This document shows, piece by piece, positions 1 to 64,000 of a DNA stretch of 64,000 nt; within the stretch, counting starts at the first letter, position 1; the number at the start of each line of letters is the position of its first letter. Under the pieces are notes generated by a model that did no database searches, had not been told where the DNA came from, and saw only the letters and a program-made list of their open reading frames with translations. Origin of the DNA: Candidatus Poriferihabitaceae bacterium (GTDB lineage: Bacteria; Pseudomonadota; Gammaproteobacteria; Arenicellales; Poriferihabitantaceae); NCBI GenBank assembly GCA_965203265.1, contig CBDBBV010000002.1, positions 1,810,773 to 1,874,772 of the forward strand, written 5' to 3'. Position numbers and translations under genes: made by a program.

Positions 1-513
1 GTTGATTCGGCGCGGCGCGGTTTCCACATCGATGCCCACCTGCCGATTCCAAGCGAAGGCGTACAGCGCTTGGTCGCCCGATAGTGTGTAGTTGAAGCAG
101 AGTTGGCCGGCGGCTGAGCGGTTGCCCAGAGCGGGCTTGCCGCCGACTCCGTTGGTGATCGCGAGCTGGTCGTTGGCGATGCCGCTGTAGGCGGACAGCA
201 GTAGTCTCATGCCGATTCGCCCGCCGAGATACATCGCCCGCCGCCGCGGATCCTGATGCAGATCGCCGCGGCGCAATTCCGCCGCAGTCAAGCAGGTTGC
301 GCCGACCTGCAAGCGCAACGGCGCGAGGTGCACAGCCCACAGGTGGATTTGGTTCGGCGACAATTTCGGCGCCGCCTCCTTGAGGGAACGCGGCGTCCAG
401 CGGGGGGCGACAGCGGCTACTCCGCCTAAGCCGCCTAAGTCGCCGAAGTCGTCGATTTCGCTGATTCCACCGGCGCTCTCGGCGGGCGGACGCACCGCCG
501 CGTGGCGTGTCAT
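1..513 (-). CDS. 4'-phosphopantetheinyl transferase (Sfp/EntD type), 3' end cut by window edge
   Basis: Manual minus-strand translation from ATG 513..511 gives MTRHAAVRPPAESAGG...NQIHLWAVHLAPL...LTAAELRRGDLHQDPRRRAMYLGGRIGMRLLLSAY...GKPAL...FNYTLSGDQALYAFAWNRQVGIDVE. The R-x-LLS, GKP and G-I-D-x-E blocks are PPTase hallmarks. The ORF runs off the window, so it is absent from the ORF track. Confidence 0.75.
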   Translation of the reverse strand, partial: MTRHAAVRPPAESAGGISEIDDFGDLGGLGGVAAVAPRWTPRSLKEAAPKLSPNQIHLWAVHLAPLRLQVGATCLTAAELRRGDLHQDPRRRAMYLGGRIGMRLLLSAYSGIANDQLAITNGVGGKPALGNRSAAGQLCFNYTLSGDQALYAFAWNRQVGIDVETAPRRIN

Positions 514-740
514 CCGCCGAAACCGGGACGGAAGTTGTTGATTCGCAACAACGCGGTTTCCTCGGCGGCGGCATCCAAGCCGAGACGCTTCTTTTCCAGA
601 ATGCGGTGTTGCAGCCCCTGCCGGTCGAACAGGTAGGTCGCGCTTCCCTGATGCAATTCCACCACGAAACCCTCCCCCGGCAGATTGTATATGCCGCCGA
701 GTTCGGTCTTTTCGCTGAGATCTACGGTGATCGCGGGCAT
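510..740 (-). CDS. hypothetical 76-aa protein ending in Gly-Gly
   Basis: ORF track, 76 aa. Its stop overlaps the PPTase ATG (ATGA), and the composition looks coding. No family recognised. Confidence 0.45.
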   Translation of the reverse strand: MPAITVDLSEKTELGGIYNLPGEGFVVELHQGSATYLFDRQGLQHRILEKKRLGLDAAAEETALLRINNFRPGFGG

Positions 741-870
741 AGTTTCTTCGGATGAATTCGGGTGCGCGGGGGTTTTGAGGGACGCGAATTATAATCCATC
801 TGCGACGCCTTCCGAATTGGCAATTTGCTAGAATGCCGCCGACATCGACCGACCGCAACCGAGACAGAAC

Positions 871-1521
871 ATGGATTACGAAACCGCGCGCGCCAACATG
901 ATCGAGCAGCAAATTCGCCCGTGGAATGTGCTGGCGACGCAGACTCTGGACGCCCTCAAGCGCATTCGCCGGGAGGATTTCGTGCCCGCCGAATGCCGCC
1001 ATCTGGCGTTCGCCGATGTGCAAATCCCGCTTGGCGGCGGCGAGGTCATGCTGGAACCCAAGGTGGGCGCACGCATGATGGAATCCCTGCAACTCGGCGG
1101 CGACGATGCGGCGCTGGTGGTCGGCGCCGGTAGCGGCTATCTGGTCGCCCTGCTGGCGTCGGTGTGTTCACAGGTTACCGCCGTGGAAATCGATGCGCGA
1201 CTGCTGGCGCAAGCGCGCCGCAATCTGGATCGCGCCGCCATCGATAATGCTACGCTGGAAGATGGCGATGCCCACGCCGGCTGGGGCGATGCAGGGCAAT
1301 TCGACGCCATTCTCATCAGCGGCTCGCTACCGCAGATCACCGCTGCGTGGTTCGCCGCGCTCGCCGAGGGTGGCCGTCTGGTCGGCATCGAGGGGAATCT
1401 GCCGGCTATGGAGGTGGTGTGCTACCGCAAAACCGGTGGCAGCATCGCGCGCCAATCGCTGTTTGAAACCGCGGCGCCGCGCTTGCGCAACGTCGTGGAA
1501 AAAATCGAGTTCCAATTCTGA
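871..1521 (+). CDS. protein-L-isoaspartate O-methyltransferase family protein
   Basis: ORF track, 216 aa. It has a SAM-binding block (VVGAGSGYLVALLA). A Pcm-like gene immediately upstream of tolC is a common gammaproteobacterial arrangement. Confidence 0.7.
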   Translation: MDYETARANMIEQQIRPWNVLATQTLDALKRIRREDFVPAECRHLAFADVQIPLGGGEVMLEPKVGARMMESLQLGGDDAALVVGAGSGYLVALLASVCSQVTAVEIDARLLAQARRNLDRAAIDNATLEDGDAHAGWGDAGQFDAILISGSLPQITAAWFAALAEGGRLVGIEGNLPAMEVVCYRKTGGSIARQSLFETAAPRLRNVVEKIEFQF

Positions 1522-1533
1522 GTTCCATTTCCG

Positions 1534-2853
1534 ATGAAAACAACGCAACCCAATTCACTTCGCCGCCTGACCATCGCCACCGTCCTGCTGACACTGACGC
1601 TGGCAGCGCCCAGCGTCGGTCGCGGCGACGATCTGTGGGACATCTACCAAATCGCGCTGGAGCACGACGCCACCTACCGCGCCGCCAGCCACGAATACGA
1701 AGGCGCCAAACTGCGCCTGCCGTTGGCCAAAGCCGCGCTCAACCCGTCCCTCGCCTTGACCGGCTCGGCCGGCTGGGCACGCAGCGACTCCACCGGCAGT
1801 TCGGTTACCGACGACGAAAGTCAGCTCGACCTGAACGCGACCCTGCCGCTCTACGATCCCACCCTGAGAAGGGAAGTCGATCAGGCCGAATTCGAGGTGG
1901 AGCGCGCTCGCGTCCAATTCGAGCAATCTCGCAACGAACTCATCCTGCGAGTGGCCGATCGCTATTTTCAGCTGCTAGCGGCGCGCGCCAACGCGGATGT
2001 GGCGCGGCGGCAGAAAGTAGCCATTCAACGGCAGCTGGATCTCGCCTCGGAACGCCTCAACGTCGGCTTGGGCACTCGCACCGATCTGTACGACGCCGAG
2101 GCGCGCTTACAGCAGGCGGTCGCCGACGAGATTCAAGCGAACAACGCCATCGACAATGCGGTACAGGCGCTCAAACAGGTCATCGGCACCACCCCCGAGG
2201 CGTTGACGCCCCTCGACAAGGATGCGCCGTTGCAACCGCCCGTTCCGAACTCGGCGGAGGTCTGGGTCGAACGAGCGCTCACCCACAATCTGGCGTTGCG
2301 GGCGGCCGACTTCGATCTGCAAATCGCCGACGCCGAAATCGAAAAACAAAATGCCGCGCGCTGGCCCACCATCGGCCTGAGCGCCAACCAACGGCGGCGA
2401 AACAGCACCGACGGGGTAGTCAATTCCACCACCTTCGGCGCGACCTTGAACTGGCCGCTGCGTTTGGACAAGGCAATACAGCTCAAAACCAAGCAAGCCG
2501 CATTGCAATACAACGCCGCCGAGCAATCCAGAGAATCTCTCAAACGGCAGGTGGAAGCCGACACCATCTCGGCCTACCTAGCGGTGGTCAGCGGCATCAG
2601 TCAGGTAACCGCCCTATCCGAGGCGGTACGCGCGGGCGCCAACGCGGTGCAGGCAAAGGACGAAGGCTTTCGCGCCGGCCTGACCACCAATCTGGATGTA
2701 CTCGACGCCCAACGGGATCTGGCGAGATCACGCACGGATTATCTGAGCGCGCGCTATGCCTTTATTTTGTCGGTGCTGCGTTTGGAGCAGGCGGTGGGGG
2801 ATTTGGATGAGGGGGATGTGAAGCGGGTCAATGGTTGGTTGGTGGAGAAATAA
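1534..2853 (+). CDS. tolC: TolC-family outer membrane efflux channel
   Basis: 439 aa with a signal peptide (LTIATVLLTLTLAAPSVG). The mature N-terminus DLWDIYQIALEHDATYRAA is typical of TolC, and the protein shows the two-repeat OEP architecture. Confidence 0.85.
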   Translation: MKTTQPNSLRRLTIATVLLTLTLAAPSVGRGDDLWDIYQIALEHDATYRAASHEYEGAKLRLPLAKAALNPSLALTGSAGWARSDSTGSSVTDDESQLDLNATLPLYDPTLRREVDQAEFEVERARVQFEQSRNELILRVADRYFQLLAARANADVARRQKVAIQRQLDLASERLNVGLGTRTDLYDAEARLQQAVADEIQANNAIDNAVQALKQVIGTTPEALTPLDKDAPLQPPVPNSAEVWVERALTHNLALRAADFDLQIADAEIEKQNAARWPTIGLSANQRRRNSTDGVVNSTTFGATLNWPLRLDKAIQLKTKQAALQYNAAEQSRESLKRQVEADTISAYLAVVSGISQVTALSEAVRAGANAVQAKDEGFRAGLTTNLDVLDAQRDLARSRTDYLSARYAFILSVLRLEQAVGDLDEGDVKRVNGWLVEK

Positions 2854-2882
2854 TCCGCCAAATCGATTTTCCGAACCACACC

Positions 2883-3254
2883 ATGGCCGCCATACCCGAT
2901 TTTACCAATGCCGAAATCGCCGCCGTGCGCGGGATGTTGGTTCAGTGTTGCCGTCGGGATGTGTTGATTCATCTTGCCGATGGCGAATTTTCCCTTGAAG
3001 ACGATGGCGCGGTCGGCTGCCCGACTGTGTATTGGAATGAGCGGGGCGCCAATTTCATCGTCTTCAAATGTGCGGCGGATCGCTACCGCGCGCGGTTTTT
3101 CTATACGCCGCACGAGCACTTCGGCAGTGGAATCGGCGAGTGCGACGATCCCGGCGAATGCGTGCGCGCGGTGCTGCAGGCCCAAGCGGAGCATGAGCGC
3201 GCGAGCGAGCGGGACGCCGAATCGCGGCGGGTGACTGCCCGAACCCATCCATGA
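2883..3254 (+). CDS. hypothetical protein
   Basis: This is the in-frame ATG (MAAIPDFTNAEIAAVRG...) inside track ORF 2835..3254. It lies between tolC and pfp on the same strand. No family recognised. Confidence 0.45.
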   Translation: MAAIPDFTNAEIAAVRGMLVQCCRRDVLIHLADGEFSLEDDGAVGCPTVYWNERGANFIVFKCAADRYRARFFYTPHEHFGSGIGECDDPGECVRAVLQAQAEHERASERDAESRRVTARTHP

Positions 3255-4516
3255 GCGGCAAGCGAAACGCCTTCTACGCCCAGTCCGGCGGCGTTACCTC
3301 GGTGATCAACGCCAGCGCCGCCGGAGTGATCGAAACGGCGCGGCGGCATCGGCGGCGCATCGGCGCACTCTACGCCGGGCGAGACGGCATCATCGGCGCC
3401 CTCACCGAGAGCTTGATCGACACCACCCAAGAAAGCACCGCGACCATCCGCAAACTGCGCCATACACCGGCCGGCGCCTTCGGCTCGTGCCGCTACAAGT
3501 TGCGCAGTTTGGAGGACAGTCGGCGCGAGTACGAGCGCCTGATCGAGGTGTTTTCGGCGCACGACATCGGCTATTTCCTGTACAACGGCGGCGGCGACTC
3601 GGCGGACACCTGCCTCAAGATCTCCCAACTGTCGCGCAGCATGGGCTACCCGCTGCAGGCGATTCACATCCCCAAGACCGTGGATAACGATCTGGCGGTA
3701 ACCGACAATTGTCCCGGATTCGGCTCGGTGGCGAAGTACATCGCCGTTTCCACTCGGGAGGCCAGTTTCGATGTGGCTTCCATGGCGCGCACTTCCACTC
3801 GGGTGTTCGTGCTCGAGGTCATGGGCCGCCACGCCGGATGGATCGCGGCGGCGGGCGCCATGGCGTCGGACGATCTCGTCAAGATTCCGGTGATCGTGTT
3901 GTTCCCTGAGATTCCGTTCGATCGCGCAAAATTTCTGGCGGAGGTGGAGCGCAAGGTGCAAACCCACGGCTATGTCTCGGTGGTGGTGTCCGAAGGGGTG
4001 CGCCACGCGGACGGCGGCTTCCTCTCCGAGCAGGGCTTGGTGGACGCCTTCGGCCACGCCCAGCTGGGCGGAGCGGCGCCGGTGGTGGCGCAGATGGTGA
4101 AGGCGGATCTGGGCTACAAGTATCACTGGGCGGTGGCGGATTATCTACAAAGATCGGCGCGGCATATCGCCTCGGCAACCGATGTGGAGCAGGCATTCGC
4201 GGTCGGGCAAGCGGCGGTGGAAATGGCCCTGGCCGGCGACAATGCGGTGATGCCGGCCATCGTGCGCGTGGGCAATCGCCCGTATCGCTGGAAGATCGCC
4301 GCCGCCGATCTGGCGGAGGTGGCCAATGTGGAGAAAAAGATGCCGCGCGATTTCATCAGCCAAGATGGTTTCGGCATCACCCGAAAATGCCGGGCGTATC
4401 TCGCGCCGCTCATGGCGGGCGAGGATTATCCGCCGTATCGCAATGGGCTGCCGGATTATGCGCGGTTGAAGAATGTGCCGGTGGTTAGGAAACTTGAGAC
4501 GGAGTTTGCGTTGTGA
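3251..4516 (+). CDS. pfp: 6-phosphofructokinase, probably pyrophosphate-dependent
   Basis: 421 aa with PFK motifs FYAQSGGVTSVINAS and PKTVDNDL. GGGDSADT has Asp where ATP-dependent PFKs have Gly (GGDGS). A membrane pyrophosphatase gene lies nearby. Confidence 0.8.
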   Translation: MSGKRNAFYAQSGGVTSVINASAAGVIETARRHRRRIGALYAGRDGIIGALTESLIDTTQESTATIRKLRHTPAGAFGSCRYKLRSLEDSRREYERLIEVFSAHDIGYFLYNGGGDSADTCLKISQLSRSMGYPLQAIHIPKTVDNDLAVTDNCPGFGSVAKYIAVSTREASFDVASMARTSTRVFVLEVMGRHAGWIAAAGAMASDDLVKIPVIVLFPEIPFDRAKFLAEVERKVQTHGYVSVVVSEGVRHADGGFLSEQGLVDAFGHAQLGGAAPVVAQMVKADLGYKYHWAVADYLQRSARHIASATDVEQAFAVGQAAVEMALAGDNAVMPAIVRVGNRPYRWKIAAADLAEVANVEKKMPRDFISQDGFGITRKCRAYLAPLMAGEDYPPYRNGLPDYARLKNVPVVRKLETEFAL

Positions 4517-4701
4517 CTTTGCAGCGGGCACGGGAATTGTTGAAGGTGCAGGTGGGTTTTGGCGGGGGGTATAACCGTCAGTCGGCCAAGTTGATACTCG
4601 ACGAGGTGGCACGCGAGCATGGGCGGGGGGCGGCGGATGAGTTGATTTTGGAGTTGGGGTTGGATGGGGTTTTTGGGTTTGAGGTTGGGGAGGGGGGTTG
4701 A
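4513..4701 (+). CDS. hypothetical small protein (62 aa)
   Basis: The GTG start overlaps the pfp stop. The N-terminal two thirds look like ordinary protein, but the C-terminus (GLDGVFGFEVGEGG) is encoded by the G-run tract, so the true end is uncertain. Confidence 0.35.
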   Translation: MTLQRARELLKVQVGFGGGYNRQSAKLILDEVAREHGRGAADELILELGLDGVFGFEVGEGG

Positions 4702-4704
4702 GGG
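4656..4704 (+). other. G-run tract (C-rich on the minus-strand transcript) at the left border of AT-rich patch 1
   Basis: G runs of 3-6 nt lie at 4656-59, 4666-69, 4675-77, 4687-90, 4692-97 and 4702-04. The tract sits directly downstream (minus sense) of the stop of the 4709..6058 gene. Confidence 0.6.
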
Positions 4705-4708
4705 TGGT

Positions 4709-6058
4709 TTAAGAAAGTTCTTTGACTTTCTGCAAAAAAGATTCTATCGCTTTTATTGTTTCCTGCACGATTTGTCTTCCAAGTTCTTTCCCCTGTTTTT
4801 CATCTGTCAGTTGTTGTACAAAATTTTCATCTTCATAGCGGAAATCATTATATTTGCAGCTCCCAAAATCTTTTGTGAGCAACCAGTACTTATTTTTACC
4901 CATACCTTCAATTTCGAGCGATACTTTACGATATTTCTGGTAAGGCTTATCCAAATCATCATATTTATCAATCCATTTTCTATTATCGGCACTCAGTTTA
5001 CTTCCATAACCATAACCACAATCATATTCTTCCTCTTCTTTTCTTATTTCTTTTCCCTCGAGAAGGGAAAAATTTAGCTGCACAGTCTGACACTCATTTT
5101 TGAAAAGTATTAACACAATAACATTTATTCCATCTCCAGCAAGAATTTTCCAACCAATTATCGACTCTTCCTTCTCGTTCCAATTTTCATACCGAACCCC
5201 AACATACTGTTTGAAAAAATCTCCATTTTCCTTAACTGCTTCACGGATATAGTTCGATAATCGATTCTTCAATTCTTTTTGAAAAAACTCAATGAAATTC
5301 TCCAAACAGGGAACCAGTTTGAAGTTTCCGTTCTTGAAAAAAGGATTGTTTTTCATAGAAAATTCCTCCAAATGAGTTAGATAAGTCTGACCAGTAAGTT
5401 TTTTCAGTAACGATTGATACTGAAACAAAATTCCCTTGATATGTGAAATGTCTGCTTCTTCTTTCTCCTTCATGCATATCGCTAACCATTTGATAATATG
5501 ATCCTTGTATGAAACCCGTAAAACTTTTTCCTTTTCAAGCCCTTCTCCAAGCATATATTCACTCGGCTCTCGTCCATCAAGCGTAAGATAAATTATCGCT
5601 ATATTTTCATCTTTATAGTTCTTTTTGGCATAGGAATAATATTTTCCAATCTGCCGTTCTTGTTCCCTTGCACCTATTTTGTTCTCAATCACAACGAATT
5701 TGTCAGCGTTTTTAATCAAAATATCTATAAACCCATCACCTGTATACGACTCTTTGGTTACTCTGAACTTAGCAAGTTCGGTTTCAGAAAATTCCCAAGT
5801 GAATTGACTCGCGTGGGTTCTCTGCAACCTCTCGAAAAATAGCCGCAAGAAAACCGTGCCTTGGATATGCGATCCATCTGGGTTCAACAAATCGGTCAAC
5901 AGGGCCGAATGCGTTTTCTCTTCATCTCTCTCCCTATCCAAAATCGAAAATATATTGAAATGCTCGCCCGTATCCCGCGCACATTCACCATATTTTTCCT
6001 TGATCAACCTGAATTGATCAAGGAAGCCTTCCAGATCACCTGTCTGTTGAATTTCCAT
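4709..6058 (-). CDS. PD-(D/E)XK nuclease family protein, paralog B, with an uncharacterised C-terminal half
   Basis: 449 aa and AT-rich. It carries the N-terminal block FNIFSIL...HSALLTDLLNP.GSH.QG and the catalytic D...ExK signature GFIDILIKNADKFVVIENK followed by QERQIGKYY. It resembles the family I recall as Pfam PDDEXK_4 (unverified). Confidence 0.75.
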   Translation of the reverse strand: MEIQQTGDLEGFLDQFRLIKEKYGECARDTGEHFNIFSILDRERDEEKTHSALLTDLLNPDGSHIQGTVFLRLFFERLQRTHASQFTWEFSETELAKFRVTKESYTGDGFIDILIKNADKFVVIENKIGAREQERQIGKYYSYAKKNYKDENIAIIYLTLDGREPSEYMLGEGLEKEKVLRVSYKDHIIKWLAICMKEKEEADISHIKGILFQYQSLLKKLTGQTYLTHLEEFSMKNNPFFKNGNFKLVPCLENFIEFFQKELKNRLSNYIREAVKENGDFFKQYVGVRYENWNEKEESIIGWKILAGDGINVIVLILFKNECQTVQLNFSLLEGKEIRKEEEEYDCGYGYGSKLSADNRKWIDKYDDLDKPYQKYRKVSLEIEGMGKNKYWLLTKDFGSCKYNDFRYEDENFVQQLTDEKQGKELGRQIVQETIKAIESFLQKVKELS

Positions 6059-6112
6059 CGCTACTACTCACATCAATGTCCGCCATTCGTTCGGAAACAC
6101 ATTTCGTGGCTA

Positions 6113-7384
6113 TTATTGGACTTGTTCCAGAAATGATTTTATCGATCTTGTTACTGTGGCAACGATTTCTTTCCCAAACTTCCTTCCCCTCTCTGCATTT
6201 TGCAATTTTCCTGCTTCATACTCCCAATTACGCGAGCTCATTGTGGCCCCTCTAACCGAATCATTTTTCATGCCTTCAACGTTAAGTGCCGCCTTAAGAT
6301 ATTTCTGGCAAGTTGCATTTGGGTACTTATCCATGCGGTGTCCCGATATATTACCATCATCTGTCTCGATATTGTCTCCCTCATAAAGGTAAAGAGAAAA
6401 ATAACATTTATCCTTCCAATGATCCAACAAGGCAATCACATTTACACCATCGCTATAATCAATTTTCCATCTCCCCAATACTTCATTATCCTTCCATTTC
6501 TTCAATTCTTCTTTAGTACTTCTTACTTTAATTTTCACGTATTTGTTGAAAAAATCTCTCTCATTTTCCGAATCGATCGCTTCGCGAATATATTGCCAAC
6601 ACCGAGTGGGCAATTCCTTCTTGAAAGATGCGATAGATTTCTCCAAAGCACCAACCAATTTATGGTTGTCGTTCTTGAAAAAAAGATCGTTGGTTTCCAT
6701 AATAAATTCCTCACGATAAGTTTGGTCGGTAAGTGCTTTCAGTAACGATTGATACTGAAACAAGGTTTCTCTGATATGTGGAATGCGCACCACTTCTTTC
6801 AAACAGCCATCCAACCACTTGATAATATGATCTCGATATGAAACCCGCAAAACTTCGTCTTCTCCAAGTTTTGTGCCGCGGGTATATTCACTGGCTTCAT
6901 CCCCCTCAAGCGTGAGGTAGATTACCACTATATTCTCATCCGCATAATTTTCTTTGGCATAATCATAATATCGACCAAGTTGCCGTTCCTGATCCCCCGC
7001 ATAAATCTTGTTCTCAATCACAACGCATTTGTCGTTTTTTTCGATGAGAATATCTATGCGCCCACCGCCCACATCGGCCTCTGCAATTACACTGAACTGA
7101 GCAAGTTCGATTTCGGACAATTCCCATTTGACTCGACTCTCGCAATCTTCCCGCAACATCTCGAAAAACAACCGCAAGAAAACCGTGCCCTGATCGTGCG
7201 ACCCTTTCGGATTCAACAAATCGGCAAGTAGCGCAGAATGCCGTATCTCCCTGCTCTCCATGCCCAAGATCGAAAACACATTGAAATTCTCACCCGTAAC
7301 CCGCGCCACAGCATCATATTTTTCCTTGATCAACCTGAATTGACGAAGGAAATTTTCCATCTTTTCAACCTGTTCGATTTCCAT
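6113..7384 (-). CDS. PD-(D/E)XK nuclease family protein, paralog A, with an uncharacterised C-terminal half
   Basis: Start taken at MEIEQVEKMENFLRQF (ATG 7384) inside track ORF 6113..7468. It has the same motifs as paralog B (FNVFSIL, RIDILIEKNDKCVVIENK, QERQLGRYY). The ATG lies 7 nt after the methyltransferase stop. Confidence 0.75.
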   Translation of the reverse strand: MEIEQVEKMENFLRQFRLIKEKYDAVARVTGENFNVFSILGMESREIRHSALLADLLNPKGSHDQGTVFLRLFFEMLREDCESRVKWELSEIELAQFSVIAEADVGGGRIDILIEKNDKCVVIENKIYAGDQERQLGRYYDYAKENYADENIVVIYLTLEGDEASEYTRGTKLGEDEVLRVSYRDHIIKWLDGCLKEVVRIPHIRETLFQYQSLLKALTDQTYREEFIMETNDLFFKNDNHKLVGALEKSIASFKKELPTRCWQYIREAIDSENERDFFNKYVKIKVRSTKEELKKWKDNEVLGRWKIDYSDGVNVIALLDHWKDKCYFSLYLYEGDNIETDDGNISGHRMDKYPNATCQKYLKAALNVEGMKNDSVRGATMSSRNWEYEAGKLQNAERGRKFGKEIVATVTRSIKSFLEQVQ

Positions 7385-7391
7385 AGCAGTT

Positions 7392-8228
7392 CTACACTCC
7401 CAACAACGGCGCGGTCGGATCGTAAATAGGCTTGCCCATCGGTCGGGTGCGCAGCTCCCCCGCGTCAAGCGCCCGTACCCGCGCCCGGGCTATCTGCACA
7501 TATTCTTCCACGATATCGCAGCCATAGCCTCGTCGTCCATGCTTGAGTGCGGCGATCACCGCCGATCCCACACCCATATACGGATCGAAGACGGCATCAT
7601 CTTCGTCGGTCATCGAAAGGATCAGGCGTTCGACTAGTTCGACGGGGAACTGGCATGGGTGAATCGTCTTCTCCGGATGATTGTTTTTGACATTCGGAAA
7701 CTCCCACACATCACTCGGATTCTTTCCCTTGGGGTTGCCCGACAACTTCCCCGCATTCGGCCCCTTGAAATGTTTCTTGTTCGGGTATTTGGACGGTACC
7801 CGAATCGGATCCAGATGCCAGATGTAGTCGTTGCCCTTGGTCCACCAATTGATCGTCTCGTAGCGACCGGAAAGTCGCTTGGTGCAATGCAAGCCGTGTC
7901 CGAAATGCCAGATGATTCGATTGCGAAGTTTCAGCCCTTGGGCGCGGAACAATGGATACAACAGCGTATCGAGCGGCACGATCTCTCCGCTTTCAACATA
8001 GTTGCCGACCTGCCAGCAGAGCGAACCTCGACCGTGCAACAGGCGGGCGCATTCGCGAATAACCTGCTCCTGCGCCGCGAGATATTCGTCCAGAGTTGAT
8101 TTCCCTTCGTAGGATTTGCCGAGATTGTAGGGTGGGGAAGTAACGATCAGATTGAACATCCCATCGGGCAGACGCGCCATGAATGGCACATTGTCCGAAC
8201 AGGCGAGGACGACTCGCTCACGCATCAT
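7392..8228 (-). CDS. beta-class DNA amino-methyltransferase (SPPY type, probably N4-cytosine or N6-adenine)
   Basis: Start taken at MMRERVV (8228) inside track ORF 7392..8330. Motif IV is LIVTSPPYNLGK, motif X is IHPCQFPVELVERLI and motif I is VFDPYMGVGSA. This motif order and wording resemble the M.PvuII-like group. Confidence 0.85.
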   Translation of the reverse strand: MMRERVVLACSDNVPFMARLPDGMFNLIVTSPPYNLGKSYEGKSTLDEYLAAQEQVIRECARLLHGRGSLCWQVGNYVESGEIVPLDTLLYPLFRAQGLKLRNRIIWHFGHGLHCTKRLSGRYETINWWTKGNDYIWHLDPIRVPSKYPNKKHFKGPNAGKLSGNPKGKNPSDVWEFPNVKNNHPEKTIHPCQFPVELVERLILSMTDEDDAVFDPYMGVGSAVIAALKHGRRGYGCDIVEEYVQIARARVRALDAGELRTRPMGKPIYDPTAPLLGV

Positions 8229-8307
8229 GGTTCGGCATCGGCACAGCAACCGCCTCCCGCGCCGGCAGGATCCGCGTTGCCACTCCAGCGACAACGCCCC
8301 GCATCCC

Positions 8308-10320
<2,013 letters not shown>

Positions 10321-10450
10321 GGAATCTACTCCTGAGATAATTGGCGGGGAAAAATCGAAGGCGGCGGACTATAGCCCCGTTGCCGCCTCGTGGCAACAGG
10401 CAGGCGGTGATGAATCGATCCGGTTTCCTTGCCGCCGCCGCGCTCGGCGG

Positions 10451-11197
10451 CTAACTGCACTTGCTCTCCCCGCAGTTGAGGCAGGTCAGGCAGTTGTCCA
10501 TTACCACCATGGCCTTGGTGTGGCATTTGCCGCACAACGACGCGCCTTCGGGGAAGACGCCTTCCTCCCCCTCGACCGGATCGGGGCTGATGGCCTGCTG
10601 TTGTTGCAGTTCCCGGCGCTTCTGATCGATCAACCGCCGTTGGTGCTCGTCGAGGGCGGGGGCGGCGATCATGCCGATCATCTGCAGGTGGGAGGCGATG
10701 GCGTCGCCGATCTCGGCAACCAGAGACGGCATGAATTTGCCGCCGCGGCGAAAGTAGCCGCCCTTCGGGTCGAACACGCTACGCAATTCCTGCACCAAGA
10801 AGGTTACATCGCCGCCCTTGCGGAATACCGCCGAGACGATCAGGGTGAGGGCGGAAATCCATTGGTAGTGATCCATGTTCTTGGAATTGATGAACATCTC
10901 GAACGGGCGGCGGCGCTCGTAGGGCGTGCCCGGATTGAGCACGATGTCGTTGATGGTGATGTAGAACGCATGCTCGGACACCGGCGTCTTGATCTTGTAA
11001 GTACTGCCCACCAGCATTTCCGGGCGCTCGACCTTTTCGTGCATGTGCGCGATGTTGTCGCCGCTCGGCTTGGGCGATTCGGCGGAGGCGGGCGGTGTTG
11101 CGGGCGGCGCGGCGGATGCGGCGGCGGCTACGTCCACTTCCGCTTCCGGCTTGACGATGTCGAAACCGATGATCTTGCGTTCGATCTTGATGCTCAT
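10451..11197 (-). CDS. nrdJb: class II (adenosylcobalamin-dependent) ribonucleotide reductase, C-terminal fragment
   Basis: 248 aa with a Cys-rich tail (CGKCHTKAMVVMDNCLTCLNCGESKCS). It starts 29 nt downstream of the large fragment, the split arrangement known from Pseudomonas. Confidence 0.75.
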   Translation of the reverse strand: MSIKIERKIIGFDIVKPEAEVDVAAAASAAPPATPPASAESPKPSGDNIAHMHEKVERPEMLVGSTYKIKTPVSEHAFYITINDIVLNPGTPYERRRPFEMFINSKNMDHYQWISALTLIVSAVFRKGGDVTFLVQELRSVFDPKGGYFRRGGKFMPSLVAEIGDAIASHLQMIGMIAAPALDEHQRRLIDQKRRELQQQQAISPDPVEGEEGVFPEGASLCGKCHTKAMVVMDNCLTCLNCGESKCS

Positions 11198-11226
11198 GTT
11201 GTTGTCTCCCGAAATGTCGGCGACGG

Positions 11227-13401
11227 CTAGAACCTGCCGTAGTAGCCTTCCTTCAAGGCGTCAAAAAGATTGGCGGCGGTATGCGTCTCGCCGTCGTATT
11301 CGATTTCCTCGTCGCCCTTGAGCTCGAGAGTACTGCCGTCGTCCAGAGCGAAGCGGTATCTGGTGTTCTCCAGATCCGCCTTCTTCACCAGCACGCCCTG
11401 AAATCGTTCCGGATTGAAACGAAAGGTGGTGCAGCCCTTGAGCCCTTTTTCCCAAGCGTATCGATAGATGTCCTGAAATTCCTCGAAGGGAAAATCGGTC
11501 GGCACGTTGGCGGTTTTCGAGATGGATGAATCGATCCACTTTTGCGCCGCGGCCTGTACATCCACATGCTGTTTCGGGGTGATGTCGGCGGCGGTGACGA
11601 AATAGTCCGGCAGAACGTTGTTCGGATCATCGGCAGCCACGCCCGCATCGGCGTTCACTAAGCGGCGATACGCCAGCAGCTCGTAGGAATACACCTCCAC
11701 CTTCTGCTTGGTTTTCTTGCCCGCCTGAATCACATTGCGGCTGTACTGGTGGGCGAAGGACGGCTCGATGCCATTGCTGACATTGTTGCCCAGCGACAGG
11801 CTGATGGTGCCGGTCGGAGCGATGGAAGTGTGGTGGGTGTAGCGGCAACCGCGCTCGGCGATGGCGTCGCGCAACGCCTGCGGAAACTGCTGCATATAGC
11901 GGCTGTAGCGGCTCATCAGCACCGCGCCCTGGACCCGGTCGCCAACCCGCCAGCCATCCTCTGCCATCTCCGGGCGGCGCGCCAGCATCTCGGTGGTTAC
12001 CGAAAATTCCTGCTCGAGAAGCGGCGCGCAGCCCTTTTCCTCGGCGAGTTTGATGCCGGTCTCCCAGCCCACCGTGGCCATCTCCCGCGCGACCCGCTCG
12101 GTGAACGCGAGGGACGCCTCGCCGCCGTAGCGCATGCGCAGCATGGTCAGCGCCGAACCCAAGCCGAGAAACCCCATGCCGTGGCGGCGCTTGTGCATGA
12201 TCTCGTCGCGCTGAGGGGAAAGGGGCAGTTCGTTCACCTCCACCACGTTGTCCAACATGCGCGAAAAGACGGCGACCACCTCGCGGTATTTCTCGAAGTT
12301 GAAACTCGCCTCGTCGGAAAACGGATTCTCCACAAACCGCGTCAGGTTGACCGAGCCGAGCAGACAGGCGCCGTAGGGCGGCAGCGGCTGCTCGCCGCAG
12401 GGGTTGGTGGCGCGGATGTTTTCGCAGAACCAGTTGTTGTTCATGGCGTTGATGCGATCGATCAGGATGAAGCCGGGCTCGGCATAGTCGTAGGTCGATT
12501 GCATGATCAGATGCCACAGGCGGCGCGCCGCCACCGAGCCGTACACCCGGCAGGCCACCTGACCGAGGTCGTTGACCACATAGTCGTCGCTGCTCGGCCA
12601 GCGGCGCCAGACGAGTTCGTGGTCGCCGCCCTCCACTTCCCGGACGGTTGCCGGAAACGACAGTTTCCACTCGGCATCGTCGCCGACCGCCTGCATGAAT
12701 TCGTCGGTGATCAGACAGGACAGGTTGAACTGGCGCAATCTCCCGTCCTCGCGCTTGGCGCGCACGAACGCCTCGATGTCCGGATGGCTGATGTCGAAGG
12801 TGCCCATCTGCGCGCCGCGCCGGCCGCCGGCGGAGGAGACGGTGAAACACATGGAATCGAAGATATCCATGAAGGACAGCGGGCCGGAAGTGTAGGCACC
12901 GGCGCCGCTGACGAAAGCGCCTCGGGGGCGCAGGGTGGAGAATTCATAGCCGATGCCGCAACCGGCCTTGAGGGTCAAGCCGGCTTCGTGCACCGAGGCC
13001 AACACGCCATCCATGGAATCCGGCAGGGTGCGCGACACGGTGCAGTTGATCGTGCTGGTGGCGGGCTTGTGGTGGCGCGCGCCGGCGTTGGCGATGATTC
13101 GCCCGGCCGGAGTGGCGCCGTTTTGCAGTGCCCAGAGGAATTTTTCATGCCAGTGCCGCTGGTTGTCTTCGCCGATTTCCACCGCCGCCAGCGCCCGCGC
13201 AACGCGCTCGAAAGTGGCATCGATATCCGCGTCCAACGGCGCGCCGTCCATGGTCTTCAGGCGATATTTCTGATCCCAGATATCGAGGGAAGTGGGTTGC
13301 AGTTCGAGCGGCGCGGCGGGCGCCTGCCGGAAAAGGCGATAGGCTGCCGCGTCGGTCTCTTTAATATCGGTGTCGCGCTGTGCGCCTGATGAATTCGGCA
13401 T
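11227..13401 (-). CDS. nrdJa: class II (adenosylcobalamin-dependent) ribonucleotide reductase, large fragment
   Basis: 724 aa with the RNR active-site block TNPCGEQPLPPYGACLLGSVNL and typical class II N-terminal regions. Confidence 0.85.
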   Translation of the reverse strand: MPNSSGAQRDTDIKETDAAAYRLFRQAPAAPLELQPTSLDIWDQKYRLKTMDGAPLDADIDATFERVARALAAVEIGEDNQRHWHEKFLWALQNGATPAGRIIANAGARHHKPATSTINCTVSRTLPDSMDGVLASVHEAGLTLKAGCGIGYEFSTLRPRGAFVSGAGAYTSGPLSFMDIFDSMCFTVSSAGGRRGAQMGTFDISHPDIEAFVRAKREDGRLRQFNLSCLITDEFMQAVGDDAEWKLSFPATVREVEGGDHELVWRRWPSSDDYVVNDLGQVACRVYGSVAARRLWHLIMQSTYDYAEPGFILIDRINAMNNNWFCENIRATNPCGEQPLPPYGACLLGSVNLTRFVENPFSDEASFNFEKYREVVAVFSRMLDNVVEVNELPLSPQRDEIMHKRRHGMGFLGLGSALTMLRMRYGGEASLAFTERVAREMATVGWETGIKLAEEKGCAPLLEQEFSVTTEMLARRPEMAEDGWRVGDRVQGAVLMSRYSRYMQQFPQALRDAIAERGCRYTHHTSIAPTGTISLSLGNNVSNGIEPSFAHQYSRNVIQAGKKTKQKVEVYSYELLAYRRLVNADAGVAADDPNNVLPDYFVTAADITPKQHVDVQAAAQKWIDSSISKTANVPTDFPFEEFQDIYRYAWEKGLKGCTTFRFNPERFQGVLVKKADLENTRYRFALDDGSTLELKGDEEIEYDGETHTAANLFDALKEGYYGRF

Positions 13402-13553
13402 GATTTTCGTGACGGTTCTGTTTGGTTCGCTCTACCCATGCCCGCCCGCTTCGGGCGCGCCGGACGCCTCCTCGAGAAACCCCCGTTTTCCCTGCCAAAC
13501 GGCTGTCTCGGCGGCAACCGGCAATCTGCGAAAATCGCTGTTTGCCTCGTTAA

Positions 13554-13569
13554 ACACCATATATTGGGG
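13554..13569 (-). promoter_or_regulatory. candidate NrdR box (proximal)
   Basis: The minus-strand 16-mer ccccaatatatggtgt matches about 13 of 16 positions of the remembered gammaproteobacterial NrdR consensus acaCwAtATaTwGtgt. It lies about 150 nt upstream of the nrdJa ATG. Confidence 0.5.
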
Positions 13570-13585
13570 TTTAAGTCGCGATAGT

Positions 13586-13604
13586 ACACCAATATGTAGG
13601 GTGT
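13586..13604 (-). promoter_or_regulatory. candidate NrdR box (distal, imperfect)
   Basis: acaccaatatgtagggtgt has palindromic acacc/ggtgt arms. Its start is offset 32 bp from the proximal box, the usual three-helical-turn tandem spacing. The core match is weaker. Confidence 0.35.
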
Positions 13605-13632
13605 TTGTCAAAACCATTTCCCGCTGTCTCAC

Positions 13633-14643
13633 TCAATCGTCCAGCGCCGACAGCACCCGCTCGGGCCGCAGTTGCCGAAGACAGTCGAGGTGGCCGAGGG
13701 GGCATTCCCGCTGGAAGCAGGGGCTGCATTTCAGGCGCAGGTTGAGGAGTTCGCAGTTGTCGCTCAGCGGCGGGGTGAATGCATCGCTGGACGAGCCGTA
13801 GATGGCGATCACGCGGCAGCCGATGGCCGCGGCGACATGCATTAGGCCGGAATCGTTGGTTACCGCACAGCGCGCCAGCGACATCAGATCGATGGCCTCG
13901 CCGAGGGTGGTGCGGCCGCTGAGATCGGCACAACGTTGTCGGCAAATTCGGTTGATGCGTTGGCAGATCGCCCGATCGTTTTGCGAGCCGAACAGCCACA
14001 CCTGCCAACCCTGCTGCAGCTGCTCCTCGGCCACTTCAGCGAAATACTCCGCCGGCCAGCGTTTGGCCGGGCCGTACTCGGCGCCGGGGCACAGCGCCAG
14101 AATCCGCGTGGTCGGCGCATCGACTTCGAGGCCGAAGCGCGCCGCGGTTTGGCTGACCAGATCCCGCTCCACCACTAGCGCCGGATGGGGAATATGTGCG
14201 CTCGGCGGCGCCGATTTCGGCAGGCCGAGGGCGACGAAACGCTGGGCATTCACCGGCAACGCCTGCCGATCGAGGAGGCGGATGTCGTTCAGCAACCCCC
14301 AGCGCTGCTCGCCGAGATAGCCGGTGCGCACGGGAATCTTCGCAAACCACGGCACCAGTGCGGATTTGAAGGAGCCCGGCAGGACGATGGCGCGGTGGAA
14401 ATTCGACCGCCTGAGCGCCCGCCCCAACTTGCGGCGCACGCTCAGGCCGAGTTGGCCGTGCCCCACGGGCAGGCGGACGGTGCCGCCGACTTCCGGCATT
14501 CGCGCCAGTATCGGCATGCTCCAGGGCGGCGCGAGTACGGTGATTTCGGCGCCCGGCTCGTCTCGCTTGAGCACCTTGAAGAGGCTCTGCGCCATGACCA
14601 TGTCGCCGACCCAGGCCGGCCCCACCACCAGAATTTTGTTCAT
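13633..14643 (-). CDS. waaF: ADP-heptose:LPS heptosyltransferase II
   Basis: 336 aa. The N-terminus MNKILVVGPAWVGDMVMAQSLFKVLK and overall GT9 layout are typical of WaaF. Confidence 0.8.
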   Translation of the reverse strand: MNKILVVGPAWVGDMVMAQSLFKVLKRDEPGAEITVLAPPWSMPILARMPEVGGTVRLPVGHGQLGLSVRRKLGRALRRSNFHRAIVLPGSFKSALVPWFAKIPVRTGYLGEQRWGLLNDIRLLDRQALPVNAQRFVALGLPKSAPPSAHIPHPALVVERDLVSQTAARFGLEVDAPTTRILALCPGAEYGPAKRWPAEYFAEVAEEQLQQGWQVWLFGSQNDRAICQRINRICRQRCADLSGRTTLGEAIDLMSLARCAVTNDSGLMHVAAAIGCRVIAIYGSSSDAFTPPLSDNCELLNLRLKCSPCFQRECPLGHLDCLRQLRPERVLSALDD

Positions 14644-14677
14644 GGCCGCGATGTTCGGCCGGTGCCGCGCACCGGAA

Positions 14678-14920
14678 TCAGCTAGGCGTCTCCGCCGAAT
14701 CGACGAGTAGGTACAACGTGCCGCAATAGGGGCAGCGCTGCTCGCCGCTCTCCATGGGCAGATAGACTCGCGGATGGGAGTCCCACAGACGCTTGCCGGG
14801 CATGGGGCAGTGCAGCGGCAGGTCGGCCGCGCTCACCTCCACCCGCCGCTGGGCGTTGGGCAGGTCGTGCGCCGCCTTGGGCGTTTGCGGTGTTTCGGAT
14901 GCTTCGGACGTTTCAGACAC
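14678..14920 (-). CDS. zinc-finger domain protein (CHCC-type)
   Basis: 80 aa. LHCPMPG...RCPYCGTLY forms a four-ligand zinc knuckle. The GTG start lies inside a 9-bp tandem repeat that encodes SETSEASET. Confidence 0.55.
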   Translation of the reverse strand: MSETSEASETPQTPKAAHDLPNAQRRVEVSAADLPLHCPMPGKRLWDSHPRVYLPMESGEQRCPYCGTLYLLVDSAETPS

Positions 14921-14935
14921 TTCGGACCTCGGATC

Positions 14936-15856
14936 TCAGATATAGGTAAGCCATTCGCGATGACACGGTATGCGGTCGTGCACCGCATCGAAGAATCGGC
15001 GCTGAATTCTTTCGGTGATGGGGCCGCGTCCGCCGGCGCCGATGCGGCGGTTGTCCAGCTCGCGAATCGGCGTAACCTCCGCCGCGGTGCCGGTGAAGAA
15101 CGCCTCGTCGCAGATGTACACCTCATCTCGGGTGATGCGCTTTTCCACCAGCGGCAGCCCTTCATCCGCGAGCAGCCGGACGACCGTGTTGCGGGTGATG
15201 CCGTCCAGCGCCGAGGTCAGATCCGGTGTGTACACCACGTCGTCGCGCACGATGAACAGGTTCTCGCCGCTGCCCTCCATGACGAAGCCGTTGGTGTCCA
15301 GCAGCAGCGCCTCGTCGTAGCCGGTTTCCACCGCTTCCTGCAAGGCGAGGATGGAATTGATGTAATGCCCGTTGGCCTTGGCGCGGCACATGCTGACATT
15401 GACATGGTGGCGGGTGTAGGACGAGACGCGCACGCGGATGCCCTTTTCCATGCTCTCCTCGCCGAGATAGGTGCCCCATTCCCACGCCGCGATGGCCACA
15501 TGCACGCTCAGATTGTCGGCGCGGATGCCCATGCCCTCGGAACCGTAGAACGCCATCGGCCGCAGATATCCGGAGGTCAGATTGTTGTCCTTGACCACCT
15601 GCCGCTGCGCCGCCATCAGGGTATCGGTGTCGTAGGGTATCTTCATATTGAGGATGTGCGCCGATCGTAGCAGGCGATCGGTGTGGTCGCGCAGGCGAAA
15701 AATCGCGGTTCCCCGGCCGGTGTCGTAGGCGCGCACCCCCTCGAATACCCCCAGACCATAGTGCAGGGTATGGGTCAGCACATGCACCTGCGCCTCCCGC
15801 CAGGGGACGAATTCCCCGTCCAACCAGATCACGCCATCACGGTCACTGAACGACAT
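14936..15856 (-). CDS. ilvE: branched-chain amino acid aminotransferase
   Basis: ATG at 15856 (MSFSDRDGVIWLDGEFVPWREAQVHV), with GGAG 9 nt upstream, is preferred over the GTG at 15871. It has class IV aminotransferase motifs. Confidence 0.85.
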   Translation of the reverse strand: MSFSDRDGVIWLDGEFVPWREAQVHVLTHTLHYGLGVFEGVRAYDTGRGTAIFRLRDHTDRLLRSAHILNMKIPYDTDTLMAAQRQVVKDNNLTSGYLRPMAFYGSEGMGIRADNLSVHVAIAAWEWGTYLGEESMEKGIRVRVSSYTRHHVNVSMCRAKANGHYINSILALQEAVETGYDEALLLDTNGFVMEGSGENLFIVRDDVVYTPDLTSALDGITRNTVVRLLADEGLPLVEKRITRDEVYICDEAFFTGTAAEVTPIRELDNRRIGAGGRGPITERIQRRFFDAVHDRIPCHREWLTYI

Positions 15857-16017
15857 TTTGTTCGACTCCACGGAAATTTTTTCAACCGCACTAGATAATT
15901 CACCTCGCCGCCATTGTCAACCGAAAATTTGCCGCAAGCGTCGCGCGTGCCGCAAATATCAAGTTCCCCGGCGGCTTCATCCGCGCTAGAATTGCGCCGT
16001 GAGCGGAGCGGCGGCCA

Positions 16018-17166
16018 GTGAAAATTGCGACTTTTTCCCGTATTGACGACATCGATGCGCCCCAGTGGAACGCTCTGGTGCGCGCCCGTTATCCCTTCCT
16101 GCAACACGGATTCCTGTCCGCTCTGGAGCGCCACGGCTGCGTCGGCGCGCACGCCGGCTGGATTCCCCGACATATCGGCTGCTTCGACGGCGACGGCACG
16201 CTGGTGGGCGCCATGCCGTTGTACGAGAAGCACAACTCCTGGGGCGAATTCGTCTTCGACCACGCCTGGGCCGACGCCTTCGAGCGCGCCGGCCTCGCCT
16301 ATTACCCCAAATTGGTCAACGCCATTCCGTTCACCCCCGCCTCGGGTCAGCGGGTGCTGGCGCAAGCGGCGCGGCGCGAGACCATCGTGCAGGCGTTGGC
16401 GGACGGCGCCCGCGCGTTGATGCGGCGCGGGCGTTTCAGCGGCGTGCACAGTTTGTTCCTCGCCGCCGACGAGTTCGACCTGCTGTGCACCGACGACGCC
16501 GTGTTGCGCGCCGACTGCCAGTTCCATTGGCACAATCGGAACTACCGGAATTTCGACCAGTTTCTCGAAACCCTCAAGGCGAAGAAACGCAAGAACATTC
16601 GCCGGGAACGGCAGCGGGCGGTGCATTCGGGGATACGCATCCGCCGCCTCGACGGCCACACTGCGAGCGAGCGGGACTGGCGGGACTTCACCGAGATGTA
16701 TCGCGGGATATACCAGCGCAAATACGGCTATCCGGCCTTCAATCAGCCGTTCTTCACCGAGGTGGCGGAGATCATCCCCGATCAAATTCAGCTGCTGCTG
16801 GCGCATCGCGACGGGCGGGCGGTGGGCGCGGCGCTGATGTATCTCGACGACCATACCCTGTACGGCCGCCATTGGGGATGCCGCGAGCGCCTCGACTGCC
16901 TGCATTTCGAGCTGTGCTATTACCAAGGAATCGAGATCTGCATCGAACGCGGCTTGCGGCGCTTCGACCCCGGCGCTCAAGGGGAGCACAAGATCGCGCG
17001 CGGTTTCGCGCCGGTGCGCACGCGCTCGCTGCATTGGATGGCGCACAGCCCGTTCACTCAGGCGATCAGGCAGTTCGCCGGACGGGAAGCCGCCGGCGTG
17101 CGCCGCTACATGGACGCGGTCGAGGGGCATTCCCCCTACCATCGCCCGGACGGCGACGCGGCGTGA
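16018..17166 (+). CDS. GNAT/FemAB-like acyltransferase family protein (DUF482-like)
   Basis: 382 aa with a GTG start. The N-terminus IDAPQWNALV...PFLQHGFLSALE...GW.P.H is characteristic of this family. Confidence 0.6.
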   Translation: MKIATFSRIDDIDAPQWNALVRARYPFLQHGFLSALERHGCVGAHAGWIPRHIGCFDGDGTLVGAMPLYEKHNSWGEFVFDHAWADAFERAGLAYYPKLVNAIPFTPASGQRVLAQAARRETIVQALADGARALMRRGRFSGVHSLFLAADEFDLLCTDDAVLRADCQFHWHNRNYRNFDQFLETLKAKKRKNIRRERQRAVHSGIRIRRLDGHTASERDWRDFTEMYRGIYQRKYGYPAFNQPFFTEVAEIIPDQIQLLLAHRDGRAVGAALMYLDDHTLYGRHWGCRERLDCLHFELCYYQGIEICIERGLRRFDPGAQGEHKIARGFAPVRTRSLHWMAHSPFTQAIRQFAGREAAGVRRYMDAVEGHSPYHRPDGDAA

Positions 17167-17197
17167 GCGCGGTCGGCTCAGCGTAGGGAGTAGGGCG

Positions 17198-17980
17198 ATG
17201 TCCGTTTCGCTACGACGCAAACTCGGTAGATGGATCGCCCGCTATCTGAGCGCGCCGATCCCCAATTACCAGCCGTTCTGCACCTACGATGTGCCGGTGC
17301 TCGAATCCTGCCTGCAGCCCGCCGACATCCTGTTGGTGGAGGGCGACACCCGCATCAGCACCGCGATCAAGTACCTGACCCAATCCACCTGGTCCCACGC
17401 CGCCTTCTACGCCGGCGACGACACCCGGCGATTTACCGCCGAGGGCGAACCGTGCCCGCTGATCGAGGCCGAAATCGCCGACGGCGTGATCGCCTCGCCG
17501 CTGTCCAAGTACCGCGAGTTCAACACGCGCATCTGCCGACCGGTCAATCTCGGCGCCGACGATCGCCGCGCGGTGGTGGCGAAAATGGTGGCCAGCATCG
17601 GCCTCGACTACGATCTGCAACACATCGTCGATCTCGCCAGATACCTGCTGCCGGTGCCGCCGGTGCCGGTGCGCCTTCGTCGGCGCATGTTGGCGTTGGG
17701 TAGCGGCGACCCCACCCGGGCGATCTGCTCGACCCTCATCGCCGAGACCTTCCAGTCCATTCGCTACCCGATTCTGCCGCGAGTGGAGAAGAAAACCGTG
17801 CTGTCGAAATACCACTACAGCGTGCGGGAAATCCTGCACATCCGCCACCACAGTTTGTTCACGCCGCGCGACTTCGATGTCTCCCCGTATTTCAAGATCA
17901 TCAAGCCCACCATCGAAAGCGGCTTCGACTATCGAATGCTCACATTCGACGACCAGTCCACCGCGCGCAAAAACCGCTAG
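17198..17980 (+). CDS. YiiX/YebB-like permuted papain-fold hydrolase family protein
   Basis: 260 aa. PADILLVEGDTRISTAIKYLTQSTWSHAAFYAG resembles the permuted NlpC/P60 lipo-like proteins. Confidence 0.5.
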   Translation: MSVSLRRKLGRWIARYLSAPIPNYQPFCTYDVPVLESCLQPADILLVEGDTRISTAIKYLTQSTWSHAAFYAGDDTRRFTAEGEPCPLIEAEIADGVIASPLSKYREFNTRICRPVNLGADDRRAVVAKMVASIGLDYDLQHIVDLARYLLPVPPVPVRLRRRMLALGSGDPTRAICSTLIAETFQSIRYPILPRVEKKTVLSKYHYSVREILHIRHHSLFTPRDFDVSPYFKIIKPTIESGFDYRMLTFDDQSTARKNR

Positions 17981-18155
17981 CGCCGCCGATTTCGGCGTGA
18001 ATCGCGCCGCCGGATGGCATACAATGCGCCCCCGCCCGAAGACGCCCGTGGCCACTTGCCGCGCGCATGGCGGAGCCGGATTTTTCCGACACGATCGATT
18101 TTCCGATTGCCTATTTCGTCCCGTTCGCCCTGTTCGCCCCATTCGCCTCGTCGTC

Positions 18156-18743
18156 ATGTCTTCTCCCGCCGTGCTCATCCTCTCGGCTCCATCTGGAGCG
18201 GGCAAGACCAGCCTCGCGCGAACTCTGGTGGCGCGCCGCGCGGATGTGGCGCTGGCGGTGTCTCACACCACCCGCCCACGGCGCCCCGGCGAGCGCGACG
18301 GCAGCGACTATCATTTCGTCGATGAGGCGGAATTCGAGGCGATGATCGCGGCCAACCGCTTCATCGAGCACGCCACGGTGTTCGGAAACCGCTACGGCAC
18401 TTCCGCGCACGCCGTCGAAACCCTCATTGCCCGCGGCAAACACGCCATTCTCGAGATCGACTGGCAGGGCGCACGCGCCGTGCGCCGCAGATTCCCGCAG
18501 GCGAGATCGGTGTTCGTCATGCCGCCTTCGCTGGCGGCGCTGGAAGAGCGGCTGAAATTCCGGCGGCAGGACACCGACGAGGTCATCGCCGCGCGCATGC
18601 GCGCCGCCGCCGATGAAATGAGCCACCGGGAAGAGTATGATTATGTGATCGTCAACGATCACTTCGAGCGGGCGCTGGCGAAGTTGGAAGCCATTCTGCC
18701 GGCATCCGGCGATGGTGATGGTGGCGAGACGGCGGCTGAGTAA
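18156..18743 (+). CDS. gmk: guanylate kinase
   Basis: Start taken at [20 protein letters not shown] (P-loop) within track ORF 17877..18743. It belongs to the conserved gmk-rpoZ-spoT cluster. Confidence 0.9.
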
Positions 18744-18784
18744 GTCGAGTAAGTTGAACAAGTGCTGCTTACCGTTTCCGCTCT

Positions 18785-18847
18785 TTCGTCTTTCATTTTT
18801 CATTTTTCGTTTTTCACTGTTCATTATTCTGTTTTCATTATTCAGTA
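18785..18847. repeat. nine tandem imperfect heptamers (TTCRNTN), AT-rich
   Basis: TTC recurs at 18785, 18792, 18799, 18806, 18813, 18820, 18827, 18834 and 18841, an exact 7-bp period. The repeat lies in the gmk-rpoZ spacer and ends 12 nt before the rpoZ ATG. Confidence 0.85.
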
Positions 18848-18858
18848 GGAGTTTGCAA

Positions 18859-19179
18859 ATGGCGCGTGTAACCGTAACCGACTGCCTCGAGCACGTCGAC
18901 AACCGATTTCAGCTGGTATTGATCGCCTCCAAGCGGGCGCGGCAATTGCTTCTGGGAGCCATGCCGCTGGTGGCGGTCGACAACGACAAACCCACGGTGC
19001 TGGCCTTGCGCGAGATCGCCGAAGGCCACATCGGTTCATCGATTCTGGATGAGCCCGCGCCCGAGCTGATGTTCAAAAAGAGTGAGGTAACGATCCCATC
19101 CGATGACTATGTCATCGAGGAGGAAGACCGTGGCGAGCCGTTTGACGCTGAGCCAACGGTGGAAACGGAAACCGGCTGA
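18859..19179 (+). CDS. rpoZ: DNA-directed RNA polymerase subunit omega
   Basis: [30 protein letters not shown] is the canonical omega N-terminus. It is an in-frame ATG within track ORF 18712..19179. Confidence 0.9.
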
Positions 19180-21403
19180 TCCCCGCCGGCTCCACCCACC
19201 GCAAGCGCCGCGGGCGGCGGAAAAGCCGCAGACGCCAGCGGACGAGGCGGACGCGCACCGCCGAATTCCCCACGGCGACCTGCTCGAACACCTCGGCGCC
19301 TATCTCGGCGAGGAGGCCGTAGCCAACATCCGCGACGCCTGCCTGTACAGCGCCCGCGCCCATGCGGGGCAGACGCGGGCAAGCGGCGAAGATTACATCC
19401 ACCACCCCCTCGCGGTCGCCCGCATCCTCGGCGACATGCGCATGGACAGCCGCACCATCATCGCCGCGCTGTTGCACGATGTGGTGGAGGACACCGAAAT
19501 CACGCTGGCGCAGCTGGCCGAGAGTTTCGGCGACGATGTGGCCGAGCTGGTGGACGGCGTCAGCAAGGTCAGCCAGCTGGAGCAGGAGCCCAAGGAAAAC
19601 GCCGAGGCCGCCTCGTTCCGCAAGATGTTCATGGCCACCGCCAAGGACTTGCGCGTCATCATCATCAAACTGTGCGACCGCCTGCACAACATGCGCACTC
19701 TGGGCCCCCTCAGAGAAGAGAAGAAGCGCCGAGTCGCCCGCCAGACTCTGGAGATCTACGCGCCCATCGCCAACCGCCTCGGCATGAGAGACCTCGCTCA
19801 GACGCTGGAAGATCTGAGCCTGCGAAATCTCTACCCCAAACGCTACAACGCCATCTCGAAAAAACTCGGCAGCAAGAAACGCGGGCGCAAGTCCGTGGTC
19901 AACGAACTGTGCGGCAAGGTGCGACAGGAACTGCAGCGAGTCGGGATCGGCGCGCAGGTGTATGGCCGGGAGAAGGACATCTACAGCATCTACCGCAAGA
20001 TGCAGCAGAAGAAATTGCTATTGCGGGATGTGCAGGACATCAACGCCATCCGCATCGTCACCGAAACCCGCCCGCAGTGCTACCACGCGCTGGGCGTCAT
20101 CCACCAGCTGTACAAGCCTCGCCCGGAGAGTTTCAAGGACTATATCGCCATCCCCAAGGTGAACGGCTACCAGTCCCTGCACACCGTGGTGATCGGGCCC
20201 TTCGGCCAGCCCGTGGAGGTGCAGATACGCAGTCAGGCGATGCATCGGGTGGCGGAGAAGGGCGTGGCATCCCACTGGCTGTACAAAACCGAGACCACCG
20301 GCGAGCACGCGCCTCAGCAGTTGGCGCAGAAATGGCTCAGCAGTTTCCTCGAATCCCAGCAGAAATCCCTCGATTCCGGAGAATTTCTCGAGCACCTGAA
20401 AGCCGATCTGTTCCCCGACGAGGTGTATGTCTTCACCCCCAAGGGCGATATCAAGCGGCTGCCGCGCGGCGCCACCGCGCTGGATTTTTCATATGCGGTG
20501 CACACCGATGTGGGCAATCGCTGCATCGGCGCGCGCATCAATCAGCAAATGGTGCCCCTGCACGAAACCCTCAACAACGGCGACCACGTGGAGATCATCA
20601 CCTCGCGCAGCGCACGCCCGTGGCCGGCGTGGCTGGACTATGCGGTAACCTCCAAGGCGCGCGCCTCGATTCGCCACTTCCTCAATCAGCAGAAAGCCAA
20701 GGAATCGCGCCGACTCGGCGGCAAGCTGCTCAAGCAGGCGCTCACCCGACAGGGCTACCGGCGGTTGCGCATTCCGCCGAATCATCGCACCGCCCTGCTG
20801 CAATATCTGCGGCTGGACGACTGGGAGCAACTGCTGCGCGACATCGGCTTCGGCAAGCGCCCGCCGACTCTGGTAGCCAAGCAGCTGATCACCGCCGCCC
20901 GCCCCAACACCACCACCGATGATGGCGACAACAGCGACGGCGGCGACCCCGGCGGCGACAAACCCGCCGCCATGACCATCGAGGGCACCGAGCGGCTACT
21001 GGTCACCCACGCAAATTGCTGCCACCCCATCCCCGGCGACCACATAATCGGTACCATGACTCGAGGCAGAGGGCTGGTGGTACACCGCGCCAAATGCGCC
21101 AACTGCAAAAATATCGCGCACCATCCGGACAGCTACTTCCACCTCGCGTGGTCGGAAGCCACCAAGGGCAAATTCCAAGTGCGCATCAATCTGGAAACCC
21201 GCAACCAGCCCGGCGTGCTCGCCTCGGTCAGCAACATCATCGCCGCGCACAATTCCAACATCAACAACCTGCAGCTCGACCCCCAGCTGCACGGCACCTC
21301 GTCGATGTCCTTCATCATCGAGGTGAGCGGGCGCGTGCATCTGGCCGGCATCATGCGCCAGCTGCACGGGGAAAATTCCGTGATTCGGCTATCGCGCGCC
21401 TGA
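19103..21403 (+). CDS. spoT: bifunctional (p)ppGpp synthetase/hydrolase
   Basis: HD domain ([15 protein letters not shown]...LLHDVVEDT) followed by RelA/SpoT, TGS and ACT regions. The start is uncertain: the only in-frame ATGs (19103 and 19109) overlap rpoZ by about 75 nt. Confidence 0.85.
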
Positions 21404-21455
21404 GATCGAAACCGAGATCGAAACTGCGCCCGCGCCCGTCGACCACCCCCGCACA

Positions 21456-21947
21456 ATGCCCCCCGCCACCGTACACAGTGTGCTGTTCGTGTGCCTCGGC
21501 AACATCTGTCGCTCGCCCACCGCGGAAGGCGTTTTTCGCAAAATCGTCGAATCTCGCGGACTTGCGCGGCAGTTTGCCATCGACTCCGCCGGCACCGGCG
21601 ACTGGCACATCGGTGCGCCGCCGGATGAGCGCGCCCAGCGCGCCGCCGCTCGGCGTGGCATCGATCTGAGCATGTTGCGCGCCCGTCAGGTAGACGCCGC
21701 CGATTTGGCCGCATTCGACTACATCATCGCCATGGACTGCGCCAATCACGCCGACCTGCTGCGTCTTGCCGGAGCGCGTCATCGCCACAAGGTGCACTTG
21801 TTCCTAGATCTCAGCCCGAACATCGACCGCGACGAGGTGCCGGATCCGTATTGCGGCGGCGAAGGCGACTTCGAGCAAGCTCTCGACTTGATCGAACAAG
21901 CGAGCCACAACCTGCTCGACCACATCGTCAAGCAGTCGTCTCCCTAA
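21456..21947 (+). CDS. low-molecular-weight protein-tyrosine phosphatase
   Basis: 163 aa with the CX5R(S/T) loop VLFVCLGNICRSPTAEGVF. Confidence 0.85.
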   Translation: MPPATVHSVLFVCLGNICRSPTAEGVFRKIVESRGLARQFAIDSAGTGDWHIGAPPDERAQRAAARRGIDLSMLRARQVDAADLAAFDYIIAMDCANHADLLRLAGARHRHKVHLFLDLSPNIDRDEVPDPYCGGEGDFEQALDLIEQASHNLLDHIVKQSSP

Positions 21948-21953
21948 CATGCC

Positions 21954-22451
21954 ATGCCAAGTGGCCGCCACATCCGCATCGACCTCGCCGCGCAGACCCT
22001 CACCGTGCACGACTCACTGGGCGACACCCTCGCCGCCTACCCCATCTCCAGCGCCGCCAACGGCGCCGGAGAAGTCATCCATAGCGAATGCACCCCGCGC
22101 GGACGGCACATCGTGCGCGCCAAGATCGGTCACGGCGCGCCGCTCGGCAGCGTGTTCGTCGGGCGGCGGCGGTGGCGGCACGGCGAGATATTCCACCCCG
22201 CCCTGCGCGCCGCCCACCCCGGGCGGGACTGGATACTGACGCGCATCCTGTGGCTCAGCGGCTGCGAACCGGGCTTCAACCGCCTCGGCAATGTGGACAC
22301 CATGCGCCGCTACATCTACATCCACGGCACCCCGGACGACATCGAGCTGGGACGAACCGGCTCTCGCGGCTGCATCCGCATGGGCAATCGCGATGTGGTC
22401 GAACTGTTCGATTCGGTGGCAGTCGGCACGCCGGTGTACATCCATGAATAA
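21954..22451 (+). CDS. L,D-transpeptidase (YkuD) family protein
   Basis: 165 aa with the catalytic block IHGTPDD...GSRGCIRMGNRDVVELF. Confidence 0.75.
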   Translation: MPSGRHIRIDLAAQTLTVHDSLGDTLAAYPISSAANGAGEVIHSECTPRGRHIVRAKIGHGAPLGSVFVGRRRWRHGEIFHPALRAAHPGRDWILTRILWLSGCEPGFNRLGNVDTMRRYIYIHGTPDDIELGRTGSRGCIRMGNRDVVELFDSVAVGTPVYIHE

Positions 22452-23475
22452 CCCGCCCGAACAGTTGCCCCTCGGCTCGCTGATGGTCGATCTCGCCGGT
22501 GAAAACCTGACCGAGGAGGAACGCGATTTCCTGCGCCATCCCGCCGTCGGCGCGGTCATCCTGTTTGCCCGCAACTACCGCAGCAAACCGCAAGTATCCG
22601 CCCTCATCGCCGACATCAAGGCGATCAGAACCCCGCCTCTGTTGGTGGCGGTGGATCAGGAGGGCGGGCGCGTGCAACGTTTCGCGGAAGGTTTCCACAA
22701 ACTACCCGCGCCCGCGCGCATCGGCCACCTATACGCGCATAACCCACGCCGCGCCCTCGCCGCCGCCGAAACCGCCGGCTGGCTCATGGCCGCCGAGACG
22801 CGGCAAACCGGCGTGGATTTCAGCTTTGCCCCACTACTCGATTGCCGCCACCCGCACAGCCGAGTGATCGGCGACCGCGCCTTCCACCACGACCCGCTGG
22901 CCGTGTGCGCATTGGCCGGCGCCTACATAGACGGCATGAAACGCGCCGGCATGGCCGCCACCGGCAAGCACTTCCCCGGCCACGGCGGCGTGCGCGCGGA
23001 TTCCCACGAGCAACTACCGGTGGATTCGCGCCCGCTCGCCGAGATCGAAAAACGCGACCTGCTACCCTTCGCCCGACTAGCCGATCGCCTCGGCGGCATG
23101 ATGACCGCGCATATCCTGTTCAAAGAAATCCACCCAAAACCGCCAACCTACTCACCACTGTGGCTACAACAGGTATTGCGGCGGGAATTGAACTTCACCG
23201 GCGTCATCTTCAGCGACGATCTCAGCATGAAGGGAGCCAACCACGGCACCGGCACCGACGCGGCGACGAAAAGCGCCGCCGCCCTCACCGCCGGTTGCGA
23301 TGTAGCGCTGCTGTGCAACGACCCAACCGGCGCCCGCCACGCCGCCGATGCACTGCAACGAGACGGTTTACGCTGCCCCACCGAACTGGCGGCCCTGCGA
23401 GCGGACACACCCCCACCGCTCGATGCGGACGCGCTCGAACAGGCGGCGGAGGCGTTGGCCGCCGATCTGGGATAG
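22444..23475 (+). CDS. nagZ: beta-N-acetylhexosaminidase
   Basis: Start taken at MNNPPEQLPLGSLMVDLAG within track ORF 22291..23475. GH3 motifs include VAVDQEGGRVQRF and KHFPGHG. Confidence 0.85.
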   Translation: MNNPPEQLPLGSLMVDLAGENLTEEERDFLRHPAVGAVILFARNYRSKPQVSALIADIKAIRTPPLLVAVDQEGGRVQRFAEGFHKLPAPARIGHLYAHNPRRALAAAETAGWLMAAETRQTGVDFSFAPLLDCRHPHSRVIGDRAFHHDPLAVCALAGAYIDGMKRAGMAATGKHFPGHGGVRADSHEQLPVDSRPLAEIEKRDLLPFARLADRLGGMMTAHILFKEIHPKPPTYSPLWLQQVLRRELNFTGVIFSDDLSMKGANHGTGTDAATKSAAALTAGCDVALLCNDPTGARHAADALQRDGLRCPTELAALRADTPPPLDADALEQAAEALAADLG

Positions 23476-23592
23476 GCGCGGCTGCCGCTCGGTGCGTGGC
23501 GGAAAGTCGGGGCGGCCCATACACTGCGGCGTGATACCATGCCGCCGATGAACCGAATCCGCACATCCGCCGCGCCGGGACGCCTCTGACCC

Positions 23593-24636
23593 ATGAACCC
23601 ATCCCGCAAAAATCCCACCCGGCATCTCGCCGCCGCGCTCGCCCGCGCTCCCCGCTTTCCGTGTGCCCATCTGCCGACGCCGTTGGAGCCGTTGAAGCGG
23701 TTGAGTGCTCATCTAGGTGGGCCGAATCTGTGGATCAAGCGGGACGACTGCACCGGCCTCGCCACCGGCGGCAACAAGGCGCGGAAACTCGAATACCTCA
23801 TCGGCGACGCCGTCGCCCAGGGCGCCGACACGGTTATCACCCACGGCGCGCTGCAATCCAACCACGTGTGCCAGACCGCCGCCGCCGCAGCGCTGGCCGG
23901 CTTGGATTGCGAGGTGTTGTACGAACACCGGGTCGCCGATGCGGACGCCGATTACGCCGAATCGGGCAATGTACTGCTGACTCGCCTTCTCGGCGCGCGC
24001 CGCAGCGACCACGCCGCCGACACGGACATGGAGGCCGCCCTGCAGACGGCGGCGCGGGCACTCGCCGACGACGGCAATCTCCCCTACCCCATCACCGGCG
24101 GCGGCTCCAACCCCATCGGCGCGTTGGGATATGCGCAGTGCGCGCTGGAACTAGTTGAGCAGGCCGCGCATATGGGGGTGACCATCGACCATGTAATCCA
24201 CGCCAGCGGCAGCGCCGGAACCCAAGCCGGCCTGATCGCCGGCTGCCACGGCATGGGCCGGCCCTTCCCCATCCTCGGCATCGGCGTCAGCCGGCCACGC
24301 CGCCAACAGGAGCGGAAAGTACTCGACTTGGCGCGCGCCACCGCCGAGCATCTGCGCCTGCCGGGGGAACTGCCGCGCGAATCCGTACAGGTGAACTGCG
24401 ACCACATCGGCGCCGGCTACGGCCTGCCCACCGACGGCATGTTGGAAGCGCTTTCCCTGCTGGCGCGCTTGGAGGGGATATTGCTCGATCCGGTGTATTC
24501 GGGGAAGGCCATGGCCGGATTGATCGATCTGGTGCGCAACGGATTTTTCGCCCCCTCGGACAATGTGGTTTTCCTCCACACCGGCGGCGCAGCGGCGCTG
24601 TTTGCCTATCGCGCGGCGCTGAGCGGAGCGGAATAG
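23593..24636 (+). CDS. PLP-dependent D-cysteine desulfhydrase / ACC deaminase family protein
   Basis: 347 aa. PTPLEPLKRLS...WIKRDDCTGLATGGNKARKLEYL contains the PLP-lysine motif of this family. Confidence 0.75.
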   Translation: MNPSRKNPTRHLAAALARAPRFPCAHLPTPLEPLKRLSAHLGGPNLWIKRDDCTGLATGGNKARKLEYLIGDAVAQGADTVITHGALQSNHVCQTAAAAALAGLDCEVLYEHRVADADADYAESGNVLLTRLLGARRSDHAADTDMEAALQTAARALADDGNLPYPITGGGSNPIGALGYAQCALELVEQAAHMGVTIDHVIHASGSAGTQAGLIAGCHGMGRPFPILGIGVSRPRRQQERKVLDLARATAEHLRLPGELPRESVQVNCDHIGAGYGLPTDGMLEALSLLARLEGILLDPVYSGKAMAGLIDLVRNGFFAPSDNVVFLHTGGAAALFAYRAALSGAE

Positions 24637-24745
24637 GCGGATGGCGCTGGCGCGGGTAGAATCGAGCGTCGCCCACCAACGCCCAAGCCTACGACTACAA
24701 GCGAACCTACGGCGAATTGCGCTTCGTGCGGTTGTTTTGACGACC

Positions 24746-25927
24746 CTAACAAAACGCCTGCAAGCCGGTTTGCGCGCGTCCGAGGATGAGGGCGTGGATG
24801 TCGTGCGTGCCTTCGTAGGTATTGACGGTTTCCAGATTGGCCAGATGGCGCATTACATGGTATTCGTCAAAGATGCCGTTGGCGCCGTGCATGTCGCGGG
24901 ATTGGCGGGCGATTTTCAGCGCCTTGCCGCAGTTGTTGCGCTTGATCAGGGAGATGGCCTCCACCGGGCAACGGCCTTGGTCGAGTAGCCGACCAACGCG
25001 CAGGGCGGCTTGCAGGCCGAGGGTGATTTCGGTTTGCATGTCGGCCAGTTTCTTTTGAATCAGCTGGTTGGCGGCCAGCGGGCGGTTGAATTGGCTGCGC
25101 GTCAGGGTGTATTCGCGCGCCGCGTGCCAGCAGAATTCGGCGGCGCCGAGGACTCCCCAGGCGATGCCGTAGCGCGCCTTGTTGAGGCAGCCGAAGGGGC
25201 CCTTGAGGCCGAGGCTGGCGGCGGCGGGCAGCAGGTTGCCCTCAGGTACGAATACATCGTCCATGACGATTTCGCCGGTGGGGGAGGCGCGCAGGCTCAG
25301 CTTGCCGGAAATTTCGGCGGTGGTGAGGCCGGGCATGTCGCGTTCGAGGATGAAGCCGCGAATGACGCCGTCCAGCTTGGCCCAGACCACGGCGAGGTCG
25401 GCGATGGGGGCGTTGGTGATCCAGGTCTTGCGGCCGCGCAGGCGGTAGCCGCCGTCCACTTTGCGCGCGCGGGTTTTCAGGCCGCCCACATCGGAGCCGT
25501 ATTCCGGCTCGGTCAGGGCGAAGCAGCCGATCAGTTCGCCGCGCGCCAGTAACGGCAGGTAGGTGAGTTTCTGCGCTTCGCTGCCGTATTCGTGAATGGG
25601 GTGCATGACCAGCGAGGACTGCACGCTGAGGCACGAGCGATAGCCGCTGTCCACCCGCTCCACCTCGCGCGCGAGCAGGCCGTAGGCGATGTGGTTGAGG
25701 GCGGCGCCGCCGTATTTTTCCGGCAGGGTCGCCCCCAACATGCCGAGGCGCCCGAATCGGCGCATGATGGCCGGGTCGAAGGTGGCGGTGCGATTGGCTT
25801 GGATGATGCCGGGCAGGAGGGTTTCTTGGCAGAATTCTCGGGCGTTGTCGCGCACCAGTTTTTCGGTTGAGTCGAGCTGGGATTCGAGATCGAAGGGATC
25901 GTCCCATTTGAACGGCGGGGTGGGCAT
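24746..25927 (-). CDS. gcdH: glutaryl-CoA dehydrogenase (acyl-CoA dehydrogenase family)
   Basis: Start taken at [18 protein letters not shown] (ATG 25927) inside the artefactual 976-aa track ORF. ACAD motifs and the C-terminus [18 protein letters not shown] are present. Confidence 0.85.
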
Positions 25928-25944
25928 GGGTCGGCCTCGCTGTA

Positions 25945-27594
25945 TCAGTGCCCGCGCCGCCCGTTCCGCCCGCCGAGCCAAGCGGACAGTAGCGCGCCGA
26001 GGCCGGCCAGTAGCAGGAGGGCGCTGATCCAGCCGCTCCATCCGGCGGCCACGGGGAGGAACGCGCCCAATAACAGGGCGACGGCGATCAGGGCGCGGAC
26101 GATGCGGCGCTGGCCGGCAGCCAGTTGGCGGGTCAGTTCGGCGATTTCCCGGTCGCGGGCGCGCACGGTGAGTTCGCCGTTTTTCAGCTGGCTGAGAATT
26201 TGGTGAATGAGGCCGGGCAGTTCGGGGCCGAGGGCGGTCAGGTTGGGCAATTCCCGCTTCAGTTTGCGCGCCGCCGCTCGCGGGCCGAGTTGCTCGCGCG
26301 TCCACTTTTCGAGGAAGGGTTTGGCGGTTTCCCACAGGTCGAGTTGGGGGTATAGCTGCCGGCCCAGTCCCTCGATGTTGAGCAGGGTTTTTTGTAGGAG
26401 TACCAGTTGCGGCTGCACCGGCATTTTGAATCGATGGGCGACGCGAAACAGGTCGATGAGGAAGCCGCCGAAGGAGATTTCGCTGATGGGCTTGGCGAAG
26501 ATGGGTTCGCACACGGTGCGGATGGCGGCTTCGAATTCCTCGGCGGCGGTGGCGGACGGTACCCAACCGGCGCGGATGTGGGCGTCGGCTACCCGACGGT
26601 AGTCGCGCTCGAAGAAGGCCAGCAGGTTCTCCGCGAGATAGCGCTTGTCGGCGGCGGCGAGGGTGCCCATGATGCCGAAATCCACCGCGCGGTATTGTCC
26701 CTCGGGCGACACGAAGATGTTGCCGGGGTGCATGTCGGCGTGGAAGAAGCCGTCTCGGAAGGCTTGGGTGAAGAATATCTCGACGCCGTCGTGTGCCAAT
26801 TTGCGGCGGTCGATGCCGGCGGCGTCTATCTCGTCGAGGCGGCGGATGGGGATGCCGTGAATGCGTTCCATGACCATGACGCTGCGGCGGCTGTGCGCCC
26901 AGTAGACTTGCGGTACATGGATGAGGTCGGAATCGGCGAAATTGGCGCGCAGCTGGCTGGCGTTGGCGGCCTCGCGCATGAGGTCGAGTTCGTTGTGGAT
27001 GGTCTTGTCGTAGTCGGCGACGACTTCCTTGGGCTTGAGGCGGCGGGCTTGCGGCCAGTAGCGCTCGGCGAGGGCGGCGAGGGTGTGCAGCAGTTCGAGG
27101 TCGCGCTCGATGATTTCGCCCACGCCGGGGCGCAATACCTTGACCACCACTTCGGTGCCGTCGAGCAGCTCGGCGTGGTGCACTTGGGCGACCGAGGCGG
27201 AGGCGGCGGCTTCCGGATGGAAGGATTTGAAGTGGTTTTCGAGGGAATCGCCGTAGGCGCGCTCGATGACGGCGCGCGCCTCGCTCGCCGGGAAGGCGGG
27301 TACTTCGTCCTGTAGACGCACCAGTTCGGCGGCGATGTCCGCCGGCAGGAGGTCGGGGCGGGTGGACAGGGCTTGGCCGAATTTGACGAATACCGGGCCG
27401 AGTTCTTCCAACGCCTCGCGCAATCTTCGGGCGCGGGGGATGTCGCCGCTGCGCCGCCAGCGTTTCGGTATGGCCTTGAATAGGAATATGTAGGGCCTGA
27501 AGAGGTGCAGGGCGCTGACGAATTCGCCCAGATTGTGCTTGACCAGCACGCGGGCGATGCGCAGCAGGTGGAAGAAGTTTCGGCGCATGGGCAT
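25945..27594 (-). CDS. ubiB: ubiquinone biosynthesis protein kinase-like UbiB
   Basis: 549 aa. [23 protein letters not shown] is present, together with an ABC1 domain and C-terminal TM helices. Confidence 0.9.
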
Positions 27595-27617
27595 GGAGCG
27601 GTGGGGCGGCAGAGCGG

Positions 27618-28223
27618 CTAGGCGCGCGCCAAGACGCGGGCCAGGCGTTGCACGCGCCGCTCCAGTCGATCCACATCGGCGCGGGTGCGATCGAGAGATT
27701 GGTCGAAGCGCTCGACCGCCAAGCCGGTGGCCAGCAGGCGCTTTTCCTCGGTGAGGTAGTCGGCGGCGTTGGCGCGGGTGAGGTCGAGGGAATCTTCGGC
27801 CCAGCCGGTCAGTCGGCGCAGCAGGTTGCCGGCCTTGCGCGCCGGAGTGTCGCCGATGTGGCGCGACAGCAGTTCCTCCCAGTCGAGGTCGAGTTCGGCG
27901 AGAATTTTGCGCAAGGATTGGCCGAGCTCGGCATCGCCGCGCACGCTTACCGCGCCGCCGGCACCGGACCTGGCCAGCGCGGCCAGTGCCAGCGCGCTGC
28001 CGCTGAGAGTTACATCCGGCGGCGATTCCACTTCGCGGCGGAATGTGAGGCCCTGCTCGCTGGGCAGCAGGTAGAGGGTGAGGGGCGGGGCGGTGATCTC
28101 CACGCAGAACACGCTGCCTTGCAACTGCGCCAACGCGCGCTTGCCGTCCGGGTCGAGGTCGAGTAGGCGCTCGGCGGCGGCGTTGAGCAGGTCGATGAGG
28201 GCGTTTGCGGCGGGGTCTTGCAT
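27618..28223 (-). CDS. ubiJ: ubiquinone biosynthesis accessory factor UbiJ (SCP2 domain)
   Basis: 201 aa, located between ubiE and ubiB as in other proteobacteria, with an SCP2-like N-terminal half. Confidence 0.7.
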
Positions 28224-28235
28224 CGGTTTGGCGGC

Positions 28236-29003
28236 TCAGTATTTGAAGCCGATGTGGAGGGCGACTATTCCGCCGCTCAGATTGTGTATGCGGATGTCTT
28301 CGAATCCGGCTTGCGCCATCATGTTTTTCAGAGTTTGTTGATCCGGATGCTTGCGGATGGACTCGACCAGATAGCGGTAACTGTGCTCATCGCCGACCAC
28401 CCGCTTGCCGAGGGCGGGGATGACGGCGAAGGACCAGCGATCGTATAGTTTTGCCAGCAGAGGCAATAGCGGCTTGGAGAATTCCAGCAGCAGCAGGCGG
28501 CCGCCGGGTCGGATTACCCGATACAACGAGGCGAGGGCGTCCTGCTTGCGGGTTACATTGCGCAGGCCGAAGGAGATGGCGGCGCAGTGGAAGCAGTCGG
28601 CGGCGAAACTCGGTTTTTCGGCGTCGCAGAGGGCGTAGCCGATGTTGCCGATGAGGCCGGCGTCGATCAGGTTGCGCCGGCCCTGAGCCAACATGGCCGC
28701 ATTGATGTCGGTGAACGCCACCAAGCCGCCCGCGCCGACCTGCCGAGCAAAGTGCTTGGCCATGTCGCCACTACCGGCGGCCACATCCAGAGCCAGATCG
28801 CCGGGGCGCAAGGCACTCTGCGAGGCGGCAAAGCGCTTCCACAGGCGATGGACGCCGAAGCTCATCAGGTCGTTCATCAGGTCGTAGCGACCGGCGACCG
28901 AGCGGAACACATCGGCGACCATGCCGGCCTTGTCGTCGGCGTCCACCGAACGAAAGCCAAAATGGGTGGTGCGCCCCCGTTCCTGACCGGCCTGCTCCGC
29001 CAT
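28236..29003 (-). CDS. ubiE: demethylmenaquinone/ubiquinone C-methyltransferase
   Basis: Start taken at MAEQAGQERGRTTHFGFRSV (29003). FRSVAGRYDLMNDLMSFGVHRLWKR and LDVAAGSGD are canonical UbiE blocks. Confidence 0.9.
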   Translation of the reverse strand: MAEQAGQERGRTTHFGFRSVDADDKAGMVADVFRSVAGRYDLMNDLMSFGVHRLWKRFAASQSALRPGDLALDVAAGSGDMAKHFARQVGAGGLVAFTDINAAMLAQGRRNLIDAGLIGNIGYALCDAEKPSFAADCFHCAAISFGLRNVTRKQDALASLYRVIRPGGRLLLLEFSKPLLPLLAKLYDRWSFAVIPALGKRVVGDEHSYRYLVESIRKHPDQQTLKNMMAQAGFEDIRIHNLSGGIVALHIGFKY

Positions 29004-29019
29004 GACCACCACCCCGCCG

Positions 29020-29385
29020 TCAGGAATCCGCCGCGCGCTCGTGCCCGGCCTCGCGCAGCTGTTCGAGATAACGCCGCCAGTTCTCCGCCTGATTCCTGCC
29101 GAGGGAATGGAGCGTATCCCAAGAATAAATGCCGGTATCGTGGCCGTCATCGAACACCGGCTTGATGGCGTAATTGCCGATCGGCTCGATTTTGTCGATA
29201 TTGACCTCCTCCTTGCCGACCTGCAACACGGCTTGACCGGGGCCATGCCCTTGCACCTCGGCCGAGGGAGAATGCACCCGCAGGTATTCGCAAGTCATCT
29301 CGTAGGATGTGCCGTCGTCGAAGGATACCGTGAGGATTCTGGCTCTGCGGTTGAGGTTGATTTCGGTGGGGGTGGGTTTGCTCAT
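29020..29385 (-). CDS. DUF971 (gamma-butyrobetaine hydroxylase N-terminal-like) protein
   Basis: Start taken at MSKPTPTEINL (29385) within track ORF 29020..29547. FDDGTSYEMTCEYLRVHSPSAEV and FDDGHDTGIYSWDTL are typical of the family. Confidence 0.7.
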   Translation of the reverse strand: MSKPTPTEINLNRRARILTVSFDDGTSYEMTCEYLRVHSPSAEVQGHGPGQAVLQVGKEEVNIDKIEPIGNYAIKPVFDDGHDTGIYSWDTLHSLGRNQAENWRRYLEQLREAGHERAADS

Positions 29386-29568
29386 TGGTTTGGCCGGTTG
29401 TGTCGATTTTACAGATTTTCCGATAGTTGTTGTATTTCCGCTTGCGTGTGGTGCGGCTCTTGCATTTCTATGGCTTTCCACGCGCTTATGTAGGAAATTT
29501 TGTCGATGAGTTTTCCTAGTTGTTTGGCGGTTAATTTTGGGAATCATACCGATAACTTGACAAGGAAT

Positions 29569-29733
29569 TCACTGTTTTTTCTCTTTGATTTTGACTTTTC
29601 CATCCTTACCTACTCGCATAACGAACTTCCTTTCCAGACCTTTATTCGTAGGTACGGGTTCTCTCCCGTGCTCTGCTTTGCCCATGCCCAGCAACGCCTT
29701 CGCCGCTTTATCTAGTTTCTTTCTACTAGTCAT
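29569..29733 (-). CDS. 54-aa basic small ORF downstream of methyltransferase-HNH gene 1 (sORF1)
   Basis: My own translation, since it falls below the track length cutoff: MTSRKKLDKAAKALLGMGKAEHGREPVPTNKGLERKFVMRVGKDGKVKIKEKKQ. Its ATG shares one nt with the upstream TGA. The first 31 codons are duplicated at 31021-31113. Confidence 0.45.
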   Translation of the reverse strand: MTSRKKLDKAAKALLGMGKAEHGREPVPTNKGLERKFVMRVGKDGKVKIKEKKQ

Positions 29734-30956
29734 CACACTAACATTTGCAAGCGCGTTTTCAAATAGTCCATACCTCTATCGCCCTTTATACGATTACATG
29801 AACCACACAGCAATTGAAGGTTCTCCAAGTGATCGGTTCCGCCCTTCTTGCGTGATATTATATGATCTACTTCCAAATTCCTATGATTGAACTCTGTATT
29901 ACATCCAGCGCATTTCCCGTATTGCTCACCAAATAGAAACTTCTTGTTCTCTGGCGAATTATACGCCCGCAACTTACCTAAATCAGTGCGTTTCGGTATA
30001 TCCGTCCTATGCGTTATATCCCTGAATATACCCTGCGCGTCCTTTATACGGCTAACTACTAATTCTGAAGCCTTACTCGATATATCTATCCCTACCCAGT
30101 TTCGTTGTAAATAATCAGCCGCAACGCAAGTAGTCGCGCATCCGCAAAATGGATCCAGTACTACATCGCCTTCGTTGCTTGACGCTCTGATTATTCGTGA
30201 TAGAAGTTTCAAAGGCTTCTGCGTAGGGTAACCTGTACGCTCTTTTGATAAAGAATTCAAATAAGGTATATCCCACCAATCATTACATATCATCCCTTCA
30301 TCAGGATAATATGTTCTCTTTTTACCGGCATCAATCCGAATCCTACATCTGCGACCTTTATCATCTACTTGCTTATAATGACTATCCAAGTATTTCTGAC
30401 TAACGGGTATGCGATAATCTCCCCAATAAAACTTATCCGATTTAGTATAAAGAAATATCAAATCATGCTTCTTGGCGAAAAACTTCTTCGCTCTACCAGA
30501 AGTAGAATAGCACCATACAATCTCGTTTCTGAAATACTTGCGTCCGAAAACAGCGTCCATTACCAATTTCAAATAATGACTCATGGTCGGATCACAATGC
30601 AAATAGATTGAACCAGTAGGTTTCAACAATCTTTTCATCTCTAATATCCTTGCCGCCATATAAACCAAATACGATTTATCGCTCTTGGTCATTGCCGCTA
30701 ACAACACCCGATAAAGAACCGGATGTTTGTTCTCTATAAGATTTATCCATTCAACATCTACCTCCGACAACGACCATGTATCCTTGAACTCAGCACCAGC
30801 CGCTTTACTACCTATTGGCGCTGCGTAATTAGCATTTGAATTAAATGGCGGATCCAAATATATCAAGTCAACAGATTCACTATTCATCCCTCGCATAATG
30901 TACAAACAATCTCCCGTCCATATCGTCTTGTTCGCCCAGTTTTGTTTCTTACTCAT
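29733..30956 (-). CDS. beta-class DNA amino-methyltransferase fused to a C-terminal HNH nuclease (copy 1)
   Basis: Start taken at MSKKQNW (30956) within track ORF 29733..30989; 407 aa. It has DPPF (motif IV), GYPTQKP (motif X), VLDPFCGCATT (motif I), then CAGC...EVDHIISRKKGGTDHLENLQLLCGSCNRIKG (HNH). AT-rich. Confidence 0.85.
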   Translation of the reverse strand: MSKKQNWANKTIWTGDCLYIMRGMNSESVDLIYLDPPFNSNANYAAPIGSKAAGAEFKDTWSLSEVDVEWINLIENKHPVLYRVLLAAMTKSDKSYLVYMAARILEMKRLLKPTGSIYLHCDPTMSHYLKLVMDAVFGRKYFRNEIVWCYSTSGRAKKFFAKKHDLIFLYTKSDKFYWGDYRIPVSQKYLDSHYKQVDDKGRRCRIRIDAGKKRTYYPDEGMICNDWWDIPYLNSLSKERTGYPTQKPLKLLSRIIRASSNEGDVVLDPFCGCATTCVAADYLQRNWVGIDISSKASELVVSRIKDAQGIFRDITHRTDIPKRTDLGKLRAYNSPENKKFLFGEQYGKCAGCNTEFNHRNLEVDHIISRKKGGTDHLENLQLLCGSCNRIKGDRGMDYLKTRLQMLV

Positions 30957-31113
30957 TTCTTGCTCCCCCCTCCGCCAACCACCCGGCAACCTGCTCGGCG
31001 TAATAGGTCAATACCAGATCTTTATTCGTAGGTACGGGTTCGCTCCTGTGCTCTGCTTTGCCCATGCCCAGCAACGCCTTCGCCGCTTTATCTAGTTTCT
31101 TTCTACTAGTCAT
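30949..31113 (-). CDS. chimeric 54-aa small ORF: 5' part of sORF fused to a copy of the hemB 3' end (sORF2)
   Basis: My own translation: [54 protein letters not shown]. The residues after position 34 repeat the HemB C-terminus. It overlaps both neighbouring genes. Whether it is expressed is unknown. Confidence 0.3.
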   Translation of the reverse strand: MTSRKKLDKAAKALLGMGKAEHRSEPVPTNKDLVLTYYAEQVAGWLAEGGARNE

Positions 31114-32291
31114 CACACTAACATTTGCAAGCGTGTTTTCAAATAGTCCATACCTCTATCGCCCTTTATACGATTACATGAACCGCATAACAACTGTAGG
31201 TTTTCCAAGTGATCGGTTCCGCCTTTCTTTCGTGAAATTATATGATCTACTTCTAAATTTCGTGATTCGAAATGCGTCCCGCAACCCGCGCAATTCCCGT
31301 CTTGCTCTCCATATAGTATCTTTCGATTTGCTGGAGAATTGTAGGCCGGAAGATTTCCGAGATCGGTTCTCTTCGGTATATCCGTCCTATGCGTTATATC
31401 CCTGAATATACCCTGCGCGTCCTTTATACGGCTAACTACTAATTCCGAAGCCTTATTCGATATATCTATCCCTACCCAATTACGCTGTAAATAATCCGCC
31501 GCAACGCAAGTAGTTGCGCATCCGCAAAATGGATCCAGTACTACATCGCCTTCATTGCTTGACGCCTTGATCACCCTCCCTAACAACGCCAATGGCTTTT
31601 GTGTGGGATAACCCGTGCGTTCTTTATCCATAGTATTCAACGCCGCCAATGTTATTACATCATCCGGCGTCTTACCTCTAGGCGGTTCTTTCCCTTGTTT
31701 TTTGTAACGCCAAGTCGTCATACCACTCTCATATGGAATCAGTATATCGTCCCTTCTAAAAACACCTTTACCGGAAATTACATACCAAAGCAATATATCA
31801 TGCGACTTAGCCCATTGATATTTACCGCGAGAAGCATTTTTATAGTACCAAACAACTTCGTTCCTGAAATTTTTGCGTCCAAAAATAGCATCCATCACTA
31901 ATTTCAAGTAATGACTCATAGTCGGATCACAATGCAAATAGATTGAACCAGTAGGTTTCAACAACCTTTTCATCTCTAATATCCTTGCCGCCATATAAAC
32001 CAAATACGATTTATCGCTCTTGGCTATTGCCGCTAACAACACACGATAAAGGGATGGATATTTGTTCTCAATAAGATTTATCCATTCAACATCTACCTCA
32101 TCCAGCGTCCAAGTATCCTTGAACTCCGCACCAGCCGCTTTACTACCTATCGGTGCGGCATAATTCGCGTTTGAATTGAACGGCGGATCCAAATATATCA
32201 AATCAACAGATTCCGAATTCATCCCCCGCATAATATACAAACAATCCCCCGTCCATATAGTCTTGTTTGCCCAGTTTTGTTTCTTGCTCAT
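31113..32291 (-). CDS. beta-class DNA amino-methyltransferase fused to a C-terminal HNH nuclease (copy 2)
   Basis: Start taken at MSKKQNW (32291) within track ORF 31113..32336; 392 aa. It has the same motif set as copy 1 but a different central block. Its ATG lies 1 nt after the hemB stop. Confidence 0.85.
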   Translation of the reverse strand: MSKKQNWANKTIWTGDCLYIMRGMNSESVDLIYLDPPFNSNANYAAPIGSKAAGAEFKDTWTLDEVDVEWINLIENKYPSLYRVLLAAIAKSDKSYLVYMAARILEMKRLLKPTGSIYLHCDPTMSHYLKLVMDAIFGRKNFRNEVVWYYKNASRGKYQWAKSHDILLWYVISGKGVFRRDDILIPYESGMTTWRYKKQGKEPPRGKTPDDVITLAALNTMDKERTGYPTQKPLALLGRVIKASSNEGDVVLDPFCGCATTCVAADYLQRNWVGIDISNKASELVVSRIKDAQGIFRDITHRTDIPKRTDLGNLPAYNSPANRKILYGEQDGNCAGCGTHFESRNLEVDHIISRKKGGTDHLENLQLLCGSCNRIKGDRGMDYLKTRLQMLV

Positions 32292-32292
32292 T

Positions 32293-33330
<1,038 letters not shown>

Positions 33331-34179
33331 CTATTTTCCCGGCACTGCTTCCGCCGGGGCGGCTGAGGTGGCCGAGACGGCTGAGGCGGCCGGCGGCGGT
33401 TTTCCGGCGGGTTTGCGCGGCGGCGGGGACGCGCTTTCCGAGGAAGGGGTTATGCGGCTGATCTGCCCACCGGCGATGATGGTGTGGGTTTCCTCGTCGA
33501 GGGTTTGCGCGGCGGTCTCCAGCGTGTCCATTTCCAAAGGGCGCATTTCCAGATCGACGATGGCGCAAAACTTCTGCCGGATTTCCTCGGCCTCCCCCAC
33601 GGCCAACACCGTGCGCAACTTGTGCTGCGCCTTGTAATAGGCCAGCAACGGCGCGATTTGCTCGCGATAGGCTCCGACCTCGGCCACCGCCGCGCGGAGA
33701 TCGCCGCTTGCGGCGGCCAGTTCGCCGCCGCAAACGTCGCACTCGTCGGCGATTTTCGGCGGGGCGCAGCGGAGATGGTAGGCGGCGCCGCATTGGGTGC
33801 ATTGCAAGTGGCCGCCGAGGTGTTCTTCCAGCGTGTCGTCGTCGAGTTCGACATGGATCGCAATCTGCAGGGTGCGGCCGAACATGCCGAGCAGCGTGTC
33901 GAGCGCCTGCGCCTGCGGGATGTTGCCGGGGAAGCCGTCTATGATGAATCCGCGCCTGCAATCGCGCGCGCGCAAACGCTCATCCAACAGGGCGATGACG
34001 GCCTCGTCGCTAGCCGCCGCCACCTGAGGCGGGTGCGAGTCGCCCGCTCCCCCATTCCCGTCCGCCGCCGCTCGCAACAGGATATGCGGTGATATGTGCG
34101 GCACCCGATACCGCGCCGCCAGTGATTTCGCCTGCACTTCCTTGCCGGAAGCCGACGCGCCGAGGATGGCAATTCGCAT
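33331..34179 (-). CDS. adenylate kinase-like protein with atypical P-loop and a Pro/Ala-rich C-terminal extension
   Basis: 282 aa. The core is AK-like (FIIDGFPGNIPQAQAL) with a Cys4 lid (CTQC...CDVC). The P-loop reads GASASGKEV instead of GxPGxGKGT, and there are about 65 extra C-terminal residues. Confidence 0.6.
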   Translation of the reverse strand: MRIAILGASASGKEVQAKSLAARYRVPHISPHILLRAAADGNGGAGDSHPPQVAAASDEAVIALLDERLRARDCRRGFIIDGFPGNIPQAQALDTLLGMFGRTLQIAIHVELDDDTLEEHLGGHLQCTQCGAAYHLRCAPPKIADECDVCGGELAAASGDLRAAVAEVGAYREQIAPLLAYYKAQHKLRTVLAVGEAEEIRQKFCAIVDLEMRPLEMDTLETAAQTLDEETHTIIAGGQISRITPSSESASPPPRKPAGKPPPAASAVSATSAAPAEAVPGK

Positions 34180-34456
34180 GGGTCGTGCGGGCTTCCCCGC
34201 GGAAAAATTTGAACCGCAACCCTACTCGTTGTGGGCAATCAGGTCAACCGCCTGCACGATGCCGATACATTCGGGCTGTGGGTGGTTTTCGGCGATTCGG
34301 GATTGGTGGAGGCGCGCCGCCGGCCCTTTTCCGGGCAAGATTTGTGGACGGGGATGGGGGATCGGGCGGCGTTTTGGCTTGATGTGCTCTCGGGGCGATA
34401 GCCGAGGATTTGGAATCGTGGTTTTTTCTTGGGTCTGTCCGGTTCGGCTTCGATTG

Positions 34457-35197
34457 CTATGTTTTGCGCGCGAGAAATCGGCAACGAACATAATCTGCAA
34501 ACCACTCCCCGTTTTCATCTTTCAATTTTACGGCGGCCCTATCCGCAACATGGGCAATGAAATCGGCACGCTCGCGAACTGGTATATCTTTCAGAAAAGA
34601 ATCAGCAAAAGTTTCCAACCATCCGACAATACCCGTAGGTAATTTGGTCGGGCGATCAAAGACTTCGAATTCAACGATGTGAAAACCGTGTTGTTCCAAT
34701 TTGGATCGATATGCCGAACCGCTCGGAAAGTACCATGGATTGTAATCATCGCCATTCAGGCTCAACTCGTTCAACTGCGCATAAATCGCGGAAACCACTG
34801 CGCCAACATTGTTTTCGGCACCGAATTCGGCACAAAATCGCCCGCCTGCTTTGATTCTGGCGTACACATTTCGAATTACCGCATCGGCATCTTTCATCCA
34901 ATGCAGCGCGGCATTGGAAAACACCGCATCGAATTCATCATCGATGGATATGGATTGGGCATCGACAACCCGCGCATCAATGCCTTTATCCCTTGCCGCC
35001 GCAACCATTTCCCCGCTGGTGTCTATGCCGATCACCGAACAACCAATGGAGGCAATTTTTGCCGTCAACCGGCCATCGCCACAGCCGACATCCAGAATTT
35101 TTTCTTCGGGGACAGGAGAGAGAAGATCGAGCAACTTCTCGCCCAATTCGGCAACGTAACCGGCGTGCCTGCCATATTTGTCAACTTCCCACTGCAT
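34457..35197 (-). CDS. class I SAM-dependent methyltransferase
   Basis: 246 aa with motif I ILDVGCGDGRLT. GC is visibly lower than in the flanking genes. Confidence 0.75.
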   Translation of the reverse strand: MQWEVDKYGRHAGYVAELGEKLLDLLSPVPEEKILDVGCGDGRLTAKIASIGCSVIGIDTSGEMVAAARDKGIDARVVDAQSISIDDEFDAVFSNAALHWMKDADAVIRNVYARIKAGGRFCAEFGAENNVGAVVSAIYAQLNELSLNGDDYNPWYFPSGSAYRSKLEQHGFHIVEFEVFDRPTKLPTGIVGWLETFADSFLKDIPVRERADFIAHVADRAAVKLKDENGEWFADYVRCRFLARKT

Positions 35198-35209
35198 TGC
35201 CGGCCAGCT

Positions 35210-36046
35210 TTATCGAAGGCCGTGGGCAAGGGCGCTCCAGTCGAATTTCGGGTCGCCGCCGGCGAGGAACCAGGGGTTGAGGATGTCCGCCTTGTTGTAG
35301 CGCAACGGCACTCCGCACAGGGTGGTCATGCTGCCTCCCGCCGATTCCAGTACGCAATGCGCCGCCGCGGTGTCCCATTCCGAGGTGGGGCCCAATCTCG
35401 GATAGATGTCCGCCAACCCCTCCGCCACCAAGCAGATTTTCAGGGAGCTGCCCATGCCGGTAACTTCCACCTCGTCGGCTTCGTCGGCAAGACGCGCGCG
35501 GTAGGCTTCGACCGCGGCACCGGCGTGGGAGCGGCTGGACACCATGATGGCCTTCGCGCGCTCGAATTTCTTCACGCGGATGGGCGTGGCCTTCCCATCC
35601 GCGCCGGATTTGAACGCCCCCACTCCGGCAGCAGCATAGTGGCTGACGCCCTTGGCCGGTGCGTGCACCACGCCGAGCACCGCGCGACCGCCCTCGATGA
35701 GCGCGATGTTGACGGTGAATTCATCGTTGCGCTTGACGAATTCCCGCGTGCCGTCCAGCGGATCCACCAACCAAAATCTCCGCCACGCGCGCCGCTGGGC
35801 GAAAGTGCTCGCATCGGATTCCTCGGACAACAGCGGAGTCTGCGGGTCGAGGCGCTGCAGCCGCTCGTGGATGAGGCGGTGGGCGCGGCGATCGGCTTGG
35901 GTGAGCGGCGAACCGTCCCGCTTGTGCTCGACTTGGAACGATCCCGCATACACATCGAGAATTTCCCGGCCGGCGGCGATGGCAATATCGAGTACCTGCC
36001 GCAGCTGGGCGGTCGGGGATGGCGCGGTTTCGGGGTTTCGGTTCAT
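35210..36046 (-). CDS. cysQ: 3'(2'),5'-bisphosphate nucleotidase
   Basis: Start taken at MNRNPETAP (36046) within track ORF 35210..36262. Inositol monophosphatase-family motifs WLVDPLDGTREF and GSSLKICLVAEG are present. Confidence 0.85.
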   Translation of the reverse strand: MNRNPETAPSPTAQLRQVLDIAIAAGREILDVYAGSFQVEHKRDGSPLTQADRRAHRLIHERLQRLDPQTPLLSEESDASTFAQRRAWRRFWLVDPLDGTREFVKRNDEFTVNIALIEGGRAVLGVVHAPAKGVSHYAAAGVGAFKSGADGKATPIRVKKFERAKAIMVSSRSHAGAAVEAYRARLADEADEVEVTGMGSSLKICLVAEGLADIYPRLGPTSEWDTAAAHCVLESAGGSMTTLCGVPLRYNKADILNPWFLAGGDPKFDWSALAHGLR

Positions 36047-36286
36047 GTTCGATTTGCGTTGTGCTTCGGGGATTGCGGCGATGCGGCGGCCATAATGCCT
36101 GCAAAATCGCCTCGCCGCAAACCGGCGGGCGGCGGGCGCGGTGGGCGGGCGGTTGCATTCCGCGCCGGACGGCAGTATGCTTTTGCGCGTTACATGTACG
36201 GGTTGTCGGCGGATGCCCGTTCGGGTTGGCCGGCAGCGTTCCTTGATGCGTGTTGCGCGCATTTCACTTGCCCGGAGTATTCCTCA

Positions 36287-36364
36287 ATGAATCCCTTGCA
36301 AACCGTGGCCGGTACGATTATCACCGGCTTTGTATTGGCGGCCATCATCGCGTTTTTGCTGTAG
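36287..36364 (+). CDS. candidate 25-aa hydrophobic micropeptide
   Basis: MNPLQTVAGTIITGFVLAAIIAFLL forms a single predicted TM helix. GGAG lies about 13 nt upstream, and the ORF ends 74 nt before the next membrane-protein gene. Speculative. Confidence 0.25.
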   Translation: MNPLQTVAGTIITGFVLAAIIAFLL

Positions 36365-36437
36365 TTCGCGACTGCCGCAAATTCCACTCGGCAAATCATC
36401 TGCCATCCATCCCTCGAACTTTTCAGGAAATTCAGTC

Positions 36438-36932
36438 ATGAATATGTTTTCCCTTGTTGTCTGGTTGCACGTCCTCGCCGGTATTGCTTGGATCGGGCTG
36501 TTGTATTACTTCAATTTCGTACAGGTGCCGGCGGTTGCCGATGCCACCGCGGACAGCGACGGGCCCGGGCCCGCCGCCATTTCGAAATATGTCGCGCCGC
36601 GCGCCCTGTGGTGGTTCCGTTGGGGGGCGTTGGCGACTTGGCTGACCGGCGCTGCGGCATTGCACTATGTCGGCGGTTTTTCCACCAATTTTTTCGCTAC
36701 CAACGGCATTACCGTGATCGGCGTGGGCGCTTGGCTCGGCACCATCATGTTGTTCAATGTGTGGGTGCTGATCTGGCCGAATCAGAAGAAATTGCTCGGC
36801 ATAGTCGAGGCCAGCGACGAGGAAAAGGCAAGGGCCAAGGTCATCGCCTTCACCGCCTCACGAACCAATACGGTGCTGTCGATTCCCATGGTGATGTGCA
36901 TGGTCGCCGTCGGCCACGGCTTGCCGTTCTAG
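36438..36932 (+). CDS. integral membrane protein (resembles the N-terminal membrane domain of PuuD-like proteins; function uncertain)
   Basis: Start taken at MNMFSLVVWLHVLAGIAWIGLLYYFNFVQVP within track ORF 36330..36932. Four predicted TM helices. Confidence 0.55.
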   Translation: MNMFSLVVWLHVLAGIAWIGLLYYFNFVQVPAVADATADSDGPGPAAISKYVAPRALWWFRWGALATWLTGAAALHYVGGFSTNFFATNGITVIGVGAWLGTIMLFNVWVLIWPNQKKLLGIVEASDEEKARAKVIAFTASRTNTVLSIPMVMCMVAVGHGLPF

Positions 36933-36947
36933 GCGGACTGCCGGTCG

Positions 36948-37550
36948 TTGAAAACAGGCGCGCCGCAGGTTCCGCCGAACTCGGACGAACGACACTTCGT
37001 CAACGGCAATCCCCTGCGCGCGCCCTTTCCCGAGGGGTTGGAAACGGCGGCCTTCGCTCTCGGTTGTTTCTGGGGGGCGGAGCGCATCTACTGGCAGTTG
37101 CACGGAGTTCATGTTACTGCCGTGGGGTACGCCGGTGGCCACATCGCCAATCCCACATACCGGCAGGTCTGCGGTGGCGCGAGCGGGCACGCCGAGGCGG
37201 TGTTGGTGGTGTACGATCCGGCGGTAATCGGCTACGAGGCGTTGTTGCGCACATTTTGGGAATCCCACGATCCGACTCAGGGTATGCGTCAAGGCAACGA
37301 CCACGGCAGTCAGTACCGCTCGGTCATCTACGCCAATGGCGCGCGGCAACGGAAGTTGGCCGAACGATCCGTAGCGGAGTATCAGGCGCGGCTCACTCAG
37401 GCCGGCTATGGCACCATCACCACGGAAATCCTGTCGGCGCAGGCGTACCCGTTGCATTACGCCGAGAGCGTCCATCAGCAATATCTGGCGAAGAATCCGG
37501 GGGGTTATTGCGGGCTGGGCGGAACCGGCGTGAGATACGGGTCATTGTAG
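36948..37550 (+). CDS. msrA: peptide-methionine (S)-S-oxide reductase
   Basis: [13 protein letters not shown]...[26 protein letters not shown] is the canonical MsrA block. The only available start is TTG at 36948, so the start is uncertain. Confidence 0.85.
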
Positions 37551-37668
37551 ATGTTCTGTTCCTGACGCCTGCGCTCGGCCATTGGATGAAATACCGGTCG
37601 GGCTGGTCCAGGCCGCGAGCCGCGGGGCTCGAATCGGGGCGGAGCACATAACCCACTTTCATCGCGCC

Positions 37669-39144
37669 ATGCCCCGCCCAACTCATCGCCGGCCCTTCCT
37701 GCCAACCCTGCCAACCCTCGCCGCCCTATTCACCCTGATCCTCTGCGTTCTCGCGGGCGCCCATAGCGTAGCCGACGACGTTCTGCCGGCAACCTTCGCG
37801 CGGCTGCTGGACGAACACCGAATTCCGGCCTCGGCGATCAGCGTCGAAGTGGGCGCCATGGACGATCAGGCGGCGTTGCTGAGCCACAACGCGCACATAC
37901 CCCGAAATCCGGCCTCGCTGATCAAATTGCCGACCACACTGGCGGCGTTGGAATTGCTCGGCTCCGGCCACCAATGGCACACCGAGTATCTCGCCGACGG
38001 GGAGATCGCCGACGGCGTCCTTCAGGGGGACTTGATCCTGCGCGGCGGCGGCGATCCGTTTGTCAGCGTGGAGCGGTTGCTCGGCCACATTCTCGCGCTC
38101 AGGCGGGGCGGCCTCGAAACCATCGCCGGCGATCTGGTGATCGACAATTCCCGATTCGCCCCGAGGCGGCACGATCGGGGCGCCTTCGACGGCAAGTCGC
38201 AGCGCGTGTACAACGTCGAGCCCGACGCCGCCCTGCTCAATTTCTCCGCCACCCGATTCGTGATCGAGCCCCGAGGTGGGCGCATTCGCGTGCGCGCCGA
38301 GCCGCCGCTGGCCGGCCTGAAAATCGTCAACCGCATCGAGTCCCACAGCGGGCGCTGCATCGACGCCGACTCCGGCTGGTCCTATCGCATCGAGCGGGCG
38401 GGCGGGAATTTGACGGCGCGATTTCACGGCAGTTACCGCCACCGCTGCGGCAGCCATTCCATCCACCGCAGCATTCTGCCCAACGACGAATACGCCTATC
38501 GCCTGTTCACCGCCCTGTGGCGCGCTCTCGGCGGGAAATTCGACGGCGGCTATCGAGTGCGACACGCCCCCGGCGGTTTCGATCACGCGCGAATTCTGCT
38601 AAGCCGCCCATCTGAGCCCCTCGCGGATGTCATCGCCGGCATCAACAAATTCAGCAACAACGCCATGTCGCGCCAACTGCTGCTGACCCTCGGCGCACAT
38701 GTGAGCGGGCAACCGGGCACCGCCGAAGCCGGGGCGGCCGCCATCCACGACTGGCTGGCCGCCAACGGCGTCTCCATGCCGGCTCTGGTGATCGACAACG
38801 GCGCCGGCCTGTCGCGCAAAAGCCGCGCCTCGGCGGCCGGCCTGCGGGCGCTGCTGCGCCACGGTTGGGCGAGCACCTACCGCCCGGAATTCGTCTCCTC
38901 CCTGCCCCTCGCCGCCATCGACGGCACCATGCGCAAGCGCCTCACCGACACCCCGCTGCGGGCGCGGGCACGCATCAAAACCGGCTTGATCGACGGCGTT
39001 CGCAGCATGGCGGGCTACGTCCATGCGCGCAATGGCCGCCATTACGCCGTGGTGATGATGATCGACTCCGAGCGGGTGAATTTCCACAACGGCAATGTGT
39101 TGCAGGATGCGATGTTGCGGTGGGTGTACGAGCGCCCGCAATGA
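37669..39144 (+). CDS. dacB: D-alanyl-D-alanine carboxypeptidase/endopeptidase (PBP4 family)
   Basis: Start taken at MPRPTHRRPFLPTLPTLAALFTLIL (signal sequence). NPASLIKLPT (SxxK), FSNN (SxN) and KTG motifs are present. Confidence 0.85.
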   Translation: MPRPTHRRPFLPTLPTLAALFTLILCVLAGAHSVADDVLPATFARLLDEHRIPASAISVEVGAMDDQAALLSHNAHIPRNPASLIKLPTTLAALELLGSGHQWHTEYLADGEIADGVLQGDLILRGGGDPFVSVERLLGHILALRRGGLETIAGDLVIDNSRFAPRRHDRGAFDGKSQRVYNVEPDAALLNFSATRFVIEPRGGRIRVRAEPPLAGLKIVNRIESHSGRCIDADSGWSYRIERAGGNLTARFHGSYRHRCGSHSIHRSILPNDEYAYRLFTALWRALGGKFDGGYRVRHAPGGFDHARILLSRPSEPLADVIAGINKFSNNAMSRQLLLTLGAHVSGQPGTAEAGAAAIHDWLAANGVSMPALVIDNGAGLSRKSRASAAGLRALLRHGWASTYRPEFVSSLPLAAIDGTMRKRLTDTPLRARARIKTGLIDGVRSMAGYVHARNGRHYAVVMMIDSERVNFHNGNVLQDAMLRWVYERPQ

Positions 39145-39200
39145 GCTCGGCGGGTTGCATAATGCCAGAAACATTCTGGACTTTTGGCTGTCGGAAAAAG

Positions 39201-39235
39201 GGAAGCCGACATGCTGATTCAGCGTGTCGGCTTCC
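39201..39235 (+). other. perfect 11-bp stem hairpin in the IS 5' leader
   Basis: ggaagccgaca (39201-39211) pairs with tgtcggcttcc (39225-39235) around a 13-nt loop. It sits between the left IR and the transposase RBS. Confidence 0.7.
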
Positions 39236-39285
39236 GCGTGCGCGGGATGTATCATGTTGCTTCTTTGGGAATGAAGGAGGCACAC

Positions 39286-40243
39286 ATGAGCCAGTCGACC
39301 GAAGTCAAACTCCGCGCCCTCGAAGTATGGCGCGAACACGACATTCACGCAACTATGACGGCCTTTCAGGTCAGTCGCAGCACGCTGTATGCGTGGCGCA
39401 AGGCGTATCAGCAGGGCGGCGTGGCGGCGCTCACCAATCGCACTACCAAGCCGCTTCGCGTGCGGCGGCGCAATTATCCGCGCGCCCTGATTGAGCAAAT
39501 GCGAAAGTTGCGCCGCGAGTTTCCCAATATCGCCGGAGAAGCCCTGCGCGTGCATCTGGCTAAGTGGTGCGCGGAAAACAGGATGAAATGCCCAAGCGCT
39601 CGCACCCTCGGACGCATCATCGCCGACCAGCCGGATCGACTGCGCATCGCTCCGGCGAATATCACCCGCTACGGCCGGCTCAAAGCATTCACACGCCAGA
39701 TAAAACAACGACTTAGCCGCGCCATCCGGCGCACCACCATCCCCGGCCGTTGCGTTGCCTTCGACACCATTGTGCGGCACATAGATGGCGTGCGGCGATA
39801 CCTGATCGTTGCCATCGACCACGCCACCCGCTTGTCTGTGGCCATCTGCCCCGAAAGCGCATCGAGTAAAAACGCCGCCCGATTCGCCGAATTGGTCGAA
39901 GCGATGTTTCCGTTTCCCATTGAGAACGTCCTGACCGACAACGGCTCGGAGTTCGCCGGGGCGTTCGACCAGTTTGCGAAAGAAAGGGGCTGGACGCACG
40001 CATACACCTATCCGAGATCGCCTAAAATGAACGCCATCGTGGAACGCTTCAACCGCACCATTCAGGAGGATTTCGTGGATTACGAGGAAGACCTGCTACT
40101 CACCGACCGCGTTGCTTTCAACCAGCGCCTGTTGGATTACCTAGAAAAATACAACACCCGCCGCCCCCACGCCTCACTGCAATTCCGCTCCCCCGTGCAG
40201 TTCCTCGCGGAAAACCATCCGGAGTCCAGAATGTATTGGCATC
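39286..40243 (+). CDS. IS481-family DDE transposase (reading frame has no stop inside the element)
   Basis: ATG at 39286 is preceded by AAGGAGG (39274-39280). It has an N-terminal HTH ([15 protein letters not shown]) and rve core residues D (AFDTIV), D (LTDNGSEF) and E ([10 protein letters not shown]). The frame continues open through 41715. Confidence 0.8.
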
Positions 40244-40341
40244 GTACACGGGTTTGTGATTTGACGGAAATTCGATTATCGTATAGGCAGTTGCAAAACT
40301 TGATTCACGTTCCCGACACCTCTAGAAAATCCCGAGAAAAC

Positions 40342-41715
40342 ATGAGCAAAAAAGACATGCCCGCCGCGCCTGCGGCGAATAGCGACACCTTCACCCTGAC
40401 CGACAACGCCACCGGCCAATTCTGGTCGCTACCGGCGCGCACCGGCATCATGGGCAATCGCCTGATCGACATCACCCGGCTGTACGGCGACACCGGCATT
40501 CTCACCTACGATCCCGGCTTCACTTCCACGGCCTCGTGCAAGTCCGACATCACCTACATAGACGGCGAAAAGGGCGTGTTGTTGCATCGCGGCTATCCCA
40601 TCGATCAGCTGGCTAATCACAGCGATTTCATGGAGACCTGCTACCTGCTGCTGTACGGCGAATTGCCCACTCCGGAGCAGAAAGCCTCCTTCGACGCCGA
40701 CATCAAGAATCACTCGCTACTGCACGACCAGTTCATCTCCTTCTACAAGGGCTTCATGCGCAACGCCCACCCCATGGCCATCATGGTGGGCGTAGTGGGG
40801 GCGCTGTCGGCGTTCTACCACGACAGCATCGACATCACCGATCCCGAACAACGCCAGCTGGCGGCGCACCGACTCATCGCGAAGATGCCGACCATCGGCG
40901 CCTACGCCTTCAAGTATTCACTCGGCATGACCTTCCCCATGCCGCGCAACGAGCTGAGCTACGCGAAGAATCTGTTGCAGATGATGTTCTCCAACCCGGC
41001 CGAGGACTACGAGATCGATCCGGTGCTGTCTCGCGCCATCGACCGCATTCTCATCCTGCACGCCGACCACGAACAGAATGCCTCCACTTCCACCGTGCGT
41101 CTGGCGGGCTCATCCGGCGCCAATCCCTACGCCTGCATCGCCTCCGGCATCGCCTCGCTGTGGGGCCCGGCGCACGGCGGTGCCAACGAGGCGGTGCTGA
41201 AAATGCTGGAGGAAATCGGCACGGTCGAGCGAGTCGGCCAGTACATCGACAAGGCCAAGGACAAGAGCGACCCATTCCGTCTCATGGGATTCGGCCATCG
41301 GGTATACAAGAACTACGATCCGCGCGCCACGGTCATGCGCGAAACCTGCCACGAGGTGCTCGGCGTGCTAGGGGTCGAGGATCCGAAACTGAAGTTGGCT
41401 CTGGCTCTGGAGAAGATCGCCCTCGAAGACGAATACTTCATCGAGAAGAAACTCTATCCCAATGTGGACTTCTACTCCGGCATCATCCTCAAGGCGATGG
41501 GCTTCCCGACCTCGATGTTCACCGTCATGTTCGCCATCGGCCGCACCGTCGGCTGGGTGTCGCACTGGAAGGAAATGCTGAAGGACGACGAGCAGAAAAT
41601 CGGCCGCCCGCGGCAGTTGTATCTGGGGCAGAAACAGCGCAATTACCGGCCCATGGAACGGCGCGGACACACCGACAAGAAAACCAGTTGGTCGTGGTTG
41701 TGGGGCGGCAAATAG
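40342..41715 (+). CDS. gltA: citrate synthase (type II)
   Basis: Starts at [25 protein letters not shown]. It has [14 protein letters not shown], the catalytic region [14 protein letters not shown] and HWKEM. Confidence 0.9.
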
Positions 41716-41777
41716 CCTCGAATCGACGCAAACCGGCCTGATCTGGGCGGCGCGAGCGCCGAGGGCGTAAAGGGAAT

Positions 41778-42146
41778 ATGCTGATCAAAATCCTGTTCAC
41801 CATGGCGGTCATCATAGTCGTGATCGTCTTCTTTCGCCGCAAACGCGGCGACGCGCCGATCTCCGGCGTTCCTGCGGCGGGCGAGGACGGCGCGGAAGAC
41901 CGTTCCATCTCCCCGCGCGCGCTGGCCTATAGCCTGCTCGGTGCCCTCGCCGGCATTTCGTTGCTGATCTTCGAACTCAACCGGCGCGCGCAAAATCGCA
42001 TCGTCGACATCCGCGTGATCTCCGACGGCACCACCACCCGCTACCAAGCGCAACGCAAATCCATCAAGGGGCGGAGATTCGTCACGCTGGACGGCGCGCA
42101 GGTGATTCTGGGGGAAAGCGATCGCATGGAGCTGCTCGATCCATGA
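41778..42146 (+). CDS. small membrane protein, hypothetical
   Basis: 122 aa with an N-terminal TM helix (ILFTMAVIIVVIVFF) and a second hydrophobic segment. Its stop overlaps the next gene's start. Confidence 0.5.
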   Translation: MLIKILFTMAVIIVVIVFFRRKRGDAPISGVPAAGEDGAEDRSISPRALAYSLLGALAGISLLIFELNRRAQNRIVDIRVISDGTTTRYQAQRKSIKGRRFVTLDGAQVILGESDRMELLDP

Positions 42147-42745
42147 CAACCCGCGCGCCTACCGCCACCCTCGCCCTGATCGGCGTCTCCACGCTGGTGT
42201 ATCTGGCCATGACCTTGCTCGATCGCGGCGCCGTGGTTCGCCCCCTGCTCATCTCCGAATATACCCACCCGACCTTGCCGGAAATACTCGACGAGCACCA
42301 AGTGTGGCGTCTGCTGACGCCGGTTTTTCTGCACTTCGGCCTATTTCACTTCGTCTTCAACATGCTGTGGACTTGGGAACTGGGGCGGCTCATCGAGGCG
42401 CGCCATGGCGCTCTCAACCTGCTCGGCCTGAGCGCGCTCATCGGCGTCGTTGCCAATCTGGGGCAATACCACGCCACCGGCCCGCTGTTCGGCGGCATGT
42501 CCGGCGTGGTGTACGGCTATTTCGGCTACCTGTGGGTAATGGGGCAGTTTCACCCCACCTTCGGCGTGCGGCTGGCTCCGCAGGTGGTGTGGCTGCTGCT
42601 CGGCTGGTTCGCGCTGGGGTGGGTCGGCGCGCTCGAATGGTTCGATATTCACATCGCCAACACCGCCCACGCCGGCGGCCTGCTGTGCGGCATCGCGCTG
42701 GCCTTCATCGTGTGCGGACTGTATCGGGGGAAACATGGCGTTTGA
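42143..42745 (+). CDS. rhomboid-family intramembrane serine protease
   Basis: 200 aa with HFVFNMLW (H/N), the GMSGVVYGYFGY catalytic Ser and NTAHAGG (His). Confidence 0.8.
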   Translation: MTTRAPTATLALIGVSTLVYLAMTLLDRGAVVRPLLISEYTHPTLPEILDEHQVWRLLTPVFLHFGLFHFVFNMLWTWELGRLIEARHGALNLLGLSALIGVVANLGQYHATGPLFGGMSGVVYGYFGYLWVMGQFHPTFGVRLAPQVVWLLLGWFALGWVGALEWFDIHIANTAHAGGLLCGIALAFIVCGLYRGKHGV

Positions 42746-45700
42746 ACCGGTGGAAAGCCGCTACCACGGGCCCCGGCTGGAACTGGAAATTCTGAAATTC
42801 TGGGAGTCCCGCAACATCTTCGCCAAGTCGCTGGCGCACAGCGAGGGGCGGCCGCGATTCAGCTTCAACGAGGGCCCGCCCACGGCCAACGGCAAGCCCG
42901 GCATCCACCACGTGCTGGCGCGCGCCTTCAAGGACATCTATCCGCGCTACAAGACCATGCGCGGCTATCACGCCCCGCGCAAAGGCGGCTGGGATACCCA
43001 CGGCTTGCCGGTGGAGCACGAGATCGAAAAGCGTCTGGGGATTTTCGACAAGAAGGAAATCGAGCGGCAAATCGGCGTCGCCGAATTCAATCGCCGCTGC
43101 CGCGAATCGGTCATGGCCTATATCGGCGAATGGGAGGAGATGACCCGGCGCATGGGCTACTGGGTCAACCTCGACGACGCCTATTACACCCTCGACAACG
43201 ACTACATCGAATCCACCTGGCACCTGCTCAAGGAAATCTGGGACAAGGGATTGATCTACAAGGGCTACAAGGTGGTTCCCTACGATCCCCGCATCGGCGC
43301 CACCCTGTCGTCCCACGAGGTGGCGCTGGGGTACAAGGAAGTGGAAGATCCGTCCATCACCGTGCGCTTCCGCCTGTGCGACGAGGAAAATACCTCCCTG
43401 CTGGTATGGACGACCACGCCGTGGACCCTGCCCGCCAATCTGCTGCTGGCGGTGGGCGCGGACATCGACTATGCCCGCGTCTCTTGCGGCGACGAGGTAC
43501 TGATTCTCGCCGCCGCCCGAGTGGAATCTGTGTTGGCGCAAACCCCCCACAAAATCATCGACACCGTTCAGGGCAGCGAGCTGGTCGGGCTGCGCTATCA
43601 ACGGCTGTTCGACTATCTGCAGGTCGAGCGCGGCGACCCGTTTCGCGTGGTCGCCGCCGACTTCGTCAGCACCGAAGACGGCACCGGAATCGTGCACACC
43701 GCGCCGGCCTACGGGGTGGACGATCTCGCCCTTGGCCTGCGCGAGGGCCTGCCGGTCATCCACGGAGTCGGGCTGGACGGCTGCTTCAAGGACGAGGTCG
43801 CGCCGCTCGCCGGCGTCTTCTTCAAGCAGGCGGATCCCATCATCAACGACATGCTGAGAGAGCGCGGGCTACTGTACCGAGATGAGAAAACCCTACACAA
43901 CTACCCATTCGGCTGGCGCACCGGCGATCCGCTCATCTACTACGCCAAGGAAGCCTGGTACATCCGCACCACCGCGATCGCCGAACAAATGGTCGAGCTC
44001 AACCGCACCATCAACTGGGTGCCGCGCAGCATCCGCGACGGGCGCTTCGGCAAGTGGCTGGAAAACAACATCGACTGGGCGTTGTCGCGCGAAAGATTCT
44101 GGGGCACGCCGTTGCCGCTGTGGCACAACCACGAGGGCGACTTCATCTGCATCGGCTCGCGCCGCCAGCTGGAGGAACTCACCGGGCAATCCCTCGAGGG
44201 GGTTGACCTGCACCGCCCGCGCATCGACGAAATCACCTTCGTCCTGAACGGCAAGACCTACACGCGGGTGCCGGAGGTGATCGATTGCTGGTTCGACTCC
44301 GGAGCGATGACATATGCCCAATGGCATTATCCCTTCGAGAACCGCGCGGAATTCGAGCAGCATTTCCCCGCCGACTACATCTGCGAAGCGATCGACCAAA
44401 CTCGCGGCTGGTTCTACACACTGCACGCCATCGCCGCGCTGGTGTCGGACAGCGTCGCCTACAAGAATTGCGTCTGCTTGAGCCACATCGTCGATCAGGA
44501 TGGGCGGAAGATGTCCAAGTCGCGCGGCAACATCGTCGATCCCTACGATGTATTCGACACCATCGGCGCCGATTCCCTGCGCTGGCTGTTCCTCGCGCGC
44601 ACCGCGCCGGAAGGACAAAAGCGCATCTCGGTGGAGATCGTGCGCGAAGTGGCGGCGTCCTTCGTCAACACCTTGTGGAACACCTACGCCTTCTTCATCC
44701 TCTACGCCCGTCTCGATCAGGTCGATCTCGCCCGCAAAGTGGACGAGGCGCAGCGCCCGGAAATCGACCGCTGGATTCTCGCGCTGGCGCACCAAACCGT
44801 GAAAACCGTCACCGAGGCGCTGGACGAATACGACGCCCGGCGCGCCGGCGAGGCCATCGAAAAACTGGTGGATCAGCTGAGCAACTGGTATGTGCGCCGC
44901 AACCGCCGACGATTCTGGAAAAACGACCACGGCGACGACAAGCAGTCGGCTTACCTGACCCTGTTCGAGTGCCTCGACCTGTGCCATCGCCTGATGGCGC
45001 CGTTCATGCCGTTTCTGAGCGAGGCGATCTACCGCAACCTGTATCGCGATGTGGCCGGCGCGGCGGAAAGCGTTCACTTGACCGAGTGGCCCGAACACGA
45101 TCCCCAACGCCTGCAACCGCATCTGGTGTTTGAAATGGATGTGGTGCAACAGGTAGTCGGGCTGGGGCGATCGGCGCGGGAGGCGAGCCGCATACGGGTG
45201 CGCCAACCGCTGGCGCGCATGTTGATCAGCGTCGCCGCCGACGACGAAGACGCGCGGGCGGCCATCCGCAAACACGAACGGCAGATCGTCGAGGAACTCA
45301 ACATCAAGTCGGTGGAATTCATCGACCGAGACGGAGGCGGAGACGGAGACGCCGGCCTGATCGACTATGTGGTCACGCCCAATTTCCCCGTGCTCGGCAA
45401 GCGCTGCGGCAAGCGAATGCCGGCCATCAAAGCCGCGCTAGCGCTGGCGGACGGCGCCCGCATCGCCGAGCGGGTGAACGCCGGGCGGAATTTCAAGTTG
45501 GAAATCGACGGCGTGGAAATGGCGTTCGCGCCCGACGAAGTGCGCGTGCAAACCACCTCCGCCGAAGGCTACGCCTGCGCCCGCGCCGAACGCCTGTTGG
45601 TGGCGCTGGACACCACCTTGAACGAGGCGCTGGTGGTGGAGGGTCTCGCCCGGGAAATCGTGAGAACCGTGCAGGACGCGCGAAAATCCGCCGGACTGGA

Positions 45701-45893
45701 AATTGCCGACCGCATCACCCTCGCCGTCTGCGGCAGCGAAAATGTACAAATCGCCCTGCGGCGACACCGCGAATACATCATGGGGGAGACTTTGGCGATC
45801 GAACTGTCGGAAGATGGCGATTCGGACGGGCATCAAGCGGAACGCGCGCTGGAGGAGGATCGCTGGCGCATTGTGTTACGCAAGACTTCTTGA
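42735..45893 (+). CDS. ileS: isoleucine--tRNA ligase, long (about 1050 aa) type-2-like form with non-canonical GIHH signature
   Basis: 1052 aa. It has GPPTANGKPGIHHVLARAFKD, the CP1 editing region and KMSKSRGN. It is not in the ribF-ileS-lspA context. Confidence 0.9.
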   Translation: MAFEPVESRYHGPRLELEILKFWESRNIFAKSLAHSEGRPRFSFNEGPPTANGKPGIHHVLARAFKDIYPRYKTMRGYHAPRKGGWDTHGLPVEHEIEKRLGIFDKKEIERQIGVAEFNRRCRESVMAYIGEWEEMTRRMGYWVNLDDAYYTLDNDYIESTWHLLKEIWDKGLIYKGYKVVPYDPRIGATLSSHEVALGYKEVEDPSITVRFRLCDEENTSLLVWTTTPWTLPANLLLAVGADIDYARVSCGDEVLILAAARVESVLAQTPHKIIDTVQGSELVGLRYQRLFDYLQVERGDPFRVVAADFVSTEDGTGIVHTAPAYGVDDLALGLREGLPVIHGVGLDGCFKDEVAPLAGVFFKQADPIINDMLRERGLLYRDEKTLHNYPFGWRTGDPLIYYAKEAWYIRTTAIAEQMVELNRTINWVPRSIRDGRFGKWLENNIDWALSRERFWGTPLPLWHNHEGDFICIGSRRQLEELTGQSLEGVDLHRPRIDEITFVLNGKTYTRVPEVIDCWFDSGAMTYAQWHYPFENRAEFEQHFPADYICEAIDQTRGWFYTLHAIAALVSDSVAYKNCVCLSHIVDQDGRKMSKSRGNIVDPYDVFDTIGADSLRWLFLARTAPEGQKRISVEIVREVAASFVNTLWNTYAFFILYARLDQVDLARKVDEAQRPEIDRWILALAHQTVKTVTEALDEYDARRAGEAIEKLVDQLSNWYVRRNRRRFWKNDHGDDKQSAYLTLFECLDLCHRLMAPFMPFLSEAIYRNLYRDVAGAAESVHLTEWPEHDPQRLQPHLVFEMDVVQQVVGLGRSAREASRIRVRQPLARMLISVAADDEDARAAIRKHERQIVEELNIKSVEFIDRDGGGDGDAGLIDYVVTPNFPVLGKRCGKRMPAIKAALALADGARIAERVNAGRNFKLEIDGVEMAFAPDEVRVQTTSAEGYACARAERLLVALDTTLNEALVVEGLAREIVRTVQDARKSAGLEIADRITLAVCGSENVQIALRRHREYIMGETLAIELSEDGDSDGHQAERALEEDRWRIVLRKTS

Positions 45894-45999
45894 TCAAACC
45901 CGACATCTCGACCAGATGGAACAAAAGCCCGTTGCGCCGGAAACCTGTTACTATTCTTTGCTCGTCAATCGCTCGAACCAACCTGTATCGGGAGGAATC

Positions 46000-46473
46000 A
46001 TGAAGAACGCATTGTTACTGTTCGCAGTTACGGTTTTCATCGGAGTTGGGCATGCGACTTACGCATCGGATGCAATACTGTCCGAAAATTTGCTGGGCAA
46101 ATGGTCGTGTTCTGCCGGTACAACAAGCGATGGCATGGAAATCAAGATGGAATTCGACCAACACTACATTGGAAATGGAACATTCGATGCACGCGGCGAT
46201 TTGACTTTCACTGCGTTGGAGGAAGGAATCGTCCTTGAATACATCGTAGCAGGTAGCGGTGAATGGGAAATTTCCGATAACTTTCTGATTGAAACGGTAA
46301 CGGATGTGGAAATAACCAGTGTGGATCCCCTTTTCGATGAACTTTTCGACCTTGAAGAAATGTTTCCGACCGGAATCAGCGATGCCTCCAAAATCATCAC
46401 GCTTTCCGAAGAGTCATTGGTGACTGTTGCCGAATCCGATGGAACCGAAATCTCTTGTTCTCGAAACCGCTAG
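46000..46473 (+). CDS. secreted hypothetical protein
   Basis: ATG at 46000 follows GGAGG (45991-45995). The signal peptide is MKNALLLFAVTVFIGVGHATYA. The gene is visibly AT-richer than its flanks. Confidence 0.6.
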   Translation: MKNALLLFAVTVFIGVGHATYASDAILSENLLGKWSCSAGTTSDGMEIKMEFDQHYIGNGTFDARGDLTFTALEEGIVLEYIVAGSGEWEISDNFLIETVTDVEITSVDPLFDELFDLEEMFPTGISDASKIITLSEESLVTVAESDGTEISCSRNR

Positions 46474-46565
46474 CAATACTCGCAGCGGCGTTCGATCCGA
46501 CTCCGACACAAACAGTTTGCCGGTTGCGGTTGACCTTGCGCCAAACTAACGATCACTAACGATCA

Positions 46566-47573
46566 ATGAACATACTGATCACCGGCGGAGCGGGCTTCAT
46601 CGGCGCCGCGCTCGCGCATCGCCTGTTGGATGACGGCCACCGAGTCCAAGCTGTCGACGACCTCAACGACTACTACGATGTCGCCCTCAAACAAGCGCGC
46701 CTGCAACGCCTGTCGGCGCGAGACAACTTTACCTTCCACAAACTGAATATCGCCGACCGCGCCGCCGTCGAGTCGGTATTCCGTAGCGGGCGGTTCGATG
46801 GGGTGGTGAATCTCGCGGCGCAGGCCGGGGTGCGCCATTCGCTGGAAAATCCGGCGGCGTACATCGACGCCAATCTGGTCGGCTTCGGCAACATCCTCGA
46901 AGGCTGCCGCCACAATGGCAGTGAAAACGGCGGCGGCGTAAAGCATCTGGTATACGCCTCGAGCAGCTCCGTGTACGGCGCGAATCGCCGGCTGCCGTTT
47001 GCCGAGCGCGATCCGGTGGATCATCCCCTGTCCCTGTACGCGGCCACCAAGAAAGCCAATGAATTGATGGCGCATACCTACGCCCACCTGTACCGACTGC
47101 CGTGCACCGGTTTGCGATTTTTCACCGTGTACGGCCCCTGGGGGCGGCCCGACATGGCGTTTTTCCGATTCACCGAGCGCATGTTGGCGGGGCGTCCCAT
47201 TCCGGTCTACAACCACGGCGATTCCATCCGCGATTTCACCTACATAGACGATGTGGTCGAGGGCGTCACGCGGGTGCTGGCACGCCCGCCGCAAACCGAC
47301 TCCGACCCCGACACCGCCAGCGCCGCCCCCTGCCGGATATACAACCTCGGCAATGGCCGGCAAATCCGCTTGATGGACGCCATTCACGCGCTGGAAAAGG
47401 TGCTAGGGGTAACGGCGCGCTGCGAAATGCTGCCCATGCAGGCGGGGGATGTGGCCGCCACCGAGGCGGATGTGGGGGAGATTTCGCGGGATTTCGGCTT
47501 TCGACCGGCCACCGATCTCGCGGTCGGCTTGGCGGCCTTCGCCCGATGGTATCGCCACTACTACGACTGCTAG
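46566..47573 (+). CDS. NAD-dependent nucleotide-sugar epimerase (UDP-glucuronate 4-epimerase-like)
   Basis: 335 aa with [16 protein letters not shown] (Rossmann fold) and YAATKKANE (YxxxK). Confidence 0.8.
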
Positions 47574-47590
47574 GACTGCGGCGCCCGCCG

Positions 47591-48897
47591 ATGACGAAGA
47601 TGAAAGAACAATTGCTGGCGAAGATAGAAAACCGCACGGCGATCATCGCCGTGTGCGGCCTCGGCTATGTGGGGCTGCCGCTGGCATTGCGCTTCGCCGA
47701 GGCCGGTTTTCAGGTCATCGGCTTCGATACCGACGGCGACAAGGTGGGCAAACTGAACGCCGGCACCAGCTACATCGAACGCATCGCCGACGAGAAAATC
47801 CGACAAGCCACGGCCGCGGCGGCCGGCTTGGTCGCCACCGACAGCTACGCGCGAACCGCCGAAGCGGACGCGCTGATCATCTGCGTGCCCACGCCGCTGG
47901 GCAAGCACCGCGAACCGGACTTGAGCCATGTCATCGGCACCATGGAAGGCATCGCCCCGCACCTGCGCGGCGGGCAGGTGATCTCGCTGGAAAGCACCAC
48001 CTATCCCGGCACCACCGAGGAGGAGCTGCTGCCGCGCATCAAGGGGCGCGGCCTCACGATAGGCGAAAACGTGTTTCTGCTGTATTCGCCGGAGCGGGAG
48101 GATCCGGGCAATCCGAATTTCAACTTGCAGACCATCCCGAAAATCTGCGGCGGGCATACCGCCGAGTGCCTCGAGGTTGGCACGAGTTTGTACGGCAGCG
48201 TCATCGATGAGGTCGTGCCGGTGGCGTCCGTGCGCGTGGCGGAGATGGCGAAATTGCTGGAGAACATCTATCGGGCGGTGAACATCGGCCTGATCAACGA
48301 ACTGCAACGGGTCACCGATCGCATGGGCATAGATCTGCACGAAGTCATCGCCGCGGCGGCCACCAAGCCCTTCGGCTATACGCCGTTTTATCCGGGCCCC
48401 GGCATGGGCGGCCACTGCCTGCCGATCGATCCGTTCTATCTGACTTGGAAGGCGAAGGAATACGGCGTCGATTCCCGCCTCATCGAGCTGGCCGGCGAGG
48501 TCAACGCGGGGATGCCGGCGTGGTATGCGGACAAGGCGGTGGCGCTGCTGAATCAGGCCGGCAAGTCCATTGTCGGCGCGGCGGTGCTCATCCTCGGCGT
48601 GTCCTACAAGAAAAATGTGGACGACATGCGCGAATCGCCGGCGCTTGCCATCATCGACCTACTCTCGAAGAAGGGCGCACGGATTGTATATGTGGACCCC
48701 CATGTTCCCCGCGTGGCCAAACTGCGGGATTACCCCTTCGACCTGCGCAGCGAGACGCTTTCCGGAGAATTGCTGGGGCGGAGCGATGTGGTCATCATCT
48801 GCACCGACCACGATAAATTCGACTACGACCTGATTGCGGAAAAAAGCGCCCTGCTGCTCGATACGCGCGGCGTGTTGCGCCGCCGCGCTCAGCCACG

Positions 48898-48901
<4 letters not shown>
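47591..48901 (+). CDS. UDP-sugar 6-dehydrogenase family protein (nucleotide sugar dehydrogenase)
   Basis: Start taken at MTKMKEQLL within track ORF 47102..48901. It has [14 protein letters not shown], the catalytic GGHCLPID region and the C-terminal UDP-binding domain. Confidence 0.8.
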
Positions 48902-51804
<2,903 letters not shown>

Positions 51805-51840
51805 GGCGGCTAGCGCGAGCCGAGCGGCGGCGCGGGAAAC

Positions 51841-52284
51841 TCAGGAAACATGGTGGGTACGCGGGACAATGCCCTGCTCGCGATAGAAGCGAAAGCGGCG
51901 GCGGCCGGCCGACTTGTCCGCCGCCTCATCGACGATCAATTCCGCCACCCGACCGAATCGGGCATAGTCCGCCGGCGCCTCCTGCCTGAGAGAGATGAGC
52001 AAATCCACACACCCATCCGGAGCGTCTTCATGCCCGATCTGCACCGGATAGCGCTCGAGGTCGGATGCCGGCTGCGCCACGTGGTGGATGGCATGAGGCA
52101 CGAAACTGCTCTGGGAAAAAGTCCACAACATGGCGTCCAGCAAACTGCTCTGCGCCGCCTCGTCGGTTTGCATGTACACCTTCAGGCCGTGTTCGTGCGC
52201 CTTGTTGGCGATGCGGCAGGCGTAGTTGTATTTATCCGACGCCTGCGCCCGCGCGAGCACATAGAAATCCACCTGCGTGGTCAT
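51841..52284 (-). CDS. holC: DNA polymerase III subunit chi
   Basis: 147 aa. MTTQVDFYVL...ACRIANKA is typical of chi. It lies in the conserved pepA-holC-valS string. Confidence 0.85.
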   Translation of the reverse strand: MTTQVDFYVLARAQASDKYNYACRIANKAHEHGLKVYMQTDEAAQSSLLDAMLWTFSQSSFVPHAIHHVAQPASDLERYPVQIGHEDAPDGCVDLLISLRQEAPADYARFGRVAELIVDEAADKSAGRRRFRFYREQGIVPRTHHVS

Positions 52285-52297
52285 GGCGCGGCGGCGA

Positions 52298-53785
52298 TCA
52301 GCGATTCAGGAGGAACTCGACCAGCAGCGGCACCGGGCGACCGGTGGCGCCCTTGTTGCGCCCGGAAGTCCACGCGGTACCGGCGATGTCGAGGTGCGCC
52401 CAATCGAATTTCCCGGTGAATTTCTTGAGGAAGCACGCCGCCGTTACCGCCCCGGCATAGCGCCCGCCGATGTTGGCCACATCGGCGAAATTGCTGTCCA
52501 GCTGCTTGGCGTACTCGTCCCACACCGGCATGCGCCAAGCGCGATCGCCGCTCGCTTCTCCGGCGCCGAGCAACTCGTTGGCGAGGGCATCGCAATCGCT
52601 GAACAACCCGCTGGCCTGATCCCCCAAGGCGACAGCGCAGGCGCCGGTCAGGGTGGCGATATCCACCACCGCCGCCGGGTTGTAACGCTCGGCGTAGGTC
52701 AGCGCGTCGCACAGAATCAACCGGCCCTCGGCGTCGGTATTGAGCACCTCGATGGTGGTGCCGGCCATACTCGTTACGATGTCGCCGGGCTTGTTGGCGG
52801 CGCCGTCCGGCAGATTCTCGCTGCTCGGCACGATGCCCACCAGATTGATCTTCAACTCCAACTCGACCGCCGCCTGCATCGCCCCGAAGACGCTGGCGCC
52901 GCCGCACATGTCGTATTTCATCTCGTCCATGGCGGCCGCCGGCTTGAGGGAAATGCCGCCGGCGTCGAAGGTCAACCCCTTGCCCACCAGCACCACCGGG
53001 CGCTCGCCGCGCTTGCCGCCGTTGTATTCCATGATGATCAGCTTGGCCGGTTCGCGGCTGCCGCTAGAGACCGACAGCAGCGCGCCCATCTTGCGCTGCT
53101 TCATTTCCGCCTCGTTCAATATCGTCGTCTTGATTCCGAGGCGCTTGGCCATGCGCCGCGCCTGCGTGGCGAGATAGGATGGCGTGCACAGGTTGCCCGG
53201 CAGATTGGCGTAATCCCGCGCCAACGCCACGCCGCCGGCGACAGCGGCGGCCTCGCGCAGGCCCTGAACGACCTTGGAGCGCTGCCCACGGGCGCACAGC
53301 ATGGAGACTTTCTTCAGTTTGATCGGCTTGTTCGCGCCGCTCTTGGTCTGCTCGAAGCGATACAGCGCGCTTTCCATGGCCTCCGCCAGATTCCTCGCCC
53401 GGCGGCGCTCGTCGGTGTCGGCGTAGGTCGCCTCCAGCAGGCTCAGATCGGCAGAGGGGATGGCGCGCTCGTCGAGCAGGGTCGCGGCGGCGGCGGCGGC
53501 GCGGCGGGCGGCGGCGGCGGTGAAGTCGTCCTGCGGCCCGAGTCCGAGGAGCAGCACTCGTTCGGCCTTGAGGCCGGGGGGGTTGTACAGCATCTGCATA
53601 CTGCCGAGACTGCCGTCCAAGTCGCCGCGACCGAGCAGGGCGGTGAGTTGCTTGCCACCGGCCTCGTCCACGCGCCCGCCCGTGGGGGTGAGCGCGGATT
53701 GCGCGGGTTTTGCCTTGAATATGCCCACCACCAAACAGCGGGACGCCAGAGTAACCGCGTCGGCGGTCTTTGCAGAGAATTCCAT
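52298..53785 (-). CDS. pepA: leucyl aminopeptidase
   Basis: ATG at 53785 (MEFSAKT), with GGGAG upstream, is preferred over the TTG at 53797. M17 motifs VGKGLTFDAGGISLKP and NTDAEGRL are present. Confidence 0.9.
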   Translation of the reverse strand: MEFSAKTADAVTLASRCLVVGIFKAKPAQSALTPTGGRVDEAGGKQLTALLGRGDLDGSLGSMQMLYNPPGLKAERVLLLGLGPQDDFTAAAARRAAAAAATLLDERAIPSADLSLLEATYADTDERRRARNLAEAMESALYRFEQTKSGANKPIKLKKVSMLCARGQRSKVVQGLREAAAVAGGVALARDYANLPGNLCTPSYLATQARRMAKRLGIKTTILNEAEMKQRKMGALLSVSSGSREPAKLIIMEYNGGKRGERPVVLVGKGLTFDAGGISLKPAAAMDEMKYDMCGGASVFGAMQAAVELELKINLVGIVPSSENLPDGAANKPGDIVTSMAGTTIEVLNTDAEGRLILCDALTYAERYNPAAVVDIATLTGACAVALGDQASGLFSDCDALANELLGAGEASGDRAWRMPVWDEYAKQLDSNFADVANIGGRYAGAVTAACFLKKFTGKFDWAHLDIAGTAWTSGRNKGATGRPVPLLVEFLLNR

Positions 53786-53964
53786 GCTTACTCCCAATCA
53801 GGAAATTTCGGAAATTTAGATTACACTTCGATGATGATTCAGCAGCCGCAGCCACAATCACCGGCCGGCGCCGATTATAGCAAGGCCGCGCTAAGCCGGT
53901 GTGTCCGGTGCGTCCGGTGCGCCGCTGCGCAACCTGCAGCGGTAACGATGGCGGCGGCGGCCGA

Positions 53965-55038
53965 ATGATCATCCATCGCGCCTTCGTTCGCGAAGTACTG
54001 CAAACCTGCGGCCTCGTCAGCGTTATCCTGCTCGGCATTTTCCTGCTTGGCCGACTCATGGAATTTCTCCGTCAGGCGGCCGAGGGGGATATTCCGGCCA
54101 ACAGCGTGTTGTTGCTGTTGCTGCTCAAGCTGATCACCTACCTCGATATTCTGGCGCCGTTGGTGCTGTACATCTCCACTCTGCTGGTTCTGGGGCGCTG
54201 GATTCGCGACAACGAGTTGACGGTGATCAGCGCCTGCGGCATCGGCATGAATCAGCTGCTCAGGCCGGCGCTGACGCTGGCCGCCCTAATCGGCGGCATA
54301 ACGGCTTTGTTTGCCCTGTATCTGTCGCCGCTGTCGGCCGAGGCGGCGCGCGCGGTGTCCGAGGAAATTCGCAATCGCGCCGAGCTTGCGGGAGTGGTCG
54401 CGGGGGTGTTCACGCCGATGCGGGATGGTCGCGGCGTCTATTTCGTCGAAAGTTACGACTCGCAAAACGGCGCCTTCGGCGGCATTTTCGTCCATCATGG
54501 CAGCGGCGGCGGCGAGGACGCCGAAGACGAAGTGGTAGTAGCCGAAAGCGGCTACCGCACCATTGATGAAAAAACCAACGCCGACTTCCTCATCCTGAAA
54601 AACGGCAGCCGCTATCGCGGCACCGCGGGCGCCGCCGAATACGGCGTGCTCGATTTCGAGACCTACGGACTGCGCATCGAACCGCGAAATTCGGCGGCGC
54701 GCGAACTGCCCCTTGATGCTCGTCCGACCTGGGCCCTACCCACCGGCGACGCCGCCGCCATCGGCGAATTCCACTGGCGCGTCTCCAAGGTCGTCCTGTT
54801 GCCCATCCTGCTGGTGTTCGCGCTGGCCTTCTCCGCCATCACCTATCGCCGCAACCGATTCCCCGGTATGCTGCCGGCGCTACTGACGTACTTCGTCTAT
54901 ACCCATTTCCTCGGACTCGGAGTCGTCCTCATTCGCCGGGGAATCGGCCATCCCCATCTCACCCTGTGGGCGATTCACCTGCTCTTTCTCGGCTGCGCCC
55001 TCTACCTGTTGCACCGCCGCAATCGACCGCTCGCATGA
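53965..55038 (+). CDS. lptF: LPS export ABC transporter permease LptF
   Basis: Start taken at MIIHRAFVREVLQT. It is divergent from pepA, as in E. coli, and has six predicted TM segments. Confidence 0.85.
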   Translation: MIIHRAFVREVLQTCGLVSVILLGIFLLGRLMEFLRQAAEGDIPANSVLLLLLLKLITYLDILAPLVLYISTLLVLGRWIRDNELTVISACGIGMNQLLRPALTLAALIGGITALFALYLSPLSAEAARAVSEEIRNRAELAGVVAGVFTPMRDGRGVYFVESYDSQNGAFGGIFVHHGSGGGEDAEDEVVVAESGYRTIDEKTNADFLILKNGSRYRGTAGAAEYGVLDFETYGLRIEPRNSAARELPLDARPTWALPTGDAAAIGEFHWRVSKVVLLPILLVFALAFSAITYRRNRFPGMLPALLTYFVYTHFLGLGVVLIRRGIGHPHLTLWAIHLLFLGCALYLLHRRNRPLA

Positions 55039-56117
55039 TGAGCATACTCGACCGCTATCTCGGCAGAATCATCCTGCAATACACCCTGATCACCATGCTG
55101 GGGCTGTTGGCGCTGTTCGCCTTCGTCAATTTCCTCGACCAGTTGGAGGATCTGGGCAAGGGCGAATACGGCGTGCGCGAGGCGCTCGCGTACATCCTGC
55201 TGACCATGCCGCGCACCATGTACGAATTGTTCCCCATCGCCGCCCTGCTGGGCTGCGGCATCGGCCTATCTCTGCTGGCCAACGACTCCGAATTGATCGC
55301 CATGCGGGCGAGCGGCGTCTCGGTGCTGCAGATCACCACGGCGGCGCTGAAAACCGGTGGCCTGTTCGTGGTCGCCGCCATGTTGATCGGCGAATTGATC
55401 TCGCCGCAGAGCGAAGATCGGGCACAACGCGGGCGCGCCGAGGCATTGCAGCAAACGGATTCCGGGCTGTGGCTGCGAGACGCGCACACCTATTTCCACG
55501 CCGACGAGGTGCTACCGGATCTGACCCTGCGGCGCATCAGGATATTCGAATTCGACTCGCAACGAAAACTGCGCGAGTTGGTGTCCGCCGCCGATGGCAG
55601 ATTCGCCGACGGCCACTGGCTGCTCAACGATGTGCACAAAACCCTGATCGACGCCGACGGCAACGCCGAGACGGCGCGACTGGCGGCAAGTCGTTGGCAG
55701 TCCGGCATCACGCCGGAAATTCTCTCGGTGTTCCTGCTGCAGCCGGATCAGCTGTCGTTGCGCCACCTGCGCAGATACATCGGCCACCTGCGGGCAAATC
55801 GGCAGCAAACCGAGTCGTTCGAGCTGGCCTTCTGGAACAAGATGATGCTGCCGATTTCCACCGCGATCATGGTGGCGCTGGCGATCCCCTTCGTGTTCGT
55901 CAACATTCGCAGTGGAACGTTGGGGCGCAATCTGTTCATCGGCATCATGCTCGGTTTGGGCTTCCATGTCGCCAATCGCGGCCTCGGCTACCTAGTGCTG
56001 GCCTACGGCCTGCCGCCCGTGCTCGGCGCCACCCTGCCGTTGCTCGCCTTCATGCTACTGGCGGCGGCGATGCTGTGGAAGGTCGAGCATGTTGCCGCGG
56101 CAAACAAGGCGGCGTGA
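55035..56117 (+). CDS. lptG: LPS export ABC transporter permease LptG
   Basis: Start taken at MMSILDRYLGRIILQYT. Its ATG overlaps the lptF stop (ATGA). Confidence 0.85.
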   Translation: MMSILDRYLGRIILQYTLITMLGLLALFAFVNFLDQLEDLGKGEYGVREALAYILLTMPRTMYELFPIAALLGCGIGLSLLANDSELIAMRASGVSVLQITTAALKTGGLFVVAAMLIGELISPQSEDRAQRGRAEALQQTDSGLWLRDAHTYFHADEVLPDLTLRRIRIFEFDSQRKLRELVSAADGRFADGHWLLNDVHKTLIDADGNAETARLAASRWQSGITPEILSVFLLQPDQLSLRHLRRYIGHLRANRQQTESFELAFWNKMMLPISTAIMVALAIPFVFVNIRSGTLGRNLFIGIMLGLGFHVANRGLGYLVLAYGLPPVLGATLPLLAFMLLAAAMLWKVEHVAAANKAA

Positions 56118-56236
56118 GCGGGTTCGCTCGATTCCATCTTTTCCGCTTTTCCATCGGCGAGGCGGGAAGCACGGCAAGGCTGGGCGTTTTGGTTGTATAG
56201 TCGAGTTTTCGCTCACTTCCGAATCTGGAGCCGCCA

Positions 56237-57133
56237 ATGCCTGACCACAACGTTTCCTTCATCGGCCTCGGCGTCATGGGCTATCCGATGGCCGGCCACC
56301 TCGCGCAGAGCGGTTGGCGGGTGTGCGTGCACAACCGCACCGCCGCCACGGCCGAGCGCTGGGTCGCCCAATACGGCGGCGGCAGCGGCGGCAGCCTCGC
56401 GGCCACGCCGGCGGAAGCCGCCTCGGGCGCGGATTTCGTGTTTTCCTGCGTCGGCAACGACGACGACCTGCGCCACATCACTCTGGGCGCGGACGGGGCC
56501 TTCGCCGGCATGAGGGCGGGCGCGGTGTTCATCGACCACACCACCGCCTCCGCCGACATCGCCCGCGAGATTGCGGCACACGCCGCCGAACGCGGAATTT
56601 CGTTCTTGGATGCGCCCATCTCCGGCGGCCAATCCGGAGCGGAAAACGGCACGTTGACGATCATGGCGGGCGGCGATCGGGAGATTTTCGATCTCGCCAA
56701 GCCGCTACTACACACCTACGCCCGCAGCGCCACGCTCATGGGGGATTGCGGCGCCGGTCAACTGACCAAGATGGTCAATCAGATCTGCATCGCCGGGCTG
56801 GTGCAGAGTCTGTCCGAAGGCGTCGCCTTCGCCGTCAACGCCGGTTTGGACGCTCGCCGGGTGTTCGAAGTGATTTCTCAGGGCGCGGCGCAGTCTTGGC
56901 AGATGGTCAATAGATACGAAACCATGCTCGACAACCATTTCGAATTCGGTTTCGCGGTGGACTGGATGCGCAAGGACCTCGGGCTGTGCCTTGCCGAGGC
57001 CGAGCGCAACGGCTCCGACCTGCCCGTGGGCAAGATCGTGGATGGCTACTACGCCGAGGTGCAGGCGGCCGACGGCGGGCGCTGGGACACTTCCAGTTTG
57101 CTCACCCGGCTGTATCGCCAGGACCTCGACTGA
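56237..57133 (+). CDS. NAD(P)-dependent oxidoreductase, 3-hydroxyisobutyrate dehydrogenase family
   Basis: 298 aa with VSFIGLGVMGYPMAGHL (Rossmann fold) and LDAPISGG. Confidence 0.8.
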   Translation: MPDHNVSFIGLGVMGYPMAGHLAQSGWRVCVHNRTAATAERWVAQYGGGSGGSLAATPAEAASGADFVFSCVGNDDDLRHITLGADGAFAGMRAGAVFIDHTTASADIAREIAAHAAERGISFLDAPISGGQSGAENGTLTIMAGGDREIFDLAKPLLHTYARSATLMGDCGAGQLTKMVNQICIAGLVQSLSEGVAFAVNAGLDARRVFEVISQGAAQSWQMVNRYETMLDNHFEFGFAVDWMRKDLGLCLAEAERNGSDLPVGKIVDGYYAEVQAADGGRWDTSSLLTRLYRQDLD

Positions 57134-57144
57134 GGTCGGGACTG

Positions 57145-58254
57145 ATGGACGAACTGCGCGCCTACCTGTCGCTGTCGATCCTATTGGAAATTTTTCAGGG
57201 ACGACCCTGGGTACAAGCGGCGGTCGCGCTCGGCATCTTCGTCGCCGTGGCGCACCTGCTCACCGCGCTCATCCAACGCGGCCTGTTGCGCCTCGTGTGC
57301 AAAGTCGGCCTGCGCCTCGGCGGCGAAATCATCGCCAATCTCCACCAACCGCTGTTCTATTCCATCCTGATGGTCGGGCTGGCCGTTTCGCTGGCGCTGT
57401 CTCCCATCGGCGGCACCATCGAACGCACCGCAATTTCCGCGCTCAAAACCGTCAATGTGCTCATCTGGCTGGGCTTCTTCATCCGCCTGTCGGGGCTCTT
57501 GCTGAAGGCTGTGGCGCAGCGTCGCCGCCAGCAGTTGATCACCCAGCAAACTCTGCCGCTGTTTCAAAATCTGGCGTTTTTGCTCATCTGCGCCGTGGCC
57601 CTCTATGTGGGCTTCCGGCTGTGGGGCGTGGATATGACCGCGTGGCTGGCCTCCGCCGGCGTGCTCGCCGTGGCCATCGGTTTTGCCGCCAAGGATACCC
57701 TGTCGAATTTTGTCGCCGGATTCTTCATCCTCGCCGAGTCGCCTTACAAGATCGGCGACTACATCGTGCTGGACACCGGCGAGCGCGGCGAAATCACCGA
57801 AATCGGCATTCGCAGCACCCGCCTGATGACGCGCGACGATGTGGAGCTGACCATCCCCAACGGCATCATGGGCAACAGCAAAATCGTCAACGAAAGCGGC
57901 GGGCCGCATCCGAAATTTCGCATCCGCATACCGGTGGGGGTGGCCTACGGCAGCGATGTGGCGTTGGTGAAATCGGTGCTGTCCGTGGTCGCCGAGACCA
58001 ACGAATTCGTCTGCGACGAGCCCGAACCGCGAGTGAGATTCCGCCAATTCGGCCCTTCCAGCCTCGATTTCGAATTGCTCTGCTGGGTCGAACAGCCTTC
58101 TCAGCGCGGCTTGGTGGTCGATCTGCTGTTGACCGCCATCAATCAGCGTTTCAGCGAAGAGGGGGTGGAGATTCCCTTCGTCAAGCGCGATGTCTATATC
58201 AAGGAAATGCCGGCGGAGCAGCGGCCGCCACCATCGGAAAAAACCCGACAATAA
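57145..58254 (+). CDS. mechanosensitive ion channel family protein (MscS-like)
   Basis: Start taken at MDELRAYLSL within track ORF 56986..58254. TM helices are followed by SNFVAGFFILAESPYKIGDYI and the beta domain. Confidence 0.8.
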   Translation: MDELRAYLSLSILLEIFQGRPWVQAAVALGIFVAVAHLLTALIQRGLLRLVCKVGLRLGGEIIANLHQPLFYSILMVGLAVSLALSPIGGTIERTAISALKTVNVLIWLGFFIRLSGLLLKAVAQRRRQQLITQQTLPLFQNLAFLLICAVALYVGFRLWGVDMTAWLASAGVLAVAIGFAAKDTLSNFVAGFFILAESPYKIGDYIVLDTGERGEITEIGIRSTRLMTRDDVELTIPNGIMGNSKIVNESGGPHPKFRIRIPVGVAYGSDVALVKSVLSVVAETNEFVCDEPEPRVRFRQFGPSSLDFELLCWVEQPSQRGLVVDLLLTAINQRFSEEGVEIPFVKRDVYIKEMPAEQRPPPSEKTRQ

Positions 58255-58269
58255 TCGCTGAAGGCGTCG

Positions 58270-59007
58270 ATGAAAGTGAAGCGAAAGGTGTCCGCGCTGC
58301 TCGGAAAAATGGCGCGAGACGAGCGCGACAAGATATTGGCGCAATGCAACCAGCGCAGCTATGCCAAGGGAGAGCAGATCGTTCGCGAAATGGATTGGGC
58401 GGAACACAACATGTATTTCATCGATCACGGCACAGTACGGGTAACGTTGTTTGCCGACAATGGCAGGGAGGTGAGTTTCGCCACCCTCGGAGCGGGCGAA
58501 AATTTCGGTGAAATTTCGGCCATAGACGGCATGCCCCGCTCGGCCACCGTGATCGCCCTGACCGAAACCGACATCACCATCATGTCGTCGCAGGTTTTCG
58601 CGCGACTGCTCGGCGACTACCCAAAGGTGGCGCGGGAACTGTTGCAGCAGATGAGCGCCACCATCCGCCGACTGTGCGACCGCATATTCGAATATTCCAC
58701 CATCGGCGTGAATAACCGCATCCACGCCGAACTGCTGCGACTTGCCAGAAAAAACCTCGATCTGGACGGCATCGCCCGCATCATCGAGATGCCGACTCAT
58801 GCGCAACTCGCCAGCCGAGTAAGCTGCCATCGCGAAGCGGTCAGCCGAGAATTGAAGGCGTTGGAGAAACGGGGCATTGTGGTGAAGAAAAAGCGCAAAT
58901 TCATCATTTCGGACATCGACCTGTTGCAAAACATGGTGGATCAGGTCATGCGGCGCAGTGAAGACTGCTACGAAGCAGACAGTGCGCTTAGCCGAGCCGA
59001 TTTGTAG
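58270..59007 (+). CDS. Crp/Fnr-family transcriptional regulator
   Basis: 245 aa with a cNMP-binding fold (FGEISAIDGMPRSATVIA) and a C-terminal HTH (THAQLASRVSCHREAVSRELKALE). Confidence 0.8.
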   Translation: MKVKRKVSALLGKMARDERDKILAQCNQRSYAKGEQIVREMDWAEHNMYFIDHGTVRVTLFADNGREVSFATLGAGENFGEISAIDGMPRSATVIALTETDITIMSSQVFARLLGDYPKVARELLQQMSATIRRLCDRIFEYSTIGVNNRIHAELLRLARKNLDLDGIARIIEMPTHAQLASRVSCHREAVSRELKALEKRGIVVKKKRKFIISDIDLLQNMVDQVMRRSEDCYEADSALSRADL

Positions 59008-59057
59008 AATTAAATTTCCCCGGCGAAGCCGTGACGCGGGTTCGATTCGGTCGTACA

Positions 59058-59684
59058 ATGCGCCATGAGCCGCCATCGCAAGATCGATTCCCCCGTTTTC
59101 CCGTGAAGCCATTGTTATCCCAATTACCCAACCTGCTGACCCTGCTGCGCATCGCCGCCTGCCCGGTATTGGTGTTGCTGTTGCACGACCGCAGTTACGA
59201 TGTGGCCATCGCGCTGTTCCTCGCCGCCGGCATCACCGACGGGTTGGACGGCTACATCGCCAAGCGCTTCAACTGCGTCTCCAACCTCGGCGTCATCCTC
59301 GACCCCATCGCCGACAAACTGCTGATTGCCAGCGCCTACATCATGCTGGCGGTGCTGGGGGGCATTCCGTTCTGGCTGCTCATCGTGGTGATGTTCCGCG
59401 ACCTGGTCATCGTGGTCGGCTATCTGGTGCTCATGGTCATGGGCAACGACATCCCCATGAAGCCGACCTACACCAGCAAGCTGAACACCTTCCTGCAGAT
59501 TTCGCTGGTGATCGCGGTACTCATCGGCATGGCCGACTGGCTGCATCTGCCGTGGGTGGAACATGCGCTGGTGGTCGGCGTGCTGATCACCACTGTTACC
59601 AGCGGCTGCCAATATGTATGGGCCTGGGGCATTCGCCGGGACGCCTCGGATACCTCGGACAACTCGGAAACCTCCGAGCGATGA
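59058..59684 (+). CDS. pgsA: CDP-diacylglycerol--glycerol-3-phosphate 3-phosphatidyltransferase
   Basis: CDP-alcohol phosphotransferase motif DGLDGYIAKRF...LDPIADKL. The start is uncertain, with candidates at GTG 59031, ATG 59058 and GTG 59103. Confidence 0.8.
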   Translation: MRHEPPSQDRFPRFPVKPLLSQLPNLLTLLRIAACPVLVLLLHDRSYDVAIALFLAAGITDGLDGYIAKRFNCVSNLGVILDPIADKLLIASAYIMLAVLGGIPFWLLIVVMFRDLVIVVGYLVLMVMGNDIPMKPTYTSKLNTFLQISLVIAVLIGMADWLHLPWVEHALVVGVLITTVTSGCQYVWAWGIRRDASDTSDNSETSER

Positions 59685-60379
59685 ACCGGCAAACGCTGAT
59701 ACCGGCCAGCGGCGAGGGGGAGAGTAGTTTCGACAGCTTCCGCGTAGGCGACAACGCCGAACTGCTGGCGCAGCTGCGGTGCATGGTTCACGGCACCCGC
59801 GCCACGCGGGTTCTGTATTTCTGGGGGGAGCGCGGCAGCGGCAAAACCCACCTGCTCAACGCCTGCTGCCAACTGGCGCGGCAGCTGGGGAAACCGAATG
59901 CCTATCTGCCGGTGCACGGCTCGGCGCCGCAACCGGGGCGAATCGACCGCATCGAAGCGCACGCTGTGGCGTGCATCGACGATTTTCAGGCCGCCGCGGC
60001 GCGTTATTCCTGGGAGAGCGCGCTGCTCGCGCTGTATGAAAAACTGCGCAACCCCAGCGACGGCGGCAGCGGCGCGCTGGTGGTCGCCGCCAACCAACCT
60101 CTCGAGGCGCTCGACCTCGGCTTGAAAGACCTCGAATCGAGAATGGCGAGCGGCGGCATCAGCCGCCTGGTCCACCTGAACGATCAGGACAAACTGGCGG
60201 CTCTGCGCGCGCGCGCGCGGCAACGGGGCTTTGTCCTCAGCGACTCGGTATTGCAATTCATCATCACCTACTACCGGCGCGACACCGCCTCCCTGTTTTC
60301 CCTGCTCGACCGCATCGACAACGCCTCGCTGGCGCAGCAGCGGAAAATCACCGTGCCGTTCATCAAATCACTGCTGTAG
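59681..60379 (+). CDS. hda: DnaA regulatory inactivator Hda
   Basis: Start taken at MNRQTLIP. It has FDSFRVGDNAELL and the Walker A block LYFWGERGSGKTHLL. Its ATG overlaps the pgsA stop. Confidence 0.8.
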   Translation: MNRQTLIPASGEGESSFDSFRVGDNAELLAQLRCMVHGTRATRVLYFWGERGSGKTHLLNACCQLARQLGKPNAYLPVHGSAPQPGRIDRIEAHAVACIDDFQAAAARYSWESALLALYEKLRNPSDGGSGALVVAANQPLEALDLGLKDLESRMASGGISRLVHLNDQDKLAALRARARQRGFVLSDSVLQFIITYYRRDTASLFSLLDRIDNASLAQQRKITVPFIKSLL

Positions 60380-60994
60380 GCGCGCGGGCGCAGGCTCGAG
60401 CGAGTGGGCGAGCGCCAGCGCGCACTTGGCCACCCGCCGTCCGAGGGTTTCCGCCAACTTTCTTTCATCGGCGCTGAGCGGCAAGGCGTTGTCGGCGCCC
60501 GCTATGTGGCCGGCACCATATGGGGCGCCGCCGCCGGTGGTGTGGCCGAGGGTCGTGCCGTAGAACGGAATGCCGACCATAACCATGCCGTGGTGAATCA
60601 GCGGCAGCATCATCGACAACAGGGTGCTCTCCTGCCCGCCGTGCATACTGCCGCTCGAAGTGAACACCCCCGCCGGTTTGCCGTCGAGGGCGCCGCGCAG
60701 CCACAAAGCGGCGGTCTGCTCGAAGAAATACTTGAGGGGCGCCGCCACCGTGCCGAAGCGGGTCGGGCTGCCGAGAATCAAGCCGTCGCAAGTTTCCAAA
60801 TCGGCTAGATCGGCATGAATATCGCCGCTTGGGGGAATTTCATCCGCCAGCGCCTCGCACACCGTGGAAACCGGCGGCACCGTCCGGCGCACCGCCTCGC
60901 ACTCGGCCATGCTTTCCACCCCGTCGGCCACGGATTTCGCCAACTCGGCCACCGAGCCGTGGCGACTGTAGTACAGGATCAATATGCGCTTCAT
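60368..60994 (-). CDS. wrbA: NAD(P)H:quinone oxidoreductase, WrbA-like flavodoxin
   Basis: Start taken at MKRILILYYSRHGS (60994) within track ORF 60368..61330. LGSPTRFG and SSGSMHGGQEST are typical WrbA blocks. Confidence 0.75.
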   Translation of the reverse strand: MKRILILYYSRHGSVAELAKSVADGVESMAECEAVRRTVPPVSTVCEALADEIPPSGDIHADLADLETCDGLILGSPTRFGTVAAPLKYFFEQTAALWLRGALDGKPAGVFTSSGSMHGGQESTLLSMMLPLIHHGMVMVGIPFYGTTLGHTTGGGAPYGAGHIAGADNALPLSADERKLAETLGRRVAKCALALAHSLEPAPARLQQ

Positions 60995-60999
60995 CGCGA

Positions 61000-61923
61000 T
61001 CAGGAGGATTGCCGATTCAGCAGGAATTCCATCAGCGCCTTTTGCGCGTGCAGGCGATTTTCCGCCTGATCCCACACCACGCTTTGCGCGCCGTCGATCA
61101 CCTCGGCGCTGACCTCGCAGCCGCGATAGGCCGGCAAACAGTGCATGAAGAGCGCGTCCGGCGCCGCCCGCGCCATCATCGCCCGATCCACGCAAAACCC
61201 CGCGAATGCCTGTTCCCGATCGCTTTTCTCCCGTTCCTGACCCATGCTGATCCAGCTGTCGGTTACCACCACATCCGCCGCCGCAACCGCCGCCGCCGGA
61301 TCCCGGCCGAGGGAAATGTGGACGGCGCATTGTCGCGCCATCTCGCCGTCCGGCTCATAGCCCTTCGGCGTGGCGACGGCGAGGTGGAAATCGAGTTGGC
61401 GGGCGGCGTTCATCCACGAGTGGCATACATTGTTGCCGTCGCCGACCCAGGCCACCCGTTTGCCCGCCAAGTCTCCCCGATGTTCCCGATAGGTCAGTAT
61501 GTCCGCCAGTTGCTGGCAGGGGTGGTTGAAATCGGACAGCGCGTTGATGACCGGCACCGAGGCATTTGCCGCCATTCGCTCGACTCGCTCGTGGGGGCCG
61601 GTTCGCATGATGATCAGCCGCGCCATCCTCGACAGAACCCGCGCGGTGTCCTCGACCGCCTCCCCCCGACCCAGTTGGGAATCCGCCGGCGCCAGAAAGA
61701 TGGCGTGGCCGCCCAGTTGGGTTACCCCGACCTCGAAGGAAACCCGCGTGCGTGTCGAGGATTTCTCGAACACCAGCACCGCGGTTTGGCCGCGCAACGC
61801 CTCGGCGCTTGAGTCGCGTTCGTCGGCGCGCGCCGCCTTCTTCATCGCCTCGGCGCGCGCGACCACCCCCCGGATTTCCTCCGGAGAAAAGTCCATCAGG
61901 GACAGAAAATGGCGAACCGGCAC
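61000..61923 (-). CDS. argF: ornithine carbamoyltransferase
   Basis: FEKSSTRTRVSFE, the HPCQ motif and FMHCLPA are present. The start is probably the GTG at 61923 (MPVRHFLSLMDFS); the upstream extension in track ORF 61000..62025 looks non-native. Confidence 0.85.
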   Translation of the reverse strand: MPVRHFLSLMDFSPEEIRGVVARAEAMKKAARADERDSSAEALRGQTAVLVFEKSSTRTRVSFEVGVTQLGGHAIFLAPADSQLGRGEAVEDTARVLSRMARLIIMRTGPHERVERMAANASVPVINALSDFNHPCQQLADILTYREHRGDLAGKRVAWVGDGNNVCHSWMNAARQLDFHLAVATPKGYEPDGEMARQCAVHISLGRDPAAAVAAADVVVTDSWISMGQEREKSDREQAFAGFCVDRAMMARAAPDALFMHCLPAYRGCEVSAEVIDGAQSVVWDQAENRLHAQKALMEFLLNRQSS

Positions 61924-62221
61924 CGGTTTTCGTGGATGTAATGAAAGGAAACGCCATGCCGTCAGGCACTGGCGCAACTTCGATTGTACGCAAGCCGCGA
62001 GCGGATGCCAACACATCCGATTCACGGCAAATCGCCCGCCGGACGGCGGCGGCGTTCGGCCACGAGCCGCCCCAATTATCGGGAATCGTCAATCGTCAAG
62101 CGGGCATGGAAAAAAAGAGGCGGCGGCGCATTGAGGAAACGCCACCGCCGTGGGCAAAGGTGCGAAATGGGACGGCGGGCGTAGCCAAATCAAGTCGCCC
62201 GCCGTCCGTAGCTGATAACGA

Positions 62222-64000
62222 TCAGAAGCGCGCCTCTCCCTTCAATAAAACTGCGTGGTCGGCGTTCGTATTTTCCGATTCGCGGCGTTCTCCGTGCAGG
62301 CGCAGGGTGAACGGGAATGGCCCGCCGGAAGCCCAATCCAATCCTAGGCGATACAGTTTGCCGTTTTCTTGCAAGGTCAGGCCGCTCCACGGGGTCAGCA
62401 GGCCGTTTCGTTCGCCGGGGGACGATAGGCCGTAGCCTAGGCGTATTTCCAGCCGTCCGCTTGGGTCGTTGGTGGGCGCAGAGATGTCCCCGCGCAGGCC
62501 GTTCGACCAGATCTGGCCGGTGTTGCTCGCGCCGTTGCCGTTGCCATAGCCGGGGCTCATTACGAAGGATAGGCCCTGCCCATCGGCGCCGGGGGAGTTG
62601 CGTAGGGTGGCTTGGATTCCCCATTCCTCGTAGTCGTTGCGGCCGACAAGGGCGTGGGCTGTGGCGGAGGCGTTTATGCCGGTTTGCGGGTTGGTGTAGC
62701 GCACGCCGGTGGTGATTTCCGCGCCCGCGCCGGTGTGGCCGTCTCCGCCGTCGTGGCGCATGCCGAAGGAGAATGACGGGGAAAGGTGGCCGCCGTTGGT
62801 GAGGCTTCGCGTGCGGCTGGCTTCGGCGGCTAGGCGCATGAGGGTGGCGTCTACCGTGAGAGCGGCGGTTTGTTCGCTCCTCTCCACTTCCATCTCGGTT
62901 TGCGTGAATTCTCCCTTGAGGCGCACGGTGGCGGTGTTGTCGGAGTTCGACCACAACAAGCCACTGCCGCCGGTGCCGATGGAACGCAGATTTACATCGC
63001 TGGCTGTGGCCGTGCTGCCTTCGGGGGTGATTTCCACTTCGCCCGTGCCGTAACCGGCGGTGGCCCACCAACTCAGCGCGCCTGAACGCCAGCCGAGGTA
63101 GGGGTGGATGGCTTGTAGGTCGATTTCGTAGTCGCCCTGGCCACCGCCTTCGCCGGTGTCTTGGTAGTCGAACTCGCCCTGACTCCAAGACAAGGCGACA
63201 CCGGCCAGCAGGTTTTCCCGCAGTTTGCTATCTACGCCGATTTGCGCACCGTGCAGGTTGCCGTCGAATTCCAACCCGTCGTTTTCGCCGGAGAGGTTGC
63301 GGTATTCTCCACTGCCCCACAGGGAGGTCTTGCGCACACCGTCTCCGCGACTACTTTCGGTGTGAAACGGCAGGACGAAGTTGCTGCCGTGCAACAGGTC
63401 GCGAACGGGGCGGTTTTCGTTGATCAAGCCCAGCGCATGAGTTTGCAAGACGCCCGCGAGGGAACTTTGGCCGCCGAGATTGGCCGAGGCGGTGTTGCCG
63501 CCGCCATTTAGCACTTGCCCAACCCGCGCCGAAATGGCGCCGGTTACCCGACCGGCCACGGCGCGCGCCACTTCGGGTAGGGCGGCGCGATGCAGTTGCT
63601 CGGCTTGTAACGGCGACACGACTTCGATCACGAGGGGATCAGCGGTCAGGCGGTAGGTGCCGCTCATGATGGGGTCGACCGCCGTGAGTTCGATTTTGGT
63701 GCCGATGTCGGCGTCCTCGCTCACCGTGAGGGTAGCGGCGGCGGTGCTGGTCTTGGTGCCGCTGGTGATGGTGAGGGTGCGCGGCGCGAGTGTGAGTGTA
63801 TAAGTGCCCGAAGGTCTGCTCATCGGATCGGCCAGCATGACCACGGTATCGACGGGTGCGTTTTCGTCAATGGCCGCCGTGATCGTCGCCTTCTCGCCCG
63901 GACTCACACGCAGGGTATCTGCCAAGAGGGTCAGGGTGCTTGGGGCGGCGGCTTCGGTGATGGTTATCGTCACCGAGTTGGGGCTGCCGGCGGTTACCGT
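62222..64000 (-). CDS. autotransporter outer-membrane protein (beta-barrel domain plus part of passenger), 5' end beyond window
   Basis: The C-terminal ~280 aa have alternating beta-strand pattern and end in ...AVLLKGEARF (terminal Phe). The frame stays open upstream of 63973 to the window edge. Confidence 0.75.
   Translation of the reverse strand, partial: TVTAGSPNSVTITITEAAAPSTLTLLADTLRVSPGEKATITAAIDENAPVDTVVMLADPMSRPSGTYTLTLAPRTLTITSGTKTSTAAATLTVSEDADIGTKIELTAVDPIMSGTYRLTADPLVIEVVSPLQAEQLHRAALPEVARAVAGRVTGAISARVGQVLNGGGNTASANLGGQSSLAGVLQTHALGLINENRPVRDLLHGSNFVLPFHTESSRGDGVRKTSLWGSGEYRNLSGENDGLEFDGNLHGAQIGVDSKLRENLLAGVALSWSQGEFDYQDTGEGGGQGDYEIDLQAIHPYLGWRSGALSWWATAGYGTGEVEITPEGSTATASDVNLRSIGTGGSGLLWSNSDNTATVRLKGEFTQTEMEVERSEQTAALTVDATLMRLAAEASRTRSLTNGGHLSPSFSFGMRHDGGDGHTGAGAEITTGVRYTNPQTGINASATAHALVGRNDYEEWGIQATLRNSPGADGQGLSFVMSPGYGNGNGASNTGQIWSNGLRGDISAPTNDPSGRLEIRLGYGLSSPGERNGLLTPWSGLTLQENGKLYRLGLDWASGGPFPFTLRLHGERRESENTNADHAVLLKGEARF

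Follow-up and report, generated by a model that had tools for sequence, protein, structure and literature searches.

In Shedu (SduA, DUF4263), a defence system of one protein, a PD-(D/E)XK nuclease is linked to an accessory or sensor domain that is highly variable. Previous work with PADLOC catalogued PDC-S26 as a 'guilt-by-embedding' defence candidate, that is, a single-gene unit recurrently embedded in or beside known defence loci, which lies outside the set experimentally tested in the same study (PMC12881386); in the searchable literature we found no demonstrated function or phage-protection test for it. Copies are carried by pipolins (PMC11551731), and the function of the Pfam family PDDEXK_4 was given as 'Unknown' in its source paper (PMC3424549). 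As to methylases, M.BglII and M.BamHI are N4mC enzymes, but M.BstYI is only 'possibly' one (PMC2890505).

We analysed a stretch of DNA of 64,000 nt (the window), whose minus strand carries three co-oriented ORFs in a low-G+C island that lies between hppA and pfk (ORF check of the window, Table 1). A first-pass annotation had described them as an AT-rich operon of a methyltransferase (MTase) and two paralogous nucleases (A and B) directly downstream of hppA, and the three reading frames, their positions and order and the gaps of 7 nt (MTase to A) and 54 nt (A to B) were confirmed. The description as AT-rich is right for the nuclease genes (G+C of 0.36-0.42, flanks about 0.64) but less so for the MTase, which is intermediate at 0.56. 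Terminator prediction gave no terminator between MTase and A and no terminator-like site on the minus strand of the leader between hppA and MTase; MTase and gene A probably share a transcript, and their arrangement (7-nt gap, co-oriented) is kept in two genomes. The second of these is the nearest relative, L001, in which the flanking DNA is about 95% identical and the same MTase is followed by one nuclease gene with a different C-terminal half. A Pfam search with the conserved 62-aa ORF beside pfk returned no match. We agree with the earlier view that the layout is unlike standard restriction-modification (R-M), and we consider that the locus is a composite of an orphan BstYI-type MTase and two autonomous PDC-S26 nucleases, not one R-M-like operon (probability about 0.6).

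Table 1. Features of the hppA-pfk slot, in coordinates of the window
Feature	Position	Strand	Description and basis
pfk	3251..4516	+	right-hand anchor, converges with B; with the small ORF, 3251..4701
Conserved 62-aa ORF	4513..4701	+	part of the right anchor, convergent with B
Block non-orthologous to L001	~4600..6935	-	A beyond about codon 150, the spacer, B entire; blastn, dS
Protein B (PDC-S26 paralogue)	4709..6058	-	449 aa; ORF call
B domains	PDDEXK_4 ~5420-5959	-	architecture same as A; Pfam, PADLOC, model
B motif residues	E46 5921-5923; D112 5723-5725; E125 5684-5686; K127 5678-5680; Q136 5651-5653; Y140 5639-5641	-	
A-B spacer	6059..6112	-	
Protein A (PDC-S26 paralogue)	6113..7384	-	423 aa; ORF call
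A domains	PDDEXK_4 nuclease ~6752-7285; variable C-terminal alpha/beta ~6116-6739	-	helical linker between the two; Pfam, PADLOC, alignment, AlphaFold2
A motif residues	E46 7247-7249; D111 7052-7054; E124 7013-7015; K126 7007-7009; Q135 6980-6982; Y139 6968-6970	-	
MTase	7392..8228	-	278 aa; ORF call
21-nt repeat, copy 2	7392..7412	-	20/21 identical to copy 1; last codons of MTase and its stop (APLLGV, stop); repeat search
MTase motif IV (SPPY)	8127-8138		
Leader	8229..8307	-	79 nt, hppA stop to MTase start; conserved in L001
21-nt repeat, copy 1	8308..8328	-	GCGCCGTTGTTGGGGGTGTAG; last 6 codons of hppA and its stop; repeat search
hppA (H+-pyrophosphatase)	8308..10320	-	left anchor of the slot; PF03030 in syntenic loci

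A and B align over their full length with 48% identity (BLASTP, E = 9e-120), which is 63% in residues 1-212 and 41% in residues 213-423, close to the 55-60% of N-terminal identity that had been estimated by eye, and they are clear paralogues. Pfam PDDEXK_4 covers the N-terminal 180 residues of both (A, E = 1.5e-41, 142.8 bits; B, E = 4e-36, 125.1 bits; gathering cut-off 22.3), with weak matches to PDDEXK_1 and Cas4_II, and the catalytic residues align to the PD-(D/E)XK core. The D...ExK that had been read as intact in both proteins is invariant in the 99-sequence family alignment, where it belongs to 24 invariant columns including E46, D111, E124, K126, Q135 and Y139 (A numbering), all of which are present in A and B. 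AlphaFold2 models (mean pLDDT 88.5 for A and 84.7 for B) have the same order of secondary structure and an alpha-beta-beta-beta-alpha-beta core, in A with D111 in strand 108-116, E124 and K126 in strand 119-126 and flanking helices 46-57 and 135-146. The N-domain matched a stand-alone PD-(D/E)XK protein in BFVD (E = 5e-10, target-normalised TM-score 0.82); the A model had no PDB match with E < 0.06, and the PDB matches of both models to nuclease cores (Bax1, Can2, R2 RLE, OkrAI) were not significant. The C-terminal halves, previously said to resemble nothing recognisable, are covered by the PADLOC models of PDC-S26 (PDLC04969-04983), the best for both proteins being PDLC04983, which matches end to end (A residues 6-421, E = 2.9e-88; B residues 10-443, E = 2.8e-74); the C-terminal domain gave no structural match in PDB and no sequence match outside PDC-S26. 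By sequence, A and B are thus members of a catalogued family whose role as an anti-phage nuclease is predicted. The first-pass annotation had allowed that homologues might already be a characterised system; they are indeed catalogued, but as a candidate only.

A word-indexed search gave 756 PDC-S26 homologues in Bacteroidota, Gammaproteobacteria, plasmids and pipolins. In keeping with a single-gene unit, one copy is present in about 90% of 80 species loci and tandem copies in about 10%; the tandem pairs arose independently of one another and do not sort into conserved A-type and B-type clades. This bears on the suggestion that A and B are obligate subunits of one BbvCI/Bpu10I-like heterodimer with one catalytic site each, for which it can be said that the two intact genes adjoin and probably share a transcript, that N-domains 63% identical could share a dimer interface, and that a few other tightly spaced pairs exist (L030 and L074, with 3-10-nt gaps). 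However, the nearest relative carries one gene only in this slot, most species loci are single-copy, the pairs did not descend from a common pair, and there is no pair of methyltransferases, only one, unrelated MTase; we therefore hold the heterodimer to be unlikely. The family mean pairwise identity falls from 0.50 in the N-domain to 0.27 in the linker and 0.18 in the C-domain, and an exhaustive profile search with the A/B C-half found 4 matches among 1.84 billion representative proteins, so that this C-terminal variant appears almost private to the clade of the window.

Neighbour genes in the 80 loci were called with a crude longest-ORF gene caller. Among 87 same-strand neighbours, no methyltransferase family was found in the 25 commonest Pfam families, Type II MTases (PADLOC) made up at most about 5%, and a beta-class MTase directly adjoined the PDC-S26 gene in 1/80 loci. 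Plasmid copy H2 has no adjoining MTase (one plasmid examined), the other plasmid matches being known by generic PD-(D/E)XK annotation only. Defence-type neighbours (WYL, DEDDh/PDC-S48, Cas3c, Type I/IIG/IV R-M genes) are common, and mad2 occurs as well. Housekeeping genes (for example Tex, FtsZ and HAD) also make up many of the neighbours. Such a solitary habit without a methylase, defence neighbourhoods with Type I/IIG/IV R-M genes and a hypervariable C-terminal domain could also suit Type IV-like modification-dependent enzymes, in which the C-domain reads modified bases and the N-domain cuts, and these would tolerate an orphan methylase beside them. Against this, Foldseek with both models found no known modified-base reader fold (SRA, EVE/ASCH, YTH, winged-helix), there was no match to the PADLOC Type IV models (mREase_IV), and the domain order is the opposite of that in MspJI-type enzymes, which leaves the Type IV-like reading doubtful, though the C-domain may be a reader of novel fold.

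In the MTase, the motifs reported from the sequence were verified, with TSPPY at residues 30-34, HPCQFP at 190 and FDPYMGVGS at 214, and matches to Pfam PF01555 (N6_N4_Mtase, E = 2e-49) and PADLOC MTase_II (E = 1.8e-78) uphold its placement as a beta-class SPPY enzyme. The window alone carries at least three N6_N4 genes. The top 120 homologues of the MTase are 76-100% identical, and directly downstream of relatives 79-84% identical there is, in 3/3 contexts examined, a 203-aa BstYI-like PF09195 endonuclease gene with stop/start overlap, whose product matches BstYI over its full length (E = 3.8e-84). No such endonuclease was found when two BstYI-like proteins were searched against the whole window (tblastn, best E 0.7). 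The MTase is full length bar its last 4-5 residues, the sole difference from its relatives, and this tail derives from the duplicated end of hppA. We accordingly class it as a putative orphan beta-class methylase of the BstYI/BglII type. Its dN/dS against L001 is 0.036; therefore, it appears to be under strong purifying selection and to be kept functional as an orphan methylase. Further, N4-cytosine methylation at RGATCY-like sites (RGATCY or AGATCT) is predicted, because this is expected from the SPPY motif and BstYI/BglII family data (PMC2890505).

The 21-nt direct repeat that ends both hppA and MTase has two matches in the window, a number reached in 0/100 shuffles, and its second copy falls exactly at the expected start of a cognate R gene. 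The MTase-less relatives L083-L087 have the 21-mer once, at the end of hppA, and the MTase-bearing L001 has it duplicated; the duplication brackets the MTase alone, with the nuclease genes outside. Thus the MTase seems to bear marks of origin separate from those of the nucleases, namely its own G+C and the flanking duplication. In L083-L087 the slot order is hppA, PDC-S26 gene and pfk, with a DUF4258 and HTH pair in place of the MTase, and the PDC-S26 gene would be a long-term occupant of the slot. Moreover, blastn against L001 gave about 95% identity on both sides of the non-orthologous block and 74-85% or no alignment inside it, and dS between the A gene and its L001 counterpart rises from 0.15 (codons 1-150) to 0.56 (codons 151-245), with 0.06-0.22 in the flanking genes. 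The block looks imported or replaced by recombination, and the replacement of the C-terminal half of A together with B is proposed because of this dS gradient.

These observations tell against the earlier proposal that the three genes form one system in which the MTase is partner or self-marker. A hybrid R-M-like unit, in which a BstYI-type methylase was recruited as self-marker and the PDC-S26 nucleases attack unmodified DNA, has in its favour the shared orientation of genes that are 7 nt apart without an intervening terminator-like site, the occurrence of this arrangement in two genomes with the MTase under strong purifying selection, and the independent case of L007, in which an MTase lies directly upstream of a PDC-S26 gene with a partial second copy. 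However, the nuclease family is overwhelmingly MTase-less (roughly 95% of loci, as well as the plasmid examined, have no adjoining MTase), the slot of L083-L087 holds the nuclease gene without it, the MTase type elsewhere has its own BstYI-like partner, and the target duplication leaves the nucleases out. In addition, identity between the window and L001 is 99% for the MTase and only about 45% for the C-halves of the nucleases, and therefore the specificities cannot co-vary; the L007 MTase belongs to an unrelated CcrM-like type, which normally stands alone. We regard the hybrid unit as very improbable, and we give only a slim chance to a co-opted methylase that serves as one self-marker for exchangeable PDC-S26 modules with swappable C-terminal domains, of which L007 would be a second example. 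As to recurrence, an MTase lies beside one nuclease gene in L001 and beside a gene and a partial copy in L007, and a beta-class MTase adjoins the nuclease gene in 1/80 loci; the possibility raised beforehand that such paralogues would be found elsewhere unaccompanied by an MTase was borne out as far as occurrence is concerned.

It could also be argued that A and B have no role in immunity and instead act as selfish genes, maintain a mobile element or are passengers decaying at a hotspot of recombination, in view of their patchy distribution, foreign G+C and copies on plasmids and pipolins (PMC11551731), the candidate status of the defence function of PDC-S26 and the many housekeeping neighbours. 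However, both ORFs are intact with every invariant family residue kept, the orthologous N-terminal part has a dN/dS of 0.31 against L001, diverged relatives retain a PDC-S26 gene in this slot, and neither the window annotation nor the repeat search shows a transposase, an integrase or terminal repeats flanking A and B. We consider this reading improbable.

Returning to the composite of orphan methylase and autonomous nucleases, we infer that a sensor-nuclease mechanism with an independent orphan methylase is the most likely. The MTase would be the modification (M) half of a Type IIP system of the BstYI/BglII type; it would have arrived, or been left, without its 203-aa endonuclease and would work independently of A and B. 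These would be diverged copies, in tandem, of a candidate defence nuclease that normally occurs as one solitary gene, and each would be an autonomous sensor-effector. The N-terminal PD-(D/E)XK domain, with its four RecB/Cas4-like motifs (E, D, ExK, QxxxY), would be a metal-dependent nuclease, and the helical linker and hypervariable C-terminal alpha/beta domain may recognise an invader-specific cue or substrate and thereby license cleavage, a role in recognition that is conjecture on our part. Two copies with different C-terminal domains could then widen the range of invaders recognised. Of the three options offered by the first-pass annotation, we therefore favour two effectors with different specificities and disfavour the BbvCI-like heterodimer and the self-marking MTase.

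The main value of these results is corrective, as the layout of one methylase and two nucleases fails as R-M, and adjacency with a short gap is insufficient for calling an R-M operon in methylase-dense genomes. PDC-S26 remains of interest as a widespread, uncharacterised family with a conserved nuclease core and a fast-evolving C-terminal domain. Moreover, two near-identical genomes with one and two copies and different C-terminal modules in the same slot constitute a natural experiment, which could serve to ask whether the C-domain sets target range.

Compared with known systems, the MTase resembles BstYI/BglII Type IIP R-M in being 79-84% identical to methylases directly upstream of BstYI-like endonucleases, and M.BglII and M.BamHI in its beta-class motif order with SPPY, but here the endonuclease gene is wholly missing, which leaves an orphan methylase whose site and chemistry are predicted from the family. 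The three genes as a unit were rejected as classical Type II R-M, with a beta-class MTase adjoining the nuclease gene in 1/80 loci and no MTase in the slot of L083-L087, and with MTase and nuclease not co-inherited (to L001, 99% identity for the MTase and about 45% for the nuclease C-halves). As in the Type IIT heterodimers (BbvCI, Bpu10I), A and B are two adjacent PD-(D/E)XK paralogues, each with an intact catalytic site, but paired cognate methylases are lacking in the window, L001 has only one subunit, and loci with two copies are rare and arose separately elsewhere. Membership of Shedu was likewise rejected (no DUF4263 or PADLOC SduA match at E <= 1); the concept of a nuclease with a variable domain is common to both by analogy only, as Shedu belongs to another Pfam family and its domains come in the reverse order. 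A and B share with Pfam PDDEXK_4 (PF14281) and the PD-(D/E)XK superfamily the RecB/Cas4-like E, D, ExK and QxxxY motifs. The closest likeness is to PADLOC PDC-S26, in the full-length match, the single-gene habit, the vicinity of defence genes (R-M among them) and the occurrence on mobile elements, from which the window differs in having two tandem copies and a near-private C-terminal variant.

The three genes between hppA and pfk, a beta-class methyltransferase gene (MTase) followed by the genes of two nuclease-family proteins (A and B), were all confirmed as minus-strand open reading frames where the first-pass annotation had placed them, with gaps of 7 nt between MTase and A and 54 nt between A and B. 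The G+C content was about 0.64 in the flanks versus 0.36-0.42 in the A and B genes, while the MTase gene was intermediate (0.56). A promoter and terminator scan gave counts not above those in shuffles. The 62-aa ORF beside pfk had no Pfam match; it was conserved, at a length of 61-63 aa, in all the syntenic relatives (L001, L083-L087). A and B were 48% identical overall (E = 9e-120), with 63% identity over residues 1-212 and 41% over residues 213-423, which agreed with the earlier view of paralogues whose N-terminal parts are the closer ones.

Positions of the features in and around the three-gene locus, and of a second low-G+C island
Feature	Position	Strand	Size or remark
MTase	7392..8228	minus	278 aa
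Protein A	6113..7384	minus	423 aa
Protein B	4709..6058	minus	449 aa
hppA	8308..10320	minus	one flank of the locus
pfk + 62-aa ORF	3251..4701	plus	other flank of the locus
62-aa ORF	4513..4701	plus	overlaps pfk stop codon
21-nt repeat, two copies	8308-8328 and 7392-7412		916 nt apart; 20/21 positions identical
GGATCC in MTase leader	8262..8274		leader 79 nt (hppA-MTase)
Second low-G+C island	29733..32336	minus	ORFs of 418 and 407 aa

Profile searches found the Pfam nuclease domain PDDEXK_4 (PF14281) in both A and B (E = 1.5e-41 and 4e-36), as had been anticipated. The accompanying statement that the C-terminal halves match nothing recognisable was not borne out: the PADLOC phage-defence candidate family PDC-S26 (PDLC04983) matched both proteins end to end (E = 2.9e-88 and 2.8e-74), and therefore the C-terminal halves belong to a catalogued family. 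Sequence searches of Pfam, NCBIfam and PDB returned the N-domain only, or nothing, protein A having no PDB match even at E = 10, and the literature on PDC-S26, PDDEXK_4 and PF14281 held only a passing mention and a 'function unknown' table row. Twenty-four columns were invariant in the 99-sequence family alignment, including E46, H49, D111, E124, N125, K126, Q135 and Y139, and the nuclease core, which was first judged intact from the sequence alone, is indeed conserved in its catalytic residues. These residues fit E / D / ExK / QxxxY, the four-motif pattern of RecB/Cas4-type PD-(D/E)XK nucleases; PDDEXK_1 and Cas4_II matched A and B only weakly. A and B thus belong to PDC-S26 and have intact nuclease motifs.

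The AlphaFold2 models of A and B were confident (mean pLDDT 88.5 and 84.7) and shared one layout, which begins with a long N-terminal helix and continues with an alpha-beta-beta-beta-alpha-beta core in which the catalytic residues sit, a helical linker (about residues 183-282) and a C-terminal alpha/beta domain closing with a long helix. Foldseek found no significant PDB match for either model; the best matches were weak and local, to the nuclease cores of Bax1, Can2, R2 RLE, OkrAI and AF1548, and the top Spt16/prolidase matches were spurious (TM-scores about 0.1, rmsd above 20 Å). Among viral models, a 200-aa stand-alone PD-(D/E)XK protein matched the N-domain only (E = 5e-10). The idea of the C-domain as a degenerate second PD-(D/E)XK domain was rejected, as hhalign of the N- and C-domain profiles detected no duplication (probability 0.1%). 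Mean pairwise identity in the family was 0.50 for the N-domain, 0.27 for the linker and 0.18 for the C-domain, and a hypervariable C-domain characterises PDC-S26 as a whole. When 1.84 billion representative proteins were searched exhaustively by HMMER with a profile of the C-terminal halves of A and B, only four reached E <= 1e-3.

The MTase carries the motifs TSPPY, HPCQFP and FDPYMGVGS and matches Pfam N6_N4_Mtase (E = 2e-49); beta-group methylases have a DPPY or SPPY motif (PMC2890505). It has a great many homologues, which are closely conserved: the best 120 are 76-100% identical. In three of three independent gene contexts examined (P0126, P0124, P0235; 79-84% identical), the methylase was directly followed, with a stop/start overlap, by a PF09195 (Endonuc-BglII) gene of about 203 aa, which is frameshifted in one lineage. 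The encoded endonuclease aligned end to end with BstYI, an enzyme of known crystal structure (E = 3.8e-84), and because the partner gene of its relatives is BstYI-like, the window MTase belongs to a BstYI/BglII-type Type IIP pair. M.BamHI and M.BglII are N4mC methylases and M.BstYI is 'possibly' one (PMC2890505); for the MTase, an RGATCY-like target and m4C chemistry are predicted from its SPPY motif and its family. A tblastn search of all 64 kb found neither a BstYI-like gene nor a remnant of one (best E = 0.7); with no cognate endonuclease, the MTase is an orphan. It is full length, with the last 4-5 residues unlike those of relatives (...YDPTAPLLGV* vs ...YDPTLPNGGH*), and differs from its counterpart in L001, a close relative with a single nuclease gene, by 37 synonymous and 5 non-synonymous changes (dN/dS = 0.036); it is still under strong purifying selection.

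RGATCY was rarer than expected under a third-order Markov model in the host part of the window (1..4700 and 8331..64000; 34 observed vs 53.6 +/- 7.3). The deficit was mostly in AGATCC/GGATCT (10 vs 26 +/- 5.3 expected), with total GATC as expected, and would fit, though weakly, with a BstYI-type endonuclease having acted on this DNA in the past. The GGATCC in the MTase leader also fits RGATCY, L001 having AGATCC at the same position, and might be the remnant of a regulatory or autoregulatory site.

A 21-nt repeat, which encloses the leader and the MTase only, is a copy of the 3' end of hppA, and its second copy encodes the last 4-5 residues of the MTase. Two matches occurred in 0 of 100 shuffles. 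Both copies were present in L001, which has the MTase, and a single copy at the hppA stop in the more distant relatives L083-L087, which lack it. We conclude that the MTase, orphaned but maintained, reached the site as a unit of its own and without its endonuclease partner.

Comparison of the hppA|pfk slot among relatives gave the history of the nuclease genes. L001 is a metagenome scaffold whose flanking DNA shares about 95% identity with the window; its gene order is hppA, MTase (99% identical), one PDC-S26 gene (P0002), small ORF and pfk. From hppA through the MTase into the first part of gene A, DNA identity was about 95%; it decayed from there, and high identity came back only near position 4600. 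Protein A and P0002 were about 93% identical over residues 1-150, 60-80% over residues 150-240 and 30-45% beyond, while dS rose from 0.15 to 0.56 and was then saturated (0.06-0.22 in flanking genes). Therefore, orthology with the corresponding 0.4 kb of L001 is lost across a block of about 2.3 kb, in which lie the C-terminal half of A, the spacer and the whole of B; the block was replaced by recombination and did not diverge in place, and the C-domain was exchanged by recombination. The L001 gene is not a chimera formed simply by deletion between A and B, as its middle segment is close to neither A nor B; its tail was only 76% identical to that of B. In L083-L087, the slot holds one PDC-S26 gene with a DUF4258 gene and a 149-aa HTH_31-like gene upstream, a toxin-antitoxin-like pair, and no MTase, which indicates that the nuclease gene is an old resident, next to which the upstream genes change over time. 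Near the slot, these relatives also have a GmrSD_N+HNH gene and a 721-aa N6_Mtase/HSDR_N gene. The slot behaves like a small defence islet of variable content, and the locus is composite in origin.

The recurrence of a methylase with the paralogue pair, expected if the three genes formed one unit, was surveyed in 80 loci from different species, with ORFs called by a simple longest-ORF script. A beta-class MTase was immediately adjacent to PDC-S26 in one locus (L007), where it was of another type, and nearby in one more (L049). Among 87 same-strand neighbours at most 300 nt away, the 25 commonest Pfam families included no methyltransferase family, the most frequent being AAA (6), RNase_T (5) and WYL/WCX (5). 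In the PADLOC census, Type II MTases made up at most about 5% of neighbours, beside many other defence-type genes (WYL, DEDDh/PDC-S48, Cas3c, Type I/IIG/IV R-M genes, mad2). Forty plasmid records had family members, the listed matches being labelled only generic PD-(D/E)XK, and the plasmid copy examined (H2) had no adjacent MTase. The PDC-S26 family is usually solitary. It is among the frequent systems of enterobacterial pipolins (PMC11551731), and since a PADLOC PDC is by definition found repeatedly embedded within known defence loci, R-M among them (PMC12881386), its position beside an R-M component is as expected.

In L007 (7027-10198), the MTase is followed after 62 nt by the PDC-S26 gene and a second ORF of 219 aa with a partial PDDEXK_4 match. 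This MTase is of a CcrM-like group that is very abundant and has N6_N4 and RAMA domains, unrelated to the window MTase; it lacks the RAMA domain carried by its relatives of about 371 aa and may have been cut down by the PDC-S26 insertion. Because a full-length relative stands alone without a PDC-S26 gene, L007 shows a second case of PDC-S26 beside a methylase that is normally solitary and gives no evidence of a dedicated partnership. That the window MTase was co-opted as a self-marker for the nucleases is highly improbable in our view. In a search of the neighbour clusters for a conserved small upstream partner, the 149-aa HTH protein was ruled out, being confined to L003 and L083-L087, and the others recurred in at most 6 of the 87. 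In the Bacteroidota loci L013 and L070 (also L015, L029, L064), PDC-S26 was flanked by proteins of about 350-380 aa and 300 aa, probably the AAA-family and WYL/WCX matches, respectively; the order in L013 and L070 was the larger protein, PDC-S26 and the smaller one. This arrangement may be a recurrent multi-gene variant.

Tandem same-strand family members occurred in about 8-9 of the 80 loci. The copies were each other's nearest relatives in the window, L079 and L010, with N-halves about 50% identical and C-halves too diverged for BLAST alignment; in L050, each copy was closer to solitary relatives in other genomes; and in L030 and L074, a distant subfamily member preceded a canonical one. Such pairs do not sort consistently into 'A-type' and 'B-type' clades; this speaks against A and B as an obligate heterodimer, a possibility that we regard as unlikely. 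L030 (574-2980) and L074 (6633-9131) are unrelated Bacteroidales loci in which the distant PDDEXK_4 members, 42% identical to each other, lie 3-10 nt upstream of the canonical PDC-S26; only this pair type hints that a two-gene form may be conserved. The window also has a second low-G+C island (0.41-0.49 vs 0.64), bordered by ALAD and a GBBH-like_N gene, in which two tandem paralogous ORFs each encode an N6_N4 methyltransferase fused to a C-terminal HNH nuclease domain; it is another tandem-paralogue, defence-like islet.

We propose that each PDC-S26 protein would act as an autonomous sensor-nuclease, in which the C-terminal module would recognise an invader-specific feature and license the N-terminal nuclease, and two copies would widen the range of invaders recognised. 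The MTase would work independently of them, for example by shielding RGATCY sites from incoming BstYI-type systems. That A and B are Type IV-like readers of modified DNA seems improbable to us, and very doubtful is the reading in which they have no immune role. The layout is non-standard for R-M, as first described, and comes from two elements that occupy one variable slot. What remains of interest is the PDC-S26 family with its rapidly evolving C-terminal domain, a fold without match in PDB. Compared with known systems, the MTase belongs to a well-known R-M type, of which it is an ordinary, orphaned member, and A and B are members of a catalogued candidate family with predicted nuclease function.

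Follow-up and report, generated by a model that had tools for sequence, protein, structure and literature searches.

Known Type IIC, IIG, and IIL restriction-modification enzymes are polypeptides of approximately 900-1100 amino acids. Type III Mod methylases occur as allelic variants that differ in their target-recognition domain (TRD), e.g., the modA alleles of Haemophilus and Neisseria. Among Type II restriction endonucleases, KpnI, MnlI, Hpy99I, and PacI are of the HNH type. IS1595-family elements reportedly carry passenger genes and also exist as transposase-less mobile insertion cassettes, as Siguier et al. are said to have described in 2009.

Canonical Type IIC/IIG enzymes are composed of an N-terminal PD-(D/E)XK nuclease and a gamma-class (NPPY) methylase, and some Type IIC/IIG/IIL enzymes need no separate methylase (PMC4081073). 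In BtgZI, an odd member, the methylase is of the alpha class and the nuclease, at the C-terminus, is of the PD-(D/Q)XK type (PMC4081073). The combination of a beta-class methylase and an HNH nuclease is absent from this Type II review (PMC4081073). Restriction-modification units can be inserted with long target duplication and can form transposon-like units (Furuta, Abe and Kobayashi 2010; PMC2853133).

The window analyzed here is a stretch of 64,000 nucleotides from a Candidatus Poriferihabitaceae bacterium. It contains two adjacent genes, A and B, that join a beta-class DNA methyltransferase (MTase) to an HNH domain. Each is predicted to encode a single-polypeptide restriction-modification-type enzyme carried as mobile cargo, which is the most likely reading and one held at slightly better than even confidence.

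Gene content and protein architecture

Genes A and B are located between two host core genes. The hemB gene (porphobilinogen synthase/ALAD; 32293..33258, minus strand; Pfam ALAD, E 4e-132) bounds the variable region on the left, and the HemB proteins of sister contigs are 99% identical. The right border is a DUF971/GBBH-like_N gene (29020..29385, minus strand; Pfam, E 1.6e-30), which encodes 121 aa in the related locus L175. A longer DUF971 ORF reaching 29547 is probably not real because it extends into a transposon end. The patch at ~29500-32250 has a GC content of 0.37-0.46 versus 0.62-0.69 in the flanks, in agreement with the AT-rich patch described in a first-pass annotation of this DNA. 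An ORF survey and Pfam found no integrase, transposase, helicase, or separate nuclease gene in the patch, as that annotation had also claimed.

Gene A (31113..32291, minus strand) encodes 392 aa and gene B (29733..30956, minus strand) encodes 407 aa, by ORF and Pfam analysis; both the positions and the lengths given in the first-pass annotation are correct. The hemB stop codon TGA (32295-32293) is followed by a single A (32292) and then by the ATG of gene A (32291), which confirms the earlier placement of gene A 1 nt behind hemB. A GGAG Shine-Dalgarno sequence for gene A lies inside the last codons of hemB, 7 nt 5' of the ATG, and the protein begins MSKKQNW. Longer alternative starts (ATG at 32336 and TTG at 30989) are unlikely because homologue N-termini start at M..NWANKT.

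Pfam matches were accepted above curated gathering scores. On this basis, both genes contain the expected pair of domains, N6_N4_Mtase (PF01555; E 3e-48 and 3e-43; 165 and 149 bits, cut-off 26.7) and HNH (PF01844; E 9e-15 in gene A and 2.5e-13 in gene B; 55 and 50.4 bits, respectively, cut-off 21.4). The HNH_5 profile is likewise above its threshold. In both proteins, DPPF (residues 35-38) is followed by a variable middle, GYPTQKP, and VLDPFCGCATT. This motif order is the circular permutation of beta-class enzymes, as had been proposed, and DPPF would probably favor N6-adenine as the methylated base.

An AlphaFold2 model of the gene A protein (pLDDT 79.9, pTM 0.79) matches M.BceJIV, RsrI, and MboIIA at E ~1e-18 with target-normalized TM-scores of 0.75-0.84, over the MTase part only. 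PADLOC also recognizes the methylase part alone, with Type III MTase profiles at E 1e-34 to 1e-36.

The HNH domain

The HNH nuclease domain is located at 31143..31325 in gene A (residues ~323-383; minus strand; Pfam HNH, E 9e-15) and at 29763..29945 in gene B (minus strand; Pfam HNH, E 2.5e-13). Residues C334, C337, D349, H350, N364, C369, C372, and N373 are invariant among 54 aligned homologues. They make up the D-H...N...N catalytic set and the CxxC...CxxC zinc ligands. The His, Asn, and zinc-Cys positions noticed earlier are thus present, and the catalytic residues have not been lost. Profile comparison of the domain gave IscB, Cas9d, and an intron maturase as the best matches. Between genes A and B, dN/dS is ~0.1 in the MTase framework and HNH core, and the HNH domain has a dN/dS of 0.04-0.10. 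Both catalytic modules look intact and are under purifying selection.

In the spirochaete locus L004, the MTase framework and a gene A-type TRD are followed by a T5orf172/GIY-YIG-superfamily domain that replaces HNH. Judged from this replacement on a common framework, a nuclease is an integral part of the protein.

These observations bear on whether the proteins are orphan regulatory or protective methyltransferases, in which the HNH fold serves as a zinc-stabilized DNA clamp or processivity domain, akin to CcrM's C-terminal DNA-binding domain, with no restriction. The closest solved relatives, M.BceJIV and CcrM, are orphan regulators, the matching position in CcrM is likewise occupied by an additional C-terminal domain, there is no separate restriction partner, and sources annotate these proteins as plain DNA methyltransferases. 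A clamp, however, needs no catalytic Asp-His, Asn, and Asn, yet these are invariant in 54 of 54 members, and the substitute in L004 belongs to a nuclease superfamily rather than being a generic DNA binder. Orphan methylation is therefore considered unlikely. As a point against the restriction-modification reading, the HNH domain could be a nickase, or it could have a role other than restriction.

Family distribution and neighborhoods

Among the best 120 matches listed, every one contains MTase and HNH (55-99% identity, several phyla). The methylase-HNH family is very large and widespread, and database sources label its members plainly as "DNA methyltransferase." [quoted passage not shown] To this extent, the suggestion that the fusion lies outside characterized architectures stands.

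No conserved partner gene was found in ~30 related loci, where the sole recurrent neighbor is a transposase; the family thus behaves as the stand-alone module that was first proposed. A Res helicase-nuclease gene is absent from beside the fusion in the window patch and in the related loci. Genomic contexts vary and include hemB, a position behind nrdJ, proximity to recN-like genes, and the interior of IS1595 elements. Adjacency to hemB, raised as a question by the first-pass annotation, holds in close relatives but not elsewhere, where nrdJ, recN-like, and IS1595 contexts are found.

A methyl-directed strand-discrimination nickase, similar to MutH or Vsr but fused to its own methylase, would act at hemimethylated sites by nicking the strand that is not methylated. 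Nickases are numerous among HNH enzymes, and fusion to a methylase would guarantee matched specificity. This role is very improbable, however, as no linkage to mismatch-repair genes is observed in any examined locus, and variable specificity, mobility, and stacking are unexpected for repair.

Recognition regions and their alleles

The gene A and gene B proteins are 77% identical and differ in the TRD and in a block before HNH. The gene A TRD spans residues ~147-222 (31626..31853, minus strand), as defined by alignment to gene B and the L176 allele, and has 40-58% nucleotide identity to these two; the flanking blocks are 83-100% identical. The gene B TRD spans residues ~147-237 (30246..30518, minus strand; alignment). 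The second divergent block lies directly before the HNH core and has 65% nucleotide identity between A and B. The first-pass annotation held that two copies with different middles would give two specificities. The two middles are indeed alternative recognition domains, with a third found at the hemB locus of the sister strain (L176), but they are not the whole difference, as the pre-HNH block differs too.

Homologues share a rigid framework with a hypervariable middle of 64-170 aa. The gene A TRD type recurs in P0004, P0009, and L004 copy 2, and tandem copies with different TRDs are observed in L022 and L004 as well. At the hemB locus there are three alleles, among which blocks have been exchanged as a mosaic. 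The divergence between genes A and B (dS 0.45-0.84, dN/dS ~0.1) marks them as old alleles. A hypervariable middle, three alleles, and tandem stacks would be the specificity diversification typical of restriction-modification. Together with low GC and transposon carriage, hypervariable TRDs and stacked alleles suit conflict systems better than epigenetic regulators with a housekeeping role.

Insertion between hemB and DUF971

Four haplotypes of the hemB-DUF971 gap were seen. Close relatives have a single fusion gene there, or a third allele, or a 4-gene island that resembles a PADLOC candidate defence system. L175 has the 4-gene island only, L176 has one fusion gene, and L007 is a single-copy haplotype in which P0001, 99% identical to the gene A protein, occupies the same locus. 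The gap is a cargo hotspot that is open to the unrelated 4-gene island too, and this explains why the fusion genes are docked behind hemB. No fully empty site was found among the relatives.

Gene A, along with ~100 nt at the start of its tail, sits between two ~53-nt hemB repeats. Copy 1 is the native 3' end of hemB (TGACCTATTATGCC...GGGGGGAGCATGA; 32293..32345, minus strand; ~53 nt) and has host-like GC. Copy 2, identified by sequence comparison, is a duplicated hemB 3' end before gene B (30958..31010, minus strand). It has 2 differences from copy 1 (TGA to AGA and one T>C), and these variant positions agree with the hemB alleles of sister strains. L176 and L175 have a single hemB end each. 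Direct repeats of >30 bp that are target-derived and single in related genomes correspond to a long target duplication.

Each fusion gene is followed by a small ORF. A lysine-rich ORF of 54 aa (MTSRKKLDKAAKALLGMGKAEH...; 29569..29733, minus strand) is a conserved open frame and part of the mobile unit, and its ATG overlaps the gene B stop by 1 nt (TGATG). The frame is open in the window, L007/L008, and L176, with 81-94% amino acid identity and a dN/dS of 0.23; it has no match in Pfam, NCBIfam, or PADLOC. The ORF behind gene A is chimeric (30949..31113, minus strand; identified from the sequence): the first 33 codons are those of the 54-aa ORF and continue in frame into the duplicated tail of hemB. 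Its ATG overlaps the gene A stop and its TAA overlaps the gene B ATG. These small ORFs and the hemB duplication before gene B were missed earlier.

At the junction of A and B, the tail ending in CTGG meets TATTGACC of hemB in a non-homologous join. Given the long target duplication and the old allelic divergence, the tandem is not a simple local duplication. An assembly artefact that joined two strain variants, with one copy per real genome, would agree with the metagenome-derived assemblies and with the single-copy haplotypes L176 and L007. It is the least probable explanation: the junction is not a shared repeat prone to mis-joining, both proteins are on one 2.26-Mb contig, a comparable stacked structure occurs in the independent sample L007, and tandem copies are present in L022 and L004.

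The duplications also raise the possibility of a selfish mobility nuclease, in which the main task of HNH is to break DNA for gene spread, by homing-like copying into empty alleles or by long-target-duplication insertion, and the methylase merely shields the carrier genome. Duplication of a hemB 3' end beside cargo has arisen independently in three cases: the window (~53 nt), L007 (295 nt), and L178 (an 89-aa fragment). Alleles are mosaic, tandem stacking is recurrent, and insertions of this type may, according to a proposal from Kobayashi's group, be driven by restriction-modification units (PMC2853133). Nevertheless, insertion contexts differ widely between genomes, so no single homing site is apparent; across the homologue loci, insertions did not recur at any one long cognate target, and the homing-like reading of the first-pass annotation is not upheld. 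A short methylase-type motif would recur many times per genome. Moreover, the 4-gene island, which has no fusion gene, uses the same hotspot and the same type of hemB duplication, pointing to general recombination, e.g., homology-facilitated illegitimate recombination, rather than to the HNH nuclease. A selfish nuclease is thus doubtful.

Association with IS1595 transposons

The fusion gene is frequent mobile cargo of IS1595-family transposons. An IS1595-family transposase is adjacent at 8 of ~30 close loci and at 5 distant loci, and a DDE_Tnp_IS1595 transposase is found in the relatives L012, L005, L095, L003, L002, L028, L031, and L036. L012, L005, and L095 have perfect or near-perfect inverted repeats. 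Two of the close loci combine perfect repeats with 8-bp target duplications, which were seen in L012 (CAGAGGAG) and L005 (TACCTGCC). L095 has the cassette form, without a transposase between the inverted repeats. Approximately 70% of sampled loci have neither transposase nor inverted repeats. No published report of a methylase-HNH fusion as an IS1595 passenger gene was found in the literature.

In the window, an IS1595-type terminal inverted repeat of the right end (GTCAAGTTATCGGTATGATTCCC; 29539..29561, minus strand) was identified by similarity to the right inverted repeat (IRR) of L005. It is identical at 18 of 23 positions and is the best match in the whole window; 18 matches were reached in 1 of 100 random windows. 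The L176 allele at this position is GTCACGTTATCGGTATAATTCCC. Homology to the island-bearing haplotype begins at 29538, exactly beside the remnant. From this sequence comparison, 29539..29561 is taken to mark the true right border of an inserted element. The left end was not found in the window, which holds one right-end copy alone, and there is no IS1595 transposase match anywhere in the 64 kb. The IS1595 origin of the window copy consequently rests on one end and family context, and no 8-bp target duplication is identifiable. IS1595 carriage and the surviving transposon end were missed in the earlier annotation.

Transposase and fusion gene are co-oriented with gaps of 5-24 nt in L012 and L003, and the pairing is kept in L062, L067, and L167, whose proteins are 35-40% identical. 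This could indicate an accessory of IS1595 transposition, acting in second-strand cleavage like TnsA of Tn7 or in timing via end methylation. Such a role is highly unlikely. In ~70% of loci, the window included, an intact gene under purifying selection has no transposase nearby, hypervariable recognition domains are senseless for fixed transposon ends, and to our knowledge most IS1595 elements have no such fusion gene.

Proposed function and significance

The preferred reading remains a restriction-modification-type enzyme. A beta-class, probably N6-adenine, MTase would find a short DNA motif via its exchangeable central domain. This one recognition domain would steer both methylation of host sites and HNH cutting or nicking of unmethylated DNA. 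The enzyme is probably dimeric like other beta-class methylases, which would bring two HNH sites together, and a cell with both stacked alleles would have two specificities. Cutting and protecting in one chain requires a control mechanism, and none is visible in the sequence.

The mobile unit is proposed to be IS1595-derived, comprising the fusion gene, the 54-aa ORF, and the right inverted repeat, and it sits in the hemB-DUF971 hotspot without its left end. The placement of gene A between hemB repeats is the "insertion with long target duplication" pattern of restriction-modification genes, and the second allele may have been acquired from another strain via recombination. Expression would occur by read-through and translational coupling from hemB, as suggested by the 1-nt and overlapping junctions and by the lack of a promoter signal.

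A broader proposal is tentative and falls short of even confidence when all of its parts are taken jointly. Methylase-HNH and methylase-T5orf172/GIY-YIG proteins may form a large unrecognized subtype of minimal, ~400-aa single-chain restriction-modification, with swaps of ~70-170 aa cassettes, IS1595 spread, and nuclease-promoted, long-target-duplication stacking behind core genes.

If the enzymes of genes A and B cut and methylate, they would represent a new and very compact restriction-modification subtype. Public genomes and metagenomes commonly contain methylase-HNH genes. With no annotation beyond "DNA methyltransferase," these may be counted as harmless orphan methylases in methylome studies and defence censuses. 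The modular build, a rigid framework with a swappable recognition cassette and a small nuclease, is a possible basis for engineered sequence-specific nickases or cutters. The locus also exemplifies how a restriction-type gene moves, first as transposon cargo and then by capture in a core-gene hotspot, how different specificities come to be stacked, and how one hemB-stop junction serves unrelated cargo too.

Comparison with known systems

Genes A and B resemble the Type IIC/IIG/IIL enzymes (MmeI, BpuSI, Eco57I) in that methylase and nuclease are in one polypeptide with one common recognition module, and recognition domains are swappable between alleles. They differ in being ~400 aa, with the beta-class methylase first and a predicted HNH (beta-beta-alpha-metal) nuclease last. 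By Pfam, the canonical Type IIC/IIG make-up of PD-(D/E)XK and gamma-class domains is not matched by either gene.

Type III Mod proteins are likewise beta-class methylases in which the N- and C-terminal thirds are conserved, whereas the central recognition domain is hypervariable and exchanged between alleles. Unlike Mod, genes A and B have no Res partner, the nuclease is fused, and no phase-variable repeat tract is seen.

M.BceJIV (GTWWAC) and CcrM are the best sequence and fold match of the methylase part (E 4e-21, target-normalized TM-score ~0.8). Both are dimeric, and CcrM has an extra C-terminal domain. They are chromosomal regulators without a nuclease domain and, in contrast to genes A and B, are neither hypervariable nor transposon-borne.

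HNH Type II enzymes and the HNH domains of IscB, Cas9, and group II intron proteins share DH...N...N and two CxxC pairs with the domain described here. Those nucleases are separate proteins or RNA-guided, and none is known to be fused behind a DNA methylase.

The loci of relatives match IS1595 elements in possessing a Zn-ribbon and DDE_Tnp_IS1595 transposase, GGGGATTAT... inverted repeats, 8-bp target duplications, and a passenger between the ends, whereas the window copy has the right end alone and no transposase. The locus resembles the units of Furuta et al. in its direct repeats of >30 bp from a host-gene 3' end, low GC, and allele substitution at one locus. It differs from them in that a single fused gene was inserted at a locus already held by a related allele, resulting in a two-allele stack.

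Two methylase-HNH fusion genes behind hemB

Genes A and B are two beta-class methylase-HNH fusion genes on the minus strand of the window, behind hemB. Gene A (31113..32291) encodes a 392-aa protein with Pfam matches to N6_N4_Mtase (E 3e-43) and HNH PF01844 (E 9e-15). Gene B (29733..30956) encodes 407 aa, matches the same two families (E 3e-48 and E 2.5e-13), and its product is identical to the protein P0003. All of these matches far exceed the curated Pfam thresholds. Both proteins carry DPPF, a variable middle that is the target-recognition domain (TRD), GYPTQKP, and VLDPFCGCATT in this order, the beta-class permutation. GC content is 0.37-0.46 at ~29500-32250 and 0.62-0.69 in both flanks. 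ORF, Pfam, and tblastn inspection of this AT-rich patch found no transposase, integrase, helicase, or separate nuclease gene.

hemB is an ALAD match (E 4e-132, Pfam) with its stop TGA at 32295-32293. The TGA is followed by a single A and the ATG of gene A at 32291, and GGAG lies within the final hemB codons, 7 nt 5' of this ATG. The pair is a real feature that the first-pass annotation rightly observed. Its ORF coordinates and lengths, the circularly permuted motif order, the AT-rich patch free of separate nuclease, helicase, integrase, and transposase genes, and the 1-nt gap behind hemB are all borne out, and the Pfam search that it proposed returned both domains in both genes above curated thresholds.

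The minus strand repeats one unit, composed of the last ~53 nt of hemB, a fusion gene, and a ~100-nt tail. The hemB 3' end (TGACCTATTATGCC...GGGGGGAGCATGA, 32345-32293) is present again 5' of gene B (31010-30958), where TGA has become AGA and one T>C change is seen. Behind each fusion gene is a small ORF whose ATG overlaps the fusion-gene stop (TGATG). The copy behind gene B (29733-29569, minus) is complete at 54 aa. The copy behind gene A keeps the first 33 codons, after which its frame runs on through the duplicated hemB tail to a TAA overlapping the gene B ATG. Because of the 1-nt hemB-A gap and these overlapping starts and stops, five reading frames are joined from hemB onward by 1-nt gaps or overlaps. 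Read-through expression from hemB would fit this arrangement; a promoter and terminator scan of 29000-33500 gave matches no more frequent than chance, which agrees with read-through but is no proof of it.

The element includes the 54-aa ORF, which has stayed open in three diverged alleles (81-94% aa identity), with a dN/dS of 0.23 between the window and the sister contig L176. No known-family match was found in Pfam, NCBIfam, or PADLOC.

The methylase-HNH family

A protein search over 5.8 billion sequences returned at least 8000 candidates, of which the best 120 were examined. All 120 have both Pfam domains, a length of ~375-490 aa, and 55-99% identity to A. Named sources among these best 120 of at least 8000 are Acidimicrobiales and Albidovulum, and related loci also come from Chloroflexi, Latescibacterota, and Spirochaetia. 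A and B are members of a large conserved family, not an oddity unique to this genome. The C-terminal linker-HNH module has 768 representatives (E <= 1e-10, 1.84 billion 50% clusters), a rough family size only, as many matches are fragments. Among the best 150 module matches, it is mostly at the protein C-terminus. The phage and plasmid collections contain only three records each with a single match over at least 80% of the query, the coverage taken as a full-length candidate, and the family therefore looks mainly chromosomal.

In a 54-member alignment, approximately 145 N-terminal and 170 C-terminal residues form a near-rigid framework around a hypervariable middle of 64-170 aa. Single-linkage TRD clustering is too coarse for counting specificity types. 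Comparison of A with B gives a dN/dS of ~0.1 for each of three parts (N-terminal framework, motif X-I block, HNH core) and a dS of 0.45-0.84. A tandem copy made recently in place is rejected on this dS, and the two genes are therefore old alleles. Synonymous sites are saturated between phyla. Recent cross-phylum transfer is thus ruled out as the source of the ~65% identity, and the high protein identity reflects constraint.

Sponge-microbiome-like names occur among the closest homologues from different phyla (SB0662 bins, NGUY21 and ENGE20 metagenomes), and Candidatus Spongiihabitans supplies the nearest named relatives of HemB. Taken from sample names alone, this would suggest an element shared within one habitat.

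The family appears to be experimentally uncharacterised. The first-pass annotation had tentatively placed the fusion outside the characterised architectures, and this agrees with a search, REBASE excepted, that turned up neither a paper nor a solved structure nor a curated model for it. Literature on IS1595 passenger methylases, T5orf172 with a methylase, and Type IIC/IIG enzymes with HNH likewise yielded no description. In PADLOC and NCBIfam, only generic methylase and HNH parts matched, and no defence-system or equivalog model was found.

Structure and the nuclease domain

The nearest solved structures, M.BceJIV, RsrI, MboIIA, and CcrM, cover the methylase part only; a structure search found no solved chain with the fused architecture. 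M.BceJIV is an orphan enzyme that makes m6A at GTWWAC. The AlphaFold2 model has a pLDDT of 79.9 and a pTM of 0.79. The HNH domain is nearest to the IscB, Cas9, and group II intron type. Residues C334, C337, D349, H350, N364, C369, C372, and N373 are invariant in the 54 aligned members, the catalytic and zinc positions first read from the two ORFs among them.

A Spirochaetia MAG (OY843583.1, locus L004) encodes a tandem triplet at 4498-8712 with the same beta-methylase framework. The three copies have an identical N-terminal 150 aa and three different middles, that of copy 2 being the same type as gene A's. At the HNH position, they have a T5orf172/MUG113 domain of the GIY-YIG superfamily. This fold swap, together with the invariant HNH residues, argues for cutting or nicking of DNA as part of the function and against an HNH domain that is merely a zinc-ribbon DNA clamp. 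The same two observations count against an orphan methylase with a non-catalytic HNH domain, which is an unlikely reading. A role as a nickase of methyl-directed repair is very improbable.

Carriage by IS1595-type transposons

Metagenome, viral, and protein look-ups supplied the ~30 close loci behind the context statistics; a genome-contig scan with one protein gave at least six loci. Gene settings vary, e.g., behind a class II ribonucleotide reductase gene or between hypothetical and recN-like genes. The homing-like element proposed in the first-pass annotation is not supported, as settings differ widely among related loci, and a mobility or homing nuclease is an unlikely account of the protein. 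In an all-against-all comparison of neighbour ORFs at the ~30 close loci, the sole recurrent neighbour is an IS1595-family transposase (Zn_ribbon_IS1595 and DDE_Tnp_IS1595). By tblastn, it adjoins the fusion gene in L002, L003, L005, L012 (with L013 and L014), L028, L031, L036, and L095, and also adjoins 35-40% identical relatives in L059, L062, L067, L167, and L174. No match to it was found by tblastn anywhere in the 64-kb window.

Flanking inverted-repeat pairs were sought in the window and all loci and were found only in L005, L012, and L095, where they enclose transposase and fusion gene. They are 25 nt and 100% complementary in L012, 23 nt and 96% in L005, and 26 nt and 96% in L095. Perfect 8-bp target duplications are present in L012 (CAGAGGAG) and L005 (TACCTGCC). 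From the repeats, the target duplications, and the adjoining transposase, the fusion gene is a bona fide IS1595-type transposon passenger in part of the family. Neither transposase nor repeats were seen in about 70% of sampled loci. There is only a slim chance that the protein is a helper of IS1595 transposition.

The IMG/VR contig L095 has a nested IS1595-type structure at 3738-6538. The outer repeats enclose the transposase and a 5' stub of another methylase gene. The stub is broken by inner repeats (4932-4954 and 6294-6316) that hold one methylase-HNH gene only, a 1385-bp cassette without transposase. On the right side, the space between the inner and outer ends carries a 55-aa lysine-rich ORF. 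Target duplications are absent from both repeat pairs, which suggests that the nesting arose by recombination between elements.

In the window, an IS1595-type right end survives (GTCAAGTTATCGGTATGATTCCC, 29561-29539, minus), 172 nt past the gene B stop. It matches the right inverted repeat of L005 at 18 of 23 positions and is the best such match in the whole 64-kb window, with a score reached by 1 of 100 random windows. The sister contig L007 contains both the fusion unit and an unrelated island, and the homology between their flanks sets in exactly at window position 29538. The inserted DNA therefore has its border precisely where the repeat ends. At this site, GTCACGTTATCGGTATAATTCCC is found in the L176 allele. 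No left IS1595 end was found in the window, and on that side the element stops at the hemB stop codon.

The adjacent DUF971 gene, when called mechanically, runs 54 codons upstream (29386-29547) into the transposon end, with its ATG at 29547 within the inverted repeat. The true start is probably the ATG at 29385, giving 121 aa as in the sister contig L175.

The hemB-DUF971 hotspot

The gap between hemB and DUF971 was compared among contigs with a HemB 96-99% identical to the window's, plus L007 (~95% nucleotide identity across the region). Four states were seen. The window has A and B. L176 has a single fusion gene with a third recognition domain; its N-terminal blocks are B-like and its pre-HNH block is A-like, so the gene is a mosaic. 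L175 has a 4-gene island instead (7966-12899), the first gene of which overlaps the hemB stop (ATGA). L007 has A and the small ORF, then ~340 nt of DUF971 start and 295 nt of hemB end, then the island (8144-13074) and DUF971.

The first island protein (424 aa) has a PP-loop-like N-terminus, an SGGRSS motif, and weak SspD and BrxP matches. A 638-aa HATPase_c_3 protein matches the PADLOC candidate defence system PDC-M33A (E 7e-26). No function was assigned to the remaining two proteins (188 or 287 aa, and 288 aa). The island looks like an uncharacterised candidate defence system.

The cargo in L178 (6012-10286), downstream of hemB in a different species (HemB 81% identical), is composed of an IS1595 transposase, an 89-aa duplicated hemB fragment, a RadC_N-N6_N4 methylase fusion, a 187-aa protein with a weak HNH_2 match, and a D12-class methylase. 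The hotspot therefore predates the species.

Duplicates of the hemB 3' end, of three different lengths, are beside cargo at this site in the window, L007, and L178. The window duplicate's variant bases TATTGACCTATTAC are in sister-strain hemB alleles and absent from the window's own hemB. These bases and the old A/B divergence point to a second cassette that was probably acquired from another strain, with an illegitimate join on one side. A duplicated hemB end of this kind would result if DNA uptake were followed by homology-facilitated illegitimate recombination. The window stack follows a pattern known from restriction-modification units, insertion with long target duplication, for which Furuta, Abe, and Kobayashi also reported 46-bp repeats that overlap the 3' ends of genes (PMC2853133).

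In the contig L022 (1-2316), two tandem methylase-HNH genes that differ in their recognition domains are separated by 8 nt, and the contig end cuts off part of the upstream one. Stacking therefore recurs in an unrelated genome. An assembly artefact as the source of the A-B tandem has almost no credibility: the junction does not fall in a shared repeat, both proteins are encoded on a single 2.26-Mb contig, and similar stacks are seen in L022 and in the three tandem copies of L004.

Two further genes were observed nearby. In L175, a TnpB/OrfB_IS605 (Cas12f-like) gene is located at 2574-3731, ~3 kb upstream of hemB. In the window, a 959-bp lower-GC segment (34255-35213) is absent from L007 and contains a 246-aa class I SAM methyltransferase ORF of small-molecule type (34457..35197, minus; Methyltransf_11/25), which begins 12 nt past the stop of an inositol monophosphatase gene. 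The ORF is another small cargo gene tight behind a core gene.

Proposed function and comparison with known systems

On balance, the fusion protein may well be a minimal single-chain restriction-modification-type enzyme, a reading that is somewhat favoured. In the sequence, both modules are intact under purifying selection, the TRDs are hypervariable and recombining, and no partner is obligatory. In its context, the gene is carried by transposons, and the hotspot also takes the candidate defence island. The recognition domain would steer methylation of self-DNA and HNH attack on unmethylated DNA. The protein probably dimerises, as do M.BceJIV, RsrI, and CcrM. Two stacked alleles would confer two specificities. 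The host would gain defence, and the element would gain an addiction or retention module. The modify-and-cut reading of the first-pass annotation is strengthened by these analyses but unproven.

What the analysis adds is a link to IS1595, a transposon end that survives in the window, a hotspot behind hemB that also takes other cargo, and a stack of old alleles. The proposed way of working would be like that of Type IIC/IIG/IIL enzymes. The make-up is different: the canonical enzymes have an N-terminal PD-(D/E)XK nuclease and a gamma-class methylase, the sole listed exception being BtgZI with an alpha-class methylase and PD-(D/Q)XK (PMC4081073), whereas the fusion protein has a beta-class methylase and a C-terminal HNH domain. 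The allelic variation of its recognition domain is like that of Type III mod alleles, but the Res partner is absent in the fusion loci. Its carriage is like that of IS1595 elements with passenger genes and transposase-less cassettes.

What the first reader, a model, noticed from the sequence alone, without database searches (positions are those of the whole stretch)
30243..30515. The two MTase-HNH paralogs are mosaics: near-identical catalytic ends with an unrelated block at the beta-class TRD position
Seen by hand alignment of the repeat units. Blocks 29641-29800 vs 31021-31180, 29990-30190 vs 31370-31570 and 30560-31010 vs 31905-32345 differ at only a few percent of positions (my estimate, not computed). 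In contrast, aa ~148-238 of copy 1 (30243-30515) and aa ~148-223 of copy 2 (31623-31850) are essentially unalignable: WCYSTSGRAKKFFAKKHDLIFLYTKSDKFYWGDYRIPVSQKYLDSHYKQVDDKGRRCRIRIDAGKKRTYYPDEGMICNDWWDIPYLNSL versus WYYKNASRGKYQWAKSHDILLWYVISGKGVFRRDDILIPYESGMTTWRYKKQGKEPPRGKTPDDVITLAALNTM. The two blocks differ in length by 15 aa. A milder divergence patch covers the CxxC part of the HNH (about 29800-29990).
Established: in beta-class MTases the target-recognition domain lies between motif VIII and motif X, which is exactly the replaced block.
Inference: the pattern reflects cassette-like TRD exchange, or gene conversion homogenising the flanks, rather than duplication followed by uniform drift. 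The locus may act as a specificity-diversifying pair.
Basis: partly seen in the sequence, partly recalled or inferred. Interest (0 to 1): 0.7.

Follow-up and report, generated by a model that had tools for sequence, protein, structure and literature searches.

The report
Stacked methylase-nuclease alleles with swapped DNA readers
Two neighbouring genes for a fused DNA methylase and HNH nuclease share a conserved scaffold but carry unrelated DNA-reading modules, a known way for restriction-type enzymes to change target, seen here in an apparently undescribed enzyme family.

Summary
Copy 1 (29733-30956, 407 aa) and copy 2 (31113-32291, 392 aa), both on the minus strand, are beta-class N6_N4 MTase + HNH fusions.

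- **Identity.** Outside the central block the units are 87.6% identical in DNA (scaffold 91.5% in protein). Inside it (aa 149-237 vs 149-222) they are 41% identical, with no BLASTP hit.
- **What the block is.** It holds every element that reads DNA in the solved M.BceJIV-DNA complex.
- **Exchange, not drift.** A third allele at the same hemB-downstream slot in a ~95%-identical strain is a three-way mosaic with its own block. TRD A and TRD B each have closer relatives in distant scaffolds than in each other. Block borders coincide in 13 pairs from at least 7 lineages.
- **Corrections.** The ends are not near-identical in DNA: dS is 0.55-0.78, against 0.07-0.12 for host hemB. So these are old alleles kept alike by purifying selection, not recent duplicates homogenised by conversion. 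They were stacked by an event that duplicated 56 nt of the hemB 3' end.
- **No switch.** No recombinase, inverted repeats or simple repeats were found.

TRD swapping is known for Type IIG and Type III enzymes. This fusion family appears undescribed, and its function as a single-chain restriction-modification enzyme is inferred.

The parts
32293..33321 (-). hemB (porphobilinogen synthase, ALAD). Its stop codon lies 1 nt before the ATG of copy 2. Gene callers in related contigs use a 322-aa product (32293-33261).
   Evidence: ORF translation. The orthologues in L001 and L003 carry PF00490 ALAD and sit 1 nt before the MTase-HNH gene. Alignment.
31113..32291 (-). Copy 2 = allele B. Beta-class MTase + HNH fusion, 392 aa. 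MTase domain aa 29-284, HNH aa 334-379 (31155-31292).
   Evidence: Pfam hits. AF2 model with pLDDT 84.1. Foldseek best matches are M.BceJIV, RsrI, CcrM and MboIIA. Orthologue P0004 in L001 is 99% identical in protein.
31626..31847 (-). Variable DNA-reading block of copy 2 (aa 149-222, TRD type B).
   Evidence: No BLASTP hit to the copy 1 block. HMMER finds 29 relatives, 59-72% identical among the best, in beta MTases fused to HNH, T5orf172 or Mrr_cat nucleases.
31014..31112 (-). Tail of unit 2, about 100 nt after the stop codon. It holds the start of a small ORF and is 98% identical to the tail of unit 1.
   Evidence: The tail and its small ORF occur only in this lineage (window, L001-L003), not in other family members.
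30958..31013 (-). Duplicated 3' end of hemB (56 nt, 53/56 identical, stop TGA changed to AGA). It forms the junction between the two units.
29733..30956 (-). Copy 1 = allele A. Beta-class MTase + HNH fusion, 407 aa. MTase domain aa 29-299, HNH aa 349-394 (29775-29912).
   Evidence: Pfam hits. AF2 model with pLDDT 84.7. Foldseek matches.
30246..30512 (-). Variable DNA-reading block of copy 1 (aa 149-237, TRD type A). This is the core of the finding.
   Evidence: 41% nt identity to copy 2 against 87.6% elsewhere. It contains the equivalents of M.BceJIV loop-45 (aa 153-155), TRD (186-223, R205 = Arg180) and loop-6F (232-236). Type A blocks are 67-80% identical in relatives whose scaffolds are only 47-76% identical.
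29877..29981 (-). Second exchanged module: the linker plus first CxxC of the HNH domain (aa 326-360; copy 2 equivalent 31257-31361).
   Evidence: 75% nt identity over 29800-29990. pS 0.79 and dN 0.29. Allele C switches from A-like to B-like here, with the max-chi-square breakpoint between 30066 and 29991, p <= 2e-4.
29634..29732 (-). Tail of unit 1. Unit homology ends at 29634.
29020..29547 (-). DUF971 (GBBH-like_N) gene, the distal flank of the insertion slot.
   Evidence: ORF. PF06155 on the L001 orthologue.

Best explanation
The region holds two allelic versions of one modular gene, stacked head to tail directly downstream of hemB. Each encodes a ~400-aa fusion of a beta-class, probably N6-adenine, DNA methyltransferase and a C-terminal HNH nuclease.

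The scaffold (aa 1-148 and from motif X to the end) is under strong purifying selection. The ~75-90-aa block between them carries all the DNA-reading elements and has been replaced as a unit. Recombination occurs in the two most conserved motif-coding stretches, FRNE(I/V)VW and ERxGYPTQKP. A second, smaller module (linker plus first zinc knuckle of the HNH) has also been exchanged.

In the host population the hemB|DUF971 slot is polymorphic, with at least three reading-module alleles A, B and C in strains ~95% identical. The window strain acquired the second allele by homologous recombination with DNA from another strain. That event left a 56-nt duplicate of the hemB 3' end. It was either Campbell-type integration of a circularised fragment, or a tandem duplication followed by allelic replacement in one copy.

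Inferred, not shown: the protein acts as a single-chain restriction-modification enzyme whose one reading module directs both methylation and HNH cutting. A module swap would then change both activities together, and stacking alleles would add specificities.
For: Architecture and fold.

HNH catalytic and zinc residues (C349, C352, D364, H365, N379, C384, C387, N388) are invariant in 120 homologues.

The block equals the reading elements of M.BceJIV.

Non-uniform identity.

Old alleles:
- Scaffold dS is 0.55-0.78 and omega 0.05-0.1.
- Host hemB dS is 0.07-0.12.
- B vs its orthologue in L001 gives dS 0.06-0.08.

Same slot, three alleles: L001 carries B alone, and L003 carries C.

Allele C is A-like (98-100%) in the N scaffold and the motif X-I-III block. 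It has its own TRD and is B-like (96-98%) in the linker/HNH patch. Informative sites are 32:6, 33:2 and 4:42.

TRD A and TRD B each have closer relatives in foreign scaffolds than in each other.

Block borders coincide (left 133-149, mostly 144-149; right 232-242) in 13 pairs from at least 7 lineages.

Tandem arrays with a near-identical scaffold and different TRDs occur in L060 (x3), L064 (x4) and L077 (x3).

Flank-duplicating stacking also appears in L001. There a different 4-gene island follows a 295-nt hemB 3' copy, joined at a 13-nt microhomology.

Precedents for both phenomena in restriction-modification genes: PMC2853133.
Against: - No methylome or enzymology exists, so whether the two blocks give different motifs, and whether the HNH cuts unmethylated sites, is unknown.
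- No empty hemB|DUF971 site was found, so the insertion history is inferred from only three related contigs.
- An ancient in-situ duplication with differential loss in the other strains would give the same present-day structure.
- I could not inspect model coordinates. Mapping the block to the DNA-binding surface rests on sequence alignment to one solved complex at ~22% identity.
- The contig is probably metagenome-derived, and the tandem arrangement was not checked against reads.
Confidence: 0.7

Rival explanations
1. An ancient in-situ tandem duplication was followed by replacement of the reading block in one copy. Related strains later lost one copy each by recombination between the direct repeats.
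For: The structure is a simple tandem repeat with one junction. Direct repeats delete easily. Arrays such as L064 show that duplication inside a genome does occur.
Against: Scaffold dS of 0.55-0.78 is 5-8 times the host divergence, so the duplication would long predate the strain split yet survive intact only here. Allele C has a third TRD and a mosaic scaffold, which needs exchange with other alleles anyway. The 56-nt hemB fragment differs at 3 positions (5%), about the level of between-strain hemB divergence in DNA.
Confidence: 0.15
2. A recent duplication was followed by rapid point-mutation divergence (positive selection) of the TRD, with the ends kept identical by gene conversion.
For: Short low-dS patches exist (codons 76-125 dS 0.18; 306-325 dS 0.28), as do 97-100% identical stretches.
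Against: The blocks give no BLASTP hit, differ by 15 aa and have different predicted secondary structure. Each block is 59-80% identical to blocks in distant scaffolds. Most of the scaffold has dS 0.5-0.8, so it is not homogenised.
Confidence: 0.03
3. The proteins are orphan epigenetic methyltransferases like CcrM or M.BceJIV. On this view the HNH domain serves mobility or repair rather than restriction, and TRD variety changes regulation, not defence.
For: The best structural matches include the orphan regulators M.BceJIV and CcrM. No separate restriction gene is a conserved neighbour in 80 loci. The gene is translationally coupled to a housekeeping gene.
Against: The nuclease catalytic residues are invariant. 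The C-terminal nuclease is interchangeable among HNH, T5orf172 and Mrr_cat on related MTase scaffolds, including proteins that share TRD type B. That pattern points to selection for 'a nuclease', as in restriction enzymes. Frequent horizontal transfer, low GC (42% vs 63%) and multi-copy arrays are typical of defence genes.
Confidence: 0.2
4. Assembly artefact: two strain alleles of a single-copy locus were joined in tandem by the assembler.
For: The population is demonstrably polymorphic at this slot, and the source is probably a metagenome-derived genome.
Against: The junction carries a diverged, stop-less copy of the hemB 3' end and a distinct tail, not an exact repeat. An independent contig, L001, shows the same kind of flank-duplicating stacking with different cargo. 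The contig is 2.26 Mb long.
Confidence: 0.03

Closest known systems
Type IIG / IIC single-polypeptide restriction-modification enzymes (MmeI family and relatives), including allelic TRD diversity between closely related genomes (Furuta et al. 2010, PMC2853133; MmeI family, PMC2731913)
   Same: Nuclease, methyltransferase and one target-recognition module lie in one polypeptide. Alleles at one locus differ only in the recognition module. A module swap would change cutting and protection together.
   Different: Those enzymes are ~900-1000 aa, with an N-terminal PD-(D/E)XK nuclease, a gamma-class MTase and a C-terminal TRD. Here the protein is ~400 aa, with a beta-class MTase, the TRD in the middle and a C-terminal HNH. 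Cleavage has not been demonstrated.
Type III mod genes with a variable central TRD (EcoP15I-type Mod; allelic mod variants)
   Same: Beta-class MTase with conserved 5' and 3' parts and a replaceable central recognition region. Mod subunits (4zcf, 6k0w, 7dsu) are among the structural hits.
   Different: No res partner gene and no phase-variable simple repeats. The nuclease is fused rather than a separate helicase-nuclease subunit.
Small beta-class N6-adenine MTases with solved DNA complexes (M.BceJIV 8urk/9c3u, CcrM 6pbd, M.RsrI, M.MboIIA)
   Same: Same fold and motif order (IV...VIII, TRD, X, I-III). TM-score relative to the target is 0.79-0.82 for M.BceJIV. The DNA-reading loops and TRD fall in the variable block.
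   Different: ~22% identity. Those proteins have no nuclease domain. M.BceJIV and CcrM are orphan regulators.
Insertion of restriction-modification genes with long target duplication (Nobusato/Furuta/Kobayashi; PMC2853133)
   Same: A direct repeat of tens of bp overlapping the 3' end of a flanking gene, with no mobility gene in the insert (56 nt of hemB here; 46 bp in the H. influenzae examples).
   Different: Here the repeat separates two alleles of the same gene, so the outcome is an allele stack. No empty site is available for comparison.
IS1595-family transposons with passenger genes
   Same: In other genomes the same MTase-HNH gene lies with an IS1595 transposase between GGGAATTAT... terminal inverted repeats. 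L029 also has an 8-bp target duplication.
   Different: The window copies have no transposase and no such inverted repeats. They appear to move by homologous recombination via the flanks.

Membership tests
Beta-class amino (N6A/N4C) DNA methyltransferase (PF01555) | Pfam N6_N4_Mtase above the gathering score, with motif order IV (DPPF) ... VIII, TRD, X (PTQKP), I (FCGCAT) | tested here: met
   165 and 149 bits against a cut-off of 26.7. The motif order is visible in the sequences and alignment.
Beta-class amino (N6A/N4C) DNA methyltransferase (PF01555) | Fold matches solved beta-class MTases | tested here: met
   Foldseek E = 1e-17 to 1e-19 to M.BceJIV, RsrI, CcrM and MboIIA. TM-score relative to the target is up to 0.82.
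Beta-class amino (N6A/N4C) DNA methyltransferase (PF01555) | Base specificity (N6-adenine vs N4-cytosine) and recognition motif | tested here: inconclusive
   The DPPF motif and the best matches to m6A enzymes favour N6-adenine. The recognition motifs cannot be derived with these tools.
HNH / His-Me finger nuclease (PF01844) | Pfam HNH above the gathering score, with conserved D-H...N...N and two CxxC zinc knuckles | tested here: met
   50 and 55 bits against a cut-off of 21.4. C349, C352, D364, H365, N379, C384, C387 and N388 are invariant in 120 sequences.
HNH / His-Me finger nuclease (PF01844) | Nuclease activity | not testable with these tools
   Needs biochemistry.
Type IIG/IIC single-chain restriction-modification enzyme | Nuclease and MTase domains in one polypeptide with a single recognition module | tested here: met
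   Domain architecture. One variable reading block per protein.
Type IIG/IIC single-chain restriction-modification enzyme | MmeI-like layout: N-terminal PD-(D/E)XK nuclease, gamma-class MTase, C-terminal TRD | tested here: not met
   Beta-class MTase with a central TRD and a C-terminal HNH. It is therefore not a member of the MmeI family, although it may work like one.
Type IIG/IIC single-chain restriction-modification enzyme | Site-dependent cleavage blocked by its own methylation | not testable with these tools
   Needs expression and cleavage assays.
Type III restriction-modification (Mod/Res) | Adjacent res helicase-nuclease gene | tested here: not met
   The neighbours are hemB and DUF971. 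Among 80 loci the only recurrent neighbour is an IS1595 transposase.
Phase-variable or shufflon-type specificity switch | Inverted repeats plus a site-specific recombinase, or simple-sequence repeat tracts in the gene | tested here: not met
   The copies are direct repeats. Only weak inverted repeats are present (73-82% complementary, none bracketing the TRDs). There are no SSR tracts, and no recombinase is evident among the neighbouring ORFs as I read their translations; they were not scanned against Pfam.
Insertion with long target duplication (restriction-modification-linked) | Direct repeat of at least 30 bp of target sequence bounding the inserted unit, with no mobility gene | tested here: met
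   56-nt hemB 3' repeat, 53/56 identical, at 32293-32348 and 30958-31013.
Insertion with long target duplication (restriction-modification-linked) | Empty target site in a related genome | not tested
   No contig with hemB directly followed by DUF971 was recovered. The exact-pattern scan of metagenome contigs gave 0 hits.
IS1595-family transposon with passenger gene | DDE_Tnp_IS1595 transposase, terminal inverted repeats and an 8-bp target duplication around the unit | tested here: not met
   Absent from the window. Met in relatives: L029 has 33/33-nt IRs plus the direct repeat AAATCTTT, and L084 and L036 also have IRs.

The most novel reading that the evidence does not exclude
These genes may belong to an undescribed, very widespread family of compact (~400 aa) single-chain restriction-modification enzymes. 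More than 8000 database proteins match, and 585+ genome loci were found, many of them in MAGs of taxa named as sponge symbionts from many bacterial phyla and one archaeon.

The family would be built from three exchangeable parts:
- a conserved beta-MTase scaffold;
- a plug-in DNA-reading cassette with fixed borders;
- a plug-in C-terminal nuclease (HNH, T5orf172/GIY-YIG-like or Mrr_cat).

The genes would spread on IS1595-type transposons and by flank homology, and accumulate in tandem arrays as multi-specificity defence.
Probability: 0.35. Interest if true: 0.7.

Novelty: new variant of a known kind. Interest (0 to 1): 0.5.

Why it matters
A fused MTase-nuclease that uses one reading module for both activities can change target in a single recombination step without killing its host. 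The MmeI family became a platform for engineering specificity for that reason.

This family would be a much smaller (~400 aa) and very abundant version, with naturally defined cassette borders at aa ~148 and ~238. Dozens of natural reading modules could then be tested for motif prediction and enzyme engineering.

Ecologically, it would identify a concrete, horizontally shared defence gene behind the reported enrichment of DNA methylase and HNH domains in sponge microbiomes (PMC12284385, citing Fan 2012 and Horn 2016).

For this locus specifically, the value is modest. It is a clean, population-resolved example of TRD allele exchange and allele stacking.

Tried and rejected
- **Exact look-up of copy 1's contig**: not on record, so the source organism was not identified.
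- **Exact-pattern scan of metagenome contigs** with the hemB 3' end, to find more alleles or an empty site: 0 hits.
- **Word-indexed protein search with TRD B alone**: no candidates, although P0004 must match. The exhaustive HMMER search then found 29 relatives.
- **PADLOC and NCBIfam**: only generic Type II/III MTase and IscB/Cas9-HNH domain hits. No named defence system.
- **Rfam on 28500-33500**: nothing.
- **Promoter and terminator scan**: no more sites than in shuffles. Expression is probably by read-through from hemB.
- **The 54-aa ORF and conserved tail after each gene as a possible partner**: present only in this lineage, so rejected as a family component.
- **Conserved neighbour search in 80 loci for a separate nuclease or helicase**: none. 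The only recurrent neighbour is an IS1595 transposase.
- **IS1595 inverted-repeat motif at the window island edges**: no convincing match.
- **Phase-variation and shufflon signatures**: none.
- **Literature searches for a described beta-MTase-HNH fusion family**: none found in the held library. This does not exclude REBASE entries or subscription papers.
- **Single-linkage clustering of TRDs at 40% identity**: over-merged, because the first ~25 aa of the block are conserved. I relied on direct pairwise comparisons instead.
Full report
**1. What is in the sequence**

A 2.7-kb island of 42% GC lies between hemB (32293-33321, minus) and a DUF971 gene (29020-29547, minus), in a genome of about 63% GC. 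It consists of two head-to-tail units on the minus strand.

- Unit 2 lies next to hemB and spans 31014-32348. Unit 1 spans 29634-31013.
- Each unit begins with the last 56 nt of hemB. In unit 2 this is the real gene end. In unit 1 it is a copy, 53/56 identical, whose stop codon TGA has become AGA.
- A gene starts 1 nt after the hemB stop position in each unit: copy 2 at 31113-32291 (392 aa) and copy 1 at 29733-30956 (407 aa).
- Each unit ends with a ~100-nt tail that is 98% identical between units.
- Both proteins are PF01555 N6_N4_Mtase plus PF01844 HNH fusions. Public gene calls use the same lengths.

**2. Check of the observation**

| Region | Identity |
|---|---|
| 29634-30185 vs 31014-31565 | 89.2% |
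| 30507-31010 vs 31842-32345 | 89.9% |
| Between those (321 vs 276 nt) | no alignment |
| HNH patch 29800-29990 | 75.4% |
| Central block 30243-30515 | 50.5% (global alignment) |

- Matches inside vs outside the block are 113/273 vs 975/1113, p = 1e-53.
- 'Near-identical ends' is therefore true for protein (scaffold 91.5% identical) but overstated for DNA.
- 'Unalignable' applies from about aa 175 onward. The first ~25 residues of the block keep a common pattern.

**3. What the variable block is**

AlphaFold2 models of both proteins are confident (pLDDT 84.7 and 84.1, with the blocks mostly above 80). Their best PDB matches are beta-class N6-adenine MTases: the M.BceJIV-DNA complex, RsrI, the CcrM-DNA complex and MboIIA.

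The M.BceJIV paper states that in beta-class enzymes the TRD is inserted between motifs IV-VIII and X, I-III. It also states that DNA is read by loop-45, by the TRD (residues 167-194, including Arg180, Leu182, Phe183 and Trp188) and by loop-6F (Arg203, His205, Gln207) (PMC11380664).

Through the HMMER alignment these map to copy 1 as follows:

- loop-45 maps to residues 153-155;
- the TRD maps to residues 186-223, with R205 equivalent to Arg180;
- loop-6F maps to residues 232-236;
- Lys218 of motif X maps to K247, just outside the block.

The replaced segment is thus the complete DNA-reading apparatus, not only the formal TRD. I could not inspect the model coordinates, so this step is homology-based inference.

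**4. Exchange versus drift versus conversion**

*(a) Age of the scaffold.* Synonymous divergence between the two copies is 0.55 in the N scaffold and 0.78 in the C scaffold, with omega 0.05-0.1. Lower values occur only in short patches: codons 76-125 (0.18) and codons 306-325 (0.28). The HNH core has dN = 0.

For scale, host hemB has dS 0.07-0.12 between the window and two related metagenome contigs. Allele B vs its orthologue in L001 has dS 0.06-0.08. The two copies are therefore far older than the strain split. Their protein similarity reflects purifying selection, not recent homogenisation.

*(b) A third allele at the same slot.* The slot is occupied in relatives whose backbone is ~95% identical.

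- L001 carries allele B alone.
- L003 carries a third allele C (P0002, 429 aa) with a 110-aa block unrelated to A or B.
- Allele C is 98-100% identical to A across the N scaffold and the motif X-I-III block. It is 96-98% identical to B across the linker and first CxxC of the HNH.
- Informative sites are 32:6, 33:2 and 4:42. The max-chi-square breakpoint lies between 30066 and 29991 (p <= 2e-4).

*(c) Each block has closer relatives elsewhere.*

- Type A blocks are 67-80% identical in proteins whose scaffolds are only 47-76% identical to copy 1.
- Type B blocks, rare in this subfamily, are 59-72% identical in about 13 representatives, out of 29 hits among 1.84 billion representatives.
- Those MTase scaffolds carry HNH, T5orf172/MUG113 or Mrr_cat nucleases.

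*(d) Fixed borders.* In 13 pairs from at least 7 lineages with a closely similar scaffold but different blocks, the variable segment starts at copy 1 residues 133-149 (mostly 144-149) and ends at 232-242. Of 51 protein pairs with at least 90% identical scaffold, 18 have different block clusters.

These results support cassette-like exchange at the FRNE(I/V)VW and ERxGYPTQKP motif borders. They argue against divergence by point mutation.

**5. How the tandem arose**

The window junction joins the tail of unit 2 to hemB position -56. L001 shows the same kind of event with different cargo.

- After allele B and most of DUF971 there is a 295-nt copy of the hemB 3' end, then a 4-gene island, then DUF971 again.
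- The junction lies in a 13-nt microhomology.

Both structures fit two routes that I cannot separate:

- a circularised fragment [hemB 3' end - cargo - distal flank] from another strain integrating by a single homologous crossover;
- a microhomology-mediated tandem duplication followed by allelic replacement in one copy.

The pattern matches 'insertion with long target duplication' described for restriction-modification genes, including repeats overlapping the 3' ends of genes. The same paper reports allelic TRD diversity in Type IIG enzymes (PMC2853133).

**6. The wider family**

- The word-indexed search returned 8000 scored hits (its ceiling). The best 120 are full-length MTase-HNH proteins, and those with a reported BLASTP identity are 62-77% identical.
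The best 80 are mostly MAGs whose names indicate sponge symbionts (Poribacteria, Poriferihabitaceae, Porisulfidus) alongside many other phyla and one Nitrosopumilus. The sponge link rests on these names and on my memory of the bin naming. The pattern-based scan also favours close relatives of the query.
- Gene GC tracks host GC in most loci, so 42% against 63% here suggests a recent arrival in this lineage.
- Tandem arrays recur: L060 (3 copies, 3 blocks), L064 (4 copies, 3 blocks, scaffold dS 0.01-0.06) and L077 (3 copies with a T5orf172 nuclease instead of HNH).
- No partner gene is conserved. The only recurrent neighbour is an IS1595 transposase.

**7. Mechanism**

*Shown:* the architecture, the fold class, the conservation of catalytic residues, the modular replacement of the reading block, and allele stacking.

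*Inferred:* the protein is a single-chain restriction-modification enzyme whose one reading block serves both methylation and HNH cleavage. This would explain why blocks can be swapped freely, since no mismatch arises between separate R and M specificities. It would also explain why the nuclease type is interchangeable and why copies accumulate.

The main functional rival is an orphan regulatory MTase whose HNH has another role.

Nothing indicates a programmed switch. The repeats are direct, and there are no recombinase, bracketing inverted repeats or simple repeats. Recombination between the copies can only remove one of them.

**8. Novelty**

TRD replacement in conserved MTase scaffolds is established for Type I, Type III and Type IIG systems, so the phenomenon is known. 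I found no description of this beta-MTase-HNH fusion family or of its cassette borders, arrays or transposon form in the searchable literature. REBASE could not be consulted. I therefore rate it a new variant of a known kind, of moderate interest.

Noticed in passing
L029:3555-6512; also L084:3927-6727, L036:3936-6416, L072:4004-6214: In about 15 of 80 genome loci, and in one viral contig next to a tape-measure gene, an IS1595-family transposase lies directly beside the MTase-HNH gene. Terminal inverted repeats starting GGGAATTAT enclose both genes. L029 has 33/33-nt IRs flanked by an 8-bp direct repeat AAATCTTT. One mobile form of the family therefore looks like an IS1595-type transposon carrying the MTase-HNH as a passenger gene.
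   Followed up: partly
genome loci L004-L083: The closest relatives of this gene come almost entirely from MAGs whose names indicate marine-sponge symbionts. They span many bacterial phyla and one archaeon (Nitrosopumilus, L069). This suggests habitat-wide cross-phylum horizontal transfer. The sponge origin is inferred from organism and bin names only.
   Followed up: partly
L064:3472-9347, L060:3-3738, L077:12-3731: Other genomes carry tandem arrays of 3-4 copies with a nearly identical scaffold and different reading blocks. In L064 scaffold dS is 0.01-0.06. In L077 the C-terminal nuclease is T5orf172/MUG113 instead of HNH.
   Followed up: partly
proteins P0121-P0137: The copy 2 type of reading block occurs in beta-class MTases fused to three different C-terminal nucleases (HNH, T5orf172/MUG113, Mrr_cat).
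   Followed up: partly
L001:7527-13179: In a related strain the same hemB|DUF971 slot also holds a 4-gene island (424 aa, a 643-aa HATPase_c_3 protein, 287 aa, 288 aa; mostly without Pfam hits). It is preceded by a 295-nt copy of the hemB 3' end fused in frame to DUF971, with the junction in a 13-nt microhomology. The slot looks like a hotspot for variable, possibly defence-related cargo.
   Followed up: partly
window 4709-8231 (minus strand): A second low-GC island (46%) carries two tandem paralogous PDDEXK_4 nuclease genes (4709-6058 and 6113-7387) next to a beta-class MTase with an SPPY motif (7392-8231). This is another restriction-modification-like locus with tandem paralogs.
   Followed up: partly
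window 30762-30839 and 32097-32174 (aa 40-65 of both proteins): The loop right after the DPPF motif (NSNANYAAPIGSKAAGAEFKDTW) is almost invariant across 120 homologues, yet it is the only segment predicted with pLDDT below 50. It probably orders only on DNA or on the flipped base.
   Followed up: no
window 29569-29736 and 30949-31116 (minus strand): A small ORF (MTSRKKLDKAAKALLGMGKAEH...) overlaps each MTase-HNH stop codon (TGATGA) inside the 98%-identical tail. It is conserved in L001-L003 but absent from other family members. Its 3' half differs between the two units, so it may not be a real gene.
   Followed up: partly

Follow-up and report, generated by a model that had tools for sequence, protein, structure and literature searches.

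A retained hemB 3' end between two methyltransferase-HNH alleles, the probable scar of allele stacking in a sponge symbiont of Candidatus Poriferihabitaceae

The window, that is the whole stretch of 64,000 nt analysed here, comes from the MAG of a sponge symbiont belonging to Ca. Poriferihabitaceae (Arenicellales), with a genome of 2.3 Mb. From hemB to ubiE every gene is encoded on the minus strand, in the order hemB, MT2, a truncated small ORF (sORF), a remnant of the hemB tail, MT1, a full-length sORF, a spacer, DUF971 and ubiE (Table 1). In brief, the ORFs between hemB and DUF971 are two MTase-HNH genes and their sORFs only, and the unit has a length of 1,335-1,380 nt. Both units encode the DNA methyltransferase (MTase) and HNH domains fused in one gene, as judged by Pfam, and the restriction role of the HNH domain is putative. 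The nearest solved structures to these methyltransferases are M.RsrI, M.MboIIA and CcrM. The cargo has a GC content of about 37-47%, against a host background of about 65%. The unit is shorter than 20 kb, and neither the ORF list nor Pfam revealed an integrase or a transposase between hemB and ubiE. The 2.3-Mb genome gives 26 local matches to this MTase-HNH protein, mostly to its methyltransferase part.

Table 1. Coordinates of the features between hemB and ubiE, in minus-strand order (positions in the window).
Feature	Coordinates	Strand	Basis and remarks
hemB (porphobilinogen synthase)	32293..33321	-	Pfam ALAD, E 4e-132; upstream core flank of the hotspot
Resident hemB tail, 57 nt (53 nt + TGA + A), still joined to hemB	32292..32348	-	Sequence alignment
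MT2, 392 aa, beta-class N6/N4 DNA methyltransferase with C-terminal HNH	31113..32291	-	Pfam N6_N4_Mtase 2.7e-43, HNH 9e-15
Chimeric ORF, 54 aa	30949..31113	-	Six-frame ORF list; ATG start
Illegitimate joint, sORF (>=31014) / hemB -53 (<=31013)	31013..31014	.	Four-way alignment with single-copy alleles
Displaced hemB tail remnant, 57 nt (53 nt + AGA + A)	30957..31013	-	Sequence alignment
MT1, second MTase-HNH allele, 407 aa	29733..30956	-	Pfam; mosaic alignment
Full-length sORF, 54 aa, Lys-rich	29569..29733	-	ORF list; ATG overlaps the MT1 stop
Low-GC (about 39%) cassette spacer, 183 nt, ahead of DUF971	29386..29568	-	Base composition, alignment
DUF971 (GBBH-like_N)	29020..29385	-	Pfam 1.6e-30; downstream core flank of the hotspot
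ubiE, core gene	28236..29003	-	Pfam 1e-76

A stretch of 50 nt from the 3' end of hemB (32296-32345) is found again at 30961-31010 with 49/50 identity, and the hemB stop TGA (32295-32293) has become AGA in the copy; on both points the original prediction was correct. Chance cannot account for a repeat of 50 nt with a single mismatch. The whole hemB-derived stretch is 57 nt, running from 31013 to 30957 and consisting of 53 nt, the mutated stop and 1 nt, and the unit is thus flanked by repeats longer than 30 bp (Table 1). A search of the 2.3-Mb genome for further copies of the repeat DNA gave none beyond the expected ones.

The unit had been described as repeated head to tail, from inside hemB to about codon 31 of the sORF, with a junction at about 31011-31015. 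The head-to-tail arrangement and the location hold, with two refinements: the unit runs from hemB -53 through approximately codon 33 of the sORF, and the joint lies at 31014/31013, 1 nt beyond codon 33 of the sORF. The single-copy sORFs of related strains read ...TNKDLERK, which assigns the D and L of the joint to the sORF and not to hemB. In the four-way alignment with the single-copy alleles the microhomology at the window joint amounts to 0-1 nt, none of it usable. The 54-aa chimeric ORF is present in the six-frame list with exactly the sequence that had been predicted. It is made up of sORF codons 1-33, the hemB remnant in the native hemB frame and the residues RNE, and it ends at a stop 8 nt within MT1; if begun at GTG 31116 it would encode 55 aa.

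The sORF resembles a genuine gene, with a dN/dS of about 0.23 against the copy in strain L057, and is conserved behind each of the three cassette alleles known to us (MT1, MT2 and MT3, the last from a related strain). Searches of Pfam, NCBIfam, PHROGs and PADLOC gave no family for the sORF, and we found no relatives of it adjoining distant MTase-HNH homologues.

In other genera of Ca. Poriferihabitaceae the DUF971-ubiE genes follow hemB after about 36-200 nt. The comparison that the original prediction had proposed thus recovered the hemB-DUF971-ubiE junction without a cassette, that is, the empty site. Low-GC cargo of 1.2-5.5 kb is located between hemB and DUF971 in seven of the eight congeners with a readable hemB downstream region. 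The eighth has no DUF971 within about 8 kb downstream of hemB, and one further hemB match, at a contig end, was left out of the eight. The congener cargo comprises type II MTases, a GmrSD-like protein, HNH and type IV nucleases and a PDC-M33A-like ATPase, as well as Dcm-like and Vsr-like genes (both read from sequence). It shares the orientation of the operon in all congeners read, with the exception of island B of congener G006. In several congeners the cargo lies directly against the hemB stop or the DUF971 start, and several cargo genes overlap these codons as ATGA. The hemB-DUF971 spacer is a restriction/defence hotspot in Ca. Poriferihabitaceae. Among the congeners there is no conserved sequence between the hemB stop and the DUF971 ATG. 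The 183-nt spacer of the window was also considered as native intergenic DNA and rejected as such, since nothing upstream of the DUF971 ATG is conserved among congeners.

Single copies of the cassette are present at the hemB site in two metagenome scaffolds, from strains with core genes about 94-96% identical to those of the window. Strains L055/L059 carry hemB, an MT2-type gene and a full sORF, and L057 carries hemB, the third allele MT3 and a full sORF. The three alleles occupy exactly one position, 1 nt past the hemB stop, which is also where the MT2 ATG of the window lies. In L057 (a 4.2-kb contig) and in the Logan contig L056 from the L055 sample (1.5 kb) one hemB tail is followed by a single cassette, so that these two represent the site with a single copy of the tail. 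L055 also has a single cassette behind hemB, with a second hemB tail of 295 nt further downstream.

Block alignment shows that MT1 and MT2 are mosaics. Their N-terminal blocks are 89.1% identical at the nucleotide level, their central TRD blocks are unrelated and differ by 45 nt in length, and the N-terminal segment of the HNH domain is divergent, whereas the motif I region is near-identical. MT3 combines the N-block of MT1 with a TRD of its own and the HNH segment of MT2. MT2 is 98.4% identical to the single-copy L055 allele and the N-block of MT1 is 97.8% identical to that of MT3 in L057. The sORF 3' part and the spacer are 99.6% identical to L055, compared with 93.9-96.4% for the core genes adk, hemB, DUF971 and ubiE against L055/L059 (hemB against that of L055, 96.4%). 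The remnant matches the resident hemB tail at 54/57 positions; for L055, which has two hemB tails, the figures are 54/57 and, for the second tail, 55/57. At both synonymous sites where the tails differ the remnant carries the L055 state. The window copies are not each other's closest relatives, because MT2 is nearer to L055, the MT1 N-block is nearer to L057 and the remnant matches the foreign tails as well as the resident one. These identities contradict a simple head-to-tail duplication, the first of the two explanations originally offered, in which the copies would be mutual closest relatives. Judged by the same comparisons, MT1 and MT2 each belong to an allelic lineage that circulates in single-copy form at the hemB site.

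A more elaborate version of duplication has to be weighed against these data. Slipped or unequal sister-chromosome recombination could have duplicated the hemB tail, the MTase-HNH gene and the sORF 5' part in situ, with the N-terminal, TRD and HNH blocks replaced later from foreign alleles. Block replacement does occur, as seen from the composition of MT3, and the alleles are shuffled by block. Between the two window copies, moreover, identity is about 99% over the 3' quarter of the genes and the 5' part of the sORF, and in the latter both copies share three positions where L055 differs. These shared variants point to some later gene conversion or in-situ component, and some gene conversion between the two window copies is likely. 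As an account of the whole structure we consider duplication in situ unlikely: it needs at least two events where one suffices, and the remnant resembles foreign tails at least as closely as it does the resident one.

Four further, independent scars of like geometry that duplicate the tail of a core gene were found in relatives, with tails of about 27, 70, 295 and 331 nt. The breakpoints differ in every scar and the partner breakpoints lie in different genes. In three of the four (L059, G006 and G002) a fragment of the downstream core gene is kept, and the joint is within a microhomology of 4-13 nt in three of the four.

In L059, hemB is followed by MT2, sORF, spacer and a DUF971 lacking about its last 25 nt, which continues in frame into the final 295 nt of hemB; beyond the joint there are four cargo genes and then intact DUF971-ubiE-ubiJ-ubiB. 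The L055/L059 joint is located in CTGCGCGA..CCG, with an 11/13-nt microhomology. In G006, hemB is followed by genes for a GmrSD-like protein and two HNH proteins and by the first 17 codons of DUF971, which are joined to hemB at about -70 in a shared 8-nt microhomology, AAACGCGC; an ORF, an MTase gene and DUF971 come thereafter. The two other scars belong to a second hotspot, between hdrA-like and hdrC-like genes (names read from sequence). In G002 the 331-nt tail of the upstream gene is duplicated with 99.4% identity and flanks 1.7 kb of cargo with 41% GC. The first codons of the downstream gene are present at this joint, the microhomology is about 4 nt, and the displaced cargo is an MTase-HNH gene. 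In G011 a 27-nt tail remnant is found ahead of an MTase-HNH gene. Because fragments of both flanks meet at the joint in L059, G006 and G002, the recombining partners were two alleles of one locus. The scars in these three join wholly unrelated cargos that cannot be duplicates of each other, which also argues against duplication in situ as the origin of such structures.

The second explanation originally offered was that of two successive insertions aimed at the same hemB-terminal target, the 50-mer being a duplicated attachment or homing site. Two successive acquisitions at one place agree in spirit with our results; the fixed site does not. In this explanation the hemB 3' end is a specific target, which is duplicated or carried along as each cassette inserts through the action of either its own HNH nuclease or a site-specific recombinase. 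An HNH domain is indeed encoded in both genes, and three alleles are found at the identical spot behind hemB, but cargo without any HNH gene bears equal scars and no integrase is present. The retained tails measure 27, 57, 70, 295 and 331 nt, their partner breakpoints are not the same, and three of the joints fall within microhomologies of 4-13 nt. An attachment site would have a linked recombinase and a constant crossover point, and homing would have one target site for homologues and no target duplication; neither pattern was found, and classical homing by double-strand-break repair leaves no target duplication.

The MTase-HNH family comprises at least 8,000 proteins at E <= 1e-20, the best 120 of these matches being 62-77% identical. 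In Ca. Poriferihabitaceae its genes are often wedged within conserved operons, as free-standing homing genes of phages are, and this would fit homing; one homologue is located between sufB-like and sufC-like gene ends (read from ORF ends) and another adjoins IS1595 genes. However, more than 30 homologues in this bacterial family and elsewhere occupy unrelated loci, and inspection of their surroundings, where made, showed no direct repeats on the flanks. Homologous genes at unrelated loci with no flanking host duplication are what the original prediction had itself named as evidence against the homing site. A fixed attachment or homing site is not supported, and we regard it as very unlikely.

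It should be noted that the tandem is known from one MAG assembly. A metagenome assembler might have concatenated co-existing haplotypes of the MT1 type and the MT2 type, and related sponge metagenome samples do contain, side by side, related strains that carry other alleles. MT1 forms a singleton cluster restricted to this genome, no MT1-only strain was found, and a single-protein pattern scan of genome contigs for MT1 gave one distant Chloroflexi locus only. The chimeric ORF is likewise called as a gene in this genome only, and neither the joint sequence nor the MTase-stop/sORF-start sequence has an exact match in JGI metagenome contigs. On the other hand, the two sequences that meet bluntly at the joint have no k-mer in common, and mis-traversal of an assembly graph should not yield a novel fusion of this sort. 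Like structures are also present in four further assemblies of independent origin, among them single-contig chromosomes and a short-read scaffold. We therefore give an assembly artefact very little credence.

We consider it probable that alleles were stacked at a restriction/defence hotspot and left the hemB remnant as a scar, by illegitimate recombination resembling homology-facilitated illegitimate recombination (HFIR). The population carries alternative MTase-HNH and sORF cassettes, MT1, MT2 and MT3, that differ mainly in the target-recognition block. We suggest a recombination between DNA of the arrangement hemB tail-MT1-sORF-spacer-DUF971, with one allele, and a chromosome of the arrangement hemB-MT2-sORF-spacer-DUF971, with the other. 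On the right side this would have been a homologous exchange in the shared sORF, spacer and DUF971 sequence, for which the sORF 3' part and the spacer, with their high identity to L055, are a possible anchor. On the left side an illegitimate end-join would have linked hemB -53 of one partner to sORF codon 33 of the other; one breakpoint lies in the sORF and the other in hemB because both alleles share the sORF. The process would be HFIR or, equivalently, an unequal illegitimate crossover. Its outcome would be additive, with both alleles kept and the incoming one added without replacing the resident one, and the displaced allele would keep 57 nt of hemB including the GGAG ribosome-binding site that it needs. 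Either allele may have been the resident one. The structure, the relationships of the alleles, the empty and single-copy sites and the parallel scars are observed, whereas the direction of the event, the route by which the DNA entered and the relay role discussed below are what we infer. The genome encodes ComEC and DprA, which are near-universal and no proof of competence. The absence of usable microhomology at the window joint, unlike in the three parallel scars, is a point against this proposal.

The last hemB codons, GAG GGG GGA GCA, provide a GGAG Shine-Dalgarno sequence 6 nt ahead of the ATG of the first cargo gene (read from sequence), and the displaced remnant retains this sequence 6 nt before the MT1 ATG. 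Only joints upstream of GGAG would therefore leave MT1 translatable. The joints of the fusion ORFs are in frame in three of four cases (the window, L059 and G002, not G006), an excess that is not significant (P about 0.11), and a relay role is therefore only a suggestion. The chimeric ORF would then be a by-product or, at most, a translational relay bringing ribosomes to the MT1 start. A promoter and terminator scan of the cassette gave hits no more numerous than in shuffled sequence, and we claim no internal promoter. As a separate matter, the idea that the cassette brought in the EGGA codons at the hemB C-terminus was rejected, as the same codons precede an unrelated cargo gene in L055.

The hemB repeat represents an event of a known type rather than a site dedicated to insertion. 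Insertion of restriction-modification (R-M) genes with long target duplication was reportedly described by Nobusato et al. in 2000. Furuta, Abe and Kobayashi 2010 (PMC2853133) characterised such insertions by a repeat of more than 30 bp, an insert of less than 20 kb with homologues of both R and M genes, and the lack of mobility genes. In their cases the repeats range from 46 to about 420 bp and often overlap the 3' end of a gene, genomes without the insert have a single host copy, and most cases come from naturally competent species; allelic substitution and TRD diversity at such loci were also reported (PMC2853133). The structures described here resemble this class in the small unit, in the lack of a transposase or integrase and in flanking repeats that exceed 30 bp in the window and vary in length (27-331 nt here). 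They differ from it in that the site already held a related allele, so that two alleles were stacked, and in that the restriction role of the HNH domain is only putative. Three of the parallel scars also keep a fragment of the downstream flank, which names the partners as two alleles of one locus, a point that the published class leaves open.

The displacement of modules in T6SS immunity arrays and in Rhs/CDI loci is similar in other respects. It shares with our scars the one-sided homology, an illegitimate joint often at a microhomology of a few bases, and an additive outcome, the older module moving downstream together with a leftover piece of the 3' end of the conserved upstream gene. The cargo here differs in being restriction/defence genes and not toxin-immunity pairs, and the window joint lacks microhomology. 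Transformation, as in HFIR, is hypothetical in these uncultured symbionts. HFIR itself is said to have been described by de Vries and Wackernagel in 2002, by Prudhomme et al. in 2002 and by Meier and Wackernagel in 2003. For the T6SS immunity arrays, in which older modules are displaced downstream, HFIR has been invoked by Kirchberger et al. 2017 (PMC5361080), who cite an analogous displacement of Rhs C-termini.

At the level of the encoded proteins, MT1 and MT2 are reminiscent of single-polypeptide R-M enzymes of Type IIC/IIG, which combine methyltransferase and nuclease in one chain and whose alleles differ by a swap of the recognition block. Those enzymes have an N-terminal PD-(D/E)XK nuclease and a gamma-class methyltransferase, whereas the proteins described here are predicted to have a beta-class methyltransferase (PF01555) and a C-terminal HNH domain. 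The seg and mob homing genes of T4-like phages are also solo nuclease genes wedged between conserved genes, tightly packed and in the same orientation. They home without target duplication, with one site per gene, unlike the present cargo, for which the breakpoints vary and nuclease-less cargo behaves alike.

No new kind of element and no new site-specific system is revealed by these data. Their added value lies in three parallel scars that preserve the fragments of both flanks. The junction and the four parallel scars together offer a concrete recombination model for R-M insertions with long target duplication, the mechanism of which is still open. Allele stacking may even be a main way in which these sponge symbionts build their defence islands, with selection keeping only joints that preserve the upstream tail bearing the ribosome-binding site and favouring an in-frame relay ORF, but this we put forward as a doubtful possibility only. 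In a stronger variant the MTase-HNH nuclease itself may provoke the breaks that start the stacking events. At single-base resolution the junction shows how a symbiont with a reduced genome may gain a second restriction specificity and keep the first without the machinery of a mobile element.

The cargo of the hemB-DUF971 spacer varies among relatives. In G006, a congener genome, it includes two adjoining HNH-domain paralogues that share the N-terminal motif SQDEWILCLEVYLRHRGRLPK; this pair is another local duplication within the hotspot. Strain L055/L059, a close relative of the source genome, carries a four-gene cargo without good family assignment in stretch L059, and we consider it a candidate defence system. 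In brief, a 424-aa protein has weak SspD/BrxP-like matches, a 643-aa GHKL ATPase resembles PADLOC PDC-M33A (E 8e-26), and the remaining proteins, of 287 and 288 aa, gave no family matches. Coordinates are collected in the table.

Coordinates of features in the window and in related stretches
Feature	Location	Strand	Details
HNH-domain paralogues	L046 (G006), flipped coordinates 2923-3732 and 3971-4687		269 and 238 aa
Four-gene cargo	L059 8714-13644		
Tail duplication	L153 (G002:C3:1283000-1293000) 2460-2790 and 4515-4845		331 nt, 99.4%; hdrA-like/hdrC-like site
MTase-HNH homologue	L151 (G066:C1:2405530-2409723)		
Inverted repeat	L051 2978-3007 and 5685-5714		30 nt, 29/30
Lower-GC stretch	window 34255-35210		~950 nt, 46-52% GC; between adk and cysQ-like gene
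ORF in lower-GC stretch	window 34457-35197	minus	246 aa

A second hotspot was observed between hdrA-like and hdrC-like genes, named from reading the sequence. This interval holds MTase-HNH genes in three congeners, G002 (L153), G011 (L152) and G006 (L154). The tail copies in G002 bracket 1.7 kb of 41%-GC cargo, and a 27-nt tail remnant is found at the site in G011.

Searching the 2.3-Mb source genome with the MTase-HNH query gave 26 local matches, the majority of which cover the methyltransferase part. Among the 26, two additional long matches to the MTase region, at 50-53% identity, fall in ORFs of 468 and 509 aa, and the 468-aa ORF also matches the HNH region. The homologue in L151 lies between genes with sufB-like and sufC-like ends, names that were judged from the ORF ends alone. 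Further homologues are also located within operons that are otherwise conserved, separated from their neighbours by 0-150 nt. In L051, the inverted repeat encloses a transposase gene of the IS1595 type, a 60-aa ORF and an MTase-HNH gene. The latter shares 72% identity with MT1 (one of the two alleles behind hemB, which together span window 29733-32291), and this copy of the family may be carried on a transposon.

The lower-GC stretch of the window separates adk from the cysQ-like gene. Its 246-aa ORF encodes a putative class I SAM methyltransferase, as read from the sequence. The stretch is missing in L055, where the two flanks meet (3061/3068).

At the hemB-DUF971 hotspot, unrelated cargo genes in the congener stretches L042, L043, L045, L049 and L055 begin on the hemB stop codon or 1 nt past it, or on the other side terminate on the DUF971 ATG. 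The overlaps with these core genes take the form ATGA. Given these contacts with the flanking stop and start codons, translation of the cargo appears to be chained to that of the hemB-ubiE operon.
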